Origin: Verrucomicrobiota bacterium
Lineage (GTDB): Bacteria > Verrucomicrobiota > Verrucomicrobiia > Limisphaerales > UBA1412
DNA length: 64,000 bases
Direction of reading: 5' to 3'
Assembly: GCA_023230105.1 (NCBI GenBank)
Contig: JALNXY010000003.1
Span: 10,998 to 74,997, forward strand
Shown: positions 1 to 64,000 of the stretch, piece by piece
Numbering within the stretch: position 1 is the stretch's first letter
Layout: the number at the start of each line of letters is the position of its first letter
Position numbers and translations under genes: made by a program
The notes under the pieces: generated by a model
Seen by the model: the letters and a program-made list of their open reading frames with translations, nothing else
Database searches by the model: none
What the model was told of the DNA's origin: nothing

Positions 1-1539
1 GCGGACAATTCCGGTCAAATAAACATCCTTAAACGGCTTCTGTCCTTCATACTCATAGCCGGCCATAATCATGCGCGCCACCCAGAAGAATAATATTTCA
101 GGAGCCGTCACCAAAACCGTTGTGGGATAGAATTTCTTGAAGGTTGTTTCATCCATGGTGGCAATCGGCCATAGCCAGCTTGAAAACCATGTATCCAAAA
201 CATCCTTATCCTGCTCCCAGCCTTCGCCCGGAGAATCAATCTGGCACTTCACCTCTCCATTTTTATACCAAACCGGAATGCGATGTCCCCACCAGAGCTG
301 GCGGCTGATACACCAATCCTGAATATTCTCCATCCAGTGCTGATAAACCTTTGCCCAGCGATCAGGATAGAAAGACAACTCTCCACTGGTCACCACTTCG
401 AGCGCTTCTTTTTGGCTCGGATATTTCAAAAACCACTGCTCAGAAAGGCGAGGTTCAATGGGGACATCAGCTCTTTCACTGTAGCCCACGCTGTTTTGGT
501 AAGGCTCGATTTTTACAGCCGACCCCAGAGAAGTCAGTATCTCCCAACTCTTCTTGCGCGCTACTTCGCGAGTTAAACCTTTCAGGTCACTGCCGGCCAG
601 TTCTTCCATTGTTGCGTCGGCATTGATCACCTCCAGCATAGCAAGCTTGTGGCGTTTACCAATATCAAAGTCAGCCTTGTCATGCGCCGGAGTCACTTTC
701 AAAACACCTGTACCAAATTCGAAGTCAACGGCCTCGTCACCGATGATTGGGATCATCTTCTGCTCCCTCGGCAGTTCAGCCGGGATTGGGCGAATCACAT
801 GCTTGCCGATCAAGGCCGAAAAGCGGCTATCTTTGGGGTTCACCGCCACGGCCGTATCGCCGGGAATGGTCTCAGGCCTGGTAGTGGCAATAGTCAAAAA
901 CTGCCCCGGTTCCTCTGCAACTTCCACCTGGAAATAATAAAGCTTCCCGTTCTGAGGTTTCATGATGACCTCTTCATCGGAAAGAGCTGTCAAGGAGACA
1001 GGGCACCAGTTGACCATTCTTTTCCCTCTAAAAATCAGCCCTTTGTGATAAAGATCAACAAATGTCTCAAGCACCTTCCGAGAATACTCGGAGTCCAAAG
1101 TAAAACGCTCACGGCTCCAATCACAAGAACAACCTAACTTCTTAAGCTGATTAATAATAATACCGCCATGCTTTTCTTTCCACTTCCAGACACGTTCCAC
1201 AAACTTTTCCCGCCCTAAATCATGGCGAGAAACACCCTCTTCGAGTTTCAGCTTCTTTTCAACAACGACTTGTGTCGCAATTCCTGCATGGTCAGTTCCC
1301 GGTATCCACAAAACTTCCTTACCAAGCATTCTTGCCCGGCGAGCCAAAATGTCTTGAATGGTATTGTTGAGCACATGGCCCAGGTGAAGAATGCCGGTGA
1401 CATTGGGCGGAGGAATTACCATGGAGAAGGGAGGCTTATCAGAAGCGGCATCCGCCTTGAAACACTCTTCTTGAATCCAAAACTCGTACCATTTGGCCTC
1501 TACCTGTTGAGGCTCATAAGCTTTAGGTATTTCTGTCAT
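1..1539 (-). CDS. valS: valine--tRNA ligase, 5' portion (about 513 codons); the rest lies beyond the left window edge
   Basis: Absent from the ORF track because it is open at the window edge. My reverse-complement translation from the ATG (complement of 1537-1539) reads MTEIPKAYEPQQVEAKWYEFW...DKPPFSMVIPPPNVTGILHLGHVLNNT (class I HIGH motif)...TIATTRPETIPGDTAVAV...QDWCISRQLWW. The + strand ORFs at 137-1632 are shadows of this gene. Confidence 0.9.
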   Translation of the reverse strand, partial: MTEIPKAYEPQQVEAKWYEFWIQEECFKADAASDKPPFSMVIPPPNVTGILHLGHVLNNTIQDILARRARMLGKEVLWIPGTDHAGIATQVVVEKKLKLEEGVSRHDLGREKFVERVWKWKEKHGGIIINQLKKLGCSCDWSRERFTLDSEYSRKVLETFVDLYHKGLIFRGKRMVNWCPVSLTALSDEEVIMKPQNGKLYYFQVEVAEEPGQFLTIATTRPETIPGDTAVAVNPKDSRFSALIGKHVIRPIPAELPREQKMIPIIGDEAVDFEFGTGVLKVTPAHDKADFDIGKRHKLAMLEVINADATMEELAGSDLKGLTREVARKKSWEILTSLGSAVKIEPYQNSVGYSERADVPIEPRLSEQWFLKYPSQKEALEVVTSGELSFYPDRWAKVYQHWMENIQDWCISRQLWWGHRIPVWYKNGEVKCQIDSPGEGWEQDKDVLDTWFSSWLWPIATMDETTFKKFYPTTVLVTAPEILFFWVARMIMAGYEYEGQKPFKDVYLTGIVR

Positions 1540-1873
1540 GTTCGTCTGTCTAAAAGAATAAAAATGCTCACTTATCGGGCATCTGCCCAGAGTCTATATC
1601 AGCCCCAATCAAAAGACAATGCCGAAGCCTGAAGAGACAAAGCCCCTCGCATTACCGCATTGCCTCAAAAAAATGCACCCCGAAATGCAGCGAAAGTGGC
1701 ATGACAACAAGTTTATTGTTGGAAAAGGCAGGAATAGTATGTGAAGTCCGGTAAAACAAAAAAAAGTTGCCGTTCAGCTTGTTCATCAAATCCGATCCCT
1801 CGGACTACCTAGCACATTCACATGCCATTCAACGTAGGTGCCCAGAAATTGATCCAATCGATGTATTAATTAT

Positions 1874-2134
1874 TTATTTATTTTTCTTTATATTTTTTAA
1901 ATATTTAAATATATAAAAAAGTATTAATGGGTACAAACCGGCGGCGAATACATGGAGGATTCCACCCATTTCCATAAAATAATAGGTATATTGGAAATAG
2001 AAAACACATACTGAGGCCAACAAAACTGAAAGCCAATAAACTGCTTTTGGACTTTTTAGTTTATAAGCTAAATAGACGGACATTATCACCCAGCTTATCC
2101 ACATCCAATCAGAATCAATGAGTGCTAAGATCAT
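1874..2134 (-). CDS. hypothetical small membrane protein (86 aa)
   Basis: Only ORF in an extremely AT-rich patch. It has three hydrophobic segments (WMWISWVIMSVYLAY, VYWLSVLLASVCVFYF, GILHVFAAGLYPLILFYIF). No family recognised. Confidence 0.3.
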   Translation of the reverse strand: MILALIDSDWMWISWVIMSVYLAYKLKSPKAVYWLSVLLASVCVFYFQYTYYFMEMGGILHVFAAGLYPLILFYIFKYLKNIKKNK

Positions 2135-2417
2135 ATTATTTACCTATTTTGCAACACCTATAGTAGCGGAATCCTAAGGTTCAAATGGCGGAGAATCGTC
2201 GCTTTCATACCAAATACAGAAATTCCGTCCGACGAGTAACAGTTCTCCAACTTTATGTCAAGCATATTGGTTAAAAGTAATTCGCAAAAATGGGAAGGAA
2301 AGGAAACTGATACAGCTTGGGGATTAGGCACTGAACTGAAAATCGGTCGGATAATTTTTTTACTTTACGATAATATTGTAAAATAAAATGTATCGGTTGA
2401 ATTTGAAGAAGTCGAAA

Positions 2418-2494
<77 letters not shown>

Positions 2495-2527
2495 TCATTT
2501 ATTGTGGCCTTGAGCAGCCACGGACAG

Positions 2528-2556
2528 ATAGTAAAAAGGAACGCTTTTGATGACAA
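2528..2556 (-). promoter_or_regulatory. candidate sigma70-type promoter for tRNA-Arg
   Basis: The minus strand reads TTGTCA, a 17-nt spacer, then TACTAT. The -10 element ends about 33 nt upstream of the tRNA 5' end. Confidence 0.3.
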
Positions 2557-2852
2557 GTGCAAAATTAAAGTAAAATATAAAAGGCGTATTTTGTGGCACA
2601 GAGAGGAGATCAAAAAAGCAGAAAAAAGCGGAGGGTGAATCATTCGGCTTATATCTGATTCAGAAGAAGTTGTGAATATTCGATATCACCTACCCCCAGA
2701 ACCCTCAAAAAAATTTCTCCGAAATCATTCGGAAAAATAGAGTCTTCCACGAGGGGCCCCCCTCTTTTGCACAGTTGCTCGGCAATTCGCTTTTCCATGA
2801 AAGGTCTCAGATTTTTCTTGAAATCCTTGGCCATCTTTTTCTATGTTGTTCT

Positions 2853-4424
2853 ATGGTTAGTCTTCACCAGCCTAATGAATTAGATTCTCAATTCTTTCGA
2901 TGCGCAGATGATTTCTTTCTTGATCATTCTTCACAAGCGCTCACATATGACGATGTGTCCTTAGCAACGTTGTACTCTGAGATTTTACCCAGAGATACCC
3001 AGCTGGACGCCCAACTCGCAGAGGGTATAGAACTCCATATTCCTGTCATTTCAGCGGACATGGATACGGTCACTGAGTCTCGCATGGCTATCAGCATGGC
3101 CCTGAATGGAGGCTTGGGCCTTATCCATTACAACATGACTGAAAAGGATCAACTTGCAGAAGTTTCTCGGGTTAAGAGTCATGTACACGGATTAATCCAG
3201 GATCCGGTCACTATTTCACCAGATAAATTGATTGGAGACCTGCTCCAAACGATTGAAAAAGAGAAATACACCTTTAGCACATTTCCCGTTCTGGATCAGG
3301 ATGGCAAACTGTTAGGGGTATTGCCCGCACACGTATTGAACGCACGATTCGCCAAGCTTCGAGTCATAGACGTGACTATCCCCCGCTCACATGTTTGCAC
3401 CATCTTGCAGAGCGAACTGGGCAATGACGCCATCACGGCGGCCGACGATTATTTCACAAAAAACCCCATGGAGCATAAGCTGATCGTTGTGGATAACAAC
3501 GATCGGCTTTGTGGACTCTTCACATTAAGTGACATCTTAAAAATCAATCAGGAACGGAGAGCTCAGTTTAAAGCCGCTCGCGATTCTCGTTTCCGTTTGC
3601 TTTGTGGTGCTGCCATTTCCATCATTAGGGATGCTCAGGGGAGAATGGATCGCAAGCGGATGATGTCCCACATCGCAACACTTCTGGATCGAGGTGCGGA
3701 TGTCATCGCTGTTTCCACGGCTCACGGACACACTCGCGATGTCGGTGCGGCAGTTAAAGCTATACGCGACGCATTTCCAAAATTACCCATCATTGCCGGG
3801 AATGTAACCAGCGGTGCAGGCGTAGAATTTTTGGCCGAATCTGGTGCCAATATCATCAAAGTAGGGCAAGGTCCCGGCTCTATTTGCACAACACGTGTTG
3901 TTGCCGGTGTGGGAATTCCTCAACTCACAGCCCTCTATGTGGCATCAAAAGCGGCTGAGAAAAGAAAAGTCACAATCCTGGCCGATGGTGGAATTAATAA
4001 ATCAGGGGATATCGTAAAAGCTTTGACTCTGGCTCAGGGTGTTATCTGCGGCGGTCTGCTGGCCGGATGTCACGAGGCTCCCGGCGAGATTATTGAGATT
4101 GGAGGGAAACTGTACAAACAGTATCGAGGAATGGGAAGCCTTGCGGCCATGCGAGCCGGATCCGCCAGTCGATATGGTCATCTCAAATCTGACACAACTC
4201 GAAAAATGGCGGCAGAGGGAATCGAGGCACTTAAAGAAATTGCCGGCTCTCTGGATAATGTACTCTCTCAGTTGATCGGAGGCATACAATCCGGCATGGG
4301 TTATCTGGGCGCTCAAACTCTGTCAGACCTCCGAGGGAAAGCCCGTTTTGTACAGGTCAGCCCTGCAGGGCAACGTGAGGCGGTCCCGCATGACGTGGTT
4401 GAACTCAAGACAACGGCGAAATAG
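2853..4424 (+). CDS. guaB: IMP dehydrogenase with CBS pair
   Basis: ALTYDDVSL near the N-terminus, GGLGLIHYNMT, CBS-like insert, catalytic loop GQGPGSICTTR, GGINKSGDIVKAL. I moved the start to ATG 2853 (MVSLHQ) because the 26 upstream codons of the track ORF look non-native. Confidence 0.85.
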   Translation: MVSLHQPNELDSQFFRCADDFFLDHSSQALTYDDVSLATLYSEILPRDTQLDAQLAEGIELHIPVISADMDTVTESRMAISMALNGGLGLIHYNMTEKDQLAEVSRVKSHVHGLIQDPVTISPDKLIGDLLQTIEKEKYTFSTFPVLDQDGKLLGVLPAHVLNARFAKLRVIDVTIPRSHVCTILQSELGNDAITAADDYFTKNPMEHKLIVVDNNDRLCGLFTLSDILKINQERRAQFKAARDSRFRLLCGAAISIIRDAQGRMDRKRMMSHIATLLDRGADVIAVSTAHGHTRDVGAAVKAIRDAFPKLPIIAGNVTSGAGVEFLAESGANIIKVGQGPGSICTTRVVAGVGIPQLTALYVASKAAEKRKVTILADGGINKSGDIVKALTLAQGVICGGLLAGCHEAPGEIIEIGGKLYKQYRGMGSLAAMRAGSASRYGHLKSDTTRKMAAEGIEALKEIAGSLDNVLSQLIGGIQSGMGYLGAQTLSDLRGKARFVQVSPAGQREAVPHDVVELKTTAK

Positions 4425-4636
4425 TCGATATTCGATAAAAGCGTTTCTGTTGGATATTTAAAGTACCCGAAAAGAGAGCAAAGTATTGTGAATCAAAGAA
4501 GCATCTTTGCTCTTTTGAAGGACGTTGGTTTTTTAAGAGTCCAGCTTTATTTACTAATATAAACAAGGATTTCCTTGAGAGATAATAAAAATATCCTTGC
4601 GTCAGAGAAGGGAGTTTGCAAGGATACCGCAGCTTT

Positions 4637-5470
4637 ATGAGCGAGAATATTTTGGAATCAAACAAACTTTACGAGCTTTGGGCATGGTACGAGGCCAACC
4701 GTAAAAGAGTGCATGTGTGGGCATTCGTACTCACACTGGTTGGAGTAATCGTTGCTTACGCTATCTGGAGTGCAGGTCAAAAGCAACTTCATGCCAATAC
4801 AGCGATCTTCCGTTTGGGAGAACCTTTGAGCGTAATTGCGAGAGGCGAAGCTTCGGCTGAGGACATGGCTAAAGTCGCAGAGAAATACGAAGGAACCTCG
4901 GCGGCAGAGCGTGCTCTCATGCAATCCGGAGCTCTCTATTTCCAGGAAAAAGAGTATCAAAAAGCCTTGGACACTTTTAACCAATTTTCTCAGAAGCATC
5001 CCCAAAGCAGTCTTGCAAGTTCAGCCGCATACGGCATTGCAGTGTGCCAGGATGCGTTAGGCAAAGATGAAGAAGCTTTGGTTGCTTACCAGGCTCTCAT
5101 TCAGAAGTATCCGAATTTGGCTGATCTTGCAAAAATCAATATGGCTTCAATCTATGAGTCCAAAGGACAATTGGATAAAGCTGTGCTTCTCTATGATGAG
5201 ATTTCAAAAACACTTCATAGAAGTTGGGCTTCAATGGCTATGAGCCGTGCCAGAGCAATTCGCCTAGACCATCCTGAACTAGAGAAGAAACCTGAGGTTG
5301 CCCAGCCGACTGTTACACCCAATGTTGGTTTGGCTCCTGCCACTTCAGTAACACCCGCGGCAAAAGAAAGCGTACCTCCGATGTTGGAACGCCCAGCGGA
5401 ACCTGTGCAGAAGGCCCCTGCTGATGCAGCACCTGCACCAACCACGGCCACGCCAGAGCCAAAAGAATAA
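4637..5470 (+). CDS. membrane-anchored TPR protein (YfgM-like) with Pro/Ala-rich tail
   Basis: N-terminal transmembrane segment (VHVWAFVLTLVGVIVAYAIW), then TPR-like helices (YQKALDTFNQF, AYGIAVCQDALGKDEEALVAYQALIQKYP), then a PA-rich C-terminus. The start is ambiguous between TTG 4616 and ATG 4637. Confidence 0.5.
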   Translation: MSENILESNKLYELWAWYEANRKRVHVWAFVLTLVGVIVAYAIWSAGQKQLHANTAIFRLGEPLSVIARGEASAEDMAKVAEKYEGTSAAERALMQSGALYFQEKEYQKALDTFNQFSQKHPQSSLASSAAYGIAVCQDALGKDEEALVAYQALIQKYPNLADLAKINMASIYESKGQLDKAVLLYDEISKTLHRSWASMAMSRARAIRLDHPELEKKPEVAQPTVTPNVGLAPATSVTPAAKESVPPMLERPAEPVQKAPADAAPAPTTATPEPKE

Positions 5471-5493
5471 GCTTTTTTACAACTATTTCGCAC

Positions 5494-5525
5494 AAATGGG
5501 TGGCTCGCCACCCATTTTATTTATT
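5494..5525 (+). terminator. rho-independent terminator after the TPR gene
   Basis: AAATGGGTGG-CTCG-CCACCCATTT (10-bp stem) followed by a T-rich run. Confidence 0.6.
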
Positions 5526-5556
5526 GTAAAACCCGTTTATATAGATGCAGAACATA

Positions 5557-8391
5557 ATGACCAGCAAAGAATTACGTCAGTCATTTCTCGACTTCTTCCA
5601 ATCCAAATCTCATGCAATAGTTCCTTCGGCAAGCCTCATGCCGAACTCCCCCAATCTACTTTTTACCAATGCAGGCATGAATCAGTTTGTTCCCATTTTT
5701 TTGGGTCAGAAGGTTTGTCCCTACCCCACCCTGCGAGCTGCGGATACTCAAAAATGCATCCGAGCTGGAGGCAAACACAATGATCTTGATGACGTAGGAA
5801 TGGACACCTACCATCATACGTTTTTCGAAATGCTCGGCAATTGGAGCTTCGGAAACTATTTCAAAAAAGAAGCTATTCACTGGGCCTGGGAACTTATTGC
5901 TGAAGTCTGGAAATTCCCCAAAGAACGCCTCTACGCCACGGTTTATTCTCCGGATAAAAGTAAAGGCGATCCGAGTGAATTTGACCAAGAAGCTTTTGAT
6001 GCCTGGGCGCATCTCTTCAGCAAAGCAGGTCTGGACCCGAAGATTCACGTGCTACGCTCCGGAAAAAAGGATAACTTCTGGATGATGGGGGAAACCGGCC
6101 CCTGCGGTCCCTGTTCTGAATTGCATATTGATTTAACACCCAAAGGAGACACCCAAGGCAAGTTGGTTAATGCGGGAGTGGGCGATTGTATTGAAATTTG
6201 GAACCTCGTCTTCATGCAATACAATGCCAATGCGGATGGCACCTATACTGAATTACCGGCCAAAAACGTTGACACTGGCATGGGCTTCGAGCGTGCGGTG
6301 AGTGTTATTCAATGCACGAAAAATTTCACTGATTTTTCTGGAGTGATTTCCAACTATGAAACAGATGTTTTTAAACCCATTTTCAAGACTCTGGAAAATT
6401 TAAGTGGCAGGAAGTATACCAGCACCCTTCCGGGAACAATCCATACTGGAACCCCGGAGCAAATGAGAACGGATATCGCTTTTCGGGTCATTTCTGACCA
6501 CATCCGAACGCTGAGTTTTGCCATAGCTGATGGGATTCTGCCGGGAAATACCGATCGAAACTATGTATTGAGAAGAATTCTCAGACGCGCTGTTCGGTAC
6601 GGTCGAGCCATCGGTTTTACAAAGCCTTTTTTCTATCAACTGGTGGACGTTGTCGCTGATTCCATGGGGGATATTTTCCCGGAGGTTATTGAGCGAAAAG
6701 ACGTCATTAAACAAACGATACAAGCCGAGGAGGTTTCTTTCAACCACACCCTGGATCGTGGTATTTTAATGTTTGAACAGGAAGTTCATAAGATTAAAAA
6801 ACAAAGCGACTCGTCTGTGCCTTTAAAAAAGGACATGTCTGAAACCATCCACGGTTTAGGGAAGTTCCGCAAAGAAGTCGAAAAAATCAAAGAGCTGGGA
6901 GAACACTGGATCAGCGGTGATTTTGCATTTACACTTTACGATACTTATGGTTTCCCCCTCGACCTGACTGAATTGATGGCCAAGGAAGTAGGGCTCACCG
7001 TCGATCGTATCTCTTTTGAAAAGTTGATGGAAGAGCAGCGCAATCGCGCTCGTGCAGCTCAGAAAAAACTCATTGTCGAAGTAGATACCGGCCTGGATAT
7101 CGCCACACAATTTGTGGGCTATGATCACGACACAACTTCATGTAGGGTTGTGGCTCTTTCCAAAAAAACTTTGGGGAAAGAAGAAAGCTATTTCGCTGCT
7201 GTAGACACCTCCTCTTTCTATGCAGAAATGGGTGGTCAGGTAGGCGACACCGGTTTTCTTGAAATTGAGGGGAATTCTCTTCCCATCAATGTCGTAGACA
7301 CAATCAAACGAGGTAATACTTATTTCCTGAAACTATCGCCGAGAGATTGCACATTGTTGGGCTGGGATAAAGAACTGCCTGCGGACTTTCAAGCTCAAGC
7401 CAAACTAACCATCAATGCAAAACGTCGCAGATCTATTGAACGTAATCACACAGCCACACACTTATTGCATTGGGCTCTTCACACCGTGGCCGGAAAAGAT
7501 GTCGTTCAAAAAGGATCAGCTGTTTACCCGGATAGGTTCACTTTCGACTTTAACAGTCCTCCTTTAAGCCCTGAGCAAATTGCTCAAATAGAGGCAATGG
7601 TTAACGAGAAGATACTTGAGAACGCTCCTGTTCACTGGTTTGAAATTTCTCTCTCGGAAGTCGAAAAAAACAGCCATATTATGCAGCTCTTCGGTGAAAA
7701 ATACGAAAGCTCGGTTCGTATCATCCAGATTGCCGGATCTAAAGGCAAGCTCGACGGCTACAGTATGGAGCTCTGCGGCGGCACACATGTCCGTGCTACC
7801 GGTGAGCTGGGACAATTCCGAATTCTCTCCGAATCAGCAGTGGCCGCAGGAGTACGACGAATAGAGGCTCTAACCGGCATGAACGCCTACCAGAAGGCAA
7901 GCCGTGAGACTTCTCTGATACATTCAATGGCAGCGAGAATAAATTCACCCGTGGGAGAAGTTGAGCACAAGTTTGAATCTATTCTTGAAAAGCAAAAGAA
8001 TCTTGAACAGCAGTTGAAGTCTCTTTTGCAACAACAGGCCATCGCGATCGCGTCCAATCTGATTAATAACTCCGAACTGATCAAAAATACTCCTACTATT
8101 CTCACTAATCTAGGGGAATGTGATTCGGATCATTTGGTAGCAGTCATTGAAAATCTGCGCTCCCGTTTTTCCGGAGTAATCGTGCTGGCCGGAAATCAAG
8201 GGGACAATGTGATTCTCGCTTCTGCCGTTTCAAAAGATTTTATTAGCTCAATCCAAGCCAACAAAATAATCCAAACCATTGCTCCACTCTTAGGGGGCAA
8301 GGGCGGCGGTAAGCCTGATTTTGCACGCGGAGGAGGAAAAAATCCTGACAAGGTTGCAGAAGCGCTTGTCAAAGTAAGAGAGCTACTCTAG
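5557..8391 (+). CDS. alaS: alanine--tRNA ligase
   Basis: MTSKELRQSFLDFFQSKSHAIVPSASL, FTNAGMNQF, WSFGNYFK, YDTYGFPLDLT, editing-domain HTATHLLH, MELCGGTHV, C-terminal DHHA1-like GGKGGGKPDFARGGG. An alternative start lies at 5545. Confidence 0.95.
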   Translation: MTSKELRQSFLDFFQSKSHAIVPSASLMPNSPNLLFTNAGMNQFVPIFLGQKVCPYPTLRAADTQKCIRAGGKHNDLDDVGMDTYHHTFFEMLGNWSFGNYFKKEAIHWAWELIAEVWKFPKERLYATVYSPDKSKGDPSEFDQEAFDAWAHLFSKAGLDPKIHVLRSGKKDNFWMMGETGPCGPCSELHIDLTPKGDTQGKLVNAGVGDCIEIWNLVFMQYNANADGTYTELPAKNVDTGMGFERAVSVIQCTKNFTDFSGVISNYETDVFKPIFKTLENLSGRKYTSTLPGTIHTGTPEQMRTDIAFRVISDHIRTLSFAIADGILPGNTDRNYVLRRILRRAVRYGRAIGFTKPFFYQLVDVVADSMGDIFPEVIERKDVIKQTIQAEEVSFNHTLDRGILMFEQEVHKIKKQSDSSVPLKKDMSETIHGLGKFRKEVEKIKELGEHWISGDFAFTLYDTYGFPLDLTELMAKEVGLTVDRISFEKLMEEQRNRARAAQKKLIVEVDTGLDIATQFVGYDHDTTSCRVVALSKKTLGKEESYFAAVDTSSFYAEMGGQVGDTGFLEIEGNSLPINVVDTIKRGNTYFLKLSPRDCTLLGWDKELPADFQAQAKLTINAKRRRSIERNHTATHLLHWALHTVAGKDVVQKGSAVYPDRFTFDFNSPPLSPEQIAQIEAMVNEKILENAPVHWFEISLSEVEKNSHIMQLFGEKYESSVRIIQIAGSKGKLDGYSMELCGGTHVRATGELGQFRILSESAVAAGVRRIEALTGMNAYQKASRETSLIHSMAARINSPVGEVEHKFESILEKQKNLEQQLKSLLQQQAIAIASNLINNSELIKNTPTILTNLGECDSDHLVAVIENLRSRFSGVIVLAGNQGDNVILASAVSKDFISSIQANKIIQTIAPLLGGKGGGKPDFARGGGKNPDKVAEALVKVRELL

Positions 8392-8414
8392 GTTAATCGG
8401 AGATAACCAGATAA

Positions 8415-8460
8415 AAACGATCCCCAGAAACTTTGAAGCTTCTGGGGATCGTTTCTTTTA
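8415..8460. terminator. bidirectional rho-independent terminator between convergent alaS and the cyclophilin gene
   Basis: Perfect 15-bp inverted repeat AAACGATCCCCAGAA / TTCTGGGGATCGTTT (8415-8429 and 8440-8454), with an A-run before and a T-run after. Confidence 0.75.
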
Positions 8461-8470
8461 AGTGCTTTCT

Positions 8471-8983
8471 TTAGGGTTGGCTTCGAATGGATTTAATTTC
8501 CACCCTTCTTTTGGGTGTGCTTTTCTCTCCGGAAAAGCCCGCCTCCACAGGTGTTTTGGATATTTTTTCCAGAACATCATCCCCTTCTACCAGCTTACCA
8601 AAACAGGTATACTGGCGGTCCAGGAAAGTCGCATTTCCGGTGCAAATAAAAAATTGGCACCCGGCTGAATCCGGAGACTGAGAACGAGCCATGGAGATTA
8701 CTCCCCTGACATGTTGCCTGTTGTTAAACTCGGCCTTGATTTTGTAGCCCGGGTCTCCTGTACCTGCCATGGCCATATTGCCACCCGGCTTCGTATTGGG
8801 ACATCCTCCCTGAATCATGAATCCATCTATGATTCGATGAAAGGCGCACCCATCATAAAAGCCGCCATCAGCCAATTTTTTGAAGTTTGCCACAGTGTTT
8901 GGCGCAACATCATCCCATAGCTCTATCACCATTTTTCCTTCGCTGGTTTCAACGAGGACCTTATTTATCGTTTTTTCGCTCAT
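8471..8983 (-). CDS. ppiB: peptidyl-prolyl cis-trans isomerase, cyclophilin type (cytoplasmic form)
   Basis: FHRIIDGFMIQGGCP, GTGDPGYKIKAEF, QFFICTG, no signal peptide. Confidence 0.9.
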   Translation of the reverse strand: MSEKTINKVLVETSEGKMVIELWDDVAPNTVANFKKLADGGFYDGCAFHRIIDGFMIQGGCPNTKPGGNMAMAGTGDPGYKIKAEFNNRQHVRGVISMARSQSPDSAGCQFFICTGNATFLDRQYTCFGKLVEGDDVLEKISKTPVEAGFSGEKSTPKRRVEIKSIRSQP

Positions 8984-8988
8984 AAATT

Positions 8989-9603
8989 TTACATGCTTTC
9001 AACTACCCGAATTGATTTAACTTCAACACGCTCCTTAGGTTTACTTGGTTCGCCCGTGGTGCTCATCTCCACCGGTGTTTTAGAAATTATTTCCAGCACA
9101 TCATCACCTTTAACTAGCTTGCCAAAACAAGTGTACTTGCGATCCAGAAACGTAGCATCCCCTGTGCAGATAAAAAACTGGCATCCGGCTGAATCCGGGG
9201 ACTGCGAACGGGCCATAGATATGACGCCTCTTACGTGTCTTCGATCACTAAACTCGGCCTTGATTTTGTAGCCCGGGTCGCCAGTTCCGGCCAAGGCCAT
9301 GTTGCCTCCGGGTTTAGTAAAAGGACAACCTCCCTGGATCATGAATCCATCAATAATTCGATGGAATGCCGTCGTGTCGTAAAACTTCTCATTTGCAAGT
9401 TTGGTGAAGTTTTCCACTGTCCCGGGAGCCACATCATTCCAAAGCTCCAGTTCCATCGTCCCAGCACTGGTCTCAATCACCGCGAGGGGGTAGTTTACCT
9501 TCTGGATATCCTGTTGGGTTGTTGACGCCATACGCTCCGAACAACCGCTCAAAATTAATAGGCTGCTCGCCATGAGTATCAGAACTTTTCCAATTCTCTT
9601 CAT
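8989..9603 (-). CDS. cyclophilin-type peptidyl-prolyl isomerase, lipoprotein paralogue
   Basis: Same cyclophilin core as the neighbouring gene, plus an N-terminal signal with a lipobox (MKRIGKVLILMASSLLILSGC). Confidence 0.85.
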   Translation of the reverse strand: MKRIGKVLILMASSLLILSGCSERMASTTQQDIQKVNYPLAVIETSAGTMELELWNDVAPGTVENFTKLANEKFYDTTAFHRIIDGFMIQGGCPFTKPGGNMALAGTGDPGYKIKAEFSDRRHVRGVISMARSQSPDSAGCQFFICTGDATFLDRKYTCFGKLVKGDDVLEIISKTPVEMSTTGEPSKPKERVEVKSIRVVESM

Positions 9604-9699
9604 AACCCAGCCGATTGTAAGACAAGCGGCTCAAAAATCCAGCTTTTAGCATAAAAGACTTGTCTATTTGGCCAAAGAGGCATAAACCAGAGCTGCAAT

Positions 9700-10392
9700 A
9701 TGAGTGTTAAAACTCTACTGGCGCTGGATTTTTCTACCTCATTCCGAACCGTCGCACTTATGGAAATAGGAACACGAAAGCTTCTGGCCTGTTCAAGCAA
9801 ATCCACGGTCTCGGTTCCAACATCGACCTCAGAGGCTGAGGGCATCCATTTTATTATCAACGAGCTACTAAAAAATGCAGGCCTCACCCAAGAGAATGTA
9901 CAGGTGCTCTCACTAGGCATTGGGCCCGGTTCCTACACGGGGGTTCGGTCTACGATTGCCTTAGCCCAGGGCTGGAGTTTATCCGCAAACATAAAACTTG
10001 CTGCAGTGAGCACGCTGGACGCCCTCTCCTTTCGGGCCAATCGACTGGGCTGGAGTGGACGGTACCACATTTTAGTCGATGCTCAGCGCGATGAATATTA
10101 TCACGCCGCCTACAATGCTGCTGATACTTTCACTCTTCCCTGCACATTGGAACCTGTACAAATCCGCACAAGAGAATCGCTTTTGCCCCTCTTTAACAAA
10201 AATGAAAAGGTAGGCGGACCGGATATCAGCGAAAGCTTCCCCGATATCCATCCTCTCTACCCGCAGGCAGAGGATATTGGACTTATTTCCTTATTACAGA
10301 ATAAGTTCATCCAACCGGAGAATCTATCTCCTATCTACTTGAGGCCCCCGCAATTCGTAAAAGCCAAGCCTTACAGGACTCTGCCGCTATGA
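9700..10392 (+). CDS. tsaB: tRNA t6A biosynthesis protein TsaB (YeaZ)
   Basis: LALDFSTS start and GIGPGSYTGVRSTIALAQG motif, about 230 aa. The stop overlaps the alr start (ATGA). Confidence 0.75.
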   Translation: MSVKTLLALDFSTSFRTVALMEIGTRKLLACSSKSTVSVPTSTSEAEGIHFIINELLKNAGLTQENVQVLSLGIGPGSYTGVRSTIALAQGWSLSANIKLAAVSTLDALSFRANRLGWSGRYHILVDAQRDEYYHAAYNAADTFTLPCTLEPVQIRTRESLLPLFNKNEKVGGPDISESFPDIHPLYPQAEDIGLISLLQNKFIQPENLSPIYLRPPQFVKAKPYRTLPL

Positions 10393-11549
10393 TTAATAAC
10401 TCCGCCTACCGCTGCTGGGCAGAAATAGACTTAAGCGCTCTGAGGGAAAACCTCGCATGGATCAGGCACCAGGTCGGCTTGAAAGCTAAAATCATGACCG
10501 TGGTTAAGGCGGATGCTTACGGCCATGGCTTGAAGGAAATAGCTTCCCATCTCATGAACAGCGGAACCAACGCTTTCGGGATAGCCAATCTCAAAGAGGC
10601 TCATGACATCCGTACTCGCGGTGAAGGCTGGCCGATCCTCATGCTGGGAGCCTGTATTCCCGGAGAAATGGAGTATGCTATTCAACAGAATGTCATGGTG
10701 ACGGTTTCCACTCCTGAGGAAATATCAAGTCTTTCACGCATTGCTACCCAATTAAAAAAACAAGCCCTAATCCAAATTAAGATAGATACGGGAATGGGTA
10801 GATTGGGGGTTGATATTTCCCAGGCATACGATTTTATCAAGCAAGCTCTTAAACTTCAAAACGCAACTCAAAGTATTTTGATCAAAGGGGTTTATACACA
10901 TTTAGCCGCAGTTGAAGATGATGAAGAGTTTACACAATCTCAACTGGCTCCGTTTCGAGCTTTGCTTGATCAACTCCGCAAAGATAACATTTTCCTGGAT
11001 TATATCCATGCCAGCAGCAGTGGCGGCATTCTTTTTGAAAACATTGATTTATTTAACACCTTCCGTCCCGGTTTGATCACCTATGGGATAGCCCCCTCGG
11101 GGCTGAGAAACCAAACCGCTAAAATCCAGAAGTTTTTAGTACCTGCTCTCTCCCTTAAAACTCGTGTTTCATTAGTAAAAAACATATCGGCCGGAAAAAC
11201 ATTGAGTTATGGGCACACCTTTGTCGCTCCCGGAGCCATGCGTATCGCTACACTTACAGCAGGTTATGGCGATGGATATCACCGTGCGATATCCGGACGA
11301 GGGAGCGTATTGATTCATGGAAAGGTGTGTCCCATTTTAGGGCGCATAACCATGGATCAGATGATCGTTGACGTTTCTTCTGTGGAGGGCGTTTCTTCAG
11401 GCGATGAAGCCGTACTGATTGGAAAACAGGGAAAAGAAGAAATCACCGCAGCTTTAGTTGCTGAGTGGGCAGATACAATCCCGTGGGAAGTTTTTACATC
11501 TATCAGCCACCGGGTACGCAGAATCTACCTTGGCATCTCTGCGTCATAG
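10389..11549 (+). CDS. alr: alanine racemase
   Basis: PLP-lysine motif VVKADAYGHG, YTHLA, GYGDGY, RITMDQ. Confidence 0.9.
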   Translation: MINNSAYRCWAEIDLSALRENLAWIRHQVGLKAKIMTVVKADAYGHGLKEIASHLMNSGTNAFGIANLKEAHDIRTRGEGWPILMLGACIPGEMEYAIQQNVMVTVSTPEEISSLSRIATQLKKQALIQIKIDTGMGRLGVDISQAYDFIKQALKLQNATQSILIKGVYTHLAAVEDDEEFTQSQLAPFRALLDQLRKDNIFLDYIHASSSGGILFENIDLFNTFRPGLITYGIAPSGLRNQTAKIQKFLVPALSLKTRVSLVKNISAGKTLSYGHTFVAPGAMRIATLTAGYGDGYHRAISGRGSVLIHGKVCPILGRITMDQMIVDVSSVEGVSSGDEAVLIGKQGKEEITAALVAEWADTIPWEVFTSISHRVRRIYLGISAS

Positions 11550-12008
11550 CCGCTTCAGTGCTCAGCTTTTCATCTCTCGCATATTTCATCGAGGCATATT
11601 TGCGTTTTTTCACGCGCTTTATTGACAAACAGGAAAAATCTGCTATCTGTTATTCAGTGTTTGTGTTTGAAGTGTAGCGTTTTTAGAACTCAGCGGCGCA
11701 ACTATCGAATATGAACGCCTTAGTATTGAGCTGTAGAGATTCTGCCTCAGAGGGAACGCTGGGTATTGGTGTTTCCCGGGCTTCGTGCCAGGCAGCCCAA
11801 GCGTTGGAAAGGGCTCTGAAACATGAGTAGGAAATGCTATTCAAAACTGGAAGTCATTCTCTTAAGTGAATGGCAGGTAGGCCATGTTTCATTCTGCACT
11901 TTTTACGTCCATTTCAATTCTCAATATTCGTTTCAATCCATTCGAAAACATAATCAACCAGGGGGAGAGGATATTAGCCTCATCTCTTAATACAGAAAAG
12001 GGAGTTTT

Positions 12009-15000
12009 ATGAACCCATCCATTACAGAAAACGTTAACAATAAGAAAAAGCTTTTTGCGTGGCTTTTTGCGCTACTTTTCCTGGGGAGTATCTCAGCCAA
12101 AGTAAATGCCCTCAACACCCTCCCGCTGGAGACGGCCAATACAGAGCCTGTAGTTGAGGCAGAACGCGCCTTGAGCGCTGAAAACCCGGTGGATATCTAC
12201 GAGATGAGGCTTTTGGCCGGTCATCTCTACCACTTTGAATCCATTGGAGCCGATGATCCCAGGGCTTTTCTCTATGATACGCAAGACTTGAGAGGTGCTC
12301 CTGTGGTTTTCGATGATGATTCCGGAGAAAACCTGAACTTCAAGTTTTCCTACATTCCCGAAATCGGCGGTACTTATTACCTAAAAGTGGAGATGTTTAA
12401 CGGCTACACCAATTTGGTCTACAGTCTACAGCATTTCGTAGCGGCCAATGATCCCTGGGAGCCGGCCGATAATGAGCTTCAGTCGGCAACGATTTTGCTG
12501 CCGGGAGAAGACCTTCAAACACACGGAGTCCACTTTCTGCATCCTGCCGATGTACGTGATCTATTCTGCGTTACGATGAAGGCAGGAACCCGTTACACCG
12601 TAGAATCGGATAGCCAGGGCCATGTTCAGGCTGCGCTCTATCAGTTTAATCAGGAAGGAGTGCTTGAGCTTTTGACATTGAGCCAAAGTCAATATGGTGA
12701 AGACAACACGCAGCTTGAGAATTTCAAGCTGGTCTATCAACCGGTTCAGGATGGTAACTATTACCTGGAAGTGACCCCTCTTTACAGGGATGGCAGCGCC
12801 GTTTATACCCTGAGTTACATAGCTCAGAGTGTGAATGAACTCGGTAACGACACCCCGGAGACCGCGTTGGAGCTGCTGCCCACAACCCAAAGGCAAGCCA
12901 TCAATCCTCGCATACTCAATGATACCTACCCGAGGGATTACTTCAGGGTCTACATGAAGGCCGGAGCAACCTACACATTTGAATCGCTGGTGAAGTCTCA
13001 GCTCATGGCCCGGATTTATGCCCTTGGCGATTGGCAGACACCGCTGGCGAGCGACTCCAATTTTACGCTTCATTTCCGGCCGCCGGTGGATGGATATTAT
13101 ATTCTCCTCGTAGAGCGAGCCTTCCCGAAGCTGGTGGAAGATGCCGACTATACGCTTCTATACCTTTACGAGCCTGAGGATGTTCTCGGTTACAACGAGA
13201 GCGCTGAAACCGCAACGCCCTTGAACAATTTTGGGCAGGAGCCCCTTGAGGTTGGCCCCTATACATTGGGTTCCAGTAATCCCAAAGATGTTTTTGCGAT
13301 CTATTTGCCGATCGGTTTCAGCAATTTTGAGGTATCTGCAAATGGAGATATTTCGGCTCTGCTCTATGATTCAAGCGATCTGCAAACAGCGCTGGGCAAT
13401 CCAAGCCATATTCTGAACAGTTACACCTTGGGGCTAAATTATCGTGTTCACCGTGAGGGTACCTACTATCTGGTGGTGAAGAAGATGAACCCGGATGCCA
13501 CACCCACTTACAGCATTTCCCATTGGAGTACAACGACAAATGAATGGCGTGACCCACAGGATATAAATGAGGCTGTAACTCTTCTGGATATCACTACAGA
13601 AACGCAATATTTTGGTCCCAGAAAGCTTGGCGGTGCTAATACACAGGATGTCTACAAATTCTATCTGGAAGCAGGTGTTCGCTACTGGTTTGACTGCGAT
13701 AAAACTAGTTATTACTTGGATTCTTATCTCTATGACAATCCGAACATAGTCAGCGGCCATGTTGCGAGTTCGTCGTATTGCGACATCGCTTATATTCCCA
13801 GCCAGAGCGGTGTTTATTACCTGAAGGTGACAAACTCTAACAGCACTTACACGCTCAAGTATTCACGTCAGGGTTGGGACCCGTGGGACCCGATTGATAA
13901 CACGGCTGAAGGAGCGACTTTGTTGGTTCCGACCACTGAGGAGCAGAAGCATGGCCCCCATACGCTCAACGCTTCAGATACGCAGGATGTCTACAAATTC
14001 TATCTGGAAGCAGGTGTTCGCTACTGGTTTGACTGTGATAAAACTAGTTATTACTTGAATTCTTATCTCTATGACAATCCGAACATAGCCAGCGGAGAAG
14101 TTGCGGTTTCGTGGTATTGCGACTTCACTTATATTCCCAACCAGAGCGGTGTTTATTACCTAAAGGTGACAAACTCTAACAGCACTTACACGCTCAAGTA
14201 TTCACGTCAGGGTTGGGACCCGTGGGACCCGATTGATAACACGGCTGAAGGAGCGACTTTGTTGGTTCCGACCACTGAGGAGCAACAGCACGGCTCCCAC
14301 ACGCTCAACGCTTCGGATACGCAGGATGTCTTTAAATTCTATCTGGAAGCGGGTATTCAATACTGGTTTGACTGTGATAAAACTAGTTATTACTTGGATT
14401 CTTATCTCTATGACAATCCGAACATAGTCAGCGGCCATGTTGCGAATTCGTCGTATTGCGACATCGCTTATATTCCCAGCCAGAGCGGTGTTTATTACCT
14501 GAAGGTGACAAACTCTAACAGCACTTACACGCTCAAGTATTCACGTCAGGGTTGGGACCCGTGGGACCCAATCGATAACACGGCAGAAGGAGCGACTTTG
14601 CTGGTTCCGACCACTGAGGAGCAACAGCACGGCTCCCACACGCTCAATGCTTCGGATACGCAGGATGTCTTCAAATTCTATCTGGAAGCAGGTGTGCGCT
14701 ACTGGTTCGGTTGTACTAAAAATAGTTATTACCTGTATTCTCATCTCTATGACAACCCGAGTCTGAGCGGTGACCATGTTGCCTTTGCGTGGTATGGCGA
14801 CTTCACATATACCCCCAGCCAAAGCGGTGTCTATTATCTGAAGGTGAGCAATGGCGATACTTACACGCTCAAGTATTCGCGTCAGGGTTGGGACCCGTGG
14901 GATCCACTCGATAACACGGCTGAAGGAGCTACCCTGCTTATCCCCACCACTGAGGAACAGCAGCATGGATCTCATACGCTTAATGCTTCAGATACGCAAG

Positions 15001-18000
15001 ATGTCTTCAAATTCTATCTGGAAACAGGTGTGCGCTACTGGTTCGGTTGTACTAAAAATAGTTATTACCTGTATTCTCATCTCTACGACAACCCGAGTCT
15101 GAGCGGTGAACATGTTGCCTTTGCGTGGTATGGTGACTTCACTTATACCCCCAGCCAAAGCGGTGTCTATTATCTGAAGGTGAGCAATGGCGATACTTAC
15201 ACGCTCAGGTGGAATGGCGGTTTGGGGGATCGTTCACCGTCACCCTTAGGGATACAAGCGACTCTGGAAGAGCAAAGTGCCATTACCGTGAGTTGGGAGG
15301 CATTGCCTGATCTCTACTACCAGGTATATCGAAGCATTCACGAAAAAGGAACAAAGGAACTGGTCAGTAATTGGATACAGAGTAATCTTTACGCAGATGA
15401 CTCTGCCTCCTTTGAAACCCGATACTACTATTGGGTTCGCTCTGCAATAGATCCTGAGGGTGGAAACGCAGGTAATTTCAGTCTTTTTGCCGAAGGTTTC
15501 CGTCCGGCAACCTTCGCGCCGCATTTCCTGCAAGAACCCGAAGCCCAGGTCTCCTATGAAGGTCAGAGGGTCGTTTTCCGTGCTGAAGTGATTGAGTATC
15601 CCGCTTACACCTACAGCTGGCAATGGTTTAAAAACGGAGTGGAAATTGAAGGAGCGACCGAATCCCGGCTGGTTTTGGAGGGAGTTACGCTCATTGATGC
15701 AGGCAATTACTCCGTCAGTGCAAGCAACGAGATGGGCACCACTCTTTCAGCTCAGGCGCCGCTGACCCTAGTAGCAGTTCCGGCGACGATCTACGTTAAT
15801 GCCCTGGATCAACACTATTTCCTGGACCTGCCCCCCCCGGTTTTGACGTGGATCGCTCGGGATTCTCAGGGTAATGATGTGACGGAGCGCATCATTGGTA
15901 AGCCGCTCCTGCAAATCCCCAAAGAAGCCTATAACACCCCGGGGAATTACCAGATCGGCATAGAAGCGGGCACACTGAGCGGCGCCAACTTTATTTTGGC
16001 TGGTGCATGCTGGGTTACCGAAAAACCACTCTTTACCCTAAGCGCCCAGAATGCAGTCCGTGTATTGAGTGTTGAAAACCCGGCTTTCGCCTATTCTGCG
16101 GTGGATCGCTCGGGGCGTGATGTCAGTGCCGAACTCGAAGGAGAGCCATCAATCCTCTGCGATGCAAACCTTCTGAGTCCTGCGGGCGAATACCCGATTC
16201 ATATCTGGACTGGCACGCTAAGTAGTGAGAAGGTCGACTACAAATTTGAGGCCGGGGTGCTCAGTGTTATTGATACGGAAGATGCCCCGGTGATTCTGGA
16301 GCAGCCTGCCGACAGCTTCCCGATTGTGGGGCTACCCTTCAGCCTGAATGTTGTTGCCGAAGGCGCCTTCCGCTATCAATGGTTTAAAGATGGCGAGCCG
16401 ATTACAGGCGCAATTGCTGCAACATTGCAATTCAATGCAGCATACAAAGAGCAGAGCGGAGTCTACACGGTGGCCGCGATCGGTTACGGCCAAACAATAA
16501 GCCGTGAAGCCCGTGTTCTGGTGACTGACGCACCTGAAGGGGAACTGGGTATCCCATCTGGCAGTCTGTATGACTTCCCGGTTTTTGGCATGTGCCTCAA
16601 CGGTGATTATGCTTATCTGGCCTGCGGAACCAATGGTCTGCGAATAGTGAACGTGGCTGATCCGGCCAATGTTTTCGAGGTGGGTGTCTACATTCATGAG
16701 TTTGAACCTGAAGAAGGCGAAGATGGTGAACCGATTGAGCCTCCGCCGCCGATTGAGTTCTATGATGTGGATGTCGTTGGATTCATCGCCTGTACTGCGA
16801 CAGGTAGTACCGGTTTAATGGTGCTGGATGTCTCCAACCCGGCTGAACCGACGTTGCTGGCCTGGGATGCCGGGGAAACAACCTATCAGGTTCGGTTGAG
16901 CAACGCGATTGAAACCGAGACTCAGGCTGATATCTACGCTTATAGCATCGTAGACAGCACTTCAAGCCTCAGGGTGAGAAGAATCAGAGTCGATGATAAT
17001 ACCGGTGTCACACTTACTTACATTCGCAGTGTGGGAACTGGGACTCGTGCAAATGATATCTACCTGAGAGAGGGACGGCTCTATCTGTCGCGGCCCGATG
17101 GAACTCTATTGGTATACGACATCAGCACTACGCCCGATAACCCCAAACAGATTAATAACGTTTGGCTTTCCCGAGAGATGTTGGCAGTTTATGCCACTGA
17201 CCACTATCTCTTTGCGGCCTGCGGCAATGATGGCGTGAAAATATATCTCTTCCGAAATAATGGAAGTCTCAAGCTGGTGAGCCAGGCATTGACACCGGGC
17301 TTTGCGGAGCTCTTGAGCGGCTATGGGAACAACCTCTACGTGGGTGATTCCTACGGAGGCTTGCAAGTCATCAGCCTTCTGAATCCCGCAGCCCCGAGGC
17401 TGGTCGGCAACTACCCCAACCTTGTAGGAATACAGGATATCAAGGTGGATAATGGAGTCGTTTTCACTACGGGTGAAAACGGTTTCAAACCGTGCGATAA
17501 AACTATCCAGACCGATACCATTCTGGTTCGCGCATTGGATGAGGGCAAAGCTTTCGGAGTTGATAACCCCGAATGGCGTTACCTGATCACTGATGGTGTC
17601 GGCAACGACCTGTCCGATTACATTGTGGGCGATCCGCTCATCAGCTCTACCGCAACGGTGGACAGTCCTCCGGGGCAATACCCCATTTTGATCTCCGCCG
17701 GCAGTCTCTATTCACCCGACTATCAGCTCACATTCCAAAATGCCACCCTGACAGTCTTTGATATGGACGCCATCTCATACAACCTGATTGTTCCTGAATC
17801 AGTAGGGCGCCATGCTCTGGCCACACTCTATGTGGAGTATGAAAATACAGGCACCTTGCCGATTACCTCCCCGGTGCTGGTTGTTTATGGTTCAGAAAAA
17901 GCGCTCATGACACTGGATGCATCCATCGTGACGGCCGGTTTCTGGACCTCAAGCAAGCCTCAGGGCTTTAACGACACCATTGAGATATTGGCCAGCGGAC

Positions 18001-21000
18001 AAACTCCGGGCGTATTAATGCCGGGAGAAAAAGGCAGAGTACCAGTCTATTATGCGGGTCTTCTTCAGCCCTGGAGCTGGGAACCCAAAGTAGACTTCTA
18101 CATTACGGTCATGGCCAGTAAAGATACTTACCCCATGAATTACGATGCACTCTATCAGACGCTGAATTTTGGCACTGAAGACCCTGAGGCGATCAGCGTC
18201 CTATGGAACAACTTCAAACAAATGGTAGGGCCGACCCGTGGGGATTACGTGAGCATGCTCAGCCGCAATGCTCAGGCCCTTTATGCAATGGGTGTTACGG
18301 AAAACAGCGTTCATCGTTTGCTTGAGTATGAGTTCCTGAAAGACGCCGGTTTCTCGGTAGTATCAAGCCTGGCTTCGAGCGTAGATATACAGGTGCAGGC
18401 CCCTGCAACGTCTTTACGCTTCAACCGGGTTTTCTATCATGGACTTCTGCCCAGTTACAGACTCAATCTGGAAGCACCGGGTTGCAGCGCGCTGGGAAGA
18501 GGCTGGGATCATAACTGGAATTACCGCCTGGTGCAGATAAAGAAGAATGAACCAATTATTGTTCGCACGCCCGGCGGTGCAGAGCGTGTCTTCCAACCCG
18601 ATAGCCGCTACAGTAACCGTTATTTCTCCTCCCCGGGTGATTATGGCGTACTGACAGCCCGCTGGGATGGTGAGGCTCTGCAGGATTGCACACTTGTGGA
18701 AGCCAATGGCAACACGTTTAAGTTTGACTCTTCAGGGCTTCTTATTCAGATGTTGGCTCCCGGCGGCAAAGCAGGTGTGACACTCACCTACACCGAAGGA
18801 TGTCTGGTGAAGCTTACGCACTCTGCGGGCCAAACACTGAGCTTGAGCCGTGGCGGCGGCAAGTACAACGCAATTACGTCCATTGCCGATCAGGATGGCC
18901 GCTCGGTGAGCTACACCTATACAGCCGATGGCGAGCAGATAGAATCATTCACCGACGAAAATGGGCTTGTCACCTCCTACAGCTACAGCCGAGGCAATAA
19001 AGCCAACTACTATATGCTCAAATCCGTCCTCCATAGGGATGCCACACAATCTAACTATACGTATGATGGTATGGGACGCATTGTGAGCTTCACACAGGCT
19101 GATGGGGCTCTGCCCTTGACTTTCAGCTATGAGAATAACGGCTTGATCCATCAGACCGATGCATTGGGAGTAAATATGTCGTTCCGGTTCAACGTAGATG
19201 GAATGATCACTGAAGTCGGAAATACCGATGGCACAACACTAAATAACGAGTATGACTCACAGAAAAATCTGATCCGGTATAGCGATCGTCAGGGGAACAT
19301 CTTCAAGTTCACCCACAAAAACGGACACGTTACCCGGGCTGATCTGCCAAATTCTCTCTGGACTCAGTACACTTGGGATGGAGGCTTATTGAAGAGCTTT
19401 ACCAATCCGAAGGGTGCCGTTACGCGGTTTGATTACGATCAGGGGATGCTCTCGGGCATTCGCTATGCAGATGGCACAGTCCAGCGCAATGAGTTTGATG
19501 CGCAGGGCAACGTTAAAAAGGTGACTAGCCGCCGTGGTGCCTCTGTTGAGTTTGTGAGTGATGAAGACGGCCGCGTGTTGACCAAGCTCTATGAAAATGG
19601 CGAACGCGTGGAATACACCTACAGTGCAGATGGTAGAATGGCAACTGCCGCCTCCTTTGACGCTGAAGGCAAAACCAAAGAAACGATTCAACTGGGATTC
19701 AATGAAAAGAAACTCCTGACCAGTATTGAACACGCCAATGGCCGTAAGATCACGTACACCTACAATGAGCGCGGTTATCGTCAAACTATGAGTGCGGATG
19801 AGCGTACCGTGAGCTACACCTATGATAATCTGGGCCGCTTGGCCCAAGTTCTGGAAGGAGAGACTGTTCTTGTCTCTTACACCTATGATGCTGCGGGTAA
19901 GCCTACCGGCACTCAGATGGGCAATGGCGACCAGATAATCAATACTTACAATAGCGAGGGCAATGTGAGCAGTGTTATCTCTTACAATGCTGCCGGTACA
20001 ATGACCTCTCAAATCCAGTACACCTGGGATAAGGGATTGATGCAGACCCAAACGCTCAATGAAGGTCAATGGAGCTATGAATATGATGTCATGGGGCAGC
20101 TGGTACGTGCGGAGTTTTACTCTTACACTCCGGAAATCCAAAGTTACACGTTGGAATACTCGTACGATGGAATGGGTAATCGTACTCAATCGCGCGTCAT
20201 TCAGGGCGAGACCGCCCATTTGACGGACTATGCGGCCGATAACATGAACCGTTATACGTCCATCAATGGAGCCGCGCTGAGCTATGACCAGGATGGAAAC
20301 ATGACCGGACGCGACCAGTGGGTTTACGAGTATGACGACGAGAACAGACTCTTGAGCGCCTCCAATAGCTCGACCCATTATCAATATGAGTACAGCATAT
20401 TGGGCTATCGCTCAGCCGTGACACTGAACGGAGTTCGCACTGAGTATCTGGTGGATCCAGTGGGGCTTGGCTCGGTAATTTCCGAGTATGTTGGAGGATC
20501 CCTGACGCCCAATGTTCAGTATACCCAAGGCTTGCAGTTGGTGAATAAAATCTCCGGTGACCAAAGCTGGTGGTATCACTACGACGGAATTGGCTCAACC
20601 CTGAACGTTACCGATAATGATGGACTTCTGGTTAACCACTACCTCTATGAGCCGTTTGGGGCTGTTGCCTGGGCTCTGGAGACCATCCCGAATCCCTTCC
20701 GGTTCGTGGGGGCAAATGGCGTAATGGATGATGGCAACGGAATTCATTACATGCGCGCCCGTTATTATTCTGCAAACTTGGGACGATTCTTCTCTGAAGA
20801 CCCGTTGGGCATGAGCTCTGGCGATCCAAACTTGTACAACTACGCCATGAATAATCCGCTGATGCAGATTGATCCTTCAGGCGAAGTTGTACCGCTGGTG
20901 ATATTGGCTTGGGGTGCTGTGGGTGCTGTTGTGGGTGGAACAACCTACGTCATCACGACAGGTATCACAGGTGAAACCAGAACCTTCGGCAAGTTTGCGG

Positions 21001-26223: not shown

Positions 26224-27600
26224 GTGCATAATTTTCATTACAAAAACGGAAAGCTGTTTTGTGAATCTATTGCGGTAGAAAGCCTGGCCCAGCAAGCGGG
26301 CACTCCCCTTTATATTTATTCTCAAAAAACTCTGGTAGATAATATCCGCCGTCTTGAGACCGCGATGGCTCCGGTTAATCCCCATCTTTGTTACGCCGTA
26401 AAAGCCAACGCGAGTCTTGGCATACTTAGTCTAATGGCCCAGCTCGGCATTGGCTTTGATGTGGTCAGTATCGGAGAGCTAAAAAAGGTCAAACAAGCGG
26501 GAGGAAAAACGGAACAGTGTGTGTTTGCCGGGGTTGGAAAAACGGAAGAGGAAATCAATGCTGCGCTTGAGCTGGGTATATACGCCTTTAATGTAGAAAG
26601 TATTCCCGAATTGGAGCGCATCAATCGTCTCGCAAAAAAGCAGAACAAAAAAGCACCCGTTGCCATTAGGGTGAATCCCAACGTAGATGCAAAAACTCAT
26701 GCAAAAATAACCACGGGCACCTATGAGAATAAATTTGGCATCGCTTTTGAAGAAGTCATCTCACTTTATCAAAAAGCTCACTCTAAATACAAAAATCTAC
26801 ACTTAAAGGGAGTCCAAATACACATCGGTTCTCAGCTTACCAACGTAGCTCCTTTTGCGAAAGCCGTGAAAAAGATGGCACCTCTGGTGACCCTGCTAAG
26901 AGCGGAGTACGGACTTGAATTTTTCAGCATAGGGGGTGGTTTGGGGATCGTTTATAAACAGGCGTTGGAGAGCGGCTCTGCCAGTTGGTGGCATAATGAA
27001 GGCAAAAACTTTGCCAGCCCGGAAAAACTGGCCAAAGCCTTAATTCCTTTACTTAAACCTTTGACCACTTCTGGCGTTAAGGTTCTCATGGAACCCGGCC
27101 GCTTTGTTGTGGGAAATGCCGGTATTCTGGTCACCCGGGTTGAGTATATCAAACAAACTGGGAAAAAGAATTTTGTGATAGTGGACGCGGCGATGAATGA
27201 TTTGATACGCCCTGCTCTCTATGAGTCATACCATCAAATAGTTCCTCTCAAAAAGTCCCGTACTGAAAAAACCTTCAAAGCGGACGTTGTGGGCCCTATT
27301 TGTGAATCCGGGGACAGGTTTTGTCTGAATCGCGAAATTTCAGAAGTAAAAGAGGGTGATTTGTTGGCCATTATGAGTGCTGGAGCTTACGGCATGACAA
27401 TGGCATCGAACTACAATGGAAGGTCTATCCCTGCAGAAGTTTTGGTGAATGATAAAGAAGCTGACTACCTTCGCATTCGTGAGTCTATCCAAACCAGCTG
27501 GAGATATGAGGGAATCCCGGCGTGGTTGATTCCGGAGGAAAAAACGCTGCCCCCTAATAAAAAAACGCGCACCCCTAGGAAGAAAATAGAAAACATCTGA
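26224..27600 (+). CDS. lysA: diaminopimelate decarboxylase
   Basis: PLP-lysine motif YAVKAN, HIGSQ, EPGR, CESGD. GTG start. Carries an extra basic C-terminal tail (PNKKTRTPRKKIENI). Confidence 0.9.
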   Translation: MHNFHYKNGKLFCESIAVESLAQQAGTPLYIYSQKTLVDNIRRLETAMAPVNPHLCYAVKANASLGILSLMAQLGIGFDVVSIGELKKVKQAGGKTEQCVFAGVGKTEEEINAALELGIYAFNVESIPELERINRLAKKQNKKAPVAIRVNPNVDAKTHAKITTGTYENKFGIAFEEVISLYQKAHSKYKNLHLKGVQIHIGSQLTNVAPFAKAVKKMAPLVTLLRAEYGLEFFSIGGGLGIVYKQALESGSASWWHNEGKNFASPEKLAKALIPLLKPLTTSGVKVLMEPGRFVVGNAGILVTRVEYIKQTGKKNFVIVDAAMNDLIRPALYESYHQIVPLKKSRTEKTFKADVVGPICESGDRFCLNREISEVKEGDLLAIMSAGAYGMTMASNYNGRSIPAEVLVNDKEADYLRIRESIQTSWRYEGIPAWLIPEEKTLPPNKKTRTPRKKIENI

Positions 27601-27718
27601 TATCTCGTTAAAAAAAAGCCAACTCAATAACGGTAGTTGACGTTGTGAGTTCGCCCTTCAATATAGGAGTTCGAATCAATTCGTAGCGTGTTCTCAGGTA
27701 TCAAACAAACCACCTGAA

Positions 27719-28444
27719 ATGATGAAAGAAGAAGAGAAATCTCAAGCCTGCTTTTCGTCAAAGAATACTCGTCTTTTTCTGACGCTACTGATCCTGTTTT
27801 CCGTTTTGGTTCTTGTTTTATTTGGCTGGCTTGCATATACCATTACGTCAACCCTAAAGCAGGTTGCAAAAGTCGAAGTCAATAGCAATACAAACATTTC
27901 AATCTATAGCGTTGCAAATAGCCTTCAGCGTCAATCAAAGCTGGTCGTGCAAACGGCGTTGGTTACTGTGGATCAATCCTTGGAAAAGGAGAGTGTTCTT
28001 TCAATGGGTGGGTTTGCATTTGGTTTGGGGACGTCCAATCTCAGAATGATATCCATGGGGAACCGAGTTCAGTATTACGTTCCACTGAAAGATATTACTG
28101 AGAGCGATATTAATTGGAATAGCGAAAATAAAACACTCCTGATTAAAATTCCTCCACCCGTAGCCGATTCTGAAATGGTAGAAATCCAAACTGATCCCAA
28201 ACAAATACTGTTTCTGGGCGAAGACAGCTGGTTTGATTGGGCGCGAGGCGGGGGGAAAACGGAGTTGGCGCAAGAGGCCAAAGATAATTTGAGAAACTAT
28301 GTTCTCCGAACGGCACGGTCTCGTTACTACATGGGCTTGGCCGAAGAGAACGCTCAAAGGGAATTGGAACGTCTTTTAGGTACTATCCTCTACCCGATTG
28401 AGCCTCAGTGCCGAATAGTTATCGAATTTAAATCACGAAAGTGA
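27719..28444 (+). CDS. membrane-anchored hypothetical protein (DUF4230-like)
   Basis: Single N-terminal transmembrane segment (LFLTLLILFSVLVLVLFGWLAY), then a soluble domain whose pattern (VQYYVPLKDI...LLIKIPPP...VEI) resembles DUF4230. Judged by eye only. Confidence 0.4.
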   Translation: MMKEEEKSQACFSSKNTRLFLTLLILFSVLVLVLFGWLAYTITSTLKQVAKVEVNSNTNISIYSVANSLQRQSKLVVQTALVTVDQSLEKESVLSMGGFAFGLGTSNLRMISMGNRVQYYVPLKDITESDINWNSENKTLLIKIPPPVADSEMVEIQTDPKQILFLGEDSWFDWARGGGKTELAQEAKDNLRNYVLRTARSRYYMGLAEENAQRELERLLGTILYPIEPQCRIVIEFKSRK

Positions 28445-28570
28445 ATTACAAACCTAAAAGTATTTTAAGATTTTCTTAAGGATATTTGAAAGGGAGGGCA
28501 CAGGTTCTGCTAGGTTTAATAAGTCTTTTGGCTCAGGCTAAGGATTCTTTGCTAGTCACATATTACAGTC

Positions 28571-29506
28571 ATGAATAAAAAACGGATTGCCTTAAGTATT
28601 CTTTTTTCTGCTATTTTTTTGTTTATTGTATTCTCACAAGTACCTTTTAAAGAGGTAATGGATGTGTTAAAGATGGCCGATTTCTCCTGGCTAATCATCG
28701 CCGTGGCAGTGTTGGCGGCTACCATTACTTTGACCGGTATCCGGTGGGACCAGGTTCTTCAAAGTCTTCACCTGCGTCTCCCTTTTCAACAGGTAATCCG
28801 CGCCACTTGGTATGGGCATTTCTTTAATACAATTCTACTGGGACCGGCTGCTGGAGACGTTTTGAAATCCACCTTATTTGCCAAAGAAAGAAAACTCTCT
28901 CTGACTGAATTGCTCTCGGCATCTTGGCTGGATAGGTTATTAGCCGGAATTGGAAGTGTGATTTTCGGCATATTGGTTATCGTTTTCACTTTGGCAACAA
29001 AACAAAACATCCCCTTGGAAATCCCAAAAACAAATCCATGGCTCTTTATTGGTATAGTTTCTTTAATACTTATATTATTTCTTACTGTAAAGAGATATAA
29101 ATTTTTAGATAAAATTAAGATAATTAAAAAATTAAAAGATTCTTTTGTTAAAGCTGCAACCAAAATGTACAATGCTCCGAGAAAGGCTATCTTTGTCATC
29201 CTGCTAGGATGCTTGGGCCAAATTCTATTAAGCAGTGTTTTAGCCTGGACACTGGCTTCTGTCTTACAAACTAATTTGCCTTGGATGCAAATGCTTTGGG
29301 TTTTCCCGGTTATAGCCATGCTTTCTACCCTCCCCATCTCCATAGGTGGCGTGGGAATTAGAGAAGGTTCTTCCCTGATTTTATTGGGAACATACGGAGT
29401 TTCAAAACCTGATGCAGTAGCCGCTTCTCTCCTTTGTCTTTGCGTTTACTGGCTCTTGGCGGCCATTGGTGGAATACTTATCCTTGTGGGGAATAAAAAT
29501 TCCTAA
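28571..29506 (+). CDS. flippase-like / lysylphosphatidylglycerol-synthase TM-region family (UPF0104) membrane protein
   Basis: About 8 transmembrane segments. The RWD motif after TM2 (TGIRWDQVL) and LPISIGGVGIREG near the C-terminus are typical of this family. Confidence 0.6.
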   Translation: MNKKRIALSILFSAIFLFIVFSQVPFKEVMDVLKMADFSWLIIAVAVLAATITLTGIRWDQVLQSLHLRLPFQQVIRATWYGHFFNTILLGPAAGDVLKSTLFAKERKLSLTELLSASWLDRLLAGIGSVIFGILVIVFTLATKQNIPLEIPKTNPWLFIGIVSLILILFLTVKRYKFLDKIKIIKKLKDSFVKAATKMYNAPRKAIFVILLGCLGQILLSSVLAWTLASVLQTNLPWMQMLWVFPVIAMLSTLPISIGGVGIREGSSLILLGTYGVSKPDAVAASLLCLCVYWLLAAIGGILILVGNKNS

Positions 29507-29818
29507 AAATTTCAGCCCTCCTCACTGAACGCAACTCGACCGATGAACCTCAGCTATAGCAAAGACCAACGGAGGTTCTGTTTAAGGATGCATTATCCCT
29601 GCTAATCGTTTCTCCCCTCTCTTCTGTGCCTCATTGACAACGGGATATTCGTCATGCACCCCGTGAACAAATTAATGGAGGGTTTTGCCACATTCACCGT
29701 ATTCTCGTCCTACGCCAAGATTCGTTTAAATGAGCTTAGCCCCCCCCGTTAAACTCCTCACTCGTTTATATAGTAAGCGCTTGCTCTCCTTCAGAGTAAT
29801 AATTTAAAACTCAAACTG

Positions 29819-29860
29819 AAAAAAAATCCCCCTTAAGATTAATTAAGGAGGAGTTTTTTC
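29819..29860. terminator. bidirectional terminator-like hairpin
   Basis: A8 run, then TCCCCCTTAA-loop-TTAAGGAGGA (9 of 10 pairs), then GTTTTTT. It sits just downstream of the minus-strand transporter gene. Confidence 0.55.
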
Positions 29861-29883
29861 AACTATCTGAAAAACGAGTCCAG

Positions 29884-31596
29884 CTACAAAAACAGTACTA
29901 TTAGAAGCTGCGCATAGAATATCTTCAAAATTGTAGCCAAGGGATACACTGAAGCATACCCGACATTAACACCTGTGGGATCGGTCCTTGTTGAAGCAAA
30001 CCCAAGAGCTGCCGGTTGAGTTTGTAAACCACTCATGACACCTAGAAGGGTTGGAATATTCGGAACACGAAGTGCAACCAATACGATCCACAAAATAAAA
30101 TGGACTAAAACCAACATGGCCATGCTCGCCAGAATTAAGAAGAGCCCATCCCCCTTCAAGGTCGCCAAAAGTTTAGAACCTGAATTGACGCCAATTACGG
30201 CCAGGAAGAGAGCAAAGCCAACGTGTCTTAAGGCCATATTGGCTGCTGGTGCAATAACCCAGACAAAAGGCCCCGTGCGCCCCAAAGCACCGAAAGTCAA
30301 AGCAACGACCAACGGACCTCCGGCGTAGCCCAAGGTCACAGGCACCGCAACTCCGGGAATTGGAATCGGAATTTGGCCAATCAATAATCCCAATGCCAAG
30401 CCAAGGAAAAGGCTGAAGAAGGTATGCTCTGTGGCCATGTGCAAAGAGTTACCAAAATATTTGCTAACACCCACCTGAGAATCCTTCAGAACAATAGCCC
30501 TCACCTGATCCCCTAACTGCAAACGAGTCCGTGAGTTGATTTCAATGGGGCTATCTCCACGGCGGATGCGGCAAATGCTTGCCCCCACTTCACTCAGCTT
30601 GAGGTTCCACACGCTCCGATTAATAAGGTGGCGGTCCGATACAGAAAAGAAACGAGTAACAAAATGCTCGCGCTCCTGCAGCAAATTCTGATCTCCACTT
30701 TTTCCGAGAATTCCAATGGCAGCCTCAACATTGTTTGACCGTCCTTCGATCACAACCATCGCTCCAGCAGGAATTTGGGTATCTCCATCAATAAAATGAT
30801 GTTCACCATTAAAACGATAGCGGGGAGCGACAACATTAGCGTATTTATTAATTAAAGCCCCAGTCCAATAACGATAGTTACCGGGGACCTCATTGAGCAA
30901 CTCCACCACGCTAATCTGATAAGCTGATCCTTTCGGCCCATCACCGATCAATTTCTTCTCACGGCGAAGATGGAACTGCATGATTAAGAGAATACCCACA
31001 ATTGCAAAAGGATAAGCCACTCCGTAACCAGCATCTACATCCTTCAAACCTTCTTCCATTTCCCGGATTTCGCTAGTCCTAAACTCCTCGGCTTCTGAGG
31101 CTTTCAGTCCTTGTTTTTCAATACTGACATCAATTTGGCCTACTTTTACAAGGCGCTTGGCTTCCTTGGCTGCATTTAGCGCAGGAGTGTTTGTCAGAGT
31201 TCCACAAAAAAGCCCACTGATCACTGTGGATTTTTTATCGAAAGTCTTGATGACTACAATTCCAGAAACAAATATCGCCGTAAGGGCCAAAAAGGTGGCT
31301 ATGTTAAGTCTAATTCCATTTCTTTTAAAGGACTGGAAAAAAGCAGGCGCTGCCATCAATCCTACACAGTAAATGAAGAGGGCCAGGCCAAATCGTTCAA
31401 TATCGTGGCCAATGTGCAAGTCGGGTTTAAAAATACCGAATACCACCCCGACAAAAAATACCGCAGCAACTCCTAATTTGAAATTCCCCGGCAATTTAAA
31501 CTCACCCACTATATGACCCAACCCCATTATTAAAATGAGCGCGGGAAGAGTCATAAATAACCATTTACTCAGAAGCCAACCAGTTATTCCATCCAT
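29884..31596 (-). CDS. YidE/YbjL-type (AAE family) transporter with two central RCK_C/TrkA-C domains
   Basis: Duplicated membrane halves flank two soluble segments (…FIDGDTQIPAGAMVVIEG… and …IRRGDSPIEINSRTRLQLGDQVRAIV…). 570 aa. Confidence 0.7.
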   Translation of the reverse strand: MDGITGWLLSKWLFMTLPALILIMGLGHIVGEFKLPGNFKLGVAAVFFVGVVFGIFKPDLHIGHDIERFGLALFIYCVGLMAAPAFFQSFKRNGIRLNIATFLALTAIFVSGIVVIKTFDKKSTVISGLFCGTLTNTPALNAAKEAKRLVKVGQIDVSIEKQGLKASEAEEFRTSEIREMEEGLKDVDAGYGVAYPFAIVGILLIMQFHLRREKKLIGDGPKGSAYQISVVELLNEVPGNYRYWTGALINKYANVVAPRYRFNGEHHFIDGDTQIPAGAMVVIEGRSNNVEAAIGILGKSGDQNLLQEREHFVTRFFSVSDRHLINRSVWNLKLSEVGASICRIRRGDSPIEINSRTRLQLGDQVRAIVLKDSQVGVSKYFGNSLHMATEHTFFSLFLGLALGLLIGQIPIPIPGVAVPVTLGYAGGPLVVALTFGALGRTGPFVWVIAPAANMALRHVGFALFLAVIGVNSGSKLLATLKGDGLFLILASMAMLVLVHFILWIVLVALRVPNIPTLLGVMSGLQTQPAALGFASTRTDPTGVNVGYASVYPLATILKIFYAQLLIVLFL

Positions 31597-31852
31597 ATTG
31601 TGTTAACTATATCGTATTAATATAAGTAGAACTATTCACCAAGAGCACGAGAAGCAGGACGTGCTTTGTGCTAAGAGGAACTTGCCTCGCAGACGAGAAA
31701 CAGTGCGAGATGCCCTGCCGTTGGAGAAACTACATGAGACGGGGATTTTTGAAAAGGAAAAACATGAAAAATGAACTTCATTACGACGAGGTAGAGGAGC
31801 TTGGGGCCAGTTTTCTACTTGCTGAAAAGGCCAAAAAAGATACAATGGACTG

Positions 31853-32869
31853 ATGAAGAGCGTATCGTCTGGGATGTTTCCATTTTACCGCCCTCGCAGG
31901 CTTAGGCGTACTCCTGCCCTAATATCTACATTTAAGCAAACCTCCTTAAGGAAAGAGCAGTTAGTTTTGCCTTTTTTTGTTACAGAGGGTACTCAAAAAC
32001 GAACCCCCGTTAACTCCATGCCCGGAGTACACCAACTTTCCATCGACGAGCTATTGACTGAAACCTCTGCAGCTGTAAAAACCGGTGTACAAAGTATCCT
32101 CCTCTTTGGCATTCCCTCAAAAAAAGACGAACTGGCATCTGAAGCTTATGCAGCTAACGGGATAACACAAAAAGCGGTACGAGCTCTTAAAAAAGAATTT
32201 CCGGATATCATAATCATGACCGATGTTTGCCTTTGTGAGTACACAAGCCATGGTCATTGCGGAGTAATTAAGAAGGATAAACAGGGACAATTTGTCGTTG
32301 ATAACGATGAGTCTTTGGAGTTTTTGGCAAAAACGGCTGTAAGTCATGCAGATGCCGGAGCTGACGTGGTCGCTCCAAGTGACATGATGGATGGTCGGGT
32401 CAAAGCAATTCGCACCGAACTGGATAAGGCCGGTTTCAATCAGACGATCATTATGTCCTATGCAGCAAAATATGCTTCCGCTTTTTATGGCCCCTTCCGC
32501 GAAGCAGCAGAGTCTGCACCTAAGTTTGGCAATCGCCGAGCTTACCAGATGGAGAGTGCCAATACGGATGAAGCACTGCGAGAAGTCGCCATGGATATTG
32601 AAGAAGGCGCAGATATCGTGATGGTCAAACCGGGCTTAGCCTATCTGGATATACTCCATCAAGTTAAAAGAACATTTCGTTATCCAACGGCCGTTTACAT
32701 GGTCAGTGGAGAGTATGCTATGATCAAGGCGGCAGCCGAAAAAGGCTGGATAAATGAAGAACAAATTATGATGGAGTCACACCTTTCAATGGCGCGAGCT
32801 GGAGCAGATATTATTATCAGTTATGCCGCTAAGGAAATTTGCAACAGCTTAAATAAAAATATGCAATAA
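31853..32869 (+). CDS. hemB: porphobilinogen synthase (Zn-type)
   Basis: FYRPRRLRRTPAL, cysteine-rich Zn site DVCLCEYTSHGHCG, Schiff-base region MVKPG, SGEYAM. Confidence 0.9.
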   Translation: MKSVSSGMFPFYRPRRLRRTPALISTFKQTSLRKEQLVLPFFVTEGTQKRTPVNSMPGVHQLSIDELLTETSAAVKTGVQSILLFGIPSKKDELASEAYAANGITQKAVRALKKEFPDIIIMTDVCLCEYTSHGHCGVIKKDKQGQFVVDNDESLEFLAKTAVSHADAGADVVAPSDMMDGRVKAIRTELDKAGFNQTIIMSYAAKYASAFYGPFREAAESAPKFGNRRAYQMESANTDEALREVAMDIEEGADIVMVKPGLAYLDILHQVKRTFRYPTAVYMVSGEYAMIKAAAEKGWINEEQIMMESHLSMARAGADIIISYAAKEICNSLNKNMQ

Positions 32870-32888
32870 ATTTTAAGAAGAATTTAAT

Positions 32889-35243
32889 ATGATAAAAAAT
32901 TGGAAAACAAAAATTCTTGGATACTCCGGTGTGTTGATTCTAGCAATCTTCTGCACGACGGTATCTGTCACTTCACAAAATAATGTGCCTACCTTGCCTG
33001 GGGAAGGCGGAACTCAAAAAGCAATTGAGTTGGATTATTTTCCGGACCGCCTCCATGCATTCATATTCAAAAACTGGCCCCTGGTACATGCAGAGCGATT
33101 GGCAAAAGTACTGGAAACAAAAACTGAAAACGTTGTTCAAATCGCTGAATCAATGGGGCTGCCACCGCAAGACCCTAAAAAAATACTTCCCGCATGGAGC
33201 TCAAACCGAGGATATATCACCGTGCTGCGGCGCAATTGGCACCTATTACCTTATGATCAACTCTTGACCTTATTAGATATCGACCGGCAAGAACTTCAAT
33301 TCCGCCTGATAGAAGATGACTTTCTCTATGTCAAATTGGGTAATTTGAAGCCGAGCTGTGAAAAATTGACTTATGCAGAACCTTCCCCGGAAACAAAAGC
33401 TCAAGCCAAAAGAATTTCTGAAATACTCCAGCAGGAACTGAAGGAGGGTTCTGCTACTGTTGACGAAGAGCGTTTTGAATTTATTAATCGTTTGAAAGAT
33501 GTTTCTCCGGATATCTCCACTCCGGATACAACCGACGATTCTGAGTTTGAGCTGCGATACATTTCATCCTACTTTGCCTCTTTTGGAGAACCACTGCTGG
33601 ATCCGGAAATCGAGTCCTGCCCTGAAGGCCTGCTGCAGCGTTTGTCTGCTACAGGTGTTAATGGGGTTTGGATCCACACTGTACTGAGAACATTGGCTCC
33701 GCCTACTGAGGATTTCCCCGAATTTGGACAAGACCATGAACGGAGAATCCAAGGGCTTAATAAACTCGTACAACGCGCAAAGAAGTACGGTATCGGTATT
33801 TATCTTTACTCAAATGAACCACGCGCGCTGCCAGTGGAATTCTTTAATAAACCGGGACGTGAAAATATGAAGGGTGTCACAGAAGGACACGTTGCGACTA
33901 TGTGCTCTTCGGACCCAAGGGTGCGTAAGTGGCTTACAGAGTCTTATGAGTATCTATTCAAAAACGTTCCTGATTTGGCCGGAGTCTTCACCATTACGGG
34001 CTCCGAAAACCTCACCACTTGCGCTTCACATTACCAACACAAAAATTGCGCTCGTTGCTCAAGTAAAGATTTTGCAGAGATCACGACAGATATCAATACT
34101 CTCATAGCCGAAGGCGTCCATCGTGGCAACCCCAAAGCAAAAACAATTGTCTGGGATTGGGGATGGCAGGATCAGTTTGCTGAAAAAATTATCAAAAATC
34201 TCCCCAAAAATTGCTGGTTTCAATCAGTAAGCGAGTGGAGTCTCCCTATTAGCAGAGGTGGAGTCTCCTCAGCAGTGGGAGAGTACTCTCTTTCCGCCGT
34301 GGGGCCTGGACCACGCGCGCAAAAACATTGGCAATACGCCCAAGAAGCAGGACTTAAAACCGTGGCAAAGGTGCAAGTGAACGCAACATGGGAATTCGCC
34401 TCTATACCTCAAATTCCTGTCTTGAATCTTGCTGCTCAGCATGCCTCCAATCTCTCCAAACAAAAAATCAATGGGCTTATGTTGAGCTGGAGTTTAGGTG
34501 GTTATCCTTCAATAAACCTCTCCCTTTTTCGAGATGTAGGAACCGGTAAAATGAGCACCGAGGAATGTTTAAAGAATGTTGCCGTGAGTAATTATGGTGA
34601 AGCTGCCAGCGATACCGTGTTGGAAGCTTGGAAACTTTTTTCTGATGGTTTCTCTCAATATCCTTACAGTGGAGGGACTATCTATTTCGGACCACAGCAC
34701 GTTGGACCAGCCAATCCCCTTTATTTAAAACCCACTAGCTACAGAGCTAGCATGGTAGGTTTTCCGTATGACGATTTAACGGGATGGTGTTCCATTTACC
34801 CACCAAATGTTTGGATTCAACAGATGGAACTGGTCCGCAATGGTTTTTCAAAAGGGTGTAATAAGTTTGAAGAAGCTATCGCCCTTATGCCTCTGAAAAA
34901 ACAAACCGAGGCTCGAATGCAATTAGGACAATACCGTGCTGCGGAAATGCACTTTGCTTCCTGTGTAAACCAAGCCCGTTTTACAGATGCACGTAACTCC
35001 TTTAACCGGCTTCCTGAAGATGCCTTGATTGGTGAGAAGAAAGCTCTATTGGCGATAATGGAGAACTCTGTGGAAAATGAACTCATTGTTGCCAAAAAAA
35101 TCTATACCCTGGTTAAGTCTGATTCTGCCATTGGATATGAATCCTCCAACCATTATTTTTATATACCTCAAGACATTATGGAAAAAATCGTCAATTGTAA
35201 ATATCTACTATCAAAAATTTTAATAATTAAAAATAGTATTTAA
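32889..35243 (+). CDS. secreted or anchored hypothetical protein, possibly glycoside-hydrolase-like
   Basis: N-terminal signal or anchor (ILGYSGVLILAIFCTTVSV). Central segment GVNGVWIHTVLR...KYGIGIYLYSNEPRA resembles TIM-barrel glycosidase-like proteins. No family recognised with certainty. Confidence 0.3.
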   Translation: MIKNWKTKILGYSGVLILAIFCTTVSVTSQNNVPTLPGEGGTQKAIELDYFPDRLHAFIFKNWPLVHAERLAKVLETKTENVVQIAESMGLPPQDPKKILPAWSSNRGYITVLRRNWHLLPYDQLLTLLDIDRQELQFRLIEDDFLYVKLGNLKPSCEKLTYAEPSPETKAQAKRISEILQQELKEGSATVDEERFEFINRLKDVSPDISTPDTTDDSEFELRYISSYFASFGEPLLDPEIESCPEGLLQRLSATGVNGVWIHTVLRTLAPPTEDFPEFGQDHERRIQGLNKLVQRAKKYGIGIYLYSNEPRALPVEFFNKPGRENMKGVTEGHVATMCSSDPRVRKWLTESYEYLFKNVPDLAGVFTITGSENLTTCASHYQHKNCARCSSKDFAEITTDINTLIAEGVHRGNPKAKTIVWDWGWQDQFAEKIIKNLPKNCWFQSVSEWSLPISRGGVSSAVGEYSLSAVGPGPRAQKHWQYAQEAGLKTVAKVQVNATWEFASIPQIPVLNLAAQHASNLSKQKINGLMLSWSLGGYPSINLSLFRDVGTGKMSTEECLKNVAVSNYGEAASDTVLEAWKLFSDGFSQYPYSGGTIYFGPQHVGPANPLYLKPTSYRASMVGFPYDDLTGWCSIYPPNVWIQQMELVRNGFSKGCNKFEEAIALMPLKKQTEARMQLGQYRAAEMHFASCVNQARFTDARNSFNRLPEDALIGEKKALLAIMENSVENELIVAKKIYTLVKSDSAIGYESSNHYFYIPQDIMEKIVNCKYLLSKILIIKNSI

Positions 35244-35245
35244 AA

Positions 35246-36094
35246 ATGATTTTAGGTGCACATATGTCCACCGCTGGTGGGCTGGAACAGGCAATCCGAC
35301 GCGGAGCAGATGTTGGGTGCGATTGCATTCAGATATTTGTTAAAAACAATATGCAGTGGTTCGGCAAACCATACACCCCGGCAGAACTCTCCGCTTGGAA
35401 TCAGGAAGTCGCTTCTGGAAAGATGCAGATCATTTTTGGGCATACAGGCTATCTGATCAATTTAGGAGGGCCCGAGGGTGAGAACCGTAAAAAATCTGTA
35501 GACTCTCTGAAGCAGGAAATTGAATTGTCCACCCAACTAGGACTCCCATTCTTAGTAATGCATCCGGGGGCTCACCTCAAACAAGGTGAAGAAATAGGGA
35601 TTCAACAAGTCATTTCCGGTCTGAATGAGGTTTTTAGTGAAACGGTTTCACCCACCCGAATTGCGTTAGAGGTCACTGCCGGTCAGGGAACATGTCTGGG
35701 AGCAAAGATGGAACACTTAGCGGCCATTTTTGATGGGGTCAAACAGCCCGAGCGCCTCGGAGTTTGTCTGGATACCGCACATCTCTTTGCAGCCGGATTT
35801 GATATTCGCACTCCGGAAGGCTGGGATATGGTTCTCACTAATCTCGACTCATTGATAGGCCTGTCCAACCTTCTGGGAATACACATGAACGACTCCAAAG
35901 TGGACTTGGGGTCGCACGTGGATCGACATGACCATATTGGCAAAGGTAAAATTGGCGTAGAGCCTTTTCGGCACATAGTGAATGACTCGCGATTAGAGCG
36001 CCTTCCCGGTTCCTTGGAAACGCCCAAGTCCAAAGATTGTCATGAGGATCGGGAAAATCTGCAGTTACTGAGAGAACTCATAAAACAAGGTTAA
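35246..36094 (+). CDS. nfo: endonuclease IV
   Basis: MILGAHMSTAGG, VMHPG, CLDTAH, HMNDSK, DRHDHIG. Confidence 0.85.
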   Translation: MILGAHMSTAGGLEQAIRRGADVGCDCIQIFVKNNMQWFGKPYTPAELSAWNQEVASGKMQIIFGHTGYLINLGGPEGENRKKSVDSLKQEIELSTQLGLPFLVMHPGAHLKQGEEIGIQQVISGLNEVFSETVSPTRIALEVTAGQGTCLGAKMEHLAAIFDGVKQPERLGVCLDTAHLFAAGFDIRTPEGWDMVLTNLDSLIGLSNLLGIHMNDSKVDLGSHVDRHDHIGKGKIGVEPFRHIVNDSRLERLPGSLETPKSKDCHEDRENLQLLRELIKQG

Positions 36095-36098
36095 TATT

Positions 36099-36941
36099 TT
36101 GATCTTTAAAGGTAAAAATTTTGAATTTATTTTTCCTCGTCCTACTTTGATAATGGGGATATTAAATGTTACTCCAGACTCATTTTCAGACGGAGGTTCT
36201 TTTTTCGATACAGATAAAGCAATTCAGAGAGCGCTATTGATGGAGAGTGAAGGTGCTGAAATTATCGACGTGGGGGCCGAATCTACTCGACCGGGCTTTA
36301 AAGAAGTAACTCCTGAAGAAGAATGGGGCCGGCTTTGCCCAATAATTACGGAGCTAAAAAGGCAAATAAAAATCCCTCTCTCAGTCGACACACGCCATGT
36401 CGAAGTCGCTCAATTAGCGTTGAAAGCGGATGCTGATATTATTAACGATGTCGGATTGATGCGCCCAGAGGAAAAAATGTTCCGACTGATGGCTGAGTCC
36501 GGAGCCGGTTACATCATGATGCATTCATCCCCCATTCCACCTGAAAACCGGGCTCCACAAGAAATTGTCAGCTCTTATTTTGGTAAGACATTATCCCGCT
36601 GCGAAAAAGTGGGTATGAACTCCCACCAAATAGTTCTGGATCCGGGAATTGGTTTCGGAAAAACGGTTGGGCAAAATTTATTGTTGATTAGAAGTCTCAA
36701 TCACTATACAAAGTGGCAGAGACCCGTATTGCTGGGAGCTTCTCGAAAATCTTTTATTCGAGGTTTTCCCGGTGGAGCCCTGACTCCGAAAGACCGACTG
36801 GGTGGAAGTTTGGCCGCCGCTTGTTTTGCAGTGAGTTTGGGGGTTCACATTCTGCGAGTGCATAATGTGAAGGAAACTTTGCAAGCCATACGTCTAACTG
36901 AATGGTTAGAGGGTAAAAATGAACTGGAGCCCAATCTATAG
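36099..36941 (+). CDS. folP: dihydropteroate synthase
   Basis: GILNVTPDSFSDGG, IIDVGAESTRPG, SVDT, DPGIGFGKT, GASRKSF. TTG start. Confidence 0.9.
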   Translation: MIFKGKNFEFIFPRPTLIMGILNVTPDSFSDGGSFFDTDKAIQRALLMESEGAEIIDVGAESTRPGFKEVTPEEEWGRLCPIITELKRQIKIPLSVDTRHVEVAQLALKADADIINDVGLMRPEEKMFRLMAESGAGYIMMHSSPIPPENRAPQEIVSSYFGKTLSRCEKVGMNSHQIVLDPGIGFGKTVGQNLLLIRSLNHYTKWQRPVLLGASRKSFIRGFPGGALTPKDRLGGSLAAACFAVSLGVHILRVHNVKETLQAIRLTEWLEGKNELEPNL

Positions 36942-37770
36942 CGATATTATTAAAACCATAACAGAGGTAACTATCCTGACAGTTGCCATCTATTATGTTT
37001 TGAAATTTATTAAAGGCATTCGCGGGGCAGCTGTTGTTACAGGCTTTTTCACAGCGTTAATCATCGTTGCATTTTTAGCCATTGTTCTGCACCTCCAAGT
37101 CCTTACTTGGATATTAAGCTGGTTTGTCGGTTTTTTTGCGATATCCGTGCTTGTACTCTTTCAATCCGAAATCAGACGGATGATTTCAGAAATTGGCTCA
37201 AACAGAGTGATTGTTTCCGCGAGGGAGCAACGTGAAAATATAGAGGTCATCATCCAGGGAGCCAAACGACTGGCGGAAGAGCGCTATGGGGGATTAATAG
37301 CTGTCGAGCAAGGGATTAACTTGTCTGAGATAACAGAAGGAGGCATCGTTGTAGATTGTGAAGCCACTCCGGAAATGCTTGAAACAATCTTCTATCCCAA
37401 TAACGCTATTCACGATGGCGGGGTATTGATGAAGGGCGATCGAATCGCTAAAGCAGCATGTGTTTTTCCACTTTCTCTTCGGCAAGATTTAAGCCATTCC
37501 ACCGGGATGCGCCACCGTGCAGGATTGGGGCTTTCTGAAGAAACGGATGCCGTTGTCATTATTGTATCGGAGGAGACCGGATATATCAGCTACGCATATA
37601 AGGGAAAGCTTCACCGAAATGTATCGGAAGAAGATCTTCGGGCATTTTTAAGCCTCATATTTCTGCCTAAGAAACCAAAGCCCAAACGAACCAGCAAGTG
37701 GAGTCGTTTGCTGATTCGCTTAAAAATTCAGCGCTTGTTCCAAAAAAGAAAGGGGACGGCAAATACGTGA
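36919..37770 (+). CDS. cdaA: diadenylate cyclase CdaA (c-di-AMP synthase)
   Basis: Three N-terminal transmembrane segments, then a DAC domain with HDGGVL and TGMRHRAGLGLSEETDAVVIIVSEETG. Overlaps folP by 23 nt. Confidence 0.9.
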   Translation: MNWSPIYSDIIKTITEVTILTVAIYYVLKFIKGIRGAAVVTGFFTALIIVAFLAIVLHLQVLTWILSWFVGFFAISVLVLFQSEIRRMISEIGSNRVIVSAREQRENIEVIIQGAKRLAEERYGGLIAVEQGINLSEITEGGIVVDCEATPEMLETIFYPNNAIHDGGVLMKGDRIAKAACVFPLSLRQDLSHSTGMRHRAGLGLSEETDAVVIIVSEETGYISYAYKGKLHRNVSEEDLRAFLSLIFLPKKPKPKRTSKWSRLLIRLKIQRLFQKRKGTANT

Positions 37771-38363
37771 TGAAAAATTTTCTTTTCAACAATTTGCTGA
37801 TGAAAATATTCGCTCTGGTTTTGGCTTTGATAGTATGGTCAGCCGTCCGAATGCAAATCAGCAAAGGGGCCCAGACCTGGAGCTCACGCATGATTACAAC
37901 CACCACTTTCACACAAATACCGATCAATATCATGCAAGTGCCTTCAGACAATAATAGCTATGAGCTCATCCCCCCCTCCGCTACTGTTAGTATTTCCGGC
38001 TCAAGACTCAATGTAAATGCCACCAAACCGGATATGATTACTCTTTTTGTTACCGTTACCCCCGAAGAAGCAGAAGAAGCTCCCCTGACTCAAAACACAA
38101 ATAAAGGGGTAATGAATAAAAAAATTCAGGCTAAAATACCCACCGACGTCACTCTGGGGACCATTGAACCTTCTACTGTCAGGCTCATCACTAAAAGGGT
38201 AGTGAAAACTAACGGCATCTCCGGTAATAATCTTTTACCTGATTCCAGCACGGCATTTTCTCAGGAAGGCTCAGTAGATACTAAAAATGATTCTGATCGT
38301 ACCGAGCTTGAGACTGCTACACGCCCTCCCCTCAATACTAGCCCGGCAAATATTGAAAAATAA
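37770..38363 (+). CDS. cdaR: CdaR/YbbR-like regulator of CdaA
   Basis: The ATG overlaps the cdaA stop (GTGATG). N-terminal anchor LLMKIFALVLALIVWSAV, then YbbR-like beta modules. The classic position is directly after cdaA. Confidence 0.6.
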   Translation: MKNFLFNNLLMKIFALVLALIVWSAVRMQISKGAQTWSSRMITTTTFTQIPINIMQVPSDNNSYELIPPSATVSISGSRLNVNATKPDMITLFVTVTPEEAEEAPLTQNTNKGVMNKKIQAKIPTDVTLGTIEPSTVRLITKRVVKTNGISGNNLLPDSSTAFSQEGSVDTKNDSDRTELETATRPPLNTSPANIEK

Positions 38364-38680
38364 TCGCTCAACTCTTCTTTCACTACCTTACCAATATTTC
38401 CTCCGAAAACAACCTTTAGAAACTGCATTACGGGGTATTGTTTTCCCGAAAGGGAAATTATGGGCAGCCTGACTATAGGCGGATGTTAAACCTCAATTAT
38501 TGCGAATGAACTTCAATCATAAATTCTGGAAAACGCCTTGCCTTTTACTTCCAAATGTGGCTATCCTTACCGCGGACGTGGGTGGACTGAGCAAACGAAC
38601 TGCCGAAGATGCTGATGCCATTTTTTGATTGTATACAGCAGTGCGGTAACAAGCAGTCTCACGGTTAATAGACGCATAAC

Positions 38681-41020
38681 ATGAAGATGAATAAGATATC
38701 TCGTATCTCCTTTTTATGGAGTAAGATAAAGTCAAATGTGACATCCTTTTCTTTTGTTCTTTCACTCCTCTTGGGAGGGCTTTGCTTTTCTTCGCAGGCT
38801 GCGGATGCAAAGTGGTACCCCGGCCGGCTTCTTGTAAAACCTAAACAAGGGGCTTCAGCTGCCGCTCTTCAAAGCTTCAACAAGACAATGGGGGTAACTA
38901 CCTCGCGCGTCCTTGAAGCTGCGGATAACGACTGGCAAGTAATCGATTTCAATCCCTTGGAAAATGTTCAGGAAAAAGCTAAAGAATATTTGAAAAGTGG
39001 ATTGGTTGCATCCGTTGAGCCTGACTATATCTGGGCTATTGCCAATGTGCCTGATGACCCGGCTTTCACTGTACCCGACCAAAGTTACAGCTTTGTAGTT
39101 ACTGATGCCACAAAGGCATGGGACGTGATTACCGACGGCATAAAAACGAACATTGTCGCCACTCCCACAGGGCTTAAAACCAACATTACTGAAATTATCG
39201 TTGCCGTTGTAGACACGGGAGTAGAATACACACATGAAGACCTGGCAGACAACATGTGGGTCAATCCCAATCCTTCTTTTGGAGACGTTCATGGCATCAA
39301 AGTCGCAAACGGCTTAAAAACTGGAGATCCTATGGATTTTAAGGGCCATGGCTCCCACGTTGCAGGCACTATTGGAGCGCGGGGCAATAACGCCTTAGGC
39401 ACGGCAGGTGTTTGTTGGAACGTTAAAATAATGGCTTGCAACGTAATGGACCTGGGTGCGTCTTCAGACATTATGGAAGGCATAGCTTATGCACGCAAGA
39501 GAGGGGCTCATGTGATTAACATGAGTTTAGGGGGCGGCAGAGGAACTTATTCGGCTGCTTTTCTTGCTGAGCTGAAAAATTGTCGGGCCGCGAATATGCT
39601 GGTAGTCTGTTCTTCAGGCAACGAAACAAACGATAATGATGTAAACTTGACGTACCCCTGTAATTACAGTACCTATCTCGATAACGTCATTTCTGTTGGT
39701 AGCAGCACCTCAACAGATGAGCCTAGTTATTTTTCAAATTATGGCCGCAGAAGCGTAAACATCTTTGCACCGGGCAGCGATATTTATTCCGTGCGTATTA
39801 AGCCTCTTGGCGGCTACACGACAATGAGCGGGACTTCGATGGCAGCTCCCTTTGTTTCGGGTGCTGTAGCTCTTTGCATGGCAGCACACCCCGACGAAAA
39901 CTACCTCCAAATTAGGGAGCGTCTCTATAACAACGTTGATAAAATCCCTGCCATGGCAAAATTGTGCACAACAGGTGGTCGTATTAATGTGGCAAAAGCA
40001 ATCTTCTCCAACCAGACTCAAGACGGTTTTAATTATTCGGTGCTAAACAACGTAGCCGTGCTCACCGGATCCAATAATGACACAAATTCCATAGTTATTC
40101 CTACAACCATTGGCCACACCGAAGTAACGGCAATTGCAGATGGCGCGTTTGCCAAATCTGCATTTTTGGAAGAGGTGACTCTGGGTACAAACATCACATC
40201 TATCGGCTCCAGCGCATTTGAAGGATGCGAGAATTTGAATCAAATCACTTTTAACCAGAACCCCCTTCTCAAAATCGGTTCGATGGCTTTTGCCGGATGC
40301 AAATCACTGGAACAGATTACCCTTCCGGCAACTCTGGGCAGCACTCTTGGATACAGGTGGGTATCCGGCTGCAATTCTCTTTCTGCAATTGATGTAGAAG
40401 AAGGCAACCCTGTTTATTCAAGCCTGGATGGAGTCCTCTTTAGCAAGGACGGAAGAACTCTTCACGTCTTCCCTGAAGCCAAATCTGCCAAAGACTATAT
40501 ACTCCCGGAAGCAGTGGCAAATATTGGAGATTTTGCTTTCGAAAATTCGAACCTCGAGTTTGCCAACTTTAACAAGGTTCTTCGCTTTGGCGAAGGTGCT
40601 TTTTATCAGAGCGAGAACCTTCAGTCGGTAACGTTCGGGTTGAATCTGACATCCATCGGCAAGGGAGCTTTTGAAGGCTGTTCATCATTGGAAAGTCTTA
40701 CTTTTAAAGGTAACGCGCCGGCGGCAATGATGGACTCCTTTATCGGCATTCCCGAAAATGTTACTGTTTACTATCCGTCTGCAGGACTCGGTTGGGAAAT
40801 TATCGACGGTAAGTGGTATGGCATGACAGCGGTCGAACTGGATGCTGACCCTGAAATTGCTTGCACCAAAGATGAGGAAAGCAGCTTCACCTTAAACTAT
40901 ACGGGTGTCCTTTATAGCAGCCCGGATGGAAAAACGTGGACCATACTTGATGGAGCCCAAAGCCCCTATAAGGCAAGTATCAATTCGAAAATGCGTTTCT
41001 ATCGTGTTTTTACTGAATAG
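38681..41020 (+). CDS. secreted subtilisin-like (S8) serine protease fused to BspA-type leucine-rich repeats and a short C-terminal module
   Basis: Signal peptide. Catalytic triad contexts VAVVDTGV, HGSHVAGTIGA, GTSMAAPFVSG. LRR units (ITSIGSSAFEGCENLNQITF, IGSMAFAGCKSLEQITL, IGKGAFEGCSSLESLTF). Ends in ...GKTWTILDG...RFYRVFTE. Confidence 0.85.
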   Translation: MKMNKISRISFLWSKIKSNVTSFSFVLSLLLGGLCFSSQAADAKWYPGRLLVKPKQGASAAALQSFNKTMGVTTSRVLEAADNDWQVIDFNPLENVQEKAKEYLKSGLVASVEPDYIWAIANVPDDPAFTVPDQSYSFVVTDATKAWDVITDGIKTNIVATPTGLKTNITEIIVAVVDTGVEYTHEDLADNMWVNPNPSFGDVHGIKVANGLKTGDPMDFKGHGSHVAGTIGARGNNALGTAGVCWNVKIMACNVMDLGASSDIMEGIAYARKRGAHVINMSLGGGRGTYSAAFLAELKNCRAANMLVVCSSGNETNDNDVNLTYPCNYSTYLDNVISVGSSTSTDEPSYFSNYGRRSVNIFAPGSDIYSVRIKPLGGYTTMSGTSMAAPFVSGAVALCMAAHPDENYLQIRERLYNNVDKIPAMAKLCTTGGRINVAKAIFSNQTQDGFNYSVLNNVAVLTGSNNDTNSIVIPTTIGHTEVTAIADGAFAKSAFLEEVTLGTNITSIGSSAFEGCENLNQITFNQNPLLKIGSMAFAGCKSLEQITLPATLGSTLGYRWVSGCNSLSAIDVEEGNPVYSSLDGVLFSKDGRTLHVFPEAKSAKDYILPEAVANIGDFAFENSNLEFANFNKVLRFGEGAFYQSENLQSVTFGLNLTSIGKGAFEGCSSLESLTFKGNAPAAMMDSFIGIPENVTVYYPSAGLGWEIIDGKWYGMTAVELDADPEIACTKDEESSFTLNYTGVLYSSPDGKTWTILDGAQSPYKASINSKMRFYRVFTE

Positions 41021-41077
41021 AAAGCTGTCTTAAAGTGGCCTTCCTGTTTGCATGGAGGCAGATAAATAGCTTAGATC

Positions 41078-41110
41078 AAGAGGCCGGTTGAATCCGGCCT
41101 CTTATTTTTA
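41078..41110 (+). terminator. rho-independent terminator after the S8 protease gene
   Basis: AAGAGGCCGG-TTGAAT-CCGGCCTCTT followed by ATTTTT. Confidence 0.75.
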
Positions 41111-41121
41111 AGCAAAACAGT

Positions 41122-41150
41122 TTGACTCATCGGTGTTTTTTGTGCATAGT
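41122..41150 (+). promoter_or_regulatory. candidate sigma70 promoter for the FHA-fprA unit
   Basis: TTGACT, a 17-nt spacer, then CATAGT, ending about 22 nt before ATG 41173. Confidence 0.3.
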
Positions 41151-41172
41151 CACAGCCAGTTGCGTTATTGTT

Positions 41173-41640
41173 ATGCCTAAACTGATCGTTTTAACTGAAG
41201 GTTTCAAAGGAAAGACTTGTGAGCTTAAAGAGGGAGTCACAACCGTGGGTCGTGCTGATGACAACACCTTTTGTATACCGGAGGATTCAGTTTCAGGGCA
41301 CCACTGTGAAGTCATTCTCAAAGGTAACGAGGTCATTATTAAGGATTTAAACTCCACCAATGGTACCTATATTAATGACGATAGAGTTACTGAGGCGCCT
41401 CTTAAAGCAGGGGTAGTTTTGAGACTGGGCCAATGTGAACTAAAGCTTGATGATGGTACTTCTTTTAAGAAGGTAATAGAATCTCATCGTGGTGGGGTTA
41501 AGTTGGATGAGGTCGGAGCTGGTAATGTTTCTGCCAATCCTGCATTTAAGAAAAAGGATAACAAGCTGAACCTTTACATGCTGGGCGGCGGGGCTACTGT
41601 GGTTGTTCTAATTCTGGTCTATTTACTCTTTGTTAAGTAA
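41173..41640 (+). CDS. FHA-domain protein with C-terminal transmembrane anchor
   Basis: TVGRADDNTFCIPEDSVSGHHCEV...IKDLNSTNGTYINDDRV. C-terminal anchor LYMLGGGATVVVLILVYLLFV. Start moved to ATG 41173. Confidence 0.8.
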   Translation: MPKLIVLTEGFKGKTCELKEGVTTVGRADDNTFCIPEDSVSGHHCEVILKGNEVIIKDLNSTNGTYINDDRVTEAPLKAGVVLRLGQCELKLDDGTSFKKVIESHRGGVKLDEVGAGNVSANPAFKKKDNKLNLYMLGGGATVVVLILVYLLFVK

Positions 41641-41663
41641 TTTCATTATATTTTTAATGTTTT

Positions 41664-42854
41664 ATGGCAGGTAAGCTGATTACGTCCGGTGTGCATTATG
41701 TCGGTGTTTCACACTATGATCGGAGGTTTTTTGATGCTTTAGTGCCCACTCCTGAAGGCACGACTTATAATGCCTATTTGGTCGAAGGAAAGGAACGGAA
41801 TGCTCTCATTGACACGGTTGAGCCGGAGTTTAAAGAGCTCTTTCTACATAACCTGAAGGCCACTGGAGTTAAAAAAATAGACTATGTTGTCTCAAATCAC
41901 GCAGAGCAGGATCACTCGGGCTGCGTGCCTGATCTTTTAGCACTTTTTCCGGAATCAAAGCTGGTTACCAACGAAAAATGCAGCAACATGCTTCGAGACT
42001 TGATGCCAGATATCCCTGCTGACAGGATTATCACTATCAAGGATCACGATACTTTAGACCTTGGGGGCCGGACACTGGAATTCATCATGGCTCCTTGGGT
42101 TCACTGGCCGGAAACGATGTTTACCCTGCTGAAGGAGGAAAAAATCCTCTTCACCTGCGATCTCTTTGGCTCTCACTTGGCGACTTCTGACATTTTTCTT
42201 GATGACCCTCGCCTTTTCTACGAACCCATGAAAAGGTATTACGCTCAGATTATGATGCCTTATCGCGGGCAGGTGGTTAAACGGATTGAAACCGTGAATT
42301 CGCTGGAACTGAAAATGATATGTCCCAGCCACGGCCCCGCTTTCAAAAACCCGGCACTCCCCTTGGCTCTTTACTCTGAATGGACAAGTGTCACACCTCG
42401 AAATGCTGTACTTATCCCTTGGGTTTCCACTCATGGGGCAACAGCAAGAATGGTTGATCATCTGACAAACGCTTTAGTTCTAAAAGGGATTACGGTTTAC
42501 CCGCATGATTTGGTGGTAGCTGATTTGGGACGTGTCGCCGAAAATCTCGTGGATGTCGCAACGATAGCCCTTGGTTCAAGCTGCATACTCTCAGTGGCTC
42601 ATCCTCTGGCTGCCTATGCGGCTCTATTGGCCAATACACTTAAACCTAAAGCAAAATTTGCTACGTTTTTTGGATCATATGGTTGGAGCGGCATTAAAGT
42701 CCCGGAGCAAATTTTAGGACTTTTGGGCAGTTTAAAGCTTGAGATAATTCCCCCGGTCCAAACAAAGGGTGCACCCACGTCTGATACGTATGCTGCACTT
42801 GACCAGATGGCTGAAGATATTTTCTCCCGCCATTGTTCCCTCGGATTAAAGTAG
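41664..42854 (+). CDS. fprA: flavodiiron protein (FprA-type, metallo-beta-lactamase plus flavodoxin domains)
   Basis: Di-iron motif NHAEQDHSG, WPETMF, a flavodoxin-like C-terminal half, 396 aa. Confidence 0.8.
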   Translation: MAGKLITSGVHYVGVSHYDRRFFDALVPTPEGTTYNAYLVEGKERNALIDTVEPEFKELFLHNLKATGVKKIDYVVSNHAEQDHSGCVPDLLALFPESKLVTNEKCSNMLRDLMPDIPADRIITIKDHDTLDLGGRTLEFIMAPWVHWPETMFTLLKEEKILFTCDLFGSHLATSDIFLDDPRLFYEPMKRYYAQIMMPYRGQVVKRIETVNSLELKMICPSHGPAFKNPALPLALYSEWTSVTPRNAVLIPWVSTHGATARMVDHLTNALVLKGITVYPHDLVVADLGRVAENLVDVATIALGSSCILSVAHPLAAYAALLANTLKPKAKFATFFGSYGWSGIKVPEQILGLLGSLKLEIIPPVQTKGAPTSDTYAALDQMAEDIFSRHCSLGLK

Positions 42855-42975
42855 CTTTGCCTACCGTTTGGATTTTTAATATTCAAACATCTGCTATTTT
42901 TCCTTTTGTGAAATGGATGGTTTACAAATATTCTGCGAACATGCGATTAAAAAACTTACTGTTCGAACGTAGGAA

Positions 42976-43608
42976 ATGATACAAATATTTTTCAACAATG
43001 CAGGCCCAGTAACATGGCTAATTTTCATTCTTGGGGCGCTGGGAGCAGTGATTTTTGTTGAGAGACTTTTGCACTATCATAGAGTGCAGATCGACTCCAA
43101 AGAGTTTATAACCGGAGTGAAAAATGTTCTTCGTCGAGAAAATCGGATGGAGGCACTTTCTATCTGCGATGCCACACCTGGCCCGGTTGCCCGCCTGGTG
43201 AAGATGGCAATCCTCAATCAGGATCAAGGAAGCCAATACGTGGACGATACACTCGAATCAGCAGGCCTGGCAGAAGTCCCTCGTTTGGAAGCACGGCTAA
43301 CTTGGTTGGCTACAATTTGTGAAATCGCTCAGCCTCTCGGCTGTTTAGGTACCATTCTGGGACTTATTAAAGTCTTCCGAGTCCTACAAATTAATGGGCC
43401 TTTTGCTGACGTATCTATGTTCAGTGGTGGTGTTTGGCAGGCCCTTATCGCAGCGGCAATGGGGCTTGCACTTTCCATAATCGCCAGAGCAGCCTATAAT
43501 TATCTGGTCGAGAGAATGAACAGTATCGTGCTGGATATGGAAAAAACGGCTACTGATATCACTCGATTTCTTTTTGAATCCACAATCCATAAGATATCCA
43601 ACGAATAG
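42976..43608 (+). CDS. exbB: MotA/TolQ/ExbB-family proton channel
   Basis: Three transmembrane segments and the typical GLxGT motif (LGCLGTILGLIKVF), 210 aa. Confidence 0.8.
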   Translation: MIQIFFNNAGPVTWLIFILGALGAVIFVERLLHYHRVQIDSKEFITGVKNVLRRENRMEALSICDATPGPVARLVKMAILNQDQGSQYVDDTLESAGLAEVPRLEARLTWLATICEIAQPLGCLGTILGLIKVFRVLQINGPFADVSMFSGGVWQALIAAAMGLALSIIARAAYNYLVERMNSIVLDMEKTATDITRFLFESTIHKISNE

Positions 43609-43632
43609 CTTCCGTTTTCGGGCTGAAGAGGA

Positions 43633-44124
43633 ATGAGATATCAACGCAATATTAAAATCATAAAAAATAGAGTAGATGGAACTGCGTTTTCCACTGTGCT
43701 CATTTTTATCATTTTTTTCCTTCTACTGGAATCTTCTCTCATCTTCAAACCAGGCATTGCAGTTAACCTTCCCTCTCCTGAATCAGTTAAACTCCCCGGG
43801 ATTACGGGGCCCTCATTAATGGTAGGAATAGACCATTTGGGACAATACTATCTTTCCGGAAAAGCTCTCAATGCGGAAGAAATTCTGAAGCAATTGATTC
43901 GAGCTAAAGAGAAAAACGCCGATACTACTATTGTTATCGTTTCGGATAAAGACACAAAGGTGGAAGCTTTGGCTAACCTGAGCGCGATGACTTATCAATC
44001 CGGACTCCAAAAAGTTCTTATAGCAACAAGGCCCTACTCTGACGCGCCGGAAGAGCACAGCGCGCTCTCCAATAAGAATGAGCCTGCAAAACAATCCCGA
44101 TCTCAGAGTGTCTCTACTCCCTAA
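43633..44124 (+). CDS. exbD: ExbD/TolR-family protein
   Basis: Single N-terminal transmembrane segment, then a periplasmic domain with TIVIVSDKDTKVEALANL. Confidence 0.7.
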   Translation: MRYQRNIKIIKNRVDGTAFSTVLIFIIFFLLLESSLIFKPGIAVNLPSPESVKLPGITGPSLMVGIDHLGQYYLSGKALNAEEILKQLIRAKEKNADTTIVIVSDKDTKVEALANLSAMTYQSGLQKVLIATRPYSDAPEEHSALSNKNEPAKQSRSQSVSTP

Positions 44125-44932
44125 AAACAAGCTCAGCGGCAAAGAATGGCTGGACTGGTCTATCAAGAAATGGCTCCTGCTGTCTCTTATTTTTGTCAGT
44201 GTGCAGGTATCATTTTTCGCCCTTCTTTTAAATAAGAAAAATATCGTTCCCTCTCGCCCTTCTGTTCTTCAAAACACCGAAATGGTCCCCCATGCAGGCT
44301 TGAGCTTCAACCCGGCACTTCTATCTTTTGTTGAGTCTTTTGACCCACGCATCTTTTCCTATTCGCATCCGTTGGGTGTTTCCGCTTTTCTCTGGGAGAA
44401 ATATCCAACAACTGAGTATACCCTCTCTTCCCCATCCCTACCTCCCCTAACGGTTGCTCCGGATACGGTTTTCTTTCAGAGAGAACTATCCAACCTGCTT
44501 TTTGATAGTTCGGTAAAAAAAGACGTTCTTGAAAATATTTTTTCGAGTACTCCAAAAATTCGAGAACCATTCGCACTCCCACCTGTTGAGCGTTCTACTC
44601 TTCAGTTTTCCAAAGAAGTCTTACAATACTGGTTTATCCCGGAATTTGAGCTTCCAGTTTTCGCACATCCAGGTGCATTACCGCACACCGAACTCCGAGC
44701 AATCCTCGGTGAGGATGGCAGATTATTTTCCGTGACCCTTATAGCAAGTTGTGGCATCCCCTCAGCTGACGAACAAGCAATCCAGAGAATATCCTCTCTA
44801 CGCCTTTTACCATTGCATCCTAAACCCACAACAGATGGATCACAATCGGATGTTTGGACTCGATCCAAAACAATCACCCTGACTGTTAACTGGGCGACGA
44901 CCGCACCTCCCCAAAACAATCGAATATCGTGA
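44078..44932 (+). CDS. TonB-like energy-transducer candidate
   Basis: N-terminal anchor (WLLLSLIFVSVQVSFFALLL). The C-terminal ~70 aa (GRLFSVTLIASCGIPSADEQAIQRISSLRLLPL) fit the TonB_C pattern G-x-V...SSG...D-x-x-A...P. Overlaps exbD by 47 nt. Confidence 0.45.
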   Translation: MSLQNNPDLRVSLLPKNKLSGKEWLDWSIKKWLLLSLIFVSVQVSFFALLLNKKNIVPSRPSVLQNTEMVPHAGLSFNPALLSFVESFDPRIFSYSHPLGVSAFLWEKYPTTEYTLSSPSLPPLTVAPDTVFFQRELSNLLFDSSVKKDVLENIFSSTPKIREPFALPPVERSTLQFSKEVLQYWFIPEFELPVFAHPGALPHTELRAILGEDGRLFSVTLIASCGIPSADEQAIQRISSLRLLPLHPKPTTDGSQSDVWTRSKTITLTVNWATTAPPQNNRIS

Positions 44933-45153
44933 ATTTGGAAGATGTTATTTTATTGGGTGTTGGCCTAGCATTGCTGTTCTTGACAATAATCTCTATCTAC
45001 ACAGAGAAGGTACGCAAACGTTTTGAACCAGCCCCAAGCAAAGATAGAATTTTTCGCTGCAGAAAGTGCGCTTTTGTTTACACAGATGATCCGGATGTAG
45101 ACCGCTCTCGGTGTCCGCACTGTGGTACCGGAAACGAAAGTGTGAAGTTCTAA
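44929..45153 (+). CDS. small membrane-anchored zinc-ribbon protein (74 aa)
   Basis: Transmembrane segment ILLGVGLALLFLTIISIY, then CRKC...17 aa...CPHC. The GTG start overlaps the upstream stop (GTGA). Confidence 0.45.
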   Translation: MNLEDVILLGVGLALLFLTIISIYTEKVRKRFEPAPSKDRIFRCRKCAFVYTDDPDVDRSRCPHCGTGNESVKF

Positions 45154-45668
45154 TGAAGAAAGATGATCAAAAATACCCCCCTTTAACAGAGAAGGGCTTA
45201 TCTTGTTTTATAGAAGCTACAGGATGGATGGAGCTGGGAGCCTATTCTGAGGTGCTTGATACTCTGAAAACACTACCCCAGGAGTATCAAAATCACTTTG
45301 ATATACTTCAGCTTCGCTGGGCTGCCCAACATAAACTAAAAAACTTTTCGGAGTGTAAAAAAATCGGAGCCGCCCTCGTTTTTCACCACAAAAATCTGGC
45401 AGAGTCATGGACATATTACGCTCAATCCTTTTACAACTTCAAAGAATATCACAAAGCCTACGAGGTCCTTCAGTCTGTAGAATCTCAATTCAAAACAAAC
45501 TGGCTTTTTGCCTACGATTTTGCCTGTTATCATAGCCTCACGCAGGACTTCGCAGGAACCGAGTATTGGCTAAAGATAGCGCGGAAATATGGAGGTACCA
45601 AGAAGATCAATCAAATGTACGTCCAAGACCCCGATTTCATCCCCTATCGGCAGTATCCTCAGTCTTGA
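45153..45668 (+). CDS. TPR-like helical-repeat hypothetical protein
   Basis: The ATG overlaps the stop of the zinc-ribbon gene (TAATG). Contains helical repeat pairs (SWTYYAQSFYNFKEYHKAYEVL, AYDFACYHSLTQDFAGTEYWLKIA). Confidence 0.45.
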   Translation: MKKDDQKYPPLTEKGLSCFIEATGWMELGAYSEVLDTLKTLPQEYQNHFDILQLRWAAQHKLKNFSECKKIGAALVFHHKNLAESWTYYAQSFYNFKEYHKAYEVLQSVESQFKTNWLFAYDFACYHSLTQDFAGTEYWLKIARKYGGTKKINQMYVQDPDFIPYRQYPQS

Positions 45669-45705
45669 TCTATCTTCAGGTTCCTGAAAAGTTCAAATAG
45701 AACGC

Positions 45706-46695
45706 CTAGGGCTCCTTTGGTGCGGGCTCTGGCGTTGTAAGCGGCACTGCTTGGTAAATAACACTTCCGTCAGAAATCTGAGTTCTTTGCAACCGCATCG
45801 GAACATATACTATCTGCTCGTCTTCCGGAAGAATTTTACTGTCTGACTTTAAAGATGGAGAGAGCATTTTTGTTTTTGCCTGCGATTCCCATGCATATCT
45901 CATCCAAATTCTCATTTGTGACTGGGTGAGCATGAGGCGCAAATTACGACGAAGCTCAACTTGCTCAATGGATTTATCGTAGAGTGCATCCATAAGGCCG
46001 CGGCTGCATTCATAAATGTCACCGTAGTTGGGGAATTCCTCATCAATCAACGTTTTTAAGTTTTTTTGAAGCAGTTCGATTTTTTTGTCTATCTCCGTAA
46101 TTCGCCCATTTGCATCTGCAACTATCTCTCGATAGTGGAGCAAAGATTCGGGAGTAAGATTCATCAACTTTTCTAAATTCGCATCTCCCGAGCTAATGGG
46201 CACCGCATCTGCTATAGATGGTTCGACAACTCCCAGTTCCTCAGATTGTTTTTCTGAATTAACTATTGCTGCTAGCTTGTCAGTGACAGATTCACCCGTG
46301 CCGGGCTGTGTCTCTTTTAATAGCTCTTTTTCATCTATCTCAAACAATTGATTAGTGTTATTATTAGCAACCTCTTCAGTCCGGTTTTCAGCTGCTTCAC
46401 TTAGCAATCTCTCTATCCGTCCATCATCCTCTGTACCCTGCTGTAATCTCAACTCAGCCAACACACGGGCTTCCTGCAGGCGGTCCAAACGCAGATAATC
46501 CCTCTCGTTTAACATGCCCAACTTCTCTTTTTCGTACAGAGCATTGATTAACTTATCAATACGTTCTATAGCACTTTGCAGGTTTGCACGTGCCTTCGTA
46601 GGCTCTACCGCTTTTACCAAGTTGGTCTCGGCCGGTTTTGAAGAAACGATAAAACAACAGACCAACAAGAGAACTAAACTTAAATATTTTTTCAT
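45706..46695 (-). CDS. secreted coiled-coil hypothetical protein
   Basis: Signal peptide MKKYLSLVLLLVCCFIVSS, then long heptad-like acidic helices. No family recognised. Confidence 0.5.
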   Translation of the reverse strand: MKKYLSLVLLLVCCFIVSSKPAETNLVKAVEPTKARANLQSAIERIDKLINALYEKEKLGMLNERDYLRLDRLQEARVLAELRLQQGTEDDGRIERLLSEAAENRTEEVANNNTNQLFEIDEKELLKETQPGTGESVTDKLAAIVNSEKQSEELGVVEPSIADAVPISSGDANLEKLMNLTPESLLHYREIVADANGRITEIDKKIELLQKNLKTLIDEEFPNYGDIYECSRGLMDALYDKSIEQVELRRNLRLMLTQSQMRIWMRYAWESQAKTKMLSPSLKSDSKILPEDEQIVYVPMRLQRTQISDGSVIYQAVPLTTPEPAPKEP

Positions 46696-46910
46696 ATCCT
46701 TAAAATCGCTCCAGAGTGAATCCTCGCTTCATTTGAGACAATCTCTCTCCATAATACGTCTTCAGAGCTGGTTTTATTCACCCTTGAAGCAAATCTATCA
46801 AAAACGACTCATAGCAGGCAATCCAAGAGACAAAAGGCGTCTGCTTTGTCGGCCATTCCTGGATGGCTACCGATAATCCGTATCACCCACTATCTGATGA
46901 ATAATAAATT

Positions 46911-49559
46911 TTATTTTTCAGATTTTCGAAGCTGAATAAACACAACGGGCAGCCCAACTGCCATCAGCAAGAAGCTGAGGAAAAAGAAGTGAACCGGTTG
47001 TTCAAAACGCATTTCAACATGATGATCACCTGGAGTCATATAAATTCCCCGGGCGATATAATTACAGCGCAGAACTTGAGCAGTCTTCCCATCCACAAAA
47101 GCTTTCCACTTGGGACTGTAGCGGTCATTGATCAGTAAAATTGAGTCTCGATTAACTCCTTTGAGATTAACTGTAAATTTCAAGGGCGAATAGCTCTCAT
47201 ATTCCAGTCGAGTGAAGGGCTCCGGGTCGTTAGTGCAGGCCGGTAAAATACTTCCTTCTCGCGCACCTGAGGCATCCATCGCCGATTGTGCATCTACAAG
47301 TAAGGTCTGCGAGGGATCAAACATTGCATCACTCAATTTTGACAGAGTGACTTGATTCGATTGAGTGAGTTCCCAATGTTTATAAAGTGCCAGTCGCGGG
47401 ATGGCTCCGGAAAACTCCATTAATGCGAAAGGACCTTCCTGATTTGTTACTGCCAAAAGATACCGCGGGGGATTGGTATTCTTGAGTGTAAAAGGGGCAA
47501 TTTCTGAAAACCGTTTCTGTGCAGGATCCCAGGCTTCATTCAGTGCTGAGGCCACACCCGCTAGGCTGATCAGCTTTCGAGTTCCAGTGAGCTCCCAGTG
47601 CCTTACAGGGTTTGTTGAAAATGTACTTTCAAAAATGATTTTATCCATCGCTTTACGAGGCTCCATCCAACTCTCCAGAGCGGGGATGTTATAATGAGGA
47701 AATTCGTGCTGGAGCCACTCTACAGGGTAAAGCTGAGCCAGCGCTCTACCATACTCATTGCCGGTGGGGAAAGAGGCAACACGATCAGTCTTGGGAGATG
47801 CAGCTAAAATGGTCAATAAATCATCTTTCTGCAAGCGTTCCTGATAATTATAGAAAACCACCCACGGTTTATTTGCTCGATAAAAATCAGCCGACAACAC
47901 CAAAAGAAAAGCCAGGCAGACTAAAACACCTTTTTTTCCTGTTGATTGTTTTCCCAATATAAGGGCCATCAACAGCAAGCCCAACATCAATAGGGCAATG
48001 TAAATCATAATTTCCCACATGCTCGCCTGGAAATTTAGACGGGCGACCTGAGTATCAATACCCGTTTGCTCCATCCAAACAACCAACGCCTCTTGAGAAG
48101 AGAGAAAAATTAAAAAACCGAGAGCTGATATACCAATCCATCCCAAGAGCCCCCAGCACCAGCCTTTGTCAAAAGAGCCCAGATTGCGCCAGCTTAGAGC
48201 CAACATTTTTCCCAAGCTGCTCCGCTGCTCCCTGTCCGCCTCACCGGACTGAAGCCGATTCAGATAAGCACGACAAAGCCCCAGCATTGCATAACCAAAG
48301 AGGATGAGAATAGAAATATGAAAAGGAACCAGGTATTTAATCGGATTACGAAACATCCCAAACACAGGAGTGATATAAACCAATTGATAAAAAGGAGCAT
48401 ATCTGCCGAAAGCCAATAATAGGGAAACCAATCCGGCAATAGACCAAAACTTAAGGTGTCGTATTTCATTTTCCGTGAAGGGATTATCCTTCTTTCTCCA
48501 GATATTGGCGACGGCCCAGGATGCGAGCAACACAACAAAAAGTCCGGCATACTCCCCAGAGCCTGAAAAACGAGCGCCCGGATTTCCCAACTGGTATCCC
48601 GGCGTTTCACCCACTGATCCCCAATAGCCGCTTCCGTCCTGCTTATCCATTCGATACCCCAATAGTCCGGGGATAATAATTCGCAAGGTTTCTTTTTTAG
48701 GAAAACTCCACTGAGTGGAAAAATCCCAACGCTGAGCCTCTACCTGTGGGTCTTCAAAAACACCCACTCCTTTAACCTGAGTTTCGGAAAGTGATGAAAG
48801 TGAATAAGAGGCCACTAACGCCGCCACCCCAGCAATCACCGCTACTCGAGTTATAGCCAAAAAAATCCTCTTACTAACCGGAGGCGATAGGGATTCATCT
48901 TTTTTAGGCACTGCAAAAAGAGTCAAAAAAACTGTGTAAAGAGCAATATATACGCAGAGTATGGCCCCCAAATCGTACCCCTCCATAATGGCAAGCCCTG
49001 AGCCAACTCCCACCAATCCTACTTTAAGCCATCGAAATCGGCCCTGAAACCCTCGAGCCACCATTGCCAAAGCCAACATGACTCCACCGAAACAAAGCGG
49101 GCGAGAGCCCAGCCCCCAGCAGGCATTGGAAAAATTGTTCGAATTAAACGCAACGGCGATTCCACCCATTGCGCATACCCAGGTATTGCCACCAATTGCA
49201 CGAAAAAAAAGACCGCCGCAAAGTCCGGCAAAAAGCGTCGCCAGAAAAGCATCAAACTTGGCAAAACCGAGAGTACCCAATAGGAAACGGATCAGGTTTG
49301 TCATGTTTGGCGGAGCCGCAACATCTTCATTTCCGAGCCAGTTAAGGTCATTCCATTGTCCTAAAAAAGTCCCCGGCAATTTCCATACATCCGAACTGAT
49401 AACCCCGTAAGGTCCATCATTGGAAAATTGGACCATTTCTGTTTTGAATGCAGGATATAGGAGTGCCGTTAACAAAAGAATCAACGCCACGAAGAGGAGG
49501 ATTAACCCGCCCTTGATTTTGGGAGATTGTTTAAAATCTTTTAAACTGGAGCCTTCCAT
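46911..49559 (-). CDS. large polytopic membrane protein, YfhO-like (GT-C-type glycosyltransferase candidate)
   Basis: More than 12 transmembrane segments, a large C-terminal soluble domain, and the family-typical ending YSPKWKAFVDGKTAQVLRCNYIARGIYMTPGDHHVEMRFEQP plus a final transmembrane segment. Confidence 0.5.
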   Translation of the reverse strand: MEGSSLKDFKQSPKIKGGLILLFVALILLLTALLYPAFKTEMVQFSNDGPYGVISSDVWKLPGTFLGQWNDLNWLGNEDVAAPPNMTNLIRFLLGTLGFAKFDAFLATLFAGLCGGLFFRAIGGNTWVCAMGGIAVAFNSNNFSNACWGLGSRPLCFGGVMLALAMVARGFQGRFRWLKVGLVGVGSGLAIMEGYDLGAILCVYIALYTVFLTLFAVPKKDESLSPPVSKRIFLAITRVAVIAGVAALVASYSLSSLSETQVKGVGVFEDPQVEAQRWDFSTQWSFPKKETLRIIIPGLLGYRMDKQDGSGYWGSVGETPGYQLGNPGARFSGSGEYAGLFVVLLASWAVANIWRKKDNPFTENEIRHLKFWSIAGLVSLLLAFGRYAPFYQLVYITPVFGMFRNPIKYLVPFHISILILFGYAMLGLCRAYLNRLQSGEADREQRSSLGKMLALSWRNLGSFDKGWCWGLLGWIGISALGFLIFLSSQEALVVWMEQTGIDTQVARLNFQASMWEIMIYIALLMLGLLLMALILGKQSTGKKGVLVCLAFLLVLSADFYRANKPWVVFYNYQERLQKDDLLTILAASPKTDRVASFPTGNEYGRALAQLYPVEWLQHEFPHYNIPALESWMEPRKAMDKIIFESTFSTNPVRHWELTGTRKLISLAGVASALNEAWDPAQKRFSEIAPFTLKNTNPPRYLLAVTNQEGPFALMEFSGAIPRLALYKHWELTQSNQVTLSKLSDAMFDPSQTLLVDAQSAMDASGAREGSILPACTNDPEPFTRLEYESYSPLKFTVNLKGVNRDSILLINDRYSPKWKAFVDGKTAQVLRCNYIARGIYMTPGDHHVEMRFEQPVHFFFLSFLLMAVGLPVVFIQLRKSEK

Positions 49560-49714
49560 AAAACAGGAGTCATTATCACAGAGTCACCTTAATAGGACCA
49601 GAAAAAACCATCCAATCTTAATGACGTTTCCGCGTTAAAAAAGATAAATGCCTCTATTGAGAGTTTAATAAACACACTTTCATTTCCAGTAGGGTACAAT
49701 TCTCCATGATCGTG

Positions 49715-50899
49715 TTACGGCAAAGCTTTTTTTGCTTTATCGTAGATATCCATCAAAATCTGATAATTGACCTGTGGCGTGTAATGCTTTAAAAAGTGTT
49801 CACGGCCCGCCATCCCCATCTGCTCTCTCTTTGAATGCGAAAGCATTATCATTTTTTGAATGGCTGCTTCTGTGTGCCCCGGTTCAAATGGATTATAAAG
49901 AAAACCCGTGACTCCATCCTGAACAATCTCGCTGCGGCCTCCCAGATTGGTGGCTAAAACGGGCTTACTCATCGCCATTGCTTCTATCATCGTTAATCCA
50001 AAGGTCTCATACCACACTGAGGGAAACACCAAAAAAGTAGTCTGAGCCAGTAACCGAAGCACTTCATTTCGTGAAAGGCTCCCCATAAATGTCACGTTAG
50101 GTACTTTTCTGGCCCGTAATCGTCCCCCCAAAGCCCCCTCGCCTATCACAGTAAGCGGATAATCTATTTTTTCCCAGACATCCAGAAGCTCTGATATCCC
50201 CTTCTCAGCTGATAGTCTGCCAATAAAAAGAGCACCCGGCTTACTTGGAAGCAATTGATTACTCAAGTTTGGATCATCCAAAAAATTGGGCTTAACATAG
50301 ATTTTCCCGGCCTCCAATCCTCCCTGAATAAACTTTTCCCTGGAAAACTTCGAAAGCGCTATGAATGCGTTCACTTCATTTTTGAGAAAATGCCGCCGCC
50401 TGGTCGCGTGATAGAGCCTGAGACTCAAAAAAGTTTTAAAGCGGCTTCCCCCTGGAAAACAACCTCTTATTAAACAACGAATAAATCTATTATCCCGAAG
50501 ACAATCCTCACAAGGACGCCCCTTATACATCAACTGCGCTCCCGGGCAAATCATTCTGTAGTTGTGAAGAGTATACACTGTCGGAATTTTTCGTTCTTGA
50601 GCGGCAGCGAATACCGAAGGTGTCATTACTAGCCAATAATTGTGCAAATGAAAAATATCCGGTTTAAATTCATCGAGAATTTTTCCGGCATCCCGTTTCC
50701 TTTGCTCTGACCAGGTAAGATTGGCAAATGCAGAGATTTTGCTACCCCAGCCCGTCTGGTGTATTTCTGCATTGTTCCTCTCCCAGACACAAACTTCGTG
50801 TCCGTGCTTCCTCAAAAGCTTCTCCTCTGCAAGGACTACGTTCCTTTCCCCGCCAGAAGGAATATCAGCATAATTATTGAAAGCTATCAGTATTCTCAT
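49715..50899 (-). CDS. glycosyltransferase family 4 (GT-B)
   Basis: FIGRLSAEKG and PSVWYETFGLTMIEAMAMSKPVLATNLGG (E-x7-E region). Confidence 0.8.
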   Translation of the reverse strand: MRILIAFNNYADIPSGGERNVVLAEEKLLRKHGHEVCVWERNNAEIHQTGWGSKISAFANLTWSEQRKRDAGKILDEFKPDIFHLHNYWLVMTPSVFAAAQERKIPTVYTLHNYRMICPGAQLMYKGRPCEDCLRDNRFIRCLIRGCFPGGSRFKTFLSLRLYHATRRRHFLKNEVNAFIALSKFSREKFIQGGLEAGKIYVKPNFLDDPNLSNQLLPSKPGALFIGRLSAEKGISELLDVWEKIDYPLTVIGEGALGGRLRARKVPNVTFMGSLSRNEVLRLLAQTTFLVFPSVWYETFGLTMIEAMAMSKPVLATNLGGRSEIVQDGVTGFLYNPFEPGHTEAAIQKMIMLSHSKREQMGMAGREHFLKHYTPQVNYQILMDIYDKAKKALP

Positions 50900-51047
50900 T
50901 TTCGGTTGCCGAGCACCCTGCCTGCTGTTTTAGGAGAACTCACGCGGTCCAATTCTAATTGAAAAGCTCCGCATTGGAACTTTTTTCAGAAAAAGTTGAA
51001 AAGGGATTGACCGCTGAATCCTTTTTTGGCATCCTCTGCTGCGTTGC

Positions 51048-51124
51048 GGGGGCGTAGCTCAACTGGTTAGAGCGCTGCCCTGTCACGGCAGAGGTTACGG
51101 GTTCGAGCCCCGCCGCTCCCGCCA
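51048..51124 (+). tRNA. tRNA-Asp (anticodon GTC)
   Basis: Acceptor GGGGGCG/CGCTCCC, D arm GCTC-AACTGGTTA-GAGC, anticodon arm CTGCC-CTGTCAC-GGCAG, T loop TTCGAGC, encoded CCA. Confidence 0.9.
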
Positions 51125-51273
51125 TCATTCTTCATAGGTTTATGTCAATGACGTAAGTTATTGACTCTTCTTTTCTCGCGGCTTGTTTCAATTTTTTTGT
51201 ATACTTATCTCCCATTTTTCTTGCCCAAGTTGGGATAATTTGTTAGACTTTAACCCGACTGAAATTATTTGTT

Positions 51274-53241
51274 ATGAAACAGGCAATATATACATCGCTG
51301 GGTGCTTCGTTATTGGTTGCATCTCTTTTTTCTGCCCCGGTTTTTGGCGCAGAAAACCCTGTCCCTGTCACTGTTAGCATCAAACAAACAGGAGAACCCA
51401 TTTCGCCCTACATCTACGGCCAGTTTATTGAGCATCTGGGTGAATGTATTTACGGAGGCATCTGGGCCGAGATGCTCCAAGATCGTAAGTTTTTTTATCC
51501 GGTAACCGGTGAAACTCCCGCTTGGGATTTTTTCAAAATCGGTGACGATGCTTTTTCAGGTGCAGGCCACCCCCTTGAGCTTCTGCGCCGCTCTCCCTGG
51601 ATGATACTGGGGAATAAAAAACTCTTCAGCATGAACAAAGATAATCCCTATGTTGGGGCTCATACACCCACATTGGATTTAGGGGATAAAGGAATGGGGG
51701 GCATTTATCAAGAACGCCTCGCCGTTGTTAAGGGCAAGAAATACTCCGGTAGAGTTATCCTTTCGAGCTCGGGTAATGCCACTGTATCAGTTCGCCTTGT
51801 CTGGGGATCAGGATCAACTCAGTTTGCTGTGAAAACATTTGAAAAATTGAGCAATGAATTCGAAAAATATTACTTCGATTTTACAGCGGACAACACAACC
51901 GATAATGCCAGAATTGAAATCATCGCTTCCGGCAGCGGGACTGTAAAAATCGGAACTCTTTCCCTGATGCCCTCAGATAATATCTATGGTTTCAGAGCTG
52001 ACACCATGGCTTTACTCAAAGAGCTCAACTCCCCTGTCTATCGTTGGCCGGGCGGCAACTTTGTTTCGGGCTACAATTGGCGCGACGGCATCGGAGACCC
52101 TGACAAGCGCCCACCTAGAAAAAATCCCGCTTGGACAGGTATTGAACACAATGATGTCGGATTGGATGAATTTATGGTCTTCTGCCGAGAGCTCAATACT
52201 GAGCCCTACATTGCGGTTAATACTGGCGCAGGCACCCCTGAAGAATGTGCTGCTGAGCTTGAATACATGAACGGTGACGCAACGACTCCGATGGGTAAAA
52301 TGCGTGCCGAAAATGGTAATCCTATGCCTTACGATGTAAAATGGTGGGCAATCGGTAATGAGATGTACGGTAATTGGCAGATCGGACATATGACGGTCGA
52401 GAAGTACCTGGAAAAGCATCAGAAAGTTGTGGATGCCATGCGTAAAGTAGACCCCAACATTATCGGTGTTGCTGTCGGGGATTTGGGGTCTGGCTGGAGC
52501 AAAAAAACACTGGAAAACTGCAGCGACCACATGACCCACTTAAGCGAACATATGTACTGGCAGTACAACCCGGATATCGTCAAACACGTTTCCCGCCCTG
52601 CTAATGAGATAAAATGGAAGGCGGACGGACATCGCAAACTGCGCCAGGAACTTCCTGCACTCCAAGGGAAAAACATCCGGATTGCTATGGATGAGTGGAA
52701 TTACTGGTATGGTCCCAACGTTTTTGGCGAACTGGGAACTCGTTATTTCTTGGATGACGGTCTGGGGGCAGCAATAGCGTTACATGAGTTCTATCGTAAT
52801 AGCGACATTTACGTCATGGCGAACTACGCTCAAACCGTAAACGTGATTGGCTGCATCAAAACGACAAAGACTCATGCTGAATTCGAATCCACCGGTTTGG
52901 TTTTGAAACTCTATCGCGAACGCTACGGAGTGACACCTGTTGCCGTCAGCAACGTGCCTAAGCCGCTAGACATGGCTGCCGCTCTTACAGCAGATCAACG
53001 GGCTCTCACCTTTTCTGTGGTAAACCCCACTTCTGAAAAACAGGATTTGACCTTGGCTTTAGACGGAGCCACGTTCGGAAACCGTGCCCAACAATGGGTC
53101 ATTACGGGGCCGGAGCGTCGAAGCTATAATAACCCGGGAGAGCCCAGGGCCATTGACATCACATCAAGTCCCGTTTCCGCTTCAGGAAAGCTCTCTGTTC
53201 CTCCTCTAAGCATCACACTTGTGAGCTATGATCTGAAATAA
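51274..53241 (+). CDS. secreted alpha-L-arabinofuranosidase, GH51
   Basis: Signal peptide. IYGQFIEHLGECIYGGIW, WPGGNFVSGYNWRDGIG, WAIGNEMYGNWQIGH (acid/base Glu context). Confidence 0.8.
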   Translation: MKQAIYTSLGASLLVASLFSAPVFGAENPVPVTVSIKQTGEPISPYIYGQFIEHLGECIYGGIWAEMLQDRKFFYPVTGETPAWDFFKIGDDAFSGAGHPLELLRRSPWMILGNKKLFSMNKDNPYVGAHTPTLDLGDKGMGGIYQERLAVVKGKKYSGRVILSSSGNATVSVRLVWGSGSTQFAVKTFEKLSNEFEKYYFDFTADNTTDNARIEIIASGSGTVKIGTLSLMPSDNIYGFRADTMALLKELNSPVYRWPGGNFVSGYNWRDGIGDPDKRPPRKNPAWTGIEHNDVGLDEFMVFCRELNTEPYIAVNTGAGTPEECAAELEYMNGDATTPMGKMRAENGNPMPYDVKWWAIGNEMYGNWQIGHMTVEKYLEKHQKVVDAMRKVDPNIIGVAVGDLGSGWSKKTLENCSDHMTHLSEHMYWQYNPDIVKHVSRPANEIKWKADGHRKLRQELPALQGKNIRIAMDEWNYWYGPNVFGELGTRYFLDDGLGAAIALHEFYRNSDIYVMANYAQTVNVIGCIKTTKTHAEFESTGLVLKLYRERYGVTPVAVSNVPKPLDMAAALTADQRALTFSVVNPTSEKQDLTLALDGATFGNRAQQWVITGPERRSYNNPGEPRAIDITSSPVSASGKLSVPPLSITLVSYDLK

Positions 53242-53314
53242 GACCCAGGTTTAGGCCACAGCCACTTTTAAGTGGCGAATATTGAACGTCGAAAGATGTT
53301 CTTAGCGAAAGCTG

Positions 53315-55282
53315 CTACTGTTCTTCCATCTCACTCAACTCAGTAGCAGCTTTTTCCCATTCCAGATTCCGAGCCTCAGATTCTTCCCGGTTTGAAATCA
53401 ACTTTTGGTTTAAATCTTCCACCGCAGCTCTATCCTCGTACAGAGAAGGATCCTGCAACTGAGCAACAAGCTCAGCGTGCTGCATTTCCAATTTACTGAT
53501 CTCTCTTTCCAGTTTATTGACCAGCATCCTGAGTTCCCTTCTGCGATTGGATAAAGCCGTTTTCCTTTGTATTTCTATTCTTTTCAGCTCCCTTGCTGAA
53601 AGTTCAGATTCCAGAAGATTCTTCTCCTTAGAATTCTCTGGTTGTGCATTAACCAAACCTTGCCCTGCGACAATTCCATCGCGCTCGTTGAGAGTTTGAT
53701 TTTTTTTCAGATAATAGTCATAGCCGCCTGCATAAGTCGTTATACGCCCTGAATGAATATGGAGAACTTTTTGGGCGAGACGACGAATGAAGGTCACATC
53801 ATGGCTGATAAAAATTAAAGTCCCTCGATACTGCTCCAAAGCATCCATCAACACTTCGCAGCTATCCATATCCAGATGAATTGTGGGTTCATCCATTAAA
53901 AGCAAATTGGGTGGATTGAGCAATAGTTTTACCAGGGAAAGTCTGGATTTTTCTCCTCCGGAAAGAACAGATACTTTCTTAAATACATCGTCGCCGCGGA
54001 AGAGAAATGAACCTAAGATAGTTCGCACGGTCACCTCCAGCGGCGGATATGGAATATCCATCGCTTCTTCCAACACGGTGTACTCAGGTGTAAGCATGTC
54101 AATTCGGTTCTGGCTATAGTAGCCGCAGGATACCTTTAGCCCCAAGGAGCGATCTCCTTGCTGAACGGGCAATACCCCAGCCAATAATTTAAGCAAGGTC
54201 GATTTGCCCGCTCCATTCGGACCGATTAAAACGATACGCTCTCCGCGTTCCACCTCCAGATTAATACCTCGATAAACTTCGAGAGCTCCATAAGAATGAT
54301 GAACGCCGCTCAGCGTAATTACCCGCTGTCCGCTGGATTCAGGCTGAGGGAACTGAATATGAATCTTGGGTTCATCACTTTCAGGCGCCTCTATTTTAAC
54401 CATCCTCTCAATTTGTTTAATCTTGCTTTGTGCCTGAGCGGCCTTAGTTGCTTTGGATCCAAAACGATCCACGAAGCGCTGCAGTGAAGCAATCTGCTCC
54501 TGTTGATTCCGGTAGGCTGCCCATTGTTGCTCAAGCCGGGCCGCTCGCTGGAGACAGTAATCATCGTAGTTGCCTCTATATCTGTGCAAACGGTTACAAC
54601 GAAGCTCCATAACAAGCCCCTTTTTTTGATTCCCCAGAACTGCGTTTAGAAAGGAGCGGTCATGAGAAATCAGAATAATTGCCCCCGGGTAATCCAACAG
54701 ATAATTTTGGAACCAGAGTAACGTCTCTAAATCCAGATGGTTGGTTGGCTCATCCAGAATCAGTAAATCCGGAGCCATCACCAAGAGTCTGGCAATATAG
54801 GCCCTCATCACCCAGCCGCCACTCATCTCAGATGCCGGCCTTCTAAAATCCTCTTCTCGAAAGGCAAGTTTCTTCAGAATATTCTGAGCTTTCGGCTCCA
54901 GTTCATACCCCTCCAGTTCCTTATAACGTCGGCTTGTCGCCGAATATTGCACGGAAGCTTTTTGCCCGGCAGCTTCCAAATCGAGCATCTCTTGCCGCAA
55001 CTTCGAATGTTCTTCTGTAATTCCAACGGCTAATCCAAGTATTGTTTGACTGCTTGCGGCCGGAGCCTCCTGTGGCAGAAATCCCAGAGTTGTTCCGCGA
55101 TTCAAGGCGATTGTCCCCGCGTCCGCTTCTTCCAGACCAAGAATGATATTAAAAAGCGTGGATTTGCCGACACCATTCGCGCCTACCAACGCCACGCGAT
55201 CACCCTTTACAATGCTAAAATTAACATCATTGAATAGTAGCCTGGGCCCGTAAGATTTACTGATACTGGTAACGGAAAGCAT
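53315..55282 (-). CDS. ABC-F family ATPase (Uup/YheS-like) with C-terminal coiled coil
   Basis: Two ABC cassettes (GANGVGKST, LSGGW; GPNGAGKST, LSGGEKSRL) with no transmembrane domain. Long charged helical tail. Confidence 0.85.
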   Translation of the reverse strand: MLSVTSISKSYGPRLLFNDVNFSIVKGDRVALVGANGVGKSTLFNIILGLEEADAGTIALNRGTTLGFLPQEAPAASSQTILGLAVGITEEHSKLRQEMLDLEAAGQKASVQYSATSRRYKELEGYELEPKAQNILKKLAFREEDFRRPASEMSGGWVMRAYIARLLVMAPDLLILDEPTNHLDLETLLWFQNYLLDYPGAIILISHDRSFLNAVLGNQKKGLVMELRCNRLHRYRGNYDDYCLQRAARLEQQWAAYRNQQEQIASLQRFVDRFGSKATKAAQAQSKIKQIERMVKIEAPESDEPKIHIQFPQPESSGQRVITLSGVHHSYGALEVYRGINLEVERGERIVLIGPNGAGKSTLLKLLAGVLPVQQGDRSLGLKVSCGYYSQNRIDMLTPEYTVLEEAMDIPYPPLEVTVRTILGSFLFRGDDVFKKVSVLSGGEKSRLSLVKLLLNPPNLLLMDEPTIHLDMDSCEVLMDALEQYRGTLIFISHDVTFIRRLAQKVLHIHSGRITTYAGGYDYYLKKNQTLNERDGIVAGQGLVNAQPENSKEKNLLESELSARELKRIEIQRKTALSNRRRELRMLVNKLEREISKLEMQHAELVAQLQDPSLYEDRAAVEDLNQKLISNREESEARNLEWEKAATELSEMEEQ

Positions 55283-55315
55283 TCTGAATAGTATGATTGA
55301 GAGAAAAGTATCCTT

Positions 55316-57277
55316 CTACTCCCCTTGGATATGAATGGAAAGTTTCGTGGTCAGAGGCCCCGACAAGACAAGCCTCGGGCCGCGCCGGAGAGTCCGAAAA
55401 GAGGGTGAGCAAAGACCATTCAAATCTTCCGGGGCAGAGTGAAAATGTTCGTATTTTTTAGGAATAAACAGATTTACCTCTTTCCAATTTTCTCCGACTG
55501 TAATCAGCAGTACGGCTCCTTCTGTGCGGATTAATTTAAAAGAGCGCTCATTCAGTTTCTCTACCTTACATTCCGGAGCGAACTGCCAGCAGGTCTCCAA
55601 CGATGCTGATTCTTCACCAGCTATCGGCTCAAAAGAATCCTCCACTAGCCAAGCATTTTTTTCAGGTACCATTGTTACCTGCCGTGAAATAGTCCCTGCC
55701 GGTAGTTTCAAGGTCCCCTCCATGCAGAGATCAGTTTTCTTTTGGAAGATCGGCTTTTCGTGGCATTCGCTCCAAAGGAAAGGACCTCTTCTTTCGGGAT
55801 AGGTTGTCTCCCGAAAATGGGGACCATTATGTGCCTGCCAGCTGGTTAAGTACTCTCGAGCTCTCAGATCTCCATAATAAGCTCCTGTTCCCGGATCAAT
55901 GATAAAAGCCATTTCCTTATACCAAAGCGAAAAATGCAGAGCATCCAAATGACCGTGAGCCGCGGTTTCCAAATATCCTAACGGTGACAAGTCCCATCGA
56001 GCCATCCAAATTTTTTGCCAACAAACAGCCATTCCAGTTTCGGGAAAATGAAGCCACCCGTTGCCCATTTCTTCACAAGAGGGTTTCCCCTCGGCAGCGA
56101 TTGGAGGTGGCTCGCCAAGCCAAAATTTGATACAGGTATGATTATCGGGCGATTCCATCCATTTCACCCACTCTTCCGGAATTTCGTTTTCTCGTTCCCA
56201 AAATGGAGTCACATAGGCGTCATCCGAATCTCCATAATCCCATGGCTCCTTACGTGCCTGAACAATCACGAAGTAGTCTGCGGCACGTTGCAATCTTTCA
56301 TAAACCTCGGGGCTGACCGTTCTCCCTGTCTGGGTCAAGGCTAAGTAACTCTGCCAACAGAGTTCGAAGGAAAATAGATGGTAATTCAACGCCTGTTCGC
56401 GATTTCCGCCGTCCGGTGCAAATTGTTTTAACACTTCCGCCTCCCACAAGGATTGAATTTGATCCAAAGGAGCCGCCCACTTCTCCATCTGCGGCCAGCG
56501 TGATAAAGCGCATATTAGCCCTGACAATTCACCCAGCAAATGGTTATTTGCTGAAGATCCAAACGACTTATACCTCCACACAAACCAAACATGAGCCGGA
56601 AGAACCAACTTTCTTAATTTGGCGAGTGAATTTCCCACTTCCTCACTGATATCCCCTAAGCGCTTGTTGGACGCTGTGGCCAGGGTGAGTGCATCTATCC
56701 AGCAATAGTTAATCAAGCGCAATCCACCTTCAAGGGCACTGGTCCAATTATACCCATTCATAGTCGAGTTATTGCGAACCCAGTGGTAAACCTGTCGGAT
56801 GGCAAGCTTCATGGACCAGCGGTCATTCAAGATATAAGCTTCTTGTGCCAATCTGACCAAATGCCCCCAACGGCTCAACTCCCATATCAGTTTGACATCC
56901 GCACCGTTGGGTAATTTGCGATGATTAAGGTGAGTAGAGCTCTTAATAGTTTCGACATCAACACCCGCTAAATAATCTTTTTGCCAGGCGGGATGACGCT
57001 CCACTTTCAACGAAATTTGTTTAAAGACAGTGGTCGACCCGGCCAATATCCGGTCAGAATCAAAGCGCAGAGCACTTTTGAGTTCCTCAGGTGCATCTTC
57101 CCGAGAAGGAATTACAGGGAAAGCCCCTTCGCGAGGCTCCATACTCATTGAATACAACCGAAAGTCTGGCAACGTCCACCAATCCTTCCAACGACGAAAA
57201 AATTGGCGAACCCGCTCTTTGCGCTCCTCCTTACTCATCGCTTTGAAGCGATCTCTATACCACCGAAAATCAGGCAT
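55316..57277 (-). CDS. heparinase II/III-family protein (no signal peptide)
   Basis: SSANNHLLGELSGL (N-terminal alpha/alpha toroid motif), and later HGHLDALHFSLW, typical of the Hepar_II_III domain. Confidence 0.6.
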   Translation of the reverse strand: MPDFRWYRDRFKAMSKEERKERVRQFFRRWKDWWTLPDFRLYSMSMEPREGAFPVIPSREDAPEELKSALRFDSDRILAGSTTVFKQISLKVERHPAWQKDYLAGVDVETIKSSTHLNHRKLPNGADVKLIWELSRWGHLVRLAQEAYILNDRWSMKLAIRQVYHWVRNNSTMNGYNWTSALEGGLRLINYCWIDALTLATASNKRLGDISEEVGNSLAKLRKLVLPAHVWFVWRYKSFGSSANNHLLGELSGLICALSRWPQMEKWAAPLDQIQSLWEAEVLKQFAPDGGNREQALNYHLFSFELCWQSYLALTQTGRTVSPEVYERLQRAADYFVIVQARKEPWDYGDSDDAYVTPFWERENEIPEEWVKWMESPDNHTCIKFWLGEPPPIAAEGKPSCEEMGNGWLHFPETGMAVCWQKIWMARWDLSPLGYLETAAHGHLDALHFSLWYKEMAFIIDPGTGAYYGDLRAREYLTSWQAHNGPHFRETTYPERRGPFLWSECHEKPIFQKKTDLCMEGTLKLPAGTISRQVTMVPEKNAWLVEDSFEPIAGEESASLETCWQFAPECKVEKLNERSFKLIRTEGAVLLITVGENWKEVNLFIPKKYEHFHSAPEDLNGLCSPSFRTLRRGPRLVLSGPLTTKLSIHIQGE

Positions 57278-57362
57278 ATCTCCCGGGAGGATACAACCTT
57301 TCGGCTTTCGGCTCCAGCCGCAAAATAGAGAAGAGAGATTACTATAACGATCCGAACTGTTC

Positions 57363-59069
57363 TTATCTGTTTTTTATTCCCTTCAGACTTTGATAAACGG
57401 CACGGCGAAGGCTCCCTTCTTCATCATCGCAACCGTACTCCCAATACATGCCCCCCAGTAATCCTCGCTTCTTGATGTAATCGCACTTAATAGAAATAGA
57501 GGAAGGATTCTCGTACGTACAAACCAGTTTCCCCTCCTTGTCCGCTAGATAAGGGACCATTGCCTTGGCATCCCAGCTTCGGGTATAAGATTCGTCTAAT
57601 TCCAGTATTTTTCCATATGCGAGATATCCGCCAATTTTATCGGTCCCGCGCCCATAAAATGGCATTCCCATCGTCAGTTTATATGCCGGGATTCCCGCCT
57701 CAATATGCTTATCTATGCCTTCCTGAGCACATATCCACCCGACATGCTCTGAGCGATACAGTGCTGCATGATGTTTAGGGGGATTTCCCATATCGTAGGT
57801 CATAACGTTCACAAAATCTACAATCGGCTCCAACGCCTTGAAATCCACATATCCAGCCCCCGCAGGTGATGCGAATGTGAGAAGTTTGTCCTTCCCTATG
57901 GCTTTCCGGATTTCTTTCATCAGCAGAGTAAAGTTCTCCGTATCATCCGCAGATGCAGAGATATTGCCTGCTTTGCTGGTCGGATATTCCCAGTCCAAGT
58001 CAATGCCATTCAACCCAAAAGTATTAATTATCTCCAGACAATCAGCTGAAAAAGCAATCCGGTTCTCGCCGGACGCAGCCATTTCGCTGAAATTACCACT
58101 CCCCCATCCTCCTATGGAAAGCATTACTTTGAGTGTGGGTTTCTGCTTCTTTAATTCGACTATAGCCCGAAGACGATCGGGATTATCAATTCGCACTCCA
58201 TTAAACGTTTTATTTACATGCCCAAATGCGTAATTGATGTGTGTCACCATGTTTGGATCAGGCATAATACGACTCCAGGAAGTCACATACGCCAAGACGA
58301 TCCCAGAATAGTCACTGGATAGATTCTCTTTGCCGGCAAGCCAAAGAAGCGATCTCCCCAGAATTCTGCGGTAGTTAGGATTTCCCATAGCACCTGCACC
58401 ATGTCCCGGAATCATCGTGACAATACGAGTTCCTTCATATAGATGTGTGTATAGGAGTTTAGGAGAAGAATCCGTGCGCTTGGTCTCGAGTAGGGAATGG
58501 ACTTTATCTGATTGCCAAAGGCCCCCATATACTTCGTCATGAATCACAAAATCTGAAATTTCTTGGGTAATAAAGTGGTTCTTATCTGCAACCTGAACGG
58601 GAATTTCAACATCCTCATGATATGTTGAAGGCTTATATTCTATTCCTTCTATCGTTTCATCCTTGAAGAGATATTTGGAGCCAACCATCTTGCTGAACTC
58701 CGACCATTCGGGATAGGAGCAAATGCCATGATGGAGGAAAAGAATCGGCTTGCCCACTTTCACCAAATCCAAATATTCCTTCTTGAGGTCATCTGTTATT
58801 TCGTTCCAGGTATCATAAAAAACTAAGACATCATAGTTTCGGGAATTTTCAGGTTTGAATAGTTTTTGTGCATCCGGATTTTTGTGCTCTTTCCAGGTAA
58901 TATGTTCCAGACTATCGAACATTTGAGTAAAAGCATCTCTATCGAAAGAATGGCCTTCCGTAATGACAGCTACGCGCACAGGCTCGGGTGCGTGCTGCGC
59001 CAAGGAATCAAAAGACATCATCTTCAGAATGAGAGATAATATGATTATATTAATATAGATGTATTTCAT
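57363..59069 (-). CDS. secreted fusion protein: ThuA-like domain plus GH18 chitinase-like domain
   Basis: Signal peptide. ThuA-like half (VAVITEGHSFDRDAF...YDVLVFYD...PILFLHHG; about 58332-58979). GH18 half with an intact catalytic motif NGIDLDWEYP (Glu codon at complement of 57987-57989), SIGGWG, MTYD, MYWEY. Confidence 0.75.
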   Translation of the reverse strand: MKYIYINIIILSLILKMMSFDSLAQHAPEPVRVAVITEGHSFDRDAFTQMFDSLEHITWKEHKNPDAQKLFKPENSRNYDVLVFYDTWNEITDDLKKEYLDLVKVGKPILFLHHGICSYPEWSEFSKMVGSKYLFKDETIEGIEYKPSTYHEDVEIPVQVADKNHFITQEISDFVIHDEVYGGLWQSDKVHSLLETKRTDSSPKLLYTHLYEGTRIVTMIPGHGAGAMGNPNYRRILGRSLLWLAGKENLSSDYSGIVLAYVTSWSRIMPDPNMVTHINYAFGHVNKTFNGVRIDNPDRLRAIVELKKQKPTLKVMLSIGGWGSGNFSEMAASGENRIAFSADCLEIINTFGLNGIDLDWEYPTSKAGNISASADDTENFTLLMKEIRKAIGKDKLLTFASPAGAGYVDFKALEPIVDFVNVMTYDMGNPPKHHAALYRSEHVGWICAQEGIDKHIEAGIPAYKLTMGMPFYGRGTDKIGGYLAYGKILELDESYTRSWDAKAMVPYLADKEGKLVCTYENPSSISIKCDYIKKRGLLGGMYWEYGCDDEEGSLRRAVYQSLKGIKNR

Positions 59070-59114
59070 AAAATTTAATTATAATATTTAAATGAGCCAG
59101 TCCTTAAAACTCAA

Positions 59115-60017
59115 CTAGCACTTCAATAACTTATTGGTGGTGAAAGGGTTATGATCTAGTTCCTCCTGCAATGTCGTCAAGGGGCCATGCCCCGGGCAAA
59201 GAAGTGTATTAGGAGGAAGGCATAAAATCTGTTTTCTCAGAGTATCTAGGAGCCGTTCTTTGCTGTAAAAGGGGAAACCCAACGATCCTGAAAAAAGACA
59301 ATCCCCTACAATCAAAGCAGAATCTGGATTACCACTAAAACCGCTCACTCTATACACTACGTGATCAGGACTATGCCCGGGGGCAAGGCAAGGCCGAATA
59401 CTAAACGAACCAAATTTTTGGGGCGGTACGGAAGAAAGATTTTTAAAAGAGGAATGATCGAAAAAAGATACTTCAGGAAACAGTCTCTCAAACACGGGCT
59501 TAGCATTGACATGATCTCTGTGGGCATGAGTCAGTAAAATTCGAGAAAGTTTTAGATTATTCTTTTGCAAAAAGTCCAAAGTTTTTGTCGCCTGCCAGCC
59601 CGGATCAAATAGCACCGCTTCTTGATTATCACTACTCCAAAGCAGATAGCTATTCACGAAGTTGAGCTCACTTTCCTTGAGACTAGTTTCTTTTTCACTA
59701 TTCTGTATCCAAACTAGGCCCGGCCAATCTTCAAAATTAACCTGGGCGGGCTGCCACCCTTCGGCTATAGCCTTTAGCCTTTGACCCTGCACTCCGATAA
59801 GGTTCCCCAGCTCAACCCATTTTACACGGACAAACGCTTCACCGGAAAGAGTACCACTTTTTATCCAACCAGCCCATTCAGACTCTTCAAGCCCGGCCGC
59901 GGCGATCATGGCTCTTTTGTCTATATTAAATATAGACTGCATTTTTCTCAGAATATCGCCGATATGATCCTCCAATTGCATAAGCGAAAATGTCTCAGAA
60001 AAATAGAATTCTGTCAA
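59115..60017 (-). CDS. metallo-beta-lactamase-fold hydrolase (glyoxalase II-like) with an N-terminal extension of about 120 aa
   Basis: LLTHAHRDHV (HxHxDH), APGHSPDH, CPGHG. The N-terminal extension has no recognisable family. Confidence 0.7.
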   Translation of the reverse strand: MTEFYFSETFSLMQLEDHIGDILRKMQSIFNIDKRAMIAAAGLEESEWAGWIKSGTLSGEAFVRVKWVELGNLIGVQGQRLKAIAEGWQPAQVNFEDWPGLVWIQNSEKETSLKESELNFVNSYLLWSSDNQEAVLFDPGWQATKTLDFLQKNNLKLSRILLTHAHRDHVNAKPVFERLFPEVSFFDHSSFKNLSSVPPQKFGSFSIRPCLAPGHSPDHVVYRVSGFSGNPDSALIVGDCLFSGSLGFPFYSKERLLDTLRKQILCLPPNTLLCPGHGPLTTLQEELDHNPFTTNKLLKC

Positions 60018-60120
60018 CGAAACACGCTAGCCTCAAATTAGTTCCTATTCGTGTATAACATTTCATTTTCCACTTTCAAACATAGAAGAACGAGCCTAGT
60101 ATAGCGGCGGTCGTTGAGTT

Positions 60121-61146
60121 ATGAAAGCTCTCGTAAAAGTAAAATCTGAAAGAGGCCTCTGGCTACAGGACGTACCGGAGCCCAAGATCAGCATCAATGA
60201 CGTCCTTATTAAAATCCACAAAACCGGCATCTGCGGTACGGACTTGCATATTTACCGCTGGGATGAATGGTCACAAAAAACAGTACCTGTTCCTCTTACG
60301 ATCGGACACGAATTTGTAGGGGAAATTGTTGAAATCGGTTCGAATGTAAAAGATTTTCATGTCGGGGATATTGTCTCCGGAGAGGGACATGTTGTTTGTG
60401 GTCGCTGCCGTAATTGTTTGGCCGGACGCCGCCATCTCTGCCCGGATACAAAAGGAATCGGAGTTAACCGAAACGGCGCTTTTGCAGAGTACCTGTCTCT
60501 GCCTATGACGAATGTTTGGCTGCATCATAAAGGAATAGATGAAGATGTAGCTAGCATCTTTGATCCTTTCGGTAATGCAGTCCATACGGCACTTTCCTTC
60601 CCCGTACTGGGAGAAGATGTGTTAGTCACTGGTGCCGGTCCTATCGGCATTATGGCAGCTGCCGTGGCAAAACATGCAGGCGCTCGATTTGTCGTAATTA
60701 CGGATGTAAACGAACATCGTTTGGAACTCGCCAAAAAACTGGGCGTAGATGTAGCCCTCAATACCCAAAAATCCTCCATCAAAGAACTGCAGAAAAAACT
60801 TGGGATGGCAGAGGGTTTTGACGTGGGACTGGAAATGTCCGGCAATTCTCACGCCTTCCAGGACATGCTTGATAATATGTGCCACGGTGGCAAGATAGCG
60901 ATGCTCGGCATCCCCAGTGGACCAACGCCCATGGACTGGAACAAGGTTATTTTTAACATGCTCACCATCAAAGGTATTTATGGTCGTGAGATGTACGAAA
61001 CCTGGTACAAAATGTCGGTGATGATCCAGAGCGGACTCAACATTGAGCCTATCATCACTCACCGCTTCCACTACACGGAGTTCGAAAAGGGATTTGAAGC
61101 GATGGAAAGCGGCATGTCAGGAAAAGTTGTTCTCTCCTGGGCCTAA
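60121..61146 (+). CDS. tdh: L-threonine 3-dehydrogenase
   Basis: [21 protein letters not shown], structural Zn cysteines [21 protein letters not shown]. Confidence 0.85.
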
Positions 61147-61216
61147 GTGATCCTATCAACGACTATTTTCTATTCAGTATTGGAAAGAGTTTAAGCTTGC
61201 TCACATTTGAAGAGCG

Positions 61217-64000
61217 TTATTTGAAAACAGCTCGATAGTTATAACGATCATTTGGAGCAACATCACCGTTCACAGTGAAATCTTTGGGCTGACCATTTTC
61301 CAGAATGTTGTCAGCCCATTTAAAATCGATTCTTTTCACAGTTTTTCCTTCCGAAGCCAACAAATTTAAGGGGATCCTCAGTTCCATTTGAGTTCCATTT
61401 ATTGCCCTTTGGATTTTTGCTTTAGTTGACCAATGATAGTCCCCTTCCTGACCACCATATTGTTGTAATACAGCAAATCGCCCAGGCTCTTCTTCAGCAC
61501 TACGGATGATAAAATCATACCCGAGCCAGCCATTGTTCGGATTCTCATCGACATCCAGGAAAAGCAACATCCAGTGTTTTTCTGAGGGTCTCCCCATAGG
61601 CTCCAAAGTTCGGACATAAAAAGAAAGATTTTGGTCATCCAAACTGACCTTGGCGCTCATAATATCGTGACGGCCGGTTCGATTCTGGTAGACACCCTCG
61701 CTACCCCACCCCGGGTGATTACGCCGAACCGGATCGCCAATGTCATCACGAAATTCAGGACTTACCGCAGCCCAATCACTAAAGTCACCATCCAGAGCAA
61801 TCGGAGCCGAAACCACTTCCGGCAATTGCCGCACTCCTTTATAGCGTCGAATGTTGGCTATCGTCTGATAATAATAATTATCCTGATGTGGACATTCAGC
61901 GGGTTCTATATCGCGGCTGTATTCGGCATTGAACTGGTCAACAAAGGTTACTTCACCGCTCCCATAAAAGGGTGAATTTTGTTTACTAAAGCGCATCATC
62001 ACCCATTCGTTCCATCCCGTGATAAAAACAAACGGCGGGTTGACGTCCAGCGCTCGATTCCACTGCTCCTGATAATTGCGGCCTAAAGTATCCTGGCCAT
62101 CAGGCGGCGGTTGTTTTCCATCGTGGAAGCTTCTGCCGTGAGACTTGGGGTTGCTCAAGACGCTTAATTTGCCATCTAAAGCATTTTGCGCCACGCCCAC
62201 AGTCATCTGTTCGGGACGGTTCTCAGAGTTGTGGAATATGTGCTGGGGATAAACTTCCAACCACCCCCATTGGTTCGCTGCTGTAGGTCCGGTAAAATAA
62301 CTGGGCTGTGGTTTGCGATAAGTGAAAAAACCGCTTAAATCTTTGTAGCGGTCATCATCATAGACAATAAGCAAACTCCTTGAGCCGGAAACACGCTGTG
62401 CATTCTGCCAGGAAACACCTTGAGGAATGAGATTTTCATCAGTACTCCACCACCCTACTTTTTCTTCAGGTTTTGAAATTTCCAGGTAATACTCTCCCGC
62501 AGGAAGAGGCTCATCCACACTGATTCCCAACCATCCATTATCTGTAATTTTAGCATGGCGTTCTTCGGCTAAAAGTGAACCACCGGGAGCGGCTCCCTGA
62601 TAGAGTTTCATTGTAAGAGCGGAATTTGAGCTTTCCCAGGTAGGGAGACAGGCAGAAACTCGCAGCCAGGGTTTGTCAGCATGAAAACTCTGACCCAAAG
62701 TACCAGTCTTCTCCAAGGGGATCGCCTTATCCTGCTTATTCCAAAGAGTACCTATATTCAAGAAAGCAGGATCGGCCAGAATAAGCGGTTTACCCTCCCA
62801 TTGGTACCACAAATTCGAATATAAGTTTTTGCTGTAAAATTCATTCCATAACTTTTGAACAGTGCTGGATGGATTTCCAAAGGGACAGAGAAACGCAATC
62901 TGTGGTGTACTGCCACCAGCCTCACGAACTCGTGTAAAAGCTCTGCAAAGTGCTAAATATTGTTCCGGATAAGTGACCTGGTTGCTTGTGTCAAAAATGA
63001 TGACATCAACCCCCATATTAGCGAGCATTCGGGCATGTTTTTCAAATACGGCTTCATCAGTCGAAAGATAATAATCAAACCAGGATTTACCCCAATGGTG
63101 GTATTTCATTAAAGGCCCCCATGCGGGATGATTCTGATCATTAATCGCCTCCGGATATTTCTCCAAAATTTTACTTACATCGAAAGGCCCCTCGGTTCCG
63201 TGGGCCCCCATCCAAAGAAAATAAAACATGCCGACAGCCTTTTTTTCTTTAGGGGCGCCTACCTCTCCTGCGGTTGGCAAACTACGGCCCAGACCATCGG
63301 TCGCTACCCAGGTATCGCTGAAATTATCACGGACAGTTACAGGTCTGGGGCCAGTTCCGTTCGGCTTGGGAATCTCTACACCAGGCTGGACCGGTTTACC
63401 AAAGACCGGCAAACCCGCATCATCAAAGCTGAAGGGTTGCGTATGCACACAACGGTCACCCCAGCCGTGTTCTTTTTTCTGTTTGGTATGATATACAATC
63501 CAATCTTCCGTTCCGTCCGGAGATTTCACAAAAGAACAATGCCCCACCCCAAGCACTTTATCCTCACCAGAGAAAACGGGAGCTTCTTTATGCTTTTTCC
63601 AGTTTTCCGGTTTGCACATATCCCCCCCGAGGTATTCCAACATTCCAAGGCAATAGTGTTCAGACCAACTGCCACTAGCTGAATAGATAATAAATATCTT
63701 ATCCTTACGATATAAAATCTGAGGTCCTTCCAGAAGGCCGCGCAAATGATCCGACCGCTGCTCCCAAGCTTGATCAGGTTCACTCAGGAGAGTTCGCTGA
63801 GCCACAATCTTTGTTGGGTTTTCCATGGGTGCGATGTAGAGATTTTGAACTCCATCTACTTTGCCCGGCCATCCGGACCAAAGAAAGTAAGGCGTGTTTT
63901 CAGAATCGACTAACAGGGTCCCATCAATAGCCCATCCGCCTGTTTCCAGATGATGGGGAGTTTGATTATATGGCCCCATGGGGTCGCTACCTTCTGATTC
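61217..64000 (-). CDS. multidomain glycoside hydrolase (GH43-like propeller plus an unknown central domain plus a C-terminal carbohydrate-binding-like domain); the 5' end lies beyond the right edge
   Basis: The frame stays open upstream of the track ATG to nt 64000 (ESEGSDP-MGPY...). GH43-like blades (YFLWSGW, LEGPQILYRKDKIFIIYSAS, GVGHCSFVKSPDG). C-terminal ALDGDFSDW...WMLLFLDVDENPNNGW resembles a CBM9/DOMON-like fold. Confidence 0.65.
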   Translation of the reverse strand, partial: ESEGSDPMGPYNQTPHHLETGGWAIDGTLLVDSENTPYFLWSGWPGKVDGVQNLYIAPMENPTKIVAQRTLLSEPDQAWEQRSDHLRGLLEGPQILYRKDKIFIIYSASGSWSEHYCLGMLEYLGGDMCKPENWKKHKEAPVFSGEDKVLGVGHCSFVKSPDGTEDWIVYHTKQKKEHGWGDRCVHTQPFSFDDAGLPVFGKPVQPGVEIPKPNGTGPRPVTVRDNFSDTWVATDGLGRSLPTAGEVGAPKEKKAVGMFYFLWMGAHGTEGPFDVSKILEKYPEAINDQNHPAWGPLMKYHHWGKSWFDYYLSTDEAVFEKHARMLANMGVDVIIFDTSNQVTYPEQYLALCRAFTRVREAGGSTPQIAFLCPFGNPSSTVQKLWNEFYSKNLYSNLWYQWEGKPLILADPAFLNIGTLWNKQDKAIPLEKTGTLGQSFHADKPWLRVSACLPTWESSNSALTMKLYQGAAPGGSLLAEERHAKITDNGWLGISVDEPLPAGEYYLEISKPEEKVGWWSTDENLIPQGVSWQNAQRVSGSRSLLIVYDDDRYKDLSGFFTYRKPQPSYFTGPTAANQWGWLEVYPQHIFHNSENRPEQMTVGVAQNALDGKLSVLSNPKSHGRSFHDGKQPPPDGQDTLGRNYQEQWNRALDVNPPFVFITGWNEWVMMRFSKQNSPFYGSGEVTFVDQFNAEYSRDIEPAECPHQDNYYYQTIANIRRYKGVRQLPEVVSAPIALDGDFSDWAAVSPEFRDDIGDPVRRNHPGWGSEGVYQNRTGRHDIMSAKVSLDDQNLSFYVRTLEPMGRPSEKHWMLLFLDVDENPNNGWLGYDFIIRSAEEEPGRFAVLQQYGGQEGDYHWSTKAKIQRAINGTQMELRIPLNLLASEGKTVKRIDFKWADNILENGQPKDFTVNGDVAPNDRYNYRAVFK

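Follow-up and report, generated by a model that had tools for sequence, protein, structure and literature searches.

A large Sec-signal Rhs/YD-shell protein from a Verrucomicrobiota bacterium with a hypervariable slot between its Rhs core and a conserved C-terminal module

In the 64-kb stretch of DNA that we analyzed (hereafter the window), one ORF encodes a protein of 3617 aa (399.5 kDa, pI 4.5; NCBI MCK9314865.1, from a MAG of a Verrucomicrobiota bacterium) in which a Rhs/YD shell stands in the middle of the chain and 658 further residues follow it. The question raised by this locus is what such a protein is for. An original prediction, made from the DNA sequence, held it to be a Sec-exported, teneurin-like surface or contact protein rather than a T6SS or Tc toxin. 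We asked whether the gene is sound, what its modules are, which known cage proteins it resembles, and what could lie between the shell and the domains behind it.

The reading frame and its modules

The frame is uninterrupted, and a separate 298,910-bp JGI contig (P0227) encodes a protein of 3618 aa that is 92% identical end to end and has the same repeat count, while a Limisphaerales MAG (2.74-Mb contig) encodes a 3634-aa orthologue with 76% identity. As the full-length protein recurs in two independent assemblies, the ORF is not an assembly chimera, and the predicted product of 3617 aa can be taken as real. The thought that an Rhs gene had been artificially joined to an unrelated DUF7619 gene is prompted by the origin of the sequence from a MAG, by the 339-bp tandem array inside the ORF, and by 7 relatives whose module is out of frame with the Rhs part. 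We find it scarcely credible, given both assemblies and the presence of the same Rhs/module junction in 65 of 80 genomes, cultured strains among them. The modules are arranged as follows (coordinates in the window, strand, feature).

12009..22862, +, whole ORF, 3617 aa
12009..12110, +, Sec-type signal peptide, aa 1-34 (KKK / LFAWLFALLFLGSI / SAKVNA); by inspection, no lipobox Cys
12132..15218, +, nine PPC-like beta-sandwich units, aa 42-1070; found with an HMM from the protein's own units, Pfam PPC weak
13639-15183, +, 339-bp tandem array corresponding to the last five PPC-like units; TRF period 339, 4.6 copies, 90% matches
15519..15743, +, Ig_3 / I-set domain, aa 1171-1245; profile E 1e-10 / 5e-9
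16035..16247, +, MBG_2 domain, aa 1343-1413; Pfam
16521..17513, +, LVIVD-repeat beta-propeller, about aa 1505-1835; Pfam LVIVD E 1.3e-19, 3 stretches within aa 1481-1840
17526..17753, +, MBG_2 domain, aa 1840-1915; profile E 3e-9
17751..18368, +, beta-sandwich (aa 1915-2040) and four-helix segment (aa 2040-2120); AF2 pLDDT mostly 80-95
18378..18593, +, DUF6531, aa 2124-2195, candidate plug; Pfam 24.9 bits against a cut-off of 24.1, kept in 44/80 loci
18594..20645, +, YD/RHS-repeat shell wall, aa 2196-2879; RHS_repeat E 2.4e-33, AF2 continuous beta-hairpins with pLDDT about 90-96
20646..20885, +, Rhs-associated core with aspartyl autoprotease residues, aa 2880-2959; TIGR03696 E 1e-20
20886..21413, +, putative cargo slot, aa 2960-3135, 17 kDa, between the Rhs core and the DUF7619 module
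21414..22298, +, conserved module DUF7619 + FN3, aa 3136-3430; Pfam DUF7619 E 1.4e-15, fn3 E 6e-5
22347..22595, +, DUF11 (CLIPPER)/CARDB-type beta-sandwich, aa 3447-3529; Pfam DUF11 E 1e-10, TIGR01451 E 2e-6
22611..22859, +, C-terminal beta-sandwich, ~80 aa, ending ...NRFYRVSKQ; AF2 six strands, pLDDT 60-78

The Sec-type signal that had been predicted is present as judged by eye (KKK, a hydrophobic core, then VNA), with a hydrophobic stretch at aa 14-35; the whole protein has only three such stretches, this one and two helices in the slot. Behind it, an HMM built from five of the PPC-like units recovered all nine, each at E<1e-7, and Pfam PPC itself scored 27.8 bits in aa 401-800 (cut-off 25.9), with the remaining two N-terminal segments at 25.4 and 17.2 bits. 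Profiles also found the I-set Ig, two MBG_2 domains, the LVIVD repeats, the RHS repeats and TIGR03696, so that nearly all of the module list of the original prediction stood. The exceptions were an FN3-like module (aa 1070-1171), a first MBG-like module (aa 1255-1341) and a 'CARDB-like/helical' module (aa 1915-2120), none of which matched a Pfam family, and a second Ig (aa 1430-1506), whose I-set match (E 0.008) fell under the cut-off. The LVIVD propeller, for which we counted 6-7 blades by eye, is limited to two close orthologues (L002/L003) among 80 related loci and absent from the other 78, and is part of a lineage-specific N-terminal array outside the conserved family core.

The shell and its nearest known relatives

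The conserved core of the family begins with the beta-sandwich and the four-helix segment, which are kept in 50/80 and 40/80 loci, respectively; a sequence search with aa 1915-2290 returned no solved homologue. The region that follows (aa 2120-2200) combines DUF6531, whose score is near the cut-off, with a beta region modelled by AF2, and may form the N-terminal plug of the shell. The AF2 model of aa 1915-2961 has a pLDDT of about 90 and a pTM of 0.78, and Foldseek aligned it over ~1,000-1,100 columns with solved Rhs cages, the best being 8qjd_B (E 5.6e-52, 1071 columns). Together with RHS_repeat and TIGR03696 (aa 2880-2958; 74 bits against a cut-off of 32.5), the model and its Foldseek matches bear out a complete Rhs/YD shell of the Rhs "toxin cage" kind in the middle of the protein, which may be closed. 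The autoprotease residues R2918, D2931 and D2955 are all present, the motif PLMQIDPSGE fits PxxxxDPxG, and the R(-13)/D/D(+24) spacing is that of R2103/D2116/D2140 in BiTLP, whose catalytic role is proven (PMC13018210). The cleavage point is predicted between E2959 and V2960. Cleavage efficiency is uncertain, as the residue after DPxG is E here in place of the usual L, found in 31/47 relatives.

In Foldseek the shell matched T6SS-type Rhs cages at E 5.6e-52, TLP at 1.7e-42, teneurins at about 1e-40 and TcB-TcC (4o9x) at 2.8e-34, a ranking by E-value only, with low TM-scores (0.2-0.4) and large rmsd, that carries no fine phylogenetic conclusion from the fold. By sequence, no teneurin reached E 0.001 against the shell, and the match to BiTLP (E 1.6e-20) covers the C-terminal third of the shell only. 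On the model, then, the shell appears to resemble T6SS-type Rhs cages no less than it does teneurins. As for the 'teneurin-like module order' that had been claimed, a Sec signal, a propeller, a mid-protein shell and post-shell domains are all there, but the order is not specifically that of teneurins: the LVIVD propeller lies upstream of the candidate plug, with an MBG domain, the beta-sandwich and the helical bundle between them. Metazoan teneurins have a type II membrane topology, EGF repeats, and ABD and Tox-GHH domains behind the shell; profile searches of our protein gave no match to EGF, ABD or Tox-GHH. It does share with the metazoan teneurin (PDB 6fb3) a mid-protein YD shell, a propeller, a plug (here a candidate) and large post-shell domains, which lie outside the shell there and would do so here, but its autoprotease R/D/D residues are intact, whereas the motif is missing in teneurins.

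Sec-exported teneurin-like Rhs toxins, the TLPs, have already been published (Nat Commun 2026; PMC13018210), and signal-peptide Rhs toxins were present in the polymorphic-toxin survey of 2012 (PMC3482391). Our protein has in common with TLPs a Sec signal, adhesion domains that vary at the N-terminus, a beta-propeller, a plug (here a candidate), a YD shell that is probably closed, the DPxG aspartyl autoprotease, a polymorphic putative cargo of ~15 kDa, and, as far as the window shows, no dedicated injection machine. In BiTLP in particular (PDB 9ifo), whose shell has no opening (PMC13018210), the cargo is a small hydrophobic membrane-disrupting peptide, to which the slot described below may be compared. 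A TIP domain is present in 96% of TLPs (PMC13018210). The differences are also several. Teneurins and bacterial TLPs share one invariant superfold, FN-plug, NHL propeller and shell in that order (PMC13018210), whereas here the propeller is of the LVIVD type, stands before the plug and is lineage-specific; the profile search found no NHL propeller in this protein. An immunity gene follows downstream in almost every TLP, and we did not find one here. Their cargo (a CTD of ~15 kDa) is the extreme C-terminus and fully enclosed, whereas our variable region (aa 2960-3135) lies within the chain, with 482 more residues behind it, about 300 of them conserved family-wide. Finally, the six phyla reported for TLPs do not include Verrucomicrobiota and Planctomycetota.

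Among the other cage proteins, T6SS Rhs effectors give the best fold and sequence matches to the shell. In Tse5 of P. aeruginosa (PDB 8cp6; PMC10684867) a ~16-kDa integral-membrane, pore-forming cargo has the shell as its chaperone, and the C-terminal aspartyl protease makes the cut. Our protein is three times larger and has, after the putative cargo, a conserved module that we place outside the shell; it also has a Sec signal in place of a PAAR/VgrG-binding N-terminus, and the window has no T6SS genes. The TcB-TcC cocoon (PDB 4o9x) likewise combines a Rhs cocoon, a beta-propeller and an autoproteolysed caged cargo, which exits via a gate, but there the propeller is an insertion in the wall of the shell, by which TcB docks on TcA, and we found neither TcA/TcB domains in the protein nor such genes in the window. 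The 'T2SS' class of Zhang et al. (Rhs/WapA-type; PMC3482391), reported in Planctomycetes and Verrucomicrobia, is similar in its signal peptide, RHS repeats, core and variable toxin; there, however, the toxin is the C-terminal end, and a text search of that paper found no mention of a post-toxin module.

A hypervariable slot and the module behind it

We ran homologue searches by segment (aa 2880-3617, aa 1920-2960, and the slot alone) and built the alignment of relatives from 40 sequences. The slot of this protein has 176 aa, is rich in Gly, Ala, Thr and Val, and contains two hydrophobic helices (aa 2958-2983 and 2996-3018) followed by a tail rich in S, T, G and N; a conserved S-x-DPN boundary lies at aa 3134-3138. 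AF2 leaves it unmodelled (pLDDT 20-36); caged Rhs cargos are mostly disordered in cryo-EM (PMC10684867). In profile searches the slot matched no Pfam family and no toxin family, and the matches listed for the slot alone came down to one 134-aa fragment, 74% identical and probably part of an orthologue, a negative that carries little weight because matches for the other segments ended at ~1.7 times the query length, and large slot-bearing proteins might go unlisted. The slot is no freely drifting spacer, for between orthologues 72-96 residues of each 100-aa window are identical. Across the family the region is hypervariable: 96 slots fell into 80 unrelated clusters. Their lengths run from 53 to 192 aa with a median of 131 aa, about 14 kDa, in agreement with the limit of some 15 kDa for a cargo in Rhs and TLP cavities. 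Some relatives carry recognizable toxin domains in their slots, namely Tlde1 (E 3.6e-8) and a phospholipase A2-like domain (PLA2; E 3.9e-8). From its composition and its helices, the slot of our protein may be a caged, membrane-active and pore-forming cargo.

The 658 residues expected beyond the Rhs core are indeed there, and profiles place DUF7619, fn3 and DUF11/CARDB in the part that follows the slot. The DUF7619+FN3 module is all-beta (AF2 pLDDT >90) and very strongly conserved, with 42 invariant columns in the family alignment; DUF7619 carries a roughly 70-aa insert with the motif GFLPPEDGTG, here GFLPPEDGTGLG. A Lys-Asp-Asn triad characterizes the intramolecular isopeptide domains of DUF7619 / CLIPPER type (PMC12617251), and by profile position K3140/D3181/N3294 maps as a candidate onto the triad of L7WFS8 described there. 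Across relatives the N is invariant and the K is present in a majority only. An isopeptide bond is predicted in DUF7619, and the C-terminal stalk is probably stabilised by it. In Foldseek the C-terminal model matched only generic Ig, FN3 and pilin folds (E >= 1.6e-5), with no enzyme or sorting domain. The last ~80 aa match no Pfam family; similar tails ending in FYR occur in about 20/80 relatives. Dockerin-like repeats or TM anchors are frequent at the extreme C-termini of relatives. We discarded the idea that the DUF7619 module is itself the toxin, as it is all-beta, highly conserved, not terminal and without a catalytic match, and also a T9SS CTD at the C-terminus, for lack of a Por_Secre_tail match. 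Does this chain fit into the shell? The post-core part weighs 69.9 kDa and would occupy about 84,500 A^3, against 32,000-44,000 A^3 in the known Rhs and TLP cavities (PMC10684867; PMC13018210). As this exceeds any known cavity, we infer that the C-terminal domains leave the shell, as they do in teneurins.

This layout is widespread. A module search gave 1,910 clusters at E<=1e-30, of which some 85-90% are linked to Rhs. At the genome level an Rhs core stood in frame upstream of the module in 65/80 loci and out of frame in 7 more; in the module-only search it was found upstream in 85/120 top representatives with a full module, and in 76/89 of those with at least 350 aa upstream. One locus that looked like a free-standing module gene, and hence a two-gene system (P0014), proved to be a fragmented Rhs gene in a long-read MAG. 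The subfamily occurs mainly in Planctomycetota and Verrucomicrobiota and keeps the order beta-sandwich, helical bundle, DUF6531 (the candidate plug), YD shell, putatively autoproteolytic Rhs core, slot and DUF7619+FN3. The adhesin arrays before this core vary (in our protein nine PPC units, Ig, MBG and the LVIVD propeller), as do the Ig-like, dockerin or anchor domains after the module. By a heuristic that is too coarse for interpretation, a signal peptide is clear in about a third of relatives (13/31 complete ORFs). We did not find a mid-chain cargo with a conserved module behind it described in the literature that we searched, and the layout, with its ~1,900 clusters, appears to be new.

Toxin cage or contact protein

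The genomic surroundings bear on all the readings of this gene. Its neighbors in the window are housekeeping genes; the next gene downstream, 110 nt away, encodes a GDSL lipase and is missing from the Limisphaerales orthologue (L003), and we found no conserved immunity-like gene downstream. In 28/60 relatives a tightly coupled ORF follows on the same strand; these ORFs are mutually non-homologous, as expected of immunity genes, and clustering of the relatives' downstream ORFs yielded no conserved accessory gene. Among the 40 ORFs of the window there is no VgrG, PAAR, T6SS, Tc or TPS family, which agrees with the absence originally noted of VgrG, PAAR, TcA/TcB and two-partner-secretion genes, and homologues are not consistently embedded in such loci either: no T6SS, Tc or TPS family recurs in 149 ORFs flanking 42 related loci.

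One could imagine an effector whose delivery machine, be it a T6SS, a Tc (ABC) complex or some other injection system, is encoded outside the 64 kb of the genome that we inspected, since T6SS Rhs cages come nearest to the shell both in Foldseek E-value and in sequence. We regard it as very improbable for a 400-kDa protein with an N-terminal Sec signal and about 2,000 aa of beta-sandwich arrays, in which profile searches found no PAAR, VgrG, SpvB, TcA or TcB domains and whose flanking genes, here and in relatives, are as just described. A far more serious contender, although one we still hold to be unlikely, is the contact-protein reading of the original prediction, a non-toxic adhesin or cell-contact protein in which the shell would be a structural hub, like that of metazoan teneurins, and the slot a linker or a hydrophobic anchor for the C-terminal fragment in the producer's membrane. 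The lack of a conserved immunity gene, the low-complexity slot without a toxin family match, the housekeeping neighbors, the about 2,000 aa of adhesin-type domains N-terminal to the shell, and the stalk-type C-terminal domains, which include a predicted isopeptide domain such as fibrillar adhesins typically have, would all fit it. Against it stand the autoprotease residues, intact here, unlike in metazoan teneurins, slots that are hypervariable from one species to the next but kept within the lineage, and slot sizes that track the capacity of the cage; caged hydrophobic peptide toxins, moreover, have direct precedents in Tse5-CT and the BiTLP CTD. Relatives also carry Tlde1 and PLA2 domains directly after the core, in the equivalent slot, and hence 'contact protein rather than toxin' is not the better reading.

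We therefore lean, a little beyond an even bet, toward reading the 400-kDa product as a polymorphic-toxin-type Rhs/YD-shell protein that is exported by Sec and probably exposed on the surface, with a caged membrane-active peptide tethered to an external stalk. Against this stand the missing immunity-like gene, a slot that matches no toxin family, the E that follows DPxG, and the shell of BiTLP, in which there is no opening. According to this reading, the Rhs core would cut the chain after DPSGE2959, and the 17-kDa Gly/Ala-rich hydrophobic slot would stay caged and soluble in the shell, like Tse5-CT and the BiTLP CTD, and later act as a membrane-inserting, pore-forming cargo. The chain would then exit the shell, leaving a 53-kDa C-terminal beta-sandwich stalk, probably isopeptide-stabilised, on the outside, where it would tether the cargo either as an anchor on the producer's surface or as a handle that pulls the cargo out on contact with a target; the N-terminal array would bind that target. 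In the strongest form of the proposal the polypeptide would truly leave a closed cage, and a covalent link would join the toxin to an isopeptide-stabilised stalk; the cargo would then either be extracted by force or binding acting on the stalk, or serve as the plug that holds the autocleaved cage on the cell. This form is tentative, and we are more doubtful than confident of it.

How cage toxins release their cargo without an injection machine is a stated open question for WapA-like proteins and TLPs (PMC13018210). A conserved, probably external module directly after the cargo in ~1,900 clusters gives a concrete handle on it. The family suggests that not all Rhs proteins obey the rule "toxin equals extreme C-terminus, fully enclosed", offers a bacterial architecture with a teneurin feature that is missing in BiTLP, namely C-terminal domains that would lie outside the shell, and extends Sec-exported cage proteins of this kind beyond the six TLP phyla into Planctomycetota and Verrucomicrobiota, in which, to our knowledge, the export and anchoring of surface proteins are poorly understood. 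If the chain does leave a closed cage and the stalk tethers the toxin, this would be a new mechanism of release and anchoring for cage toxins, and would give the external C-terminal domains of metazoan teneurins a precedent among prokaryotes. The family has cultured members, Singulisphaera sp. Ch08, Zavarzinella formosa DSM 19928 and Syntrophorhabdus aromaticivorans UI, which open it to experiments.

Reality and module content of the giant protein

The reading frame at 12009-22862 (+ strand) is open throughout and encodes 3617 aa, which NCBI lists as MCK9314865.1, a 'hypothetical protein' from a Verrucomicrobiota MAG (174-kb contig). An independent JGI assembly (298,910-bp contig) contains a 3618-aa counterpart with 92% identity end to end and an equal repeat number, and a Limisphaerales MAG (2.74-Mb contig) carries an orthologue of 3634 aa at 76% identity. 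Because full-length copies exist in both, the ORF is genuine, as originally read, and a chimera is excluded; we regard an assembly artefact as the least probable of all explanations. The G+C content is 49-52% in the giant gene (window 12001-22000) vs 44-47% in the flanking 2-kb windows, which could reflect a Gly/Ala-rich composition or horizontal acquisition.

Modules of the giant protein (all + strand)
aa 42-1070 (within): PPC, profile search, weak
aa 42-1070: nine PPC-like units, all matched by an HMM from five N-terminal units
window 13639-15183: tandem array, last five PPC-like units, period 339 bp, 4.6 copies, 90% matches
aa 1171-1245: Ig_3/I-set, profile search
aa 1343-1413: MBG_2, profile search
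upstream of shell: LVIVD, profile search, E 1.3e-19
aa 1840-1915: MBG_2, profile search
aa 2124-2195: DUF6531, profile search
shell region: RHS_repeat, profile search, E 2.4e-33
aa 2880-2958: Rhs_assc_core TIGR03696, profile search, E 1e-20
C-terminal 658 residues: DUF7619, fn3 and DUF11/CARDB, profile search

The profiles thus recovered PPC, one Ig, two MBG modules, LVIVD, the repeats and the core from the originally predicted list, but neither the FN3-like unit (aa 1070-1171) nor the first of the MBG-like units had a profile match, the second Ig scored below threshold, and no Pfam family backs the 'CARDB-like' label of aa 1915-2040. Assigned by eye, the signal peptide is one of just three hydrophobic stretches in the protein. 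Between orthologues, the PPC-like units of the 339-bp array are the least conserved (70-84% identity per 100 aa; the remainder, the last 17 residues excepted, reaches 91-100%), which suggests rapid evolution or recombination of this presumed binding array.

Shell and putative autoprotease core

An AlphaFold2 model of aa 1915-3114, built from an alignment of 40 sequences, reached pLDDT 82 and pTM 0.78. The confident part, aa 1915-2961 (pLDDT mostly 85-96; 20-36 for aa 2962-3114), consists of a beta-sandwich (aa 1915-2040), four helices (aa 2040-2120), the DUF6531 region and continuous beta-hairpins that run up to the core. In a Foldseek search of the PDB, the model matched T6SS Rhs cages (8qjd_B, E 5.6e-52 over ~1070 columns; also RhsA, Tse5, Tse15 and RhsP), the bacterial teneurin-like protein (TLP) 9ifo, or BiTLP (E 1.7e-42), teneurins (E ~1e-40 to 1e-37) and TcB-TcC (E 2.8e-34). 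In a sequence search of solved structures, the shell matched RhsP, Tse5 and Tse15 (E 1e-29 to 1e-22) and BiTLP (E 1.6e-20), and no teneurin at E<0.001. The catalytic residues R2918, D2931 and D2955 are all present, with R(-13)/D/D(+24) spacing identical to that of R2103/D2116/D2140 in BiTLP, and for this reason autocleavage is predicted after E2959.

A variable slot followed by a conserved module

A search with aa 2880-3617 yielded 200 relatives, and 45 of the 120 listed share one order: an Rhs core that closes with DPxG, 72-174 aa that cannot be aligned (the slot), a sharp conserved boundary, S/V-DPN-x-K-x-GP, and ~300 conserved residues (the module; aa 3130-3430 in the giant protein) with 42 invariant columns, among them FEN..ATAPAQ and GFLPPEDGTGRG. 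A scan for the peptide GFLPPEDGT across GTDB species, each represented by a single genome, retrieved 209 genomes. Among the best 80 loci, 65 encode the Rhs core and, 63-178 aa downstream of it, the module in a single ORF (ORFs of ~500 to 5,500 aa, the longest complete ones >3,000 aa); in 7 further loci the shell closely precedes the module but in a different frame. In these seven (L038, L039, L044, L049, L064, L067 and L077), shell/core and module lie in separate frames or ORFs with the break within the slot, whether through sequencing error, gene decay or a true two-gene organisation. When the module alone was searched by phmmer against 1.84 billion representatives, 1,910 clusters matched at E<=1e-30. 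The module was complete in 120 of 129 new top representatives, and 85 of these 120 have the core upstream (76 of the 89 with at least 350 aa there) at a gap of 53-192 aa (median 131). The architecture occurs chiefly in Planctomycetota and Verrucomicrobiota, and also in Lentisphaeria, Desulfobacterota, Accumulibacter, Rubrivivax and Kuenenia; cultured members are Singulisphaera sp. Ch08, Zavarzinella formosa and Syntrophorhabdus aromaticivorans. The same layout is found on two archaeal MAG contigs, L019 (Methanoregulaceae) and L081 (Thermoplasmatota; C-terminal TM helix and basic tail), which could reflect horizontal transfer or binning contamination.

When each region of the giant protein was run by phmmer against the 80 loci, the beta-sandwich matched 50 of them, the helical bundle 40, DUF6531 44, the shell 64, the core 62 and the module all 80, and these regions make up the family core. 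Matches to the N-terminal array (PPC, Ig, MBG and LVIVD), to the slot and to the last domain were confined to the two close orthologues, and DUF11 was detected in two loci more (four in total). The LVIVD propeller thus does not belong to a teneurin-like superfold, and the proposed teneurin-like module order is only partly borne out. Distant Rhs proteins lacking DUF7619 (P0266, P0314, P0318, P0324 and P0336) carry NHL, lactonase or Kelch propellers in precomputed Pfam lists; the pairing of propeller and Rhs shell thus recurs, with interchangeable propellers.

The slot appears to behave like a cargo position. A total of 96 slots fell into 80 unrelated BLAST clusters; a hydrophobic stretch resembling a TM segment occurs in 11 of 47 and others are Cys- or Pro-rich, and a Pfam scan of 37 detected Tlde1 (E 3.6e-8), a phospholipase A2-like domain (E 3.9e-8) and, weakly, LRAT. 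The median slot, ~14 kDa, is in line with solved Rhs and TLP cages, whose cavities of 32,000-44,000 A^3 hold cargos of roughly 15-16 kDa (PMC10684867, PMC13018210). In the giant protein the slot (aa 2960-3135, 17.1 kDa, Gly 20%, Ala 14%) has hydrophobic helices at aa 2958-2983 and 2996-3018 and no family in the Pfam scan. Among the full-length orthologues it is conserved, each 100-aa window holding 72-96 identical residues; the sole relative detected beyond them is a 134-aa fragment, 74% identical and probably part of an orthologue. Caged hydrophobic membrane-active peptides are experimentally established for Tse5-CT (PMC10684867) and the 92-aa BiTLP CTD (PMC13018210).

The post-core chain (69.9 kDa, ~84,500 A^3) is about twice the volume of any known cage cavity, so that, judging from size alone, its bulk would sit outside the shell. 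AlphaFold2 of aa 3115-3617 gave an all-beta module (pLDDT >90), a poorly modelled DUF11 region and a last six-strand domain at pLDDT 60-78; the Foldseek matches were limited to generic folds (tandem Ig, FN3 and pilin), and no solved homologue was found by sequence. DUF7619 is a predicted intramolecular-isopeptide domain (PMC12617251), and K3140, D3181 and N3294 map onto its triad. The FN3 part of the module is repeated many times in L077, P0358, P0360 and P0361 (up to 17 matched stretches), and stalk length is therefore variable. The C-termini of relatives vary, with dockerin-like repeats, TM anchors or, in ~20 of the 80, mostly Verrucomicrobiota (including L005, L010, L017, L024, L025, L030, L036, L038, L046, L051, L053, L056, L063, L066 and L068), a small domain at the extreme end. 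This ~80-aa beta-sandwich (window 22611-22859), ending in ...(R/K)FYR(V/L)xxx and without a Pfam family, is a candidate sorting or anchoring domain.

Genomic context and known systems

Sec-exported TLPs, described in February 2026, combine adhesin N-termini, an invariant FN-plug/NHL/YD superfold, a wholly enclosed ~15-kDa cargo and downstream immunity genes (PMC13018210); a 2012 catalogue already included Rhs toxins with signal peptides (PMC3482391). By analogy, the giant protein would work like both. Unlike a TLP, however, it lacks an NHL propeller, its propeller and plug are ordered differently and its cargo is not terminal, and on these three counts it fails as a TLP. The limited body of literature searched yielded no account of a conserved module following an Rhs cargo. 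The original observation was confirmed, but its interpretation as a Sec-exported, teneurin-like contact protein only in part.

We lean modestly towards a surface-exposed polymorphic-toxin cage in which a membrane-active peptide is tethered to an external conserved beta-sandwich stalk. A same-strand ORF follows within 130 nt in 28 of 60 loci. These ORFs share no homology with one another, a pattern that would fit immunity genes but does not prove them. The main rival, a non-toxic adhesin or anchor, would accommodate the adhesin-like array and a slot devoid of Pfam families; set beside the unrelated slots of relatives, we consider it possible but distinctly less probable. Dependence on a T6SS or Tc apparatus, to which the structural matches of the shell might point, is very unlikely: no T6SS, Tc or TPS family recurred in a Pfam census of 149 ORFs flanking 42 loci, where RHS fragments, ECF sigma factors and HlyD were commonest. 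The originally noted absence from the 64-kb window was likewise borne out, as profile search of 40 ORFs detected no VgrG, Hcp, PAAR, TcA, TcB or TPS family. The giant gene lies between IMPDH, AlaRS, two cyclophilins, TsaB and alanine racemase upstream and GDSL lipase, LysR, aspartate kinase and LysA downstream, with CAZymes, ExbBD and an S8 protease with LRR repeats farther along.

Two other window ORFs have no Pfam family, at 32889-35243 (+; 784 aa, E<=1e-3) and 46911-49559 (-; 882 aa, E<=1e-4). The S8 protease, at 38681-41020 (+), is a subtilase (Peptidase_S8, fervidolysin-like prodomain) fused to BspA-type leucine-rich repeats, and is likely another surface or secreted protein.

Follow-up and report, generated by a model that had tools for sequence, protein, structure and literature searches.

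The familiar Rhs cage is a closed container, with the extreme C-terminal end of the protein as its cargo. In Tse5 of Pseudomonas aeruginosa (PA2684; PDB 8cp6), the cage chaperones a hydrophobic, pore-forming C-terminal fragment of ~16 kDa, which is cut by two aspartates and is mostly disordered within the cage (PMC10684867, PMC9637101). The CTD of BiTLP (PDB 9ifo/9pt5) is likewise hydrophobic, has a predicted TM segment, is stored within the cage and causes membrane damage from the periplasmic side; for most bacterial TLPs, export by Sec/SPI is predicted (PMC13018210). Known cargoes measure ~15–16 kDa and the cavities 32,000–44,000 cubic angstroms (BiTLP, PMC13018210; Tse5, PMC10684867, PMC9637101). 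The two-helix, pore-forming Tox-WTIP tip of proteobacterial Rhs and PVC toxins carries RxxR in helix 1 and Wx[ST]IP in helix 2 (Zhang et al. 2012, PMC3482391). In all Rhs, Tc, TLP and SGS1 structures solved so far, the first residue past the cut is found in the cage lumen.

A chain that leaves the cage has so far been solved only in eukaryotic proteins, the teneurins and the mosquito saliva protein SGS1. Teneurins have lost the catalytic aspartates and are uncut, and their chain passes out of the cage into domains on the outside. SGS1 keeps its protease residues, and mass spectrometry supports a cut; its helices are buried in the cage, from which the chain exits by a mid-shell opening to an outside domain.

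The window, by which we mean the whole 64,000-nucleotide stretch of verrucomicrobial DNA analysed here, encodes a giant protein of 3617 aa with a signal peptide, PPC-like repeats, Ig, MBG, an LVIVD propeller, an Rhs cage, a cassette, a beta-sandwich stalk and a C-terminal tag. Its features are:

12009–22862, + strand: giant gene, ORF encoding 3617 aa (ORF and profile matches)
12009–12110, + strand: predicted Sec signal peptide, aa 1–34 (KKK, hydrophobic core, cleavage between VNA and L; Kyte–Doolittle peak at aa 23–26)
18378–20885, + strand: Rhs cage up to E2959, with DUF6531 plug (aa 2124–2195), YD repeats and Rhs core (aa 2880–2958) (Pfam, NCBIfam)
20760–20762, + strand: R2918, candidate catalytic arginine, spacing-aligned with BiTLP R2103
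20799–20801, + strand: D2931 (SEDPLG), first catalytic aspartate by alignment to the xDPxG motifs of Tse5, RhsP and YenC2
20871–20885, + strand: DPSGE, with D2955 as second catalytic aspartate by alignment and the predicted scissile bond after E2959
20886–20960, + strand: hydrophobic helix 1, aa 2960–2984 (VVPLVILAWGAVGAVVGGTTYVITT), 19-residue Kyte–Doolittle window 1.99, aligned to predicted TM helix 1 of SGS1 and SGS4
20985–21062, + strand: hydrophobic helix 2, aa 2993–3018, with GxxxG run G2994...A3014, 19-residue Kyte–Doolittle window 1.65
21063–21143, + strand: third, weaker Gly/Ala/Thr-rich segment, aa 3019–3045
21144–21413, + strand: polar Thr/Gly/Asn-rich second half of the cassette, aa 3046–3135 (pLDDT <30; dN/dS 0.09 against ortholog L011)
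21414–21968, + strand: DUF7619 domain from DPNEK, aa 3136–3320, predicted isopeptide-type CnaA-like beta-sandwich (PF24595, 58 bits against a 27-bit cut-off; pLDDT >90)
21969–22313, + strand: FN3-like domain, aa 3321–3435, conserved alongside DUF7619 in the family (127 blastp subjects; pLDDT >90)
22314–22598, + strand: DUF11/CLIPPER-type beta-sandwich, aa 3436–3530 (PF01345, TIGR01451)
22599–22859, + strand: C-terminal all-beta module ending in RFYRVSKQ, with a tail of the same kind on ~40 other large ORFs of the genome

The signal-peptide cleavage position was placed by the AxA rule. The Rhs part matches the RHS repeats (PF05593, 114 bits) and, on aa 2880–2958, TIGR03696 (Rhs_assc_core; 74 bits against a 32.5-bit cut-off, profile positions 1–75 of 76). 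It is predicted to adopt a closed cage fold: the AlphaFold2 (AF2) model has a pLDDT of 80–95 in the cage, and a Foldseek search with this model ranks T6SS Rhs cores first (E 1e-51 to 1e-44), a TLP 15th and SGS1 43rd. According to Pfam, the protein has no PAAR or VgrG domain.

The core ends in DPSGE (aa 2955–2959), with the D codon starting at nt 20871, as originally predicted and as confirmed by the TIGR03696 match and the ORF translation. Alignment of the core also locates the arginine and both aspartates of the aspartyl protease, on whose presence the original prediction hung. The spacing of R2918/D2931/D2955 (13 and 24 aa) is that of BiTLP R2103/D2116/D2140, and these three residues are at least 90% conserved across 46 family sequences. 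In related systems the cut falls one residue past the glycine: between L1168 and I1169 in Tse5 (PMC10684867, PMC9637101), after L2144 in BiTLP (PMC13018210) and between residues 2733 and 2734 in SGS1. Judged by these alignments, the protease site probably cuts after E2959. A hydrophobic L, W, M or F would be looked for at this position, which is variable in the family; here it is E2959, retained in the orthologs. Among 94 non-redundant relatives, DPxG is followed by L in 53 (56%), T in 12 (13%), E in 4 (4%), A in 4, and others in the remainder. SGS1, whose cut is supported by mass spectrometry, has Q there (DPDGQ), and SGS4 has E (DPDGE). By comparison with these sequences, glutamate is a minority state within the natural range, and calling the ending non-canonical was an overstatement, given the intact triad with BiTLP spacing. 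A polar residue after DPxG is weakly linked to a directly following hydrophobic helix (Fisher P 0.04, one of several looks).

Directly after DPSGE lies the Gly/Ala-rich hydrophobic stretch of the original prediction, 86 aa long (aa 2960–3045; G 22%, A 19%, V 15%, T 13%). Charged residues make up 3.5% of it, compared with 18% of the rest of the protein, and its sole charges (E2989, R2991, K2995) are all in the loop between the two hydrophobic peaks. A check of TM content yields the two hydrophobic helices listed above; in all 3617 aa, the other Kyte–Doolittle peaks above 1.4 are the signal peptide and one marginal peak in the propeller region (aa 1596–1599, 1.49). The predicted small-xxx-small zipper held up in part. 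An in-register run of small residues exists in helix 2 (G2994-G2998-G3002-G3006-A3010-A3014), but neither the number of small-xxx-small pairs nor the longest run exceeds what composition gives (P ~0.23 for both, 20,000 shuffles), and we therefore dropped the zipper motif as evidence. The real signal of this stretch is its composition and hydrophobicity, not its spacing.

Together with a polar second half, the hydrophobic segment makes up a cassette (aa 2960–3135, 177 aa, 17.4 kDa). The AF2 pLDDT falls below 30 for exactly aa 2961–3135, between the confident cage and DUF7619 plus FN3 at 85–98. Compared with orthologs, the segment has no indels and keeps its Gly positions, and its dN/dS (0.04 against L011, 0.14 against L012) is no higher than that of the adjoining folded FN3-like domain (0.04, 0.19). 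These codon comparisons show strong purifying selection on the segment.

Database searches place the cassette in no family. Pfam at E up to 0.1 assigns it to none, including toxin families, Gly-zipper_Omp, _OmpA, _YMGG and Rick_17kDa_Anti, and at E up to 0.01 no glycine-zipper family matches anywhere in the 3617-aa protein. A phmmer search of aa 2959–3165 against 1.84 billion representative proteins gave no match, not even to the known orthologs, which says only that no wider family is detectable. A word-indexed search of proteins of 515–1640 aa gave no match to a terminal zipper of the same kind. Against PDB sequences the cassette has no match at E up to 10. It shows no similarity to Tse5 residues 1169–1317 in this set, which may not include Tse5-CT; the core query found the Tse5 shell chain there.

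One of the closest likenesses is to mosquito SGS1 and SGS4. These are also giant Rhs-cage proteins in which the core end (DPDGQ or DPDGE) is followed immediately by Gly/Ala-rich predicted TM helices. SGS1 (DPDGQ, then IAVTLVLMIIGAIVGA...) and SGS4 (DPDGE, then FAFTL...) align with DPSGE followed by VVPLVILAWGAVGA... through two helices, at E 0.004 including the core end; since the cassette without the core end has no PDB match, the likeness to SGS1 rests partly on that conserved end. SGS1 differs in being eukaryotic, in having six predicted helices over ~230 aa, in its cage being extended by a propeller, and in its outside domain, which is Tox-SGS behind a furin site instead of DUF7619/FN3/DUF11. 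The core region is closest in sequence to Tse5, which also has a hydrophobic segment after its Rhs core. However, Tse5 is delivered by the T6SS via a PAAR-like domain and its toxin is the protein's very end, whereas the present protein has a Sec signal, no immunity gene and 482 further residues. BiTLP and the teneurins share the build of a surface protein that combines adhesion domains with a propeller and a YD cage. In the teneurins and TLPs the plug and propeller are FN-plug and NHL; here Pfam finds DUF6531 and LVIVD repeats instead. The BiTLP CTD, unlike the cassette, ends the protein, within a shell without any opening, and nearly all TLPs are followed by immunity genes (PMC13018210). As a small, highly hydrophobic two-helix module after an Rhs core, the segment also resembles Tox-WTIP. 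We rejected this identity: RxxR and Wx[ST]IP are absent from aa 2960–3045, and the segment is not C-terminal. As hydrophobic Rhs cargo, the segment itself is unremarkable.

Beyond the cassette, AF2 models 482 aa of confidently folded beta-sandwich domains. This part has matches to PF24595 and PF01345 and is folded into successive beta-sandwiches, like the stalks of fibrillar adhesins, for which DUF7619 and CLIPPER (DUF11) have been described as isopeptide-type domains (bioRxiv 10.1101/2025.04.25.650565). The candidate isopeptide lysine, K3140, is on the first strand of DUF7619, within DPNEK. In contrast to those stalks, DUF7619 and DUF11 here come after an Rhs core. Our literature search found no report of this arrangement; its sole DUF7619 match was the isopeptide survey. 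The C-terminal module has no entry in Pfam or NCBIfam and, from its recurrence in the genome, is a candidate sorting or anchoring tag. Because ~40 large ORFs share it, the C-terminus is expected to be accessible and not enclosed.

The arrangement is not confined to this genome. A search of genome contigs with six query sequences found 229 DUF7619-relative stretches in species-representative genomes, and in 59 of the best 75 of these loci the same frame also encodes an upstream Rhs core, ending 66–304 aa before DUF7619. The order in relatives is an Rhs cage, a hypervariable cassette and then the conserved DUF7619 and FN3 beta-sandwiches. The 94 non-redundant cassettes span 53–305 aa (median 131.5 aa, 13.7 kDa). 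About 70% have no hydrophobic segment, so that membrane activity is not a trait of the family as such; some consist of nothing but Pro- or Gly-rich linker and others are Ser-rich, and some relatives have an amphipathic first helix containing Lys or Glu. Ten cassettes, including the present one, matched no Pfam family, toxin or glycine-zipper.

The downstream gene encodes a secreted GDSL lipase. No immunity-like gene lies next to the giant gene or its orthologs, no small membrane ORF was found upstream of it, and across 46 loci there is no conserved or immunity-like downstream gene, the gene next to family members often being on the opposite strand. Of the ten neighbouring genes that were scanned, most have housekeeping functions and none is a T6SS component. 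The genome has one gene of the cage–cassette–stalk kind only, and no orphan cassettes of the present type. Its other Rhs genes were considered as examples of the same architecture and rejected, as their cores end in WDxLG[LM] and carry classical short tips. Of the hallmarks of classical polymorphic Rhs toxins, a C-terminal toxin domain, a downstream immunity gene and T6SS/PAAR/VgrG delivery are all absent here.

The original prediction offered two roles for the segment, a payload in the shell or an anchor or linker by which the chain leaves, and each holds part of the truth. The position is where Rhs cages keep cargo, and hydrophobic, membrane-active cargo is known; at the same time, with 482 aa of folded beta-sandwiches after the cassette, the chain must leave the cage. 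We tentatively favour, at somewhat short of even confidence, that the hydrophobic segment forms the leading half of a cargo cassette inside a complete, protease-competent Rhs cage, with the chain exiting to the stalk as in SGS1 and the teneurins. The first hydrophobic helix begins one residue past the predicted cut, which suits a place in the lumen, and the low pLDDT of the cassette parallels the mostly disordered state of Rhs cargo. It is from size that we infer the exit: the whole C-terminal fragment after the predicted cut is 70 kDa, or ~85,000 cubic angstroms estimated at 1.21 cubic angstroms per Da, which exceeds the known cavities and cannot fit whole, whereas the cassette at 17.4 kDa matches the size of known cargo. 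Against an exit stand the sole solved bacterial TLP, which has no shell opening (PMC13018210), and the Foldseek result, which places closed T6SS Rhs cages above teneurins and SGS1.

The mechanism that we infer, comprising self-cleavage, a cassette inside the cage, an exit point for the chain and membrane action of the helices, would run as follows. Sec would export the protein, and the cage would fold outside the cytoplasm, where the aspartyl-protease site would probably cleave after E2959. The two uncharged helices may then pack on the inner cage wall, like the predicted TM helices of SGS1, while the polar second half of the cassette would guide the chain out. From D3136 the chain would run outside as a four-domain stalk of DUF7619, FN3-like, DUF11 and C-terminal tag. 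After the cut, an N-terminal fragment of ~3000 aa (adhesin-like repeats, propeller and cage) and the 70-kDa C-terminal fragment would be joined only by the trapped cassette. If force or release took the cassette out of the cage, the hairpin formed by the helices would be free to enter a membrane, so that the cassette is possibly membrane-active on release.

The cassette could instead be a passive filler or tether, lying in the cage with the chain exiting and the helices only sticking to the inner wall as a plug or latch, never acting on a membrane. Hypervariable family cassettes, many of them plain linkers with no toxin potential, would suit such a role, as would the ten cassettes that have no Pfam family, the lack of an immunity or conserved downstream gene, and a zipper spacing that composition explains. 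Yet 86 aa with so few charges and two helices are the signature of membrane-active Rhs cargo (Tse5-CT, the BiTLP CTD, SGS1), strong purifying selection with kept Gly positions exceeds the need of a simple filler, and the family conserves the protease triad, which is lost in the uncleaved teneurins. We regard a filler as unlikely, although it is the most credible of the competing readings. Far less credible to us is a hairpin in the producer's own cytoplasmic membrane, with helix 1 stopping transfer, helix 2 re-inserting and both large parts periplasmic. The two Kyte–Doolittle peaks would allow it; the loop GETRTFGK holds the only positive charges, with acidic or neutral flanks, which fits the positive-inside rule with both ends outside; and an even number of helices puts cage and stalk in one compartment. 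But helix 1, one residue past the cut, is deep in the cage fold, so that a bilayer is out of reach while the cage is closed, and cleavage would separate the cage from its anchor. Rough Hessa-scale sums, ~+2 kcal/mol for helix 1 and ~+6 (by hand) for helix 2, make both look marginal for stop-transfer, and the same type of sum gives +3.2 for the real signal peptide, which makes it too poorly calibrated to judge membrane insertion. Further against an anchor, bacterial TLP CTDs can be hydrophobic in proteins mostly predicted to use Sec/SPI, and the BiTLP CTD, predicted TM segment included, ends up inside the cage; most relatives here have no hydrophobic cassette, and some have the amphipathic first helix.

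We give similarly slight weight to a classical released antibacterial toxin, in which the Rhs protease and a second cut near DPNEK would excise the cassette as a free pore-forming peptide, immunity being encoded elsewhere or unneeded. Hypervariable cassettes between conserved flanks do resemble polymorphic-toxin logic, and the cassettes of L022, L025, L073 and P0012 contain HExxH motifs, with one sub-threshold Lnb_N match in the family. However, there is no immunity gene up- or downstream and no conserved gene downstream in the 46 loci, where the neighbour is often on the opposite strand. No sign of a second cleavage site is seen; the DPN belongs to the folded DUF7619 domain, and the genome has a single such gene and no orphan cassettes, its classical short tips being on other Rhs genes. 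A classical-toxin reading of the segment finds no immunity gene, no toxin or glycine-zipper family match and no position at the protein end in its favour.

The gene belongs to a large, unnamed set of giant proteins whose variable, cargo-sized cassette follows a cage that appears active and precedes a conserved outside stalk. If the favoured topology, a cassette held in the cage with its chain exiting, is true, it offers a bacterial model for a chain leaving a YD cage, suggests an origin of teneurin- and SGS-type layouts, and provides a means of keeping a hydrophobic and possibly membrane-active peptide in solution yet tied to a surface stalk. A bolder and rather improbable extension is a widespread bacterial class of "tethered-cargo" Rhs cages. 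In these, the cut adhesin–cage fragment would hang via the trapped cargo only on a cell-anchored, isopeptide-stabilised stalk until contact or pulling force extracts the cargo, here a membrane-inserting hairpin, and the teneurin and mosquito SGS topology would have its bacterial precursor in the protease-competent cage with exiting chain.

From the genome search, the cage–cassette–stalk layout appears to be common in uncultured bacteria, with giant proteins of this kind in Verrucomicrobiota, Planctomycetota, Lentisphaerae, Chloroflexota and some Proteobacteria.

The hydrophobic segment (aa 2960-3045) lies in a protein of 3617 aa, whose gene and C-terminal end are located as follows:

12009..22862, + strand: giant ORF of 3617 aa, containing the whole finding
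22599-22859, + strand: C-terminal all-β module of ~65 aa, present also at window 40830-41017 and genome-wide (e.g. C3, C34, C70, C10, and C67)

Domain searches place a Sec-type signal peptide, many PPC-like repeats, Ig and MBG domains, and LVIVD propeller repeats, in this order, N-terminal to the Rhs cage. The cage part is composed of a DUF6531 plug, RHS repeats, and the Rhs-associated core TIGR03696 (aa 2880-2958, 74 bits). Profile searches of the 3617-aa protein locate DUF7619, followed by DUF11, C-terminal of the hydrophobic segment.

The Rhs core aligns with the T6SS toxin Tse5, RhsP, YenC2, and TccC3 across both xDPxG motifs. The triad R2918/D2931/D2955 is spaced identically to R2103/D2116/D2140 of the bacterial teneurin-like protein BiTLP, and across 46 aligned relatives each of the three residues is conserved to 90% or more. 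The original prediction would have fallen had the aspartyl-protease residues of the core been absent; the candidate arginine and both aspartates are present, and the D codon of DPSGE (aa 2955-2959) is at nt 20871, as it had stated. In solved cages, the cut falls one residue past the Gly of DPxG, between L1168 and I1169 in Tse5 (PMC10684867, PMC9637101) and after L2144 in BiTLP (PMC13018210); mass spectrometry backs a cut between Q2733 and I2734 in the mosquito protein SGS1. In the solved proteins compared, this pre-cut position holds L, M, F, or Q. Among 94 non-redundant relatives of the 3617-aa protein it holds L in 53, T in 12, E in 4, and A in 4, with eleven other residues occurring one to three times each. 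Calling DPSGE non-canonical was thus too strong: Glu is a minority state, but it does not break with the motif, as the SGS4 core ends in DPDGE.

In aa 2960-3045, directly after DPSGE, Gly makes up 22%, Ala 19%, Val 15%, and Thr 13%. The sole charged residues there are E2989, R2991, and K2995, all three in the loop that separates two hydrophobic peaks; the remainder of the protein is 18% charged. Composition and hydrophobic peaks bear out the originally noted Gly/Ala-rich hydrophobic segment after the core end. A formal glycine zipper is also present (G2994-G2998-G3002-G3006-A3010-A3014), but its spacing is not special, since ~23% of shuffles of the 86 residues reach as many pairs and as long a run. 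What stands out is thus an uncharged hairpin of hydrophobic helices, and "zipper" is an overstatement.

At the sequence level, the segment is a constrained polypeptide and not a neutral spacer. In the comparison with the ortholog at locus L011, the segment has a dN/dS of 0.04, beside 0.03 in DUF7619 and 0.04 in the FN3-like domain; with that at L012, the segment reaches 0.14, synonymous sites there being near saturation. Orthologs show no indels in the segment and retain E2959, and in two close relatives it is 100% identical, with a linker 93% identical. An exhaustive search of representative proteins with window 20883-21503 gave no match; even orthologs of 74-100% identity that other searches recovered did not appear. 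Close relatives seem to be missing from the searched set or removed by filtering, and the null result calls for caution.

With the C-terminal 718 aa as query, ~50 giant proteins (2000-4100 aa) joining RHS repeats, YD shell, and DUF7619 were retrieved. In a scan of species-representative genomes, 229 stretches encode relatives of the DUF7619 start, and of the best 75 loci, 59 have a Rhs core end 66-304 aa upstream in the same frame. Host lineages comprise Verrucomicrobiota, Planctomycetota, Lentisphaerae, Chloroflexota, Desulfobacterales, some Betaproteobacteria, and one Acidobacteriota MAG. Between the conserved flanks lies a hypervariable cassette, which has a strongly hydrophobic segment in 27 of 94 cases; others are rich in Pro, Gly, Ser, or Cys. 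A few cassettes (L022, L025, L073, and P0012) carry HExxH, in the motifs LHEEIHAQ, LHEGVHGG, and VHEGVHRT, and that of P0042 has a sub-threshold Lnb_N/DUF4105-like match, so cassettes in other species may be small enzymes. The cassettes tested matched no Pfam toxin family, HExxH motifs notwithstanding. DUF7619 and the FN3-like domain form a conserved ~300-aa unit in 127 subjects, beyond which the domains vary. DUF7619 is a predicted intramolecular-isopeptide domain, kin of DUF11/CLIPPER and typical of adhesin stalks (bioRxiv 10.1101/2025.04.25.650565); we found no published description of it behind a Rhs core.

The cassette of the 3617-aa protein (177 aa, 17.4 kDa) is probably cargo stored within the cage. 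The 94 non-redundant cassettes span 53-305 aa, with a median of 131.5 aa or 13.7 kDa. Known Rhs cargo has a mass of ~15-16 kDa, and the cavities that house it measure 32,000-44,000 Å3 (PMC13018210; PMC10684867, PMC9637101), and Tc toxins and SGS1 enclose ~200-230 aa. The complete chain after the predicted cut (658 aa, 70 kDa) would occupy an estimated ~85,000 Å3, at 1.21 Å3 per Da, and cannot fit. Solved cages all hold the residue that follows the cut within the shell, and helix 1 begins one residue after the predicted cut, which would put it within the folded cage. In AF2, run on a 46-sequence alignment, pLDDT is 80-95 for the cage, falls under 30 over precisely aa 2961-3135, and recovers to 85-98 from D3136. 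Known Rhs cargo, too, is largely disordered in cryo-EM maps (PMC10684867, PMC9637101). After the cassette, the chain would carry on outside the cage.

The last 482 aa form four predicted β-sandwich domains with generic structural neighbors only (Ig, FN3, and MG-like). The protein terminates in the all-β module, its last residues being RFYRVSKQ. In a genome scan, 47 ORFs of 150 aa or more had [FYW][FYW]R[VLI] no more than 7 residues from the stop, against an estimated ~3 expected by chance. Of these, ~40 also have a preceding W...[VL] pattern, and most are very large; the ~65-aa module that ends the ~40 large ORFs combines W...[VL] with [FY][FY]R[VLI], the latter placed 2-6 residues ahead of the stop. 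The module has no match in Pfam or NCBIfam and, judged from these shared ends, looks like a candidate lineage-specific sorting or anchoring tag, which argues for a C-terminus outside the cage.

SGS1 (E 0.004) and SGS4 align with the core end and the hydrophobic segment, sharing DPxG[Q/E], GAxVGA in a first helix, and FAGAxxG in a second, with a short polar loop joining the two helices. The SGS1 cage encloses ~230 aa of predicted TM helices, and the chain passes the wall via a mid-shell opening, with the Tox-SGS domain outside. The helices alone bear no significant likeness to aa 2960-3045, and by Foldseek T6SS Rhs cores are nearer neighbors of our cage than SGS1 is. We therefore claim a similar layout and not SGS family membership. 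The segment is best read as cargo stored in the cage, within a proposed layout, undescribed yet widespread in bacteria, whose chain would continue outside it.

A first-helix pattern immediately behind the cut, made up of hydrophobic-x-Pro, a stretch of six or seven hydrophobic residues, and then Trp (EVVPLVILAW, EVAPVFIAALW, KIFLPAAVLVW, LFIPLAVLGW), recurs in P0001 (aa 2960-2969), in the P0010, P0059, and L082 cassettes, and in SGS1/SGS4. It may be a common contact with the inner cage wall.

Hydrophobic Rhs cargo is membrane-active where tested, which supports such a reading here: Tse5-CT forms ion-selective pores, with the cage as its chaperone (PMC10684867, PMC9637101), and the BiTLP C-terminal domain (CTD) permeabilizes E. 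coli from the periplasm (PMC13018210). Pore formation is also predicted for the two-helix Tox-WTIP (PMC3482391). The reading is weakened because most family cassettes are not hydrophobic and the cassette is still joined to the stalk; a passive tether within the cage ranks second, as a rather unlikely alternative. It is weakened too by the lack of an immunity gene, none being found up- or downstream of the giant ORF or conserved downstream in 46 related loci; a classical released toxin appears improbable. An inner-membrane anchor would be consistent with the positive-inside rule but is at odds with the cut position. Both helices are of marginal hydrophobicity, and the BiTLP CTD, despite its predicted TM segment, is inside the cage; we regard an anchor as very doubtful. 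On balance, our analysis tentatively favors a tethered, possibly membrane-active cargo.

The majority of the ten neighboring genes scanned are housekeeping genes, with alaS, two cyclophilins, a tsaB-like gene, and alr upstream and lysC and a diaminopimelate-type decarboxylase downstream. The others encode a secreted GDSL lipase, a LysR regulator, and a DUF4230 protein; no T6SS or immunity-like gene is found among the ten. The lipase gene (window 22973-23779) lies 110 bp 3' of the giant ORF on the same strand; it is also found at the 97% ortholog locus L011 and is absent at L012. In the distant relative P0008, a GDSL lipase domain occurs within the same protein, presumably in the 1232-aa region after the Rhs core.

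A protein with 98% identity is labeled as from a Verrucomicrobiae MAG, and an ortholog with 80% identity is from a Limisphaerales MAG. The assembly of the genome itself is 2.86 Mb and 92% complete. Its other Rhs cores (G000:C8:23409-28983, comprising loci L001 and L002, and also C15 and C25) end in WD[KR]LG[LM], not DPxG[L], and carry classical short tips, one with a FIHEMTHY metallopeptidase-like motif. Several of them are short ORFs resembling orphan cassettes.
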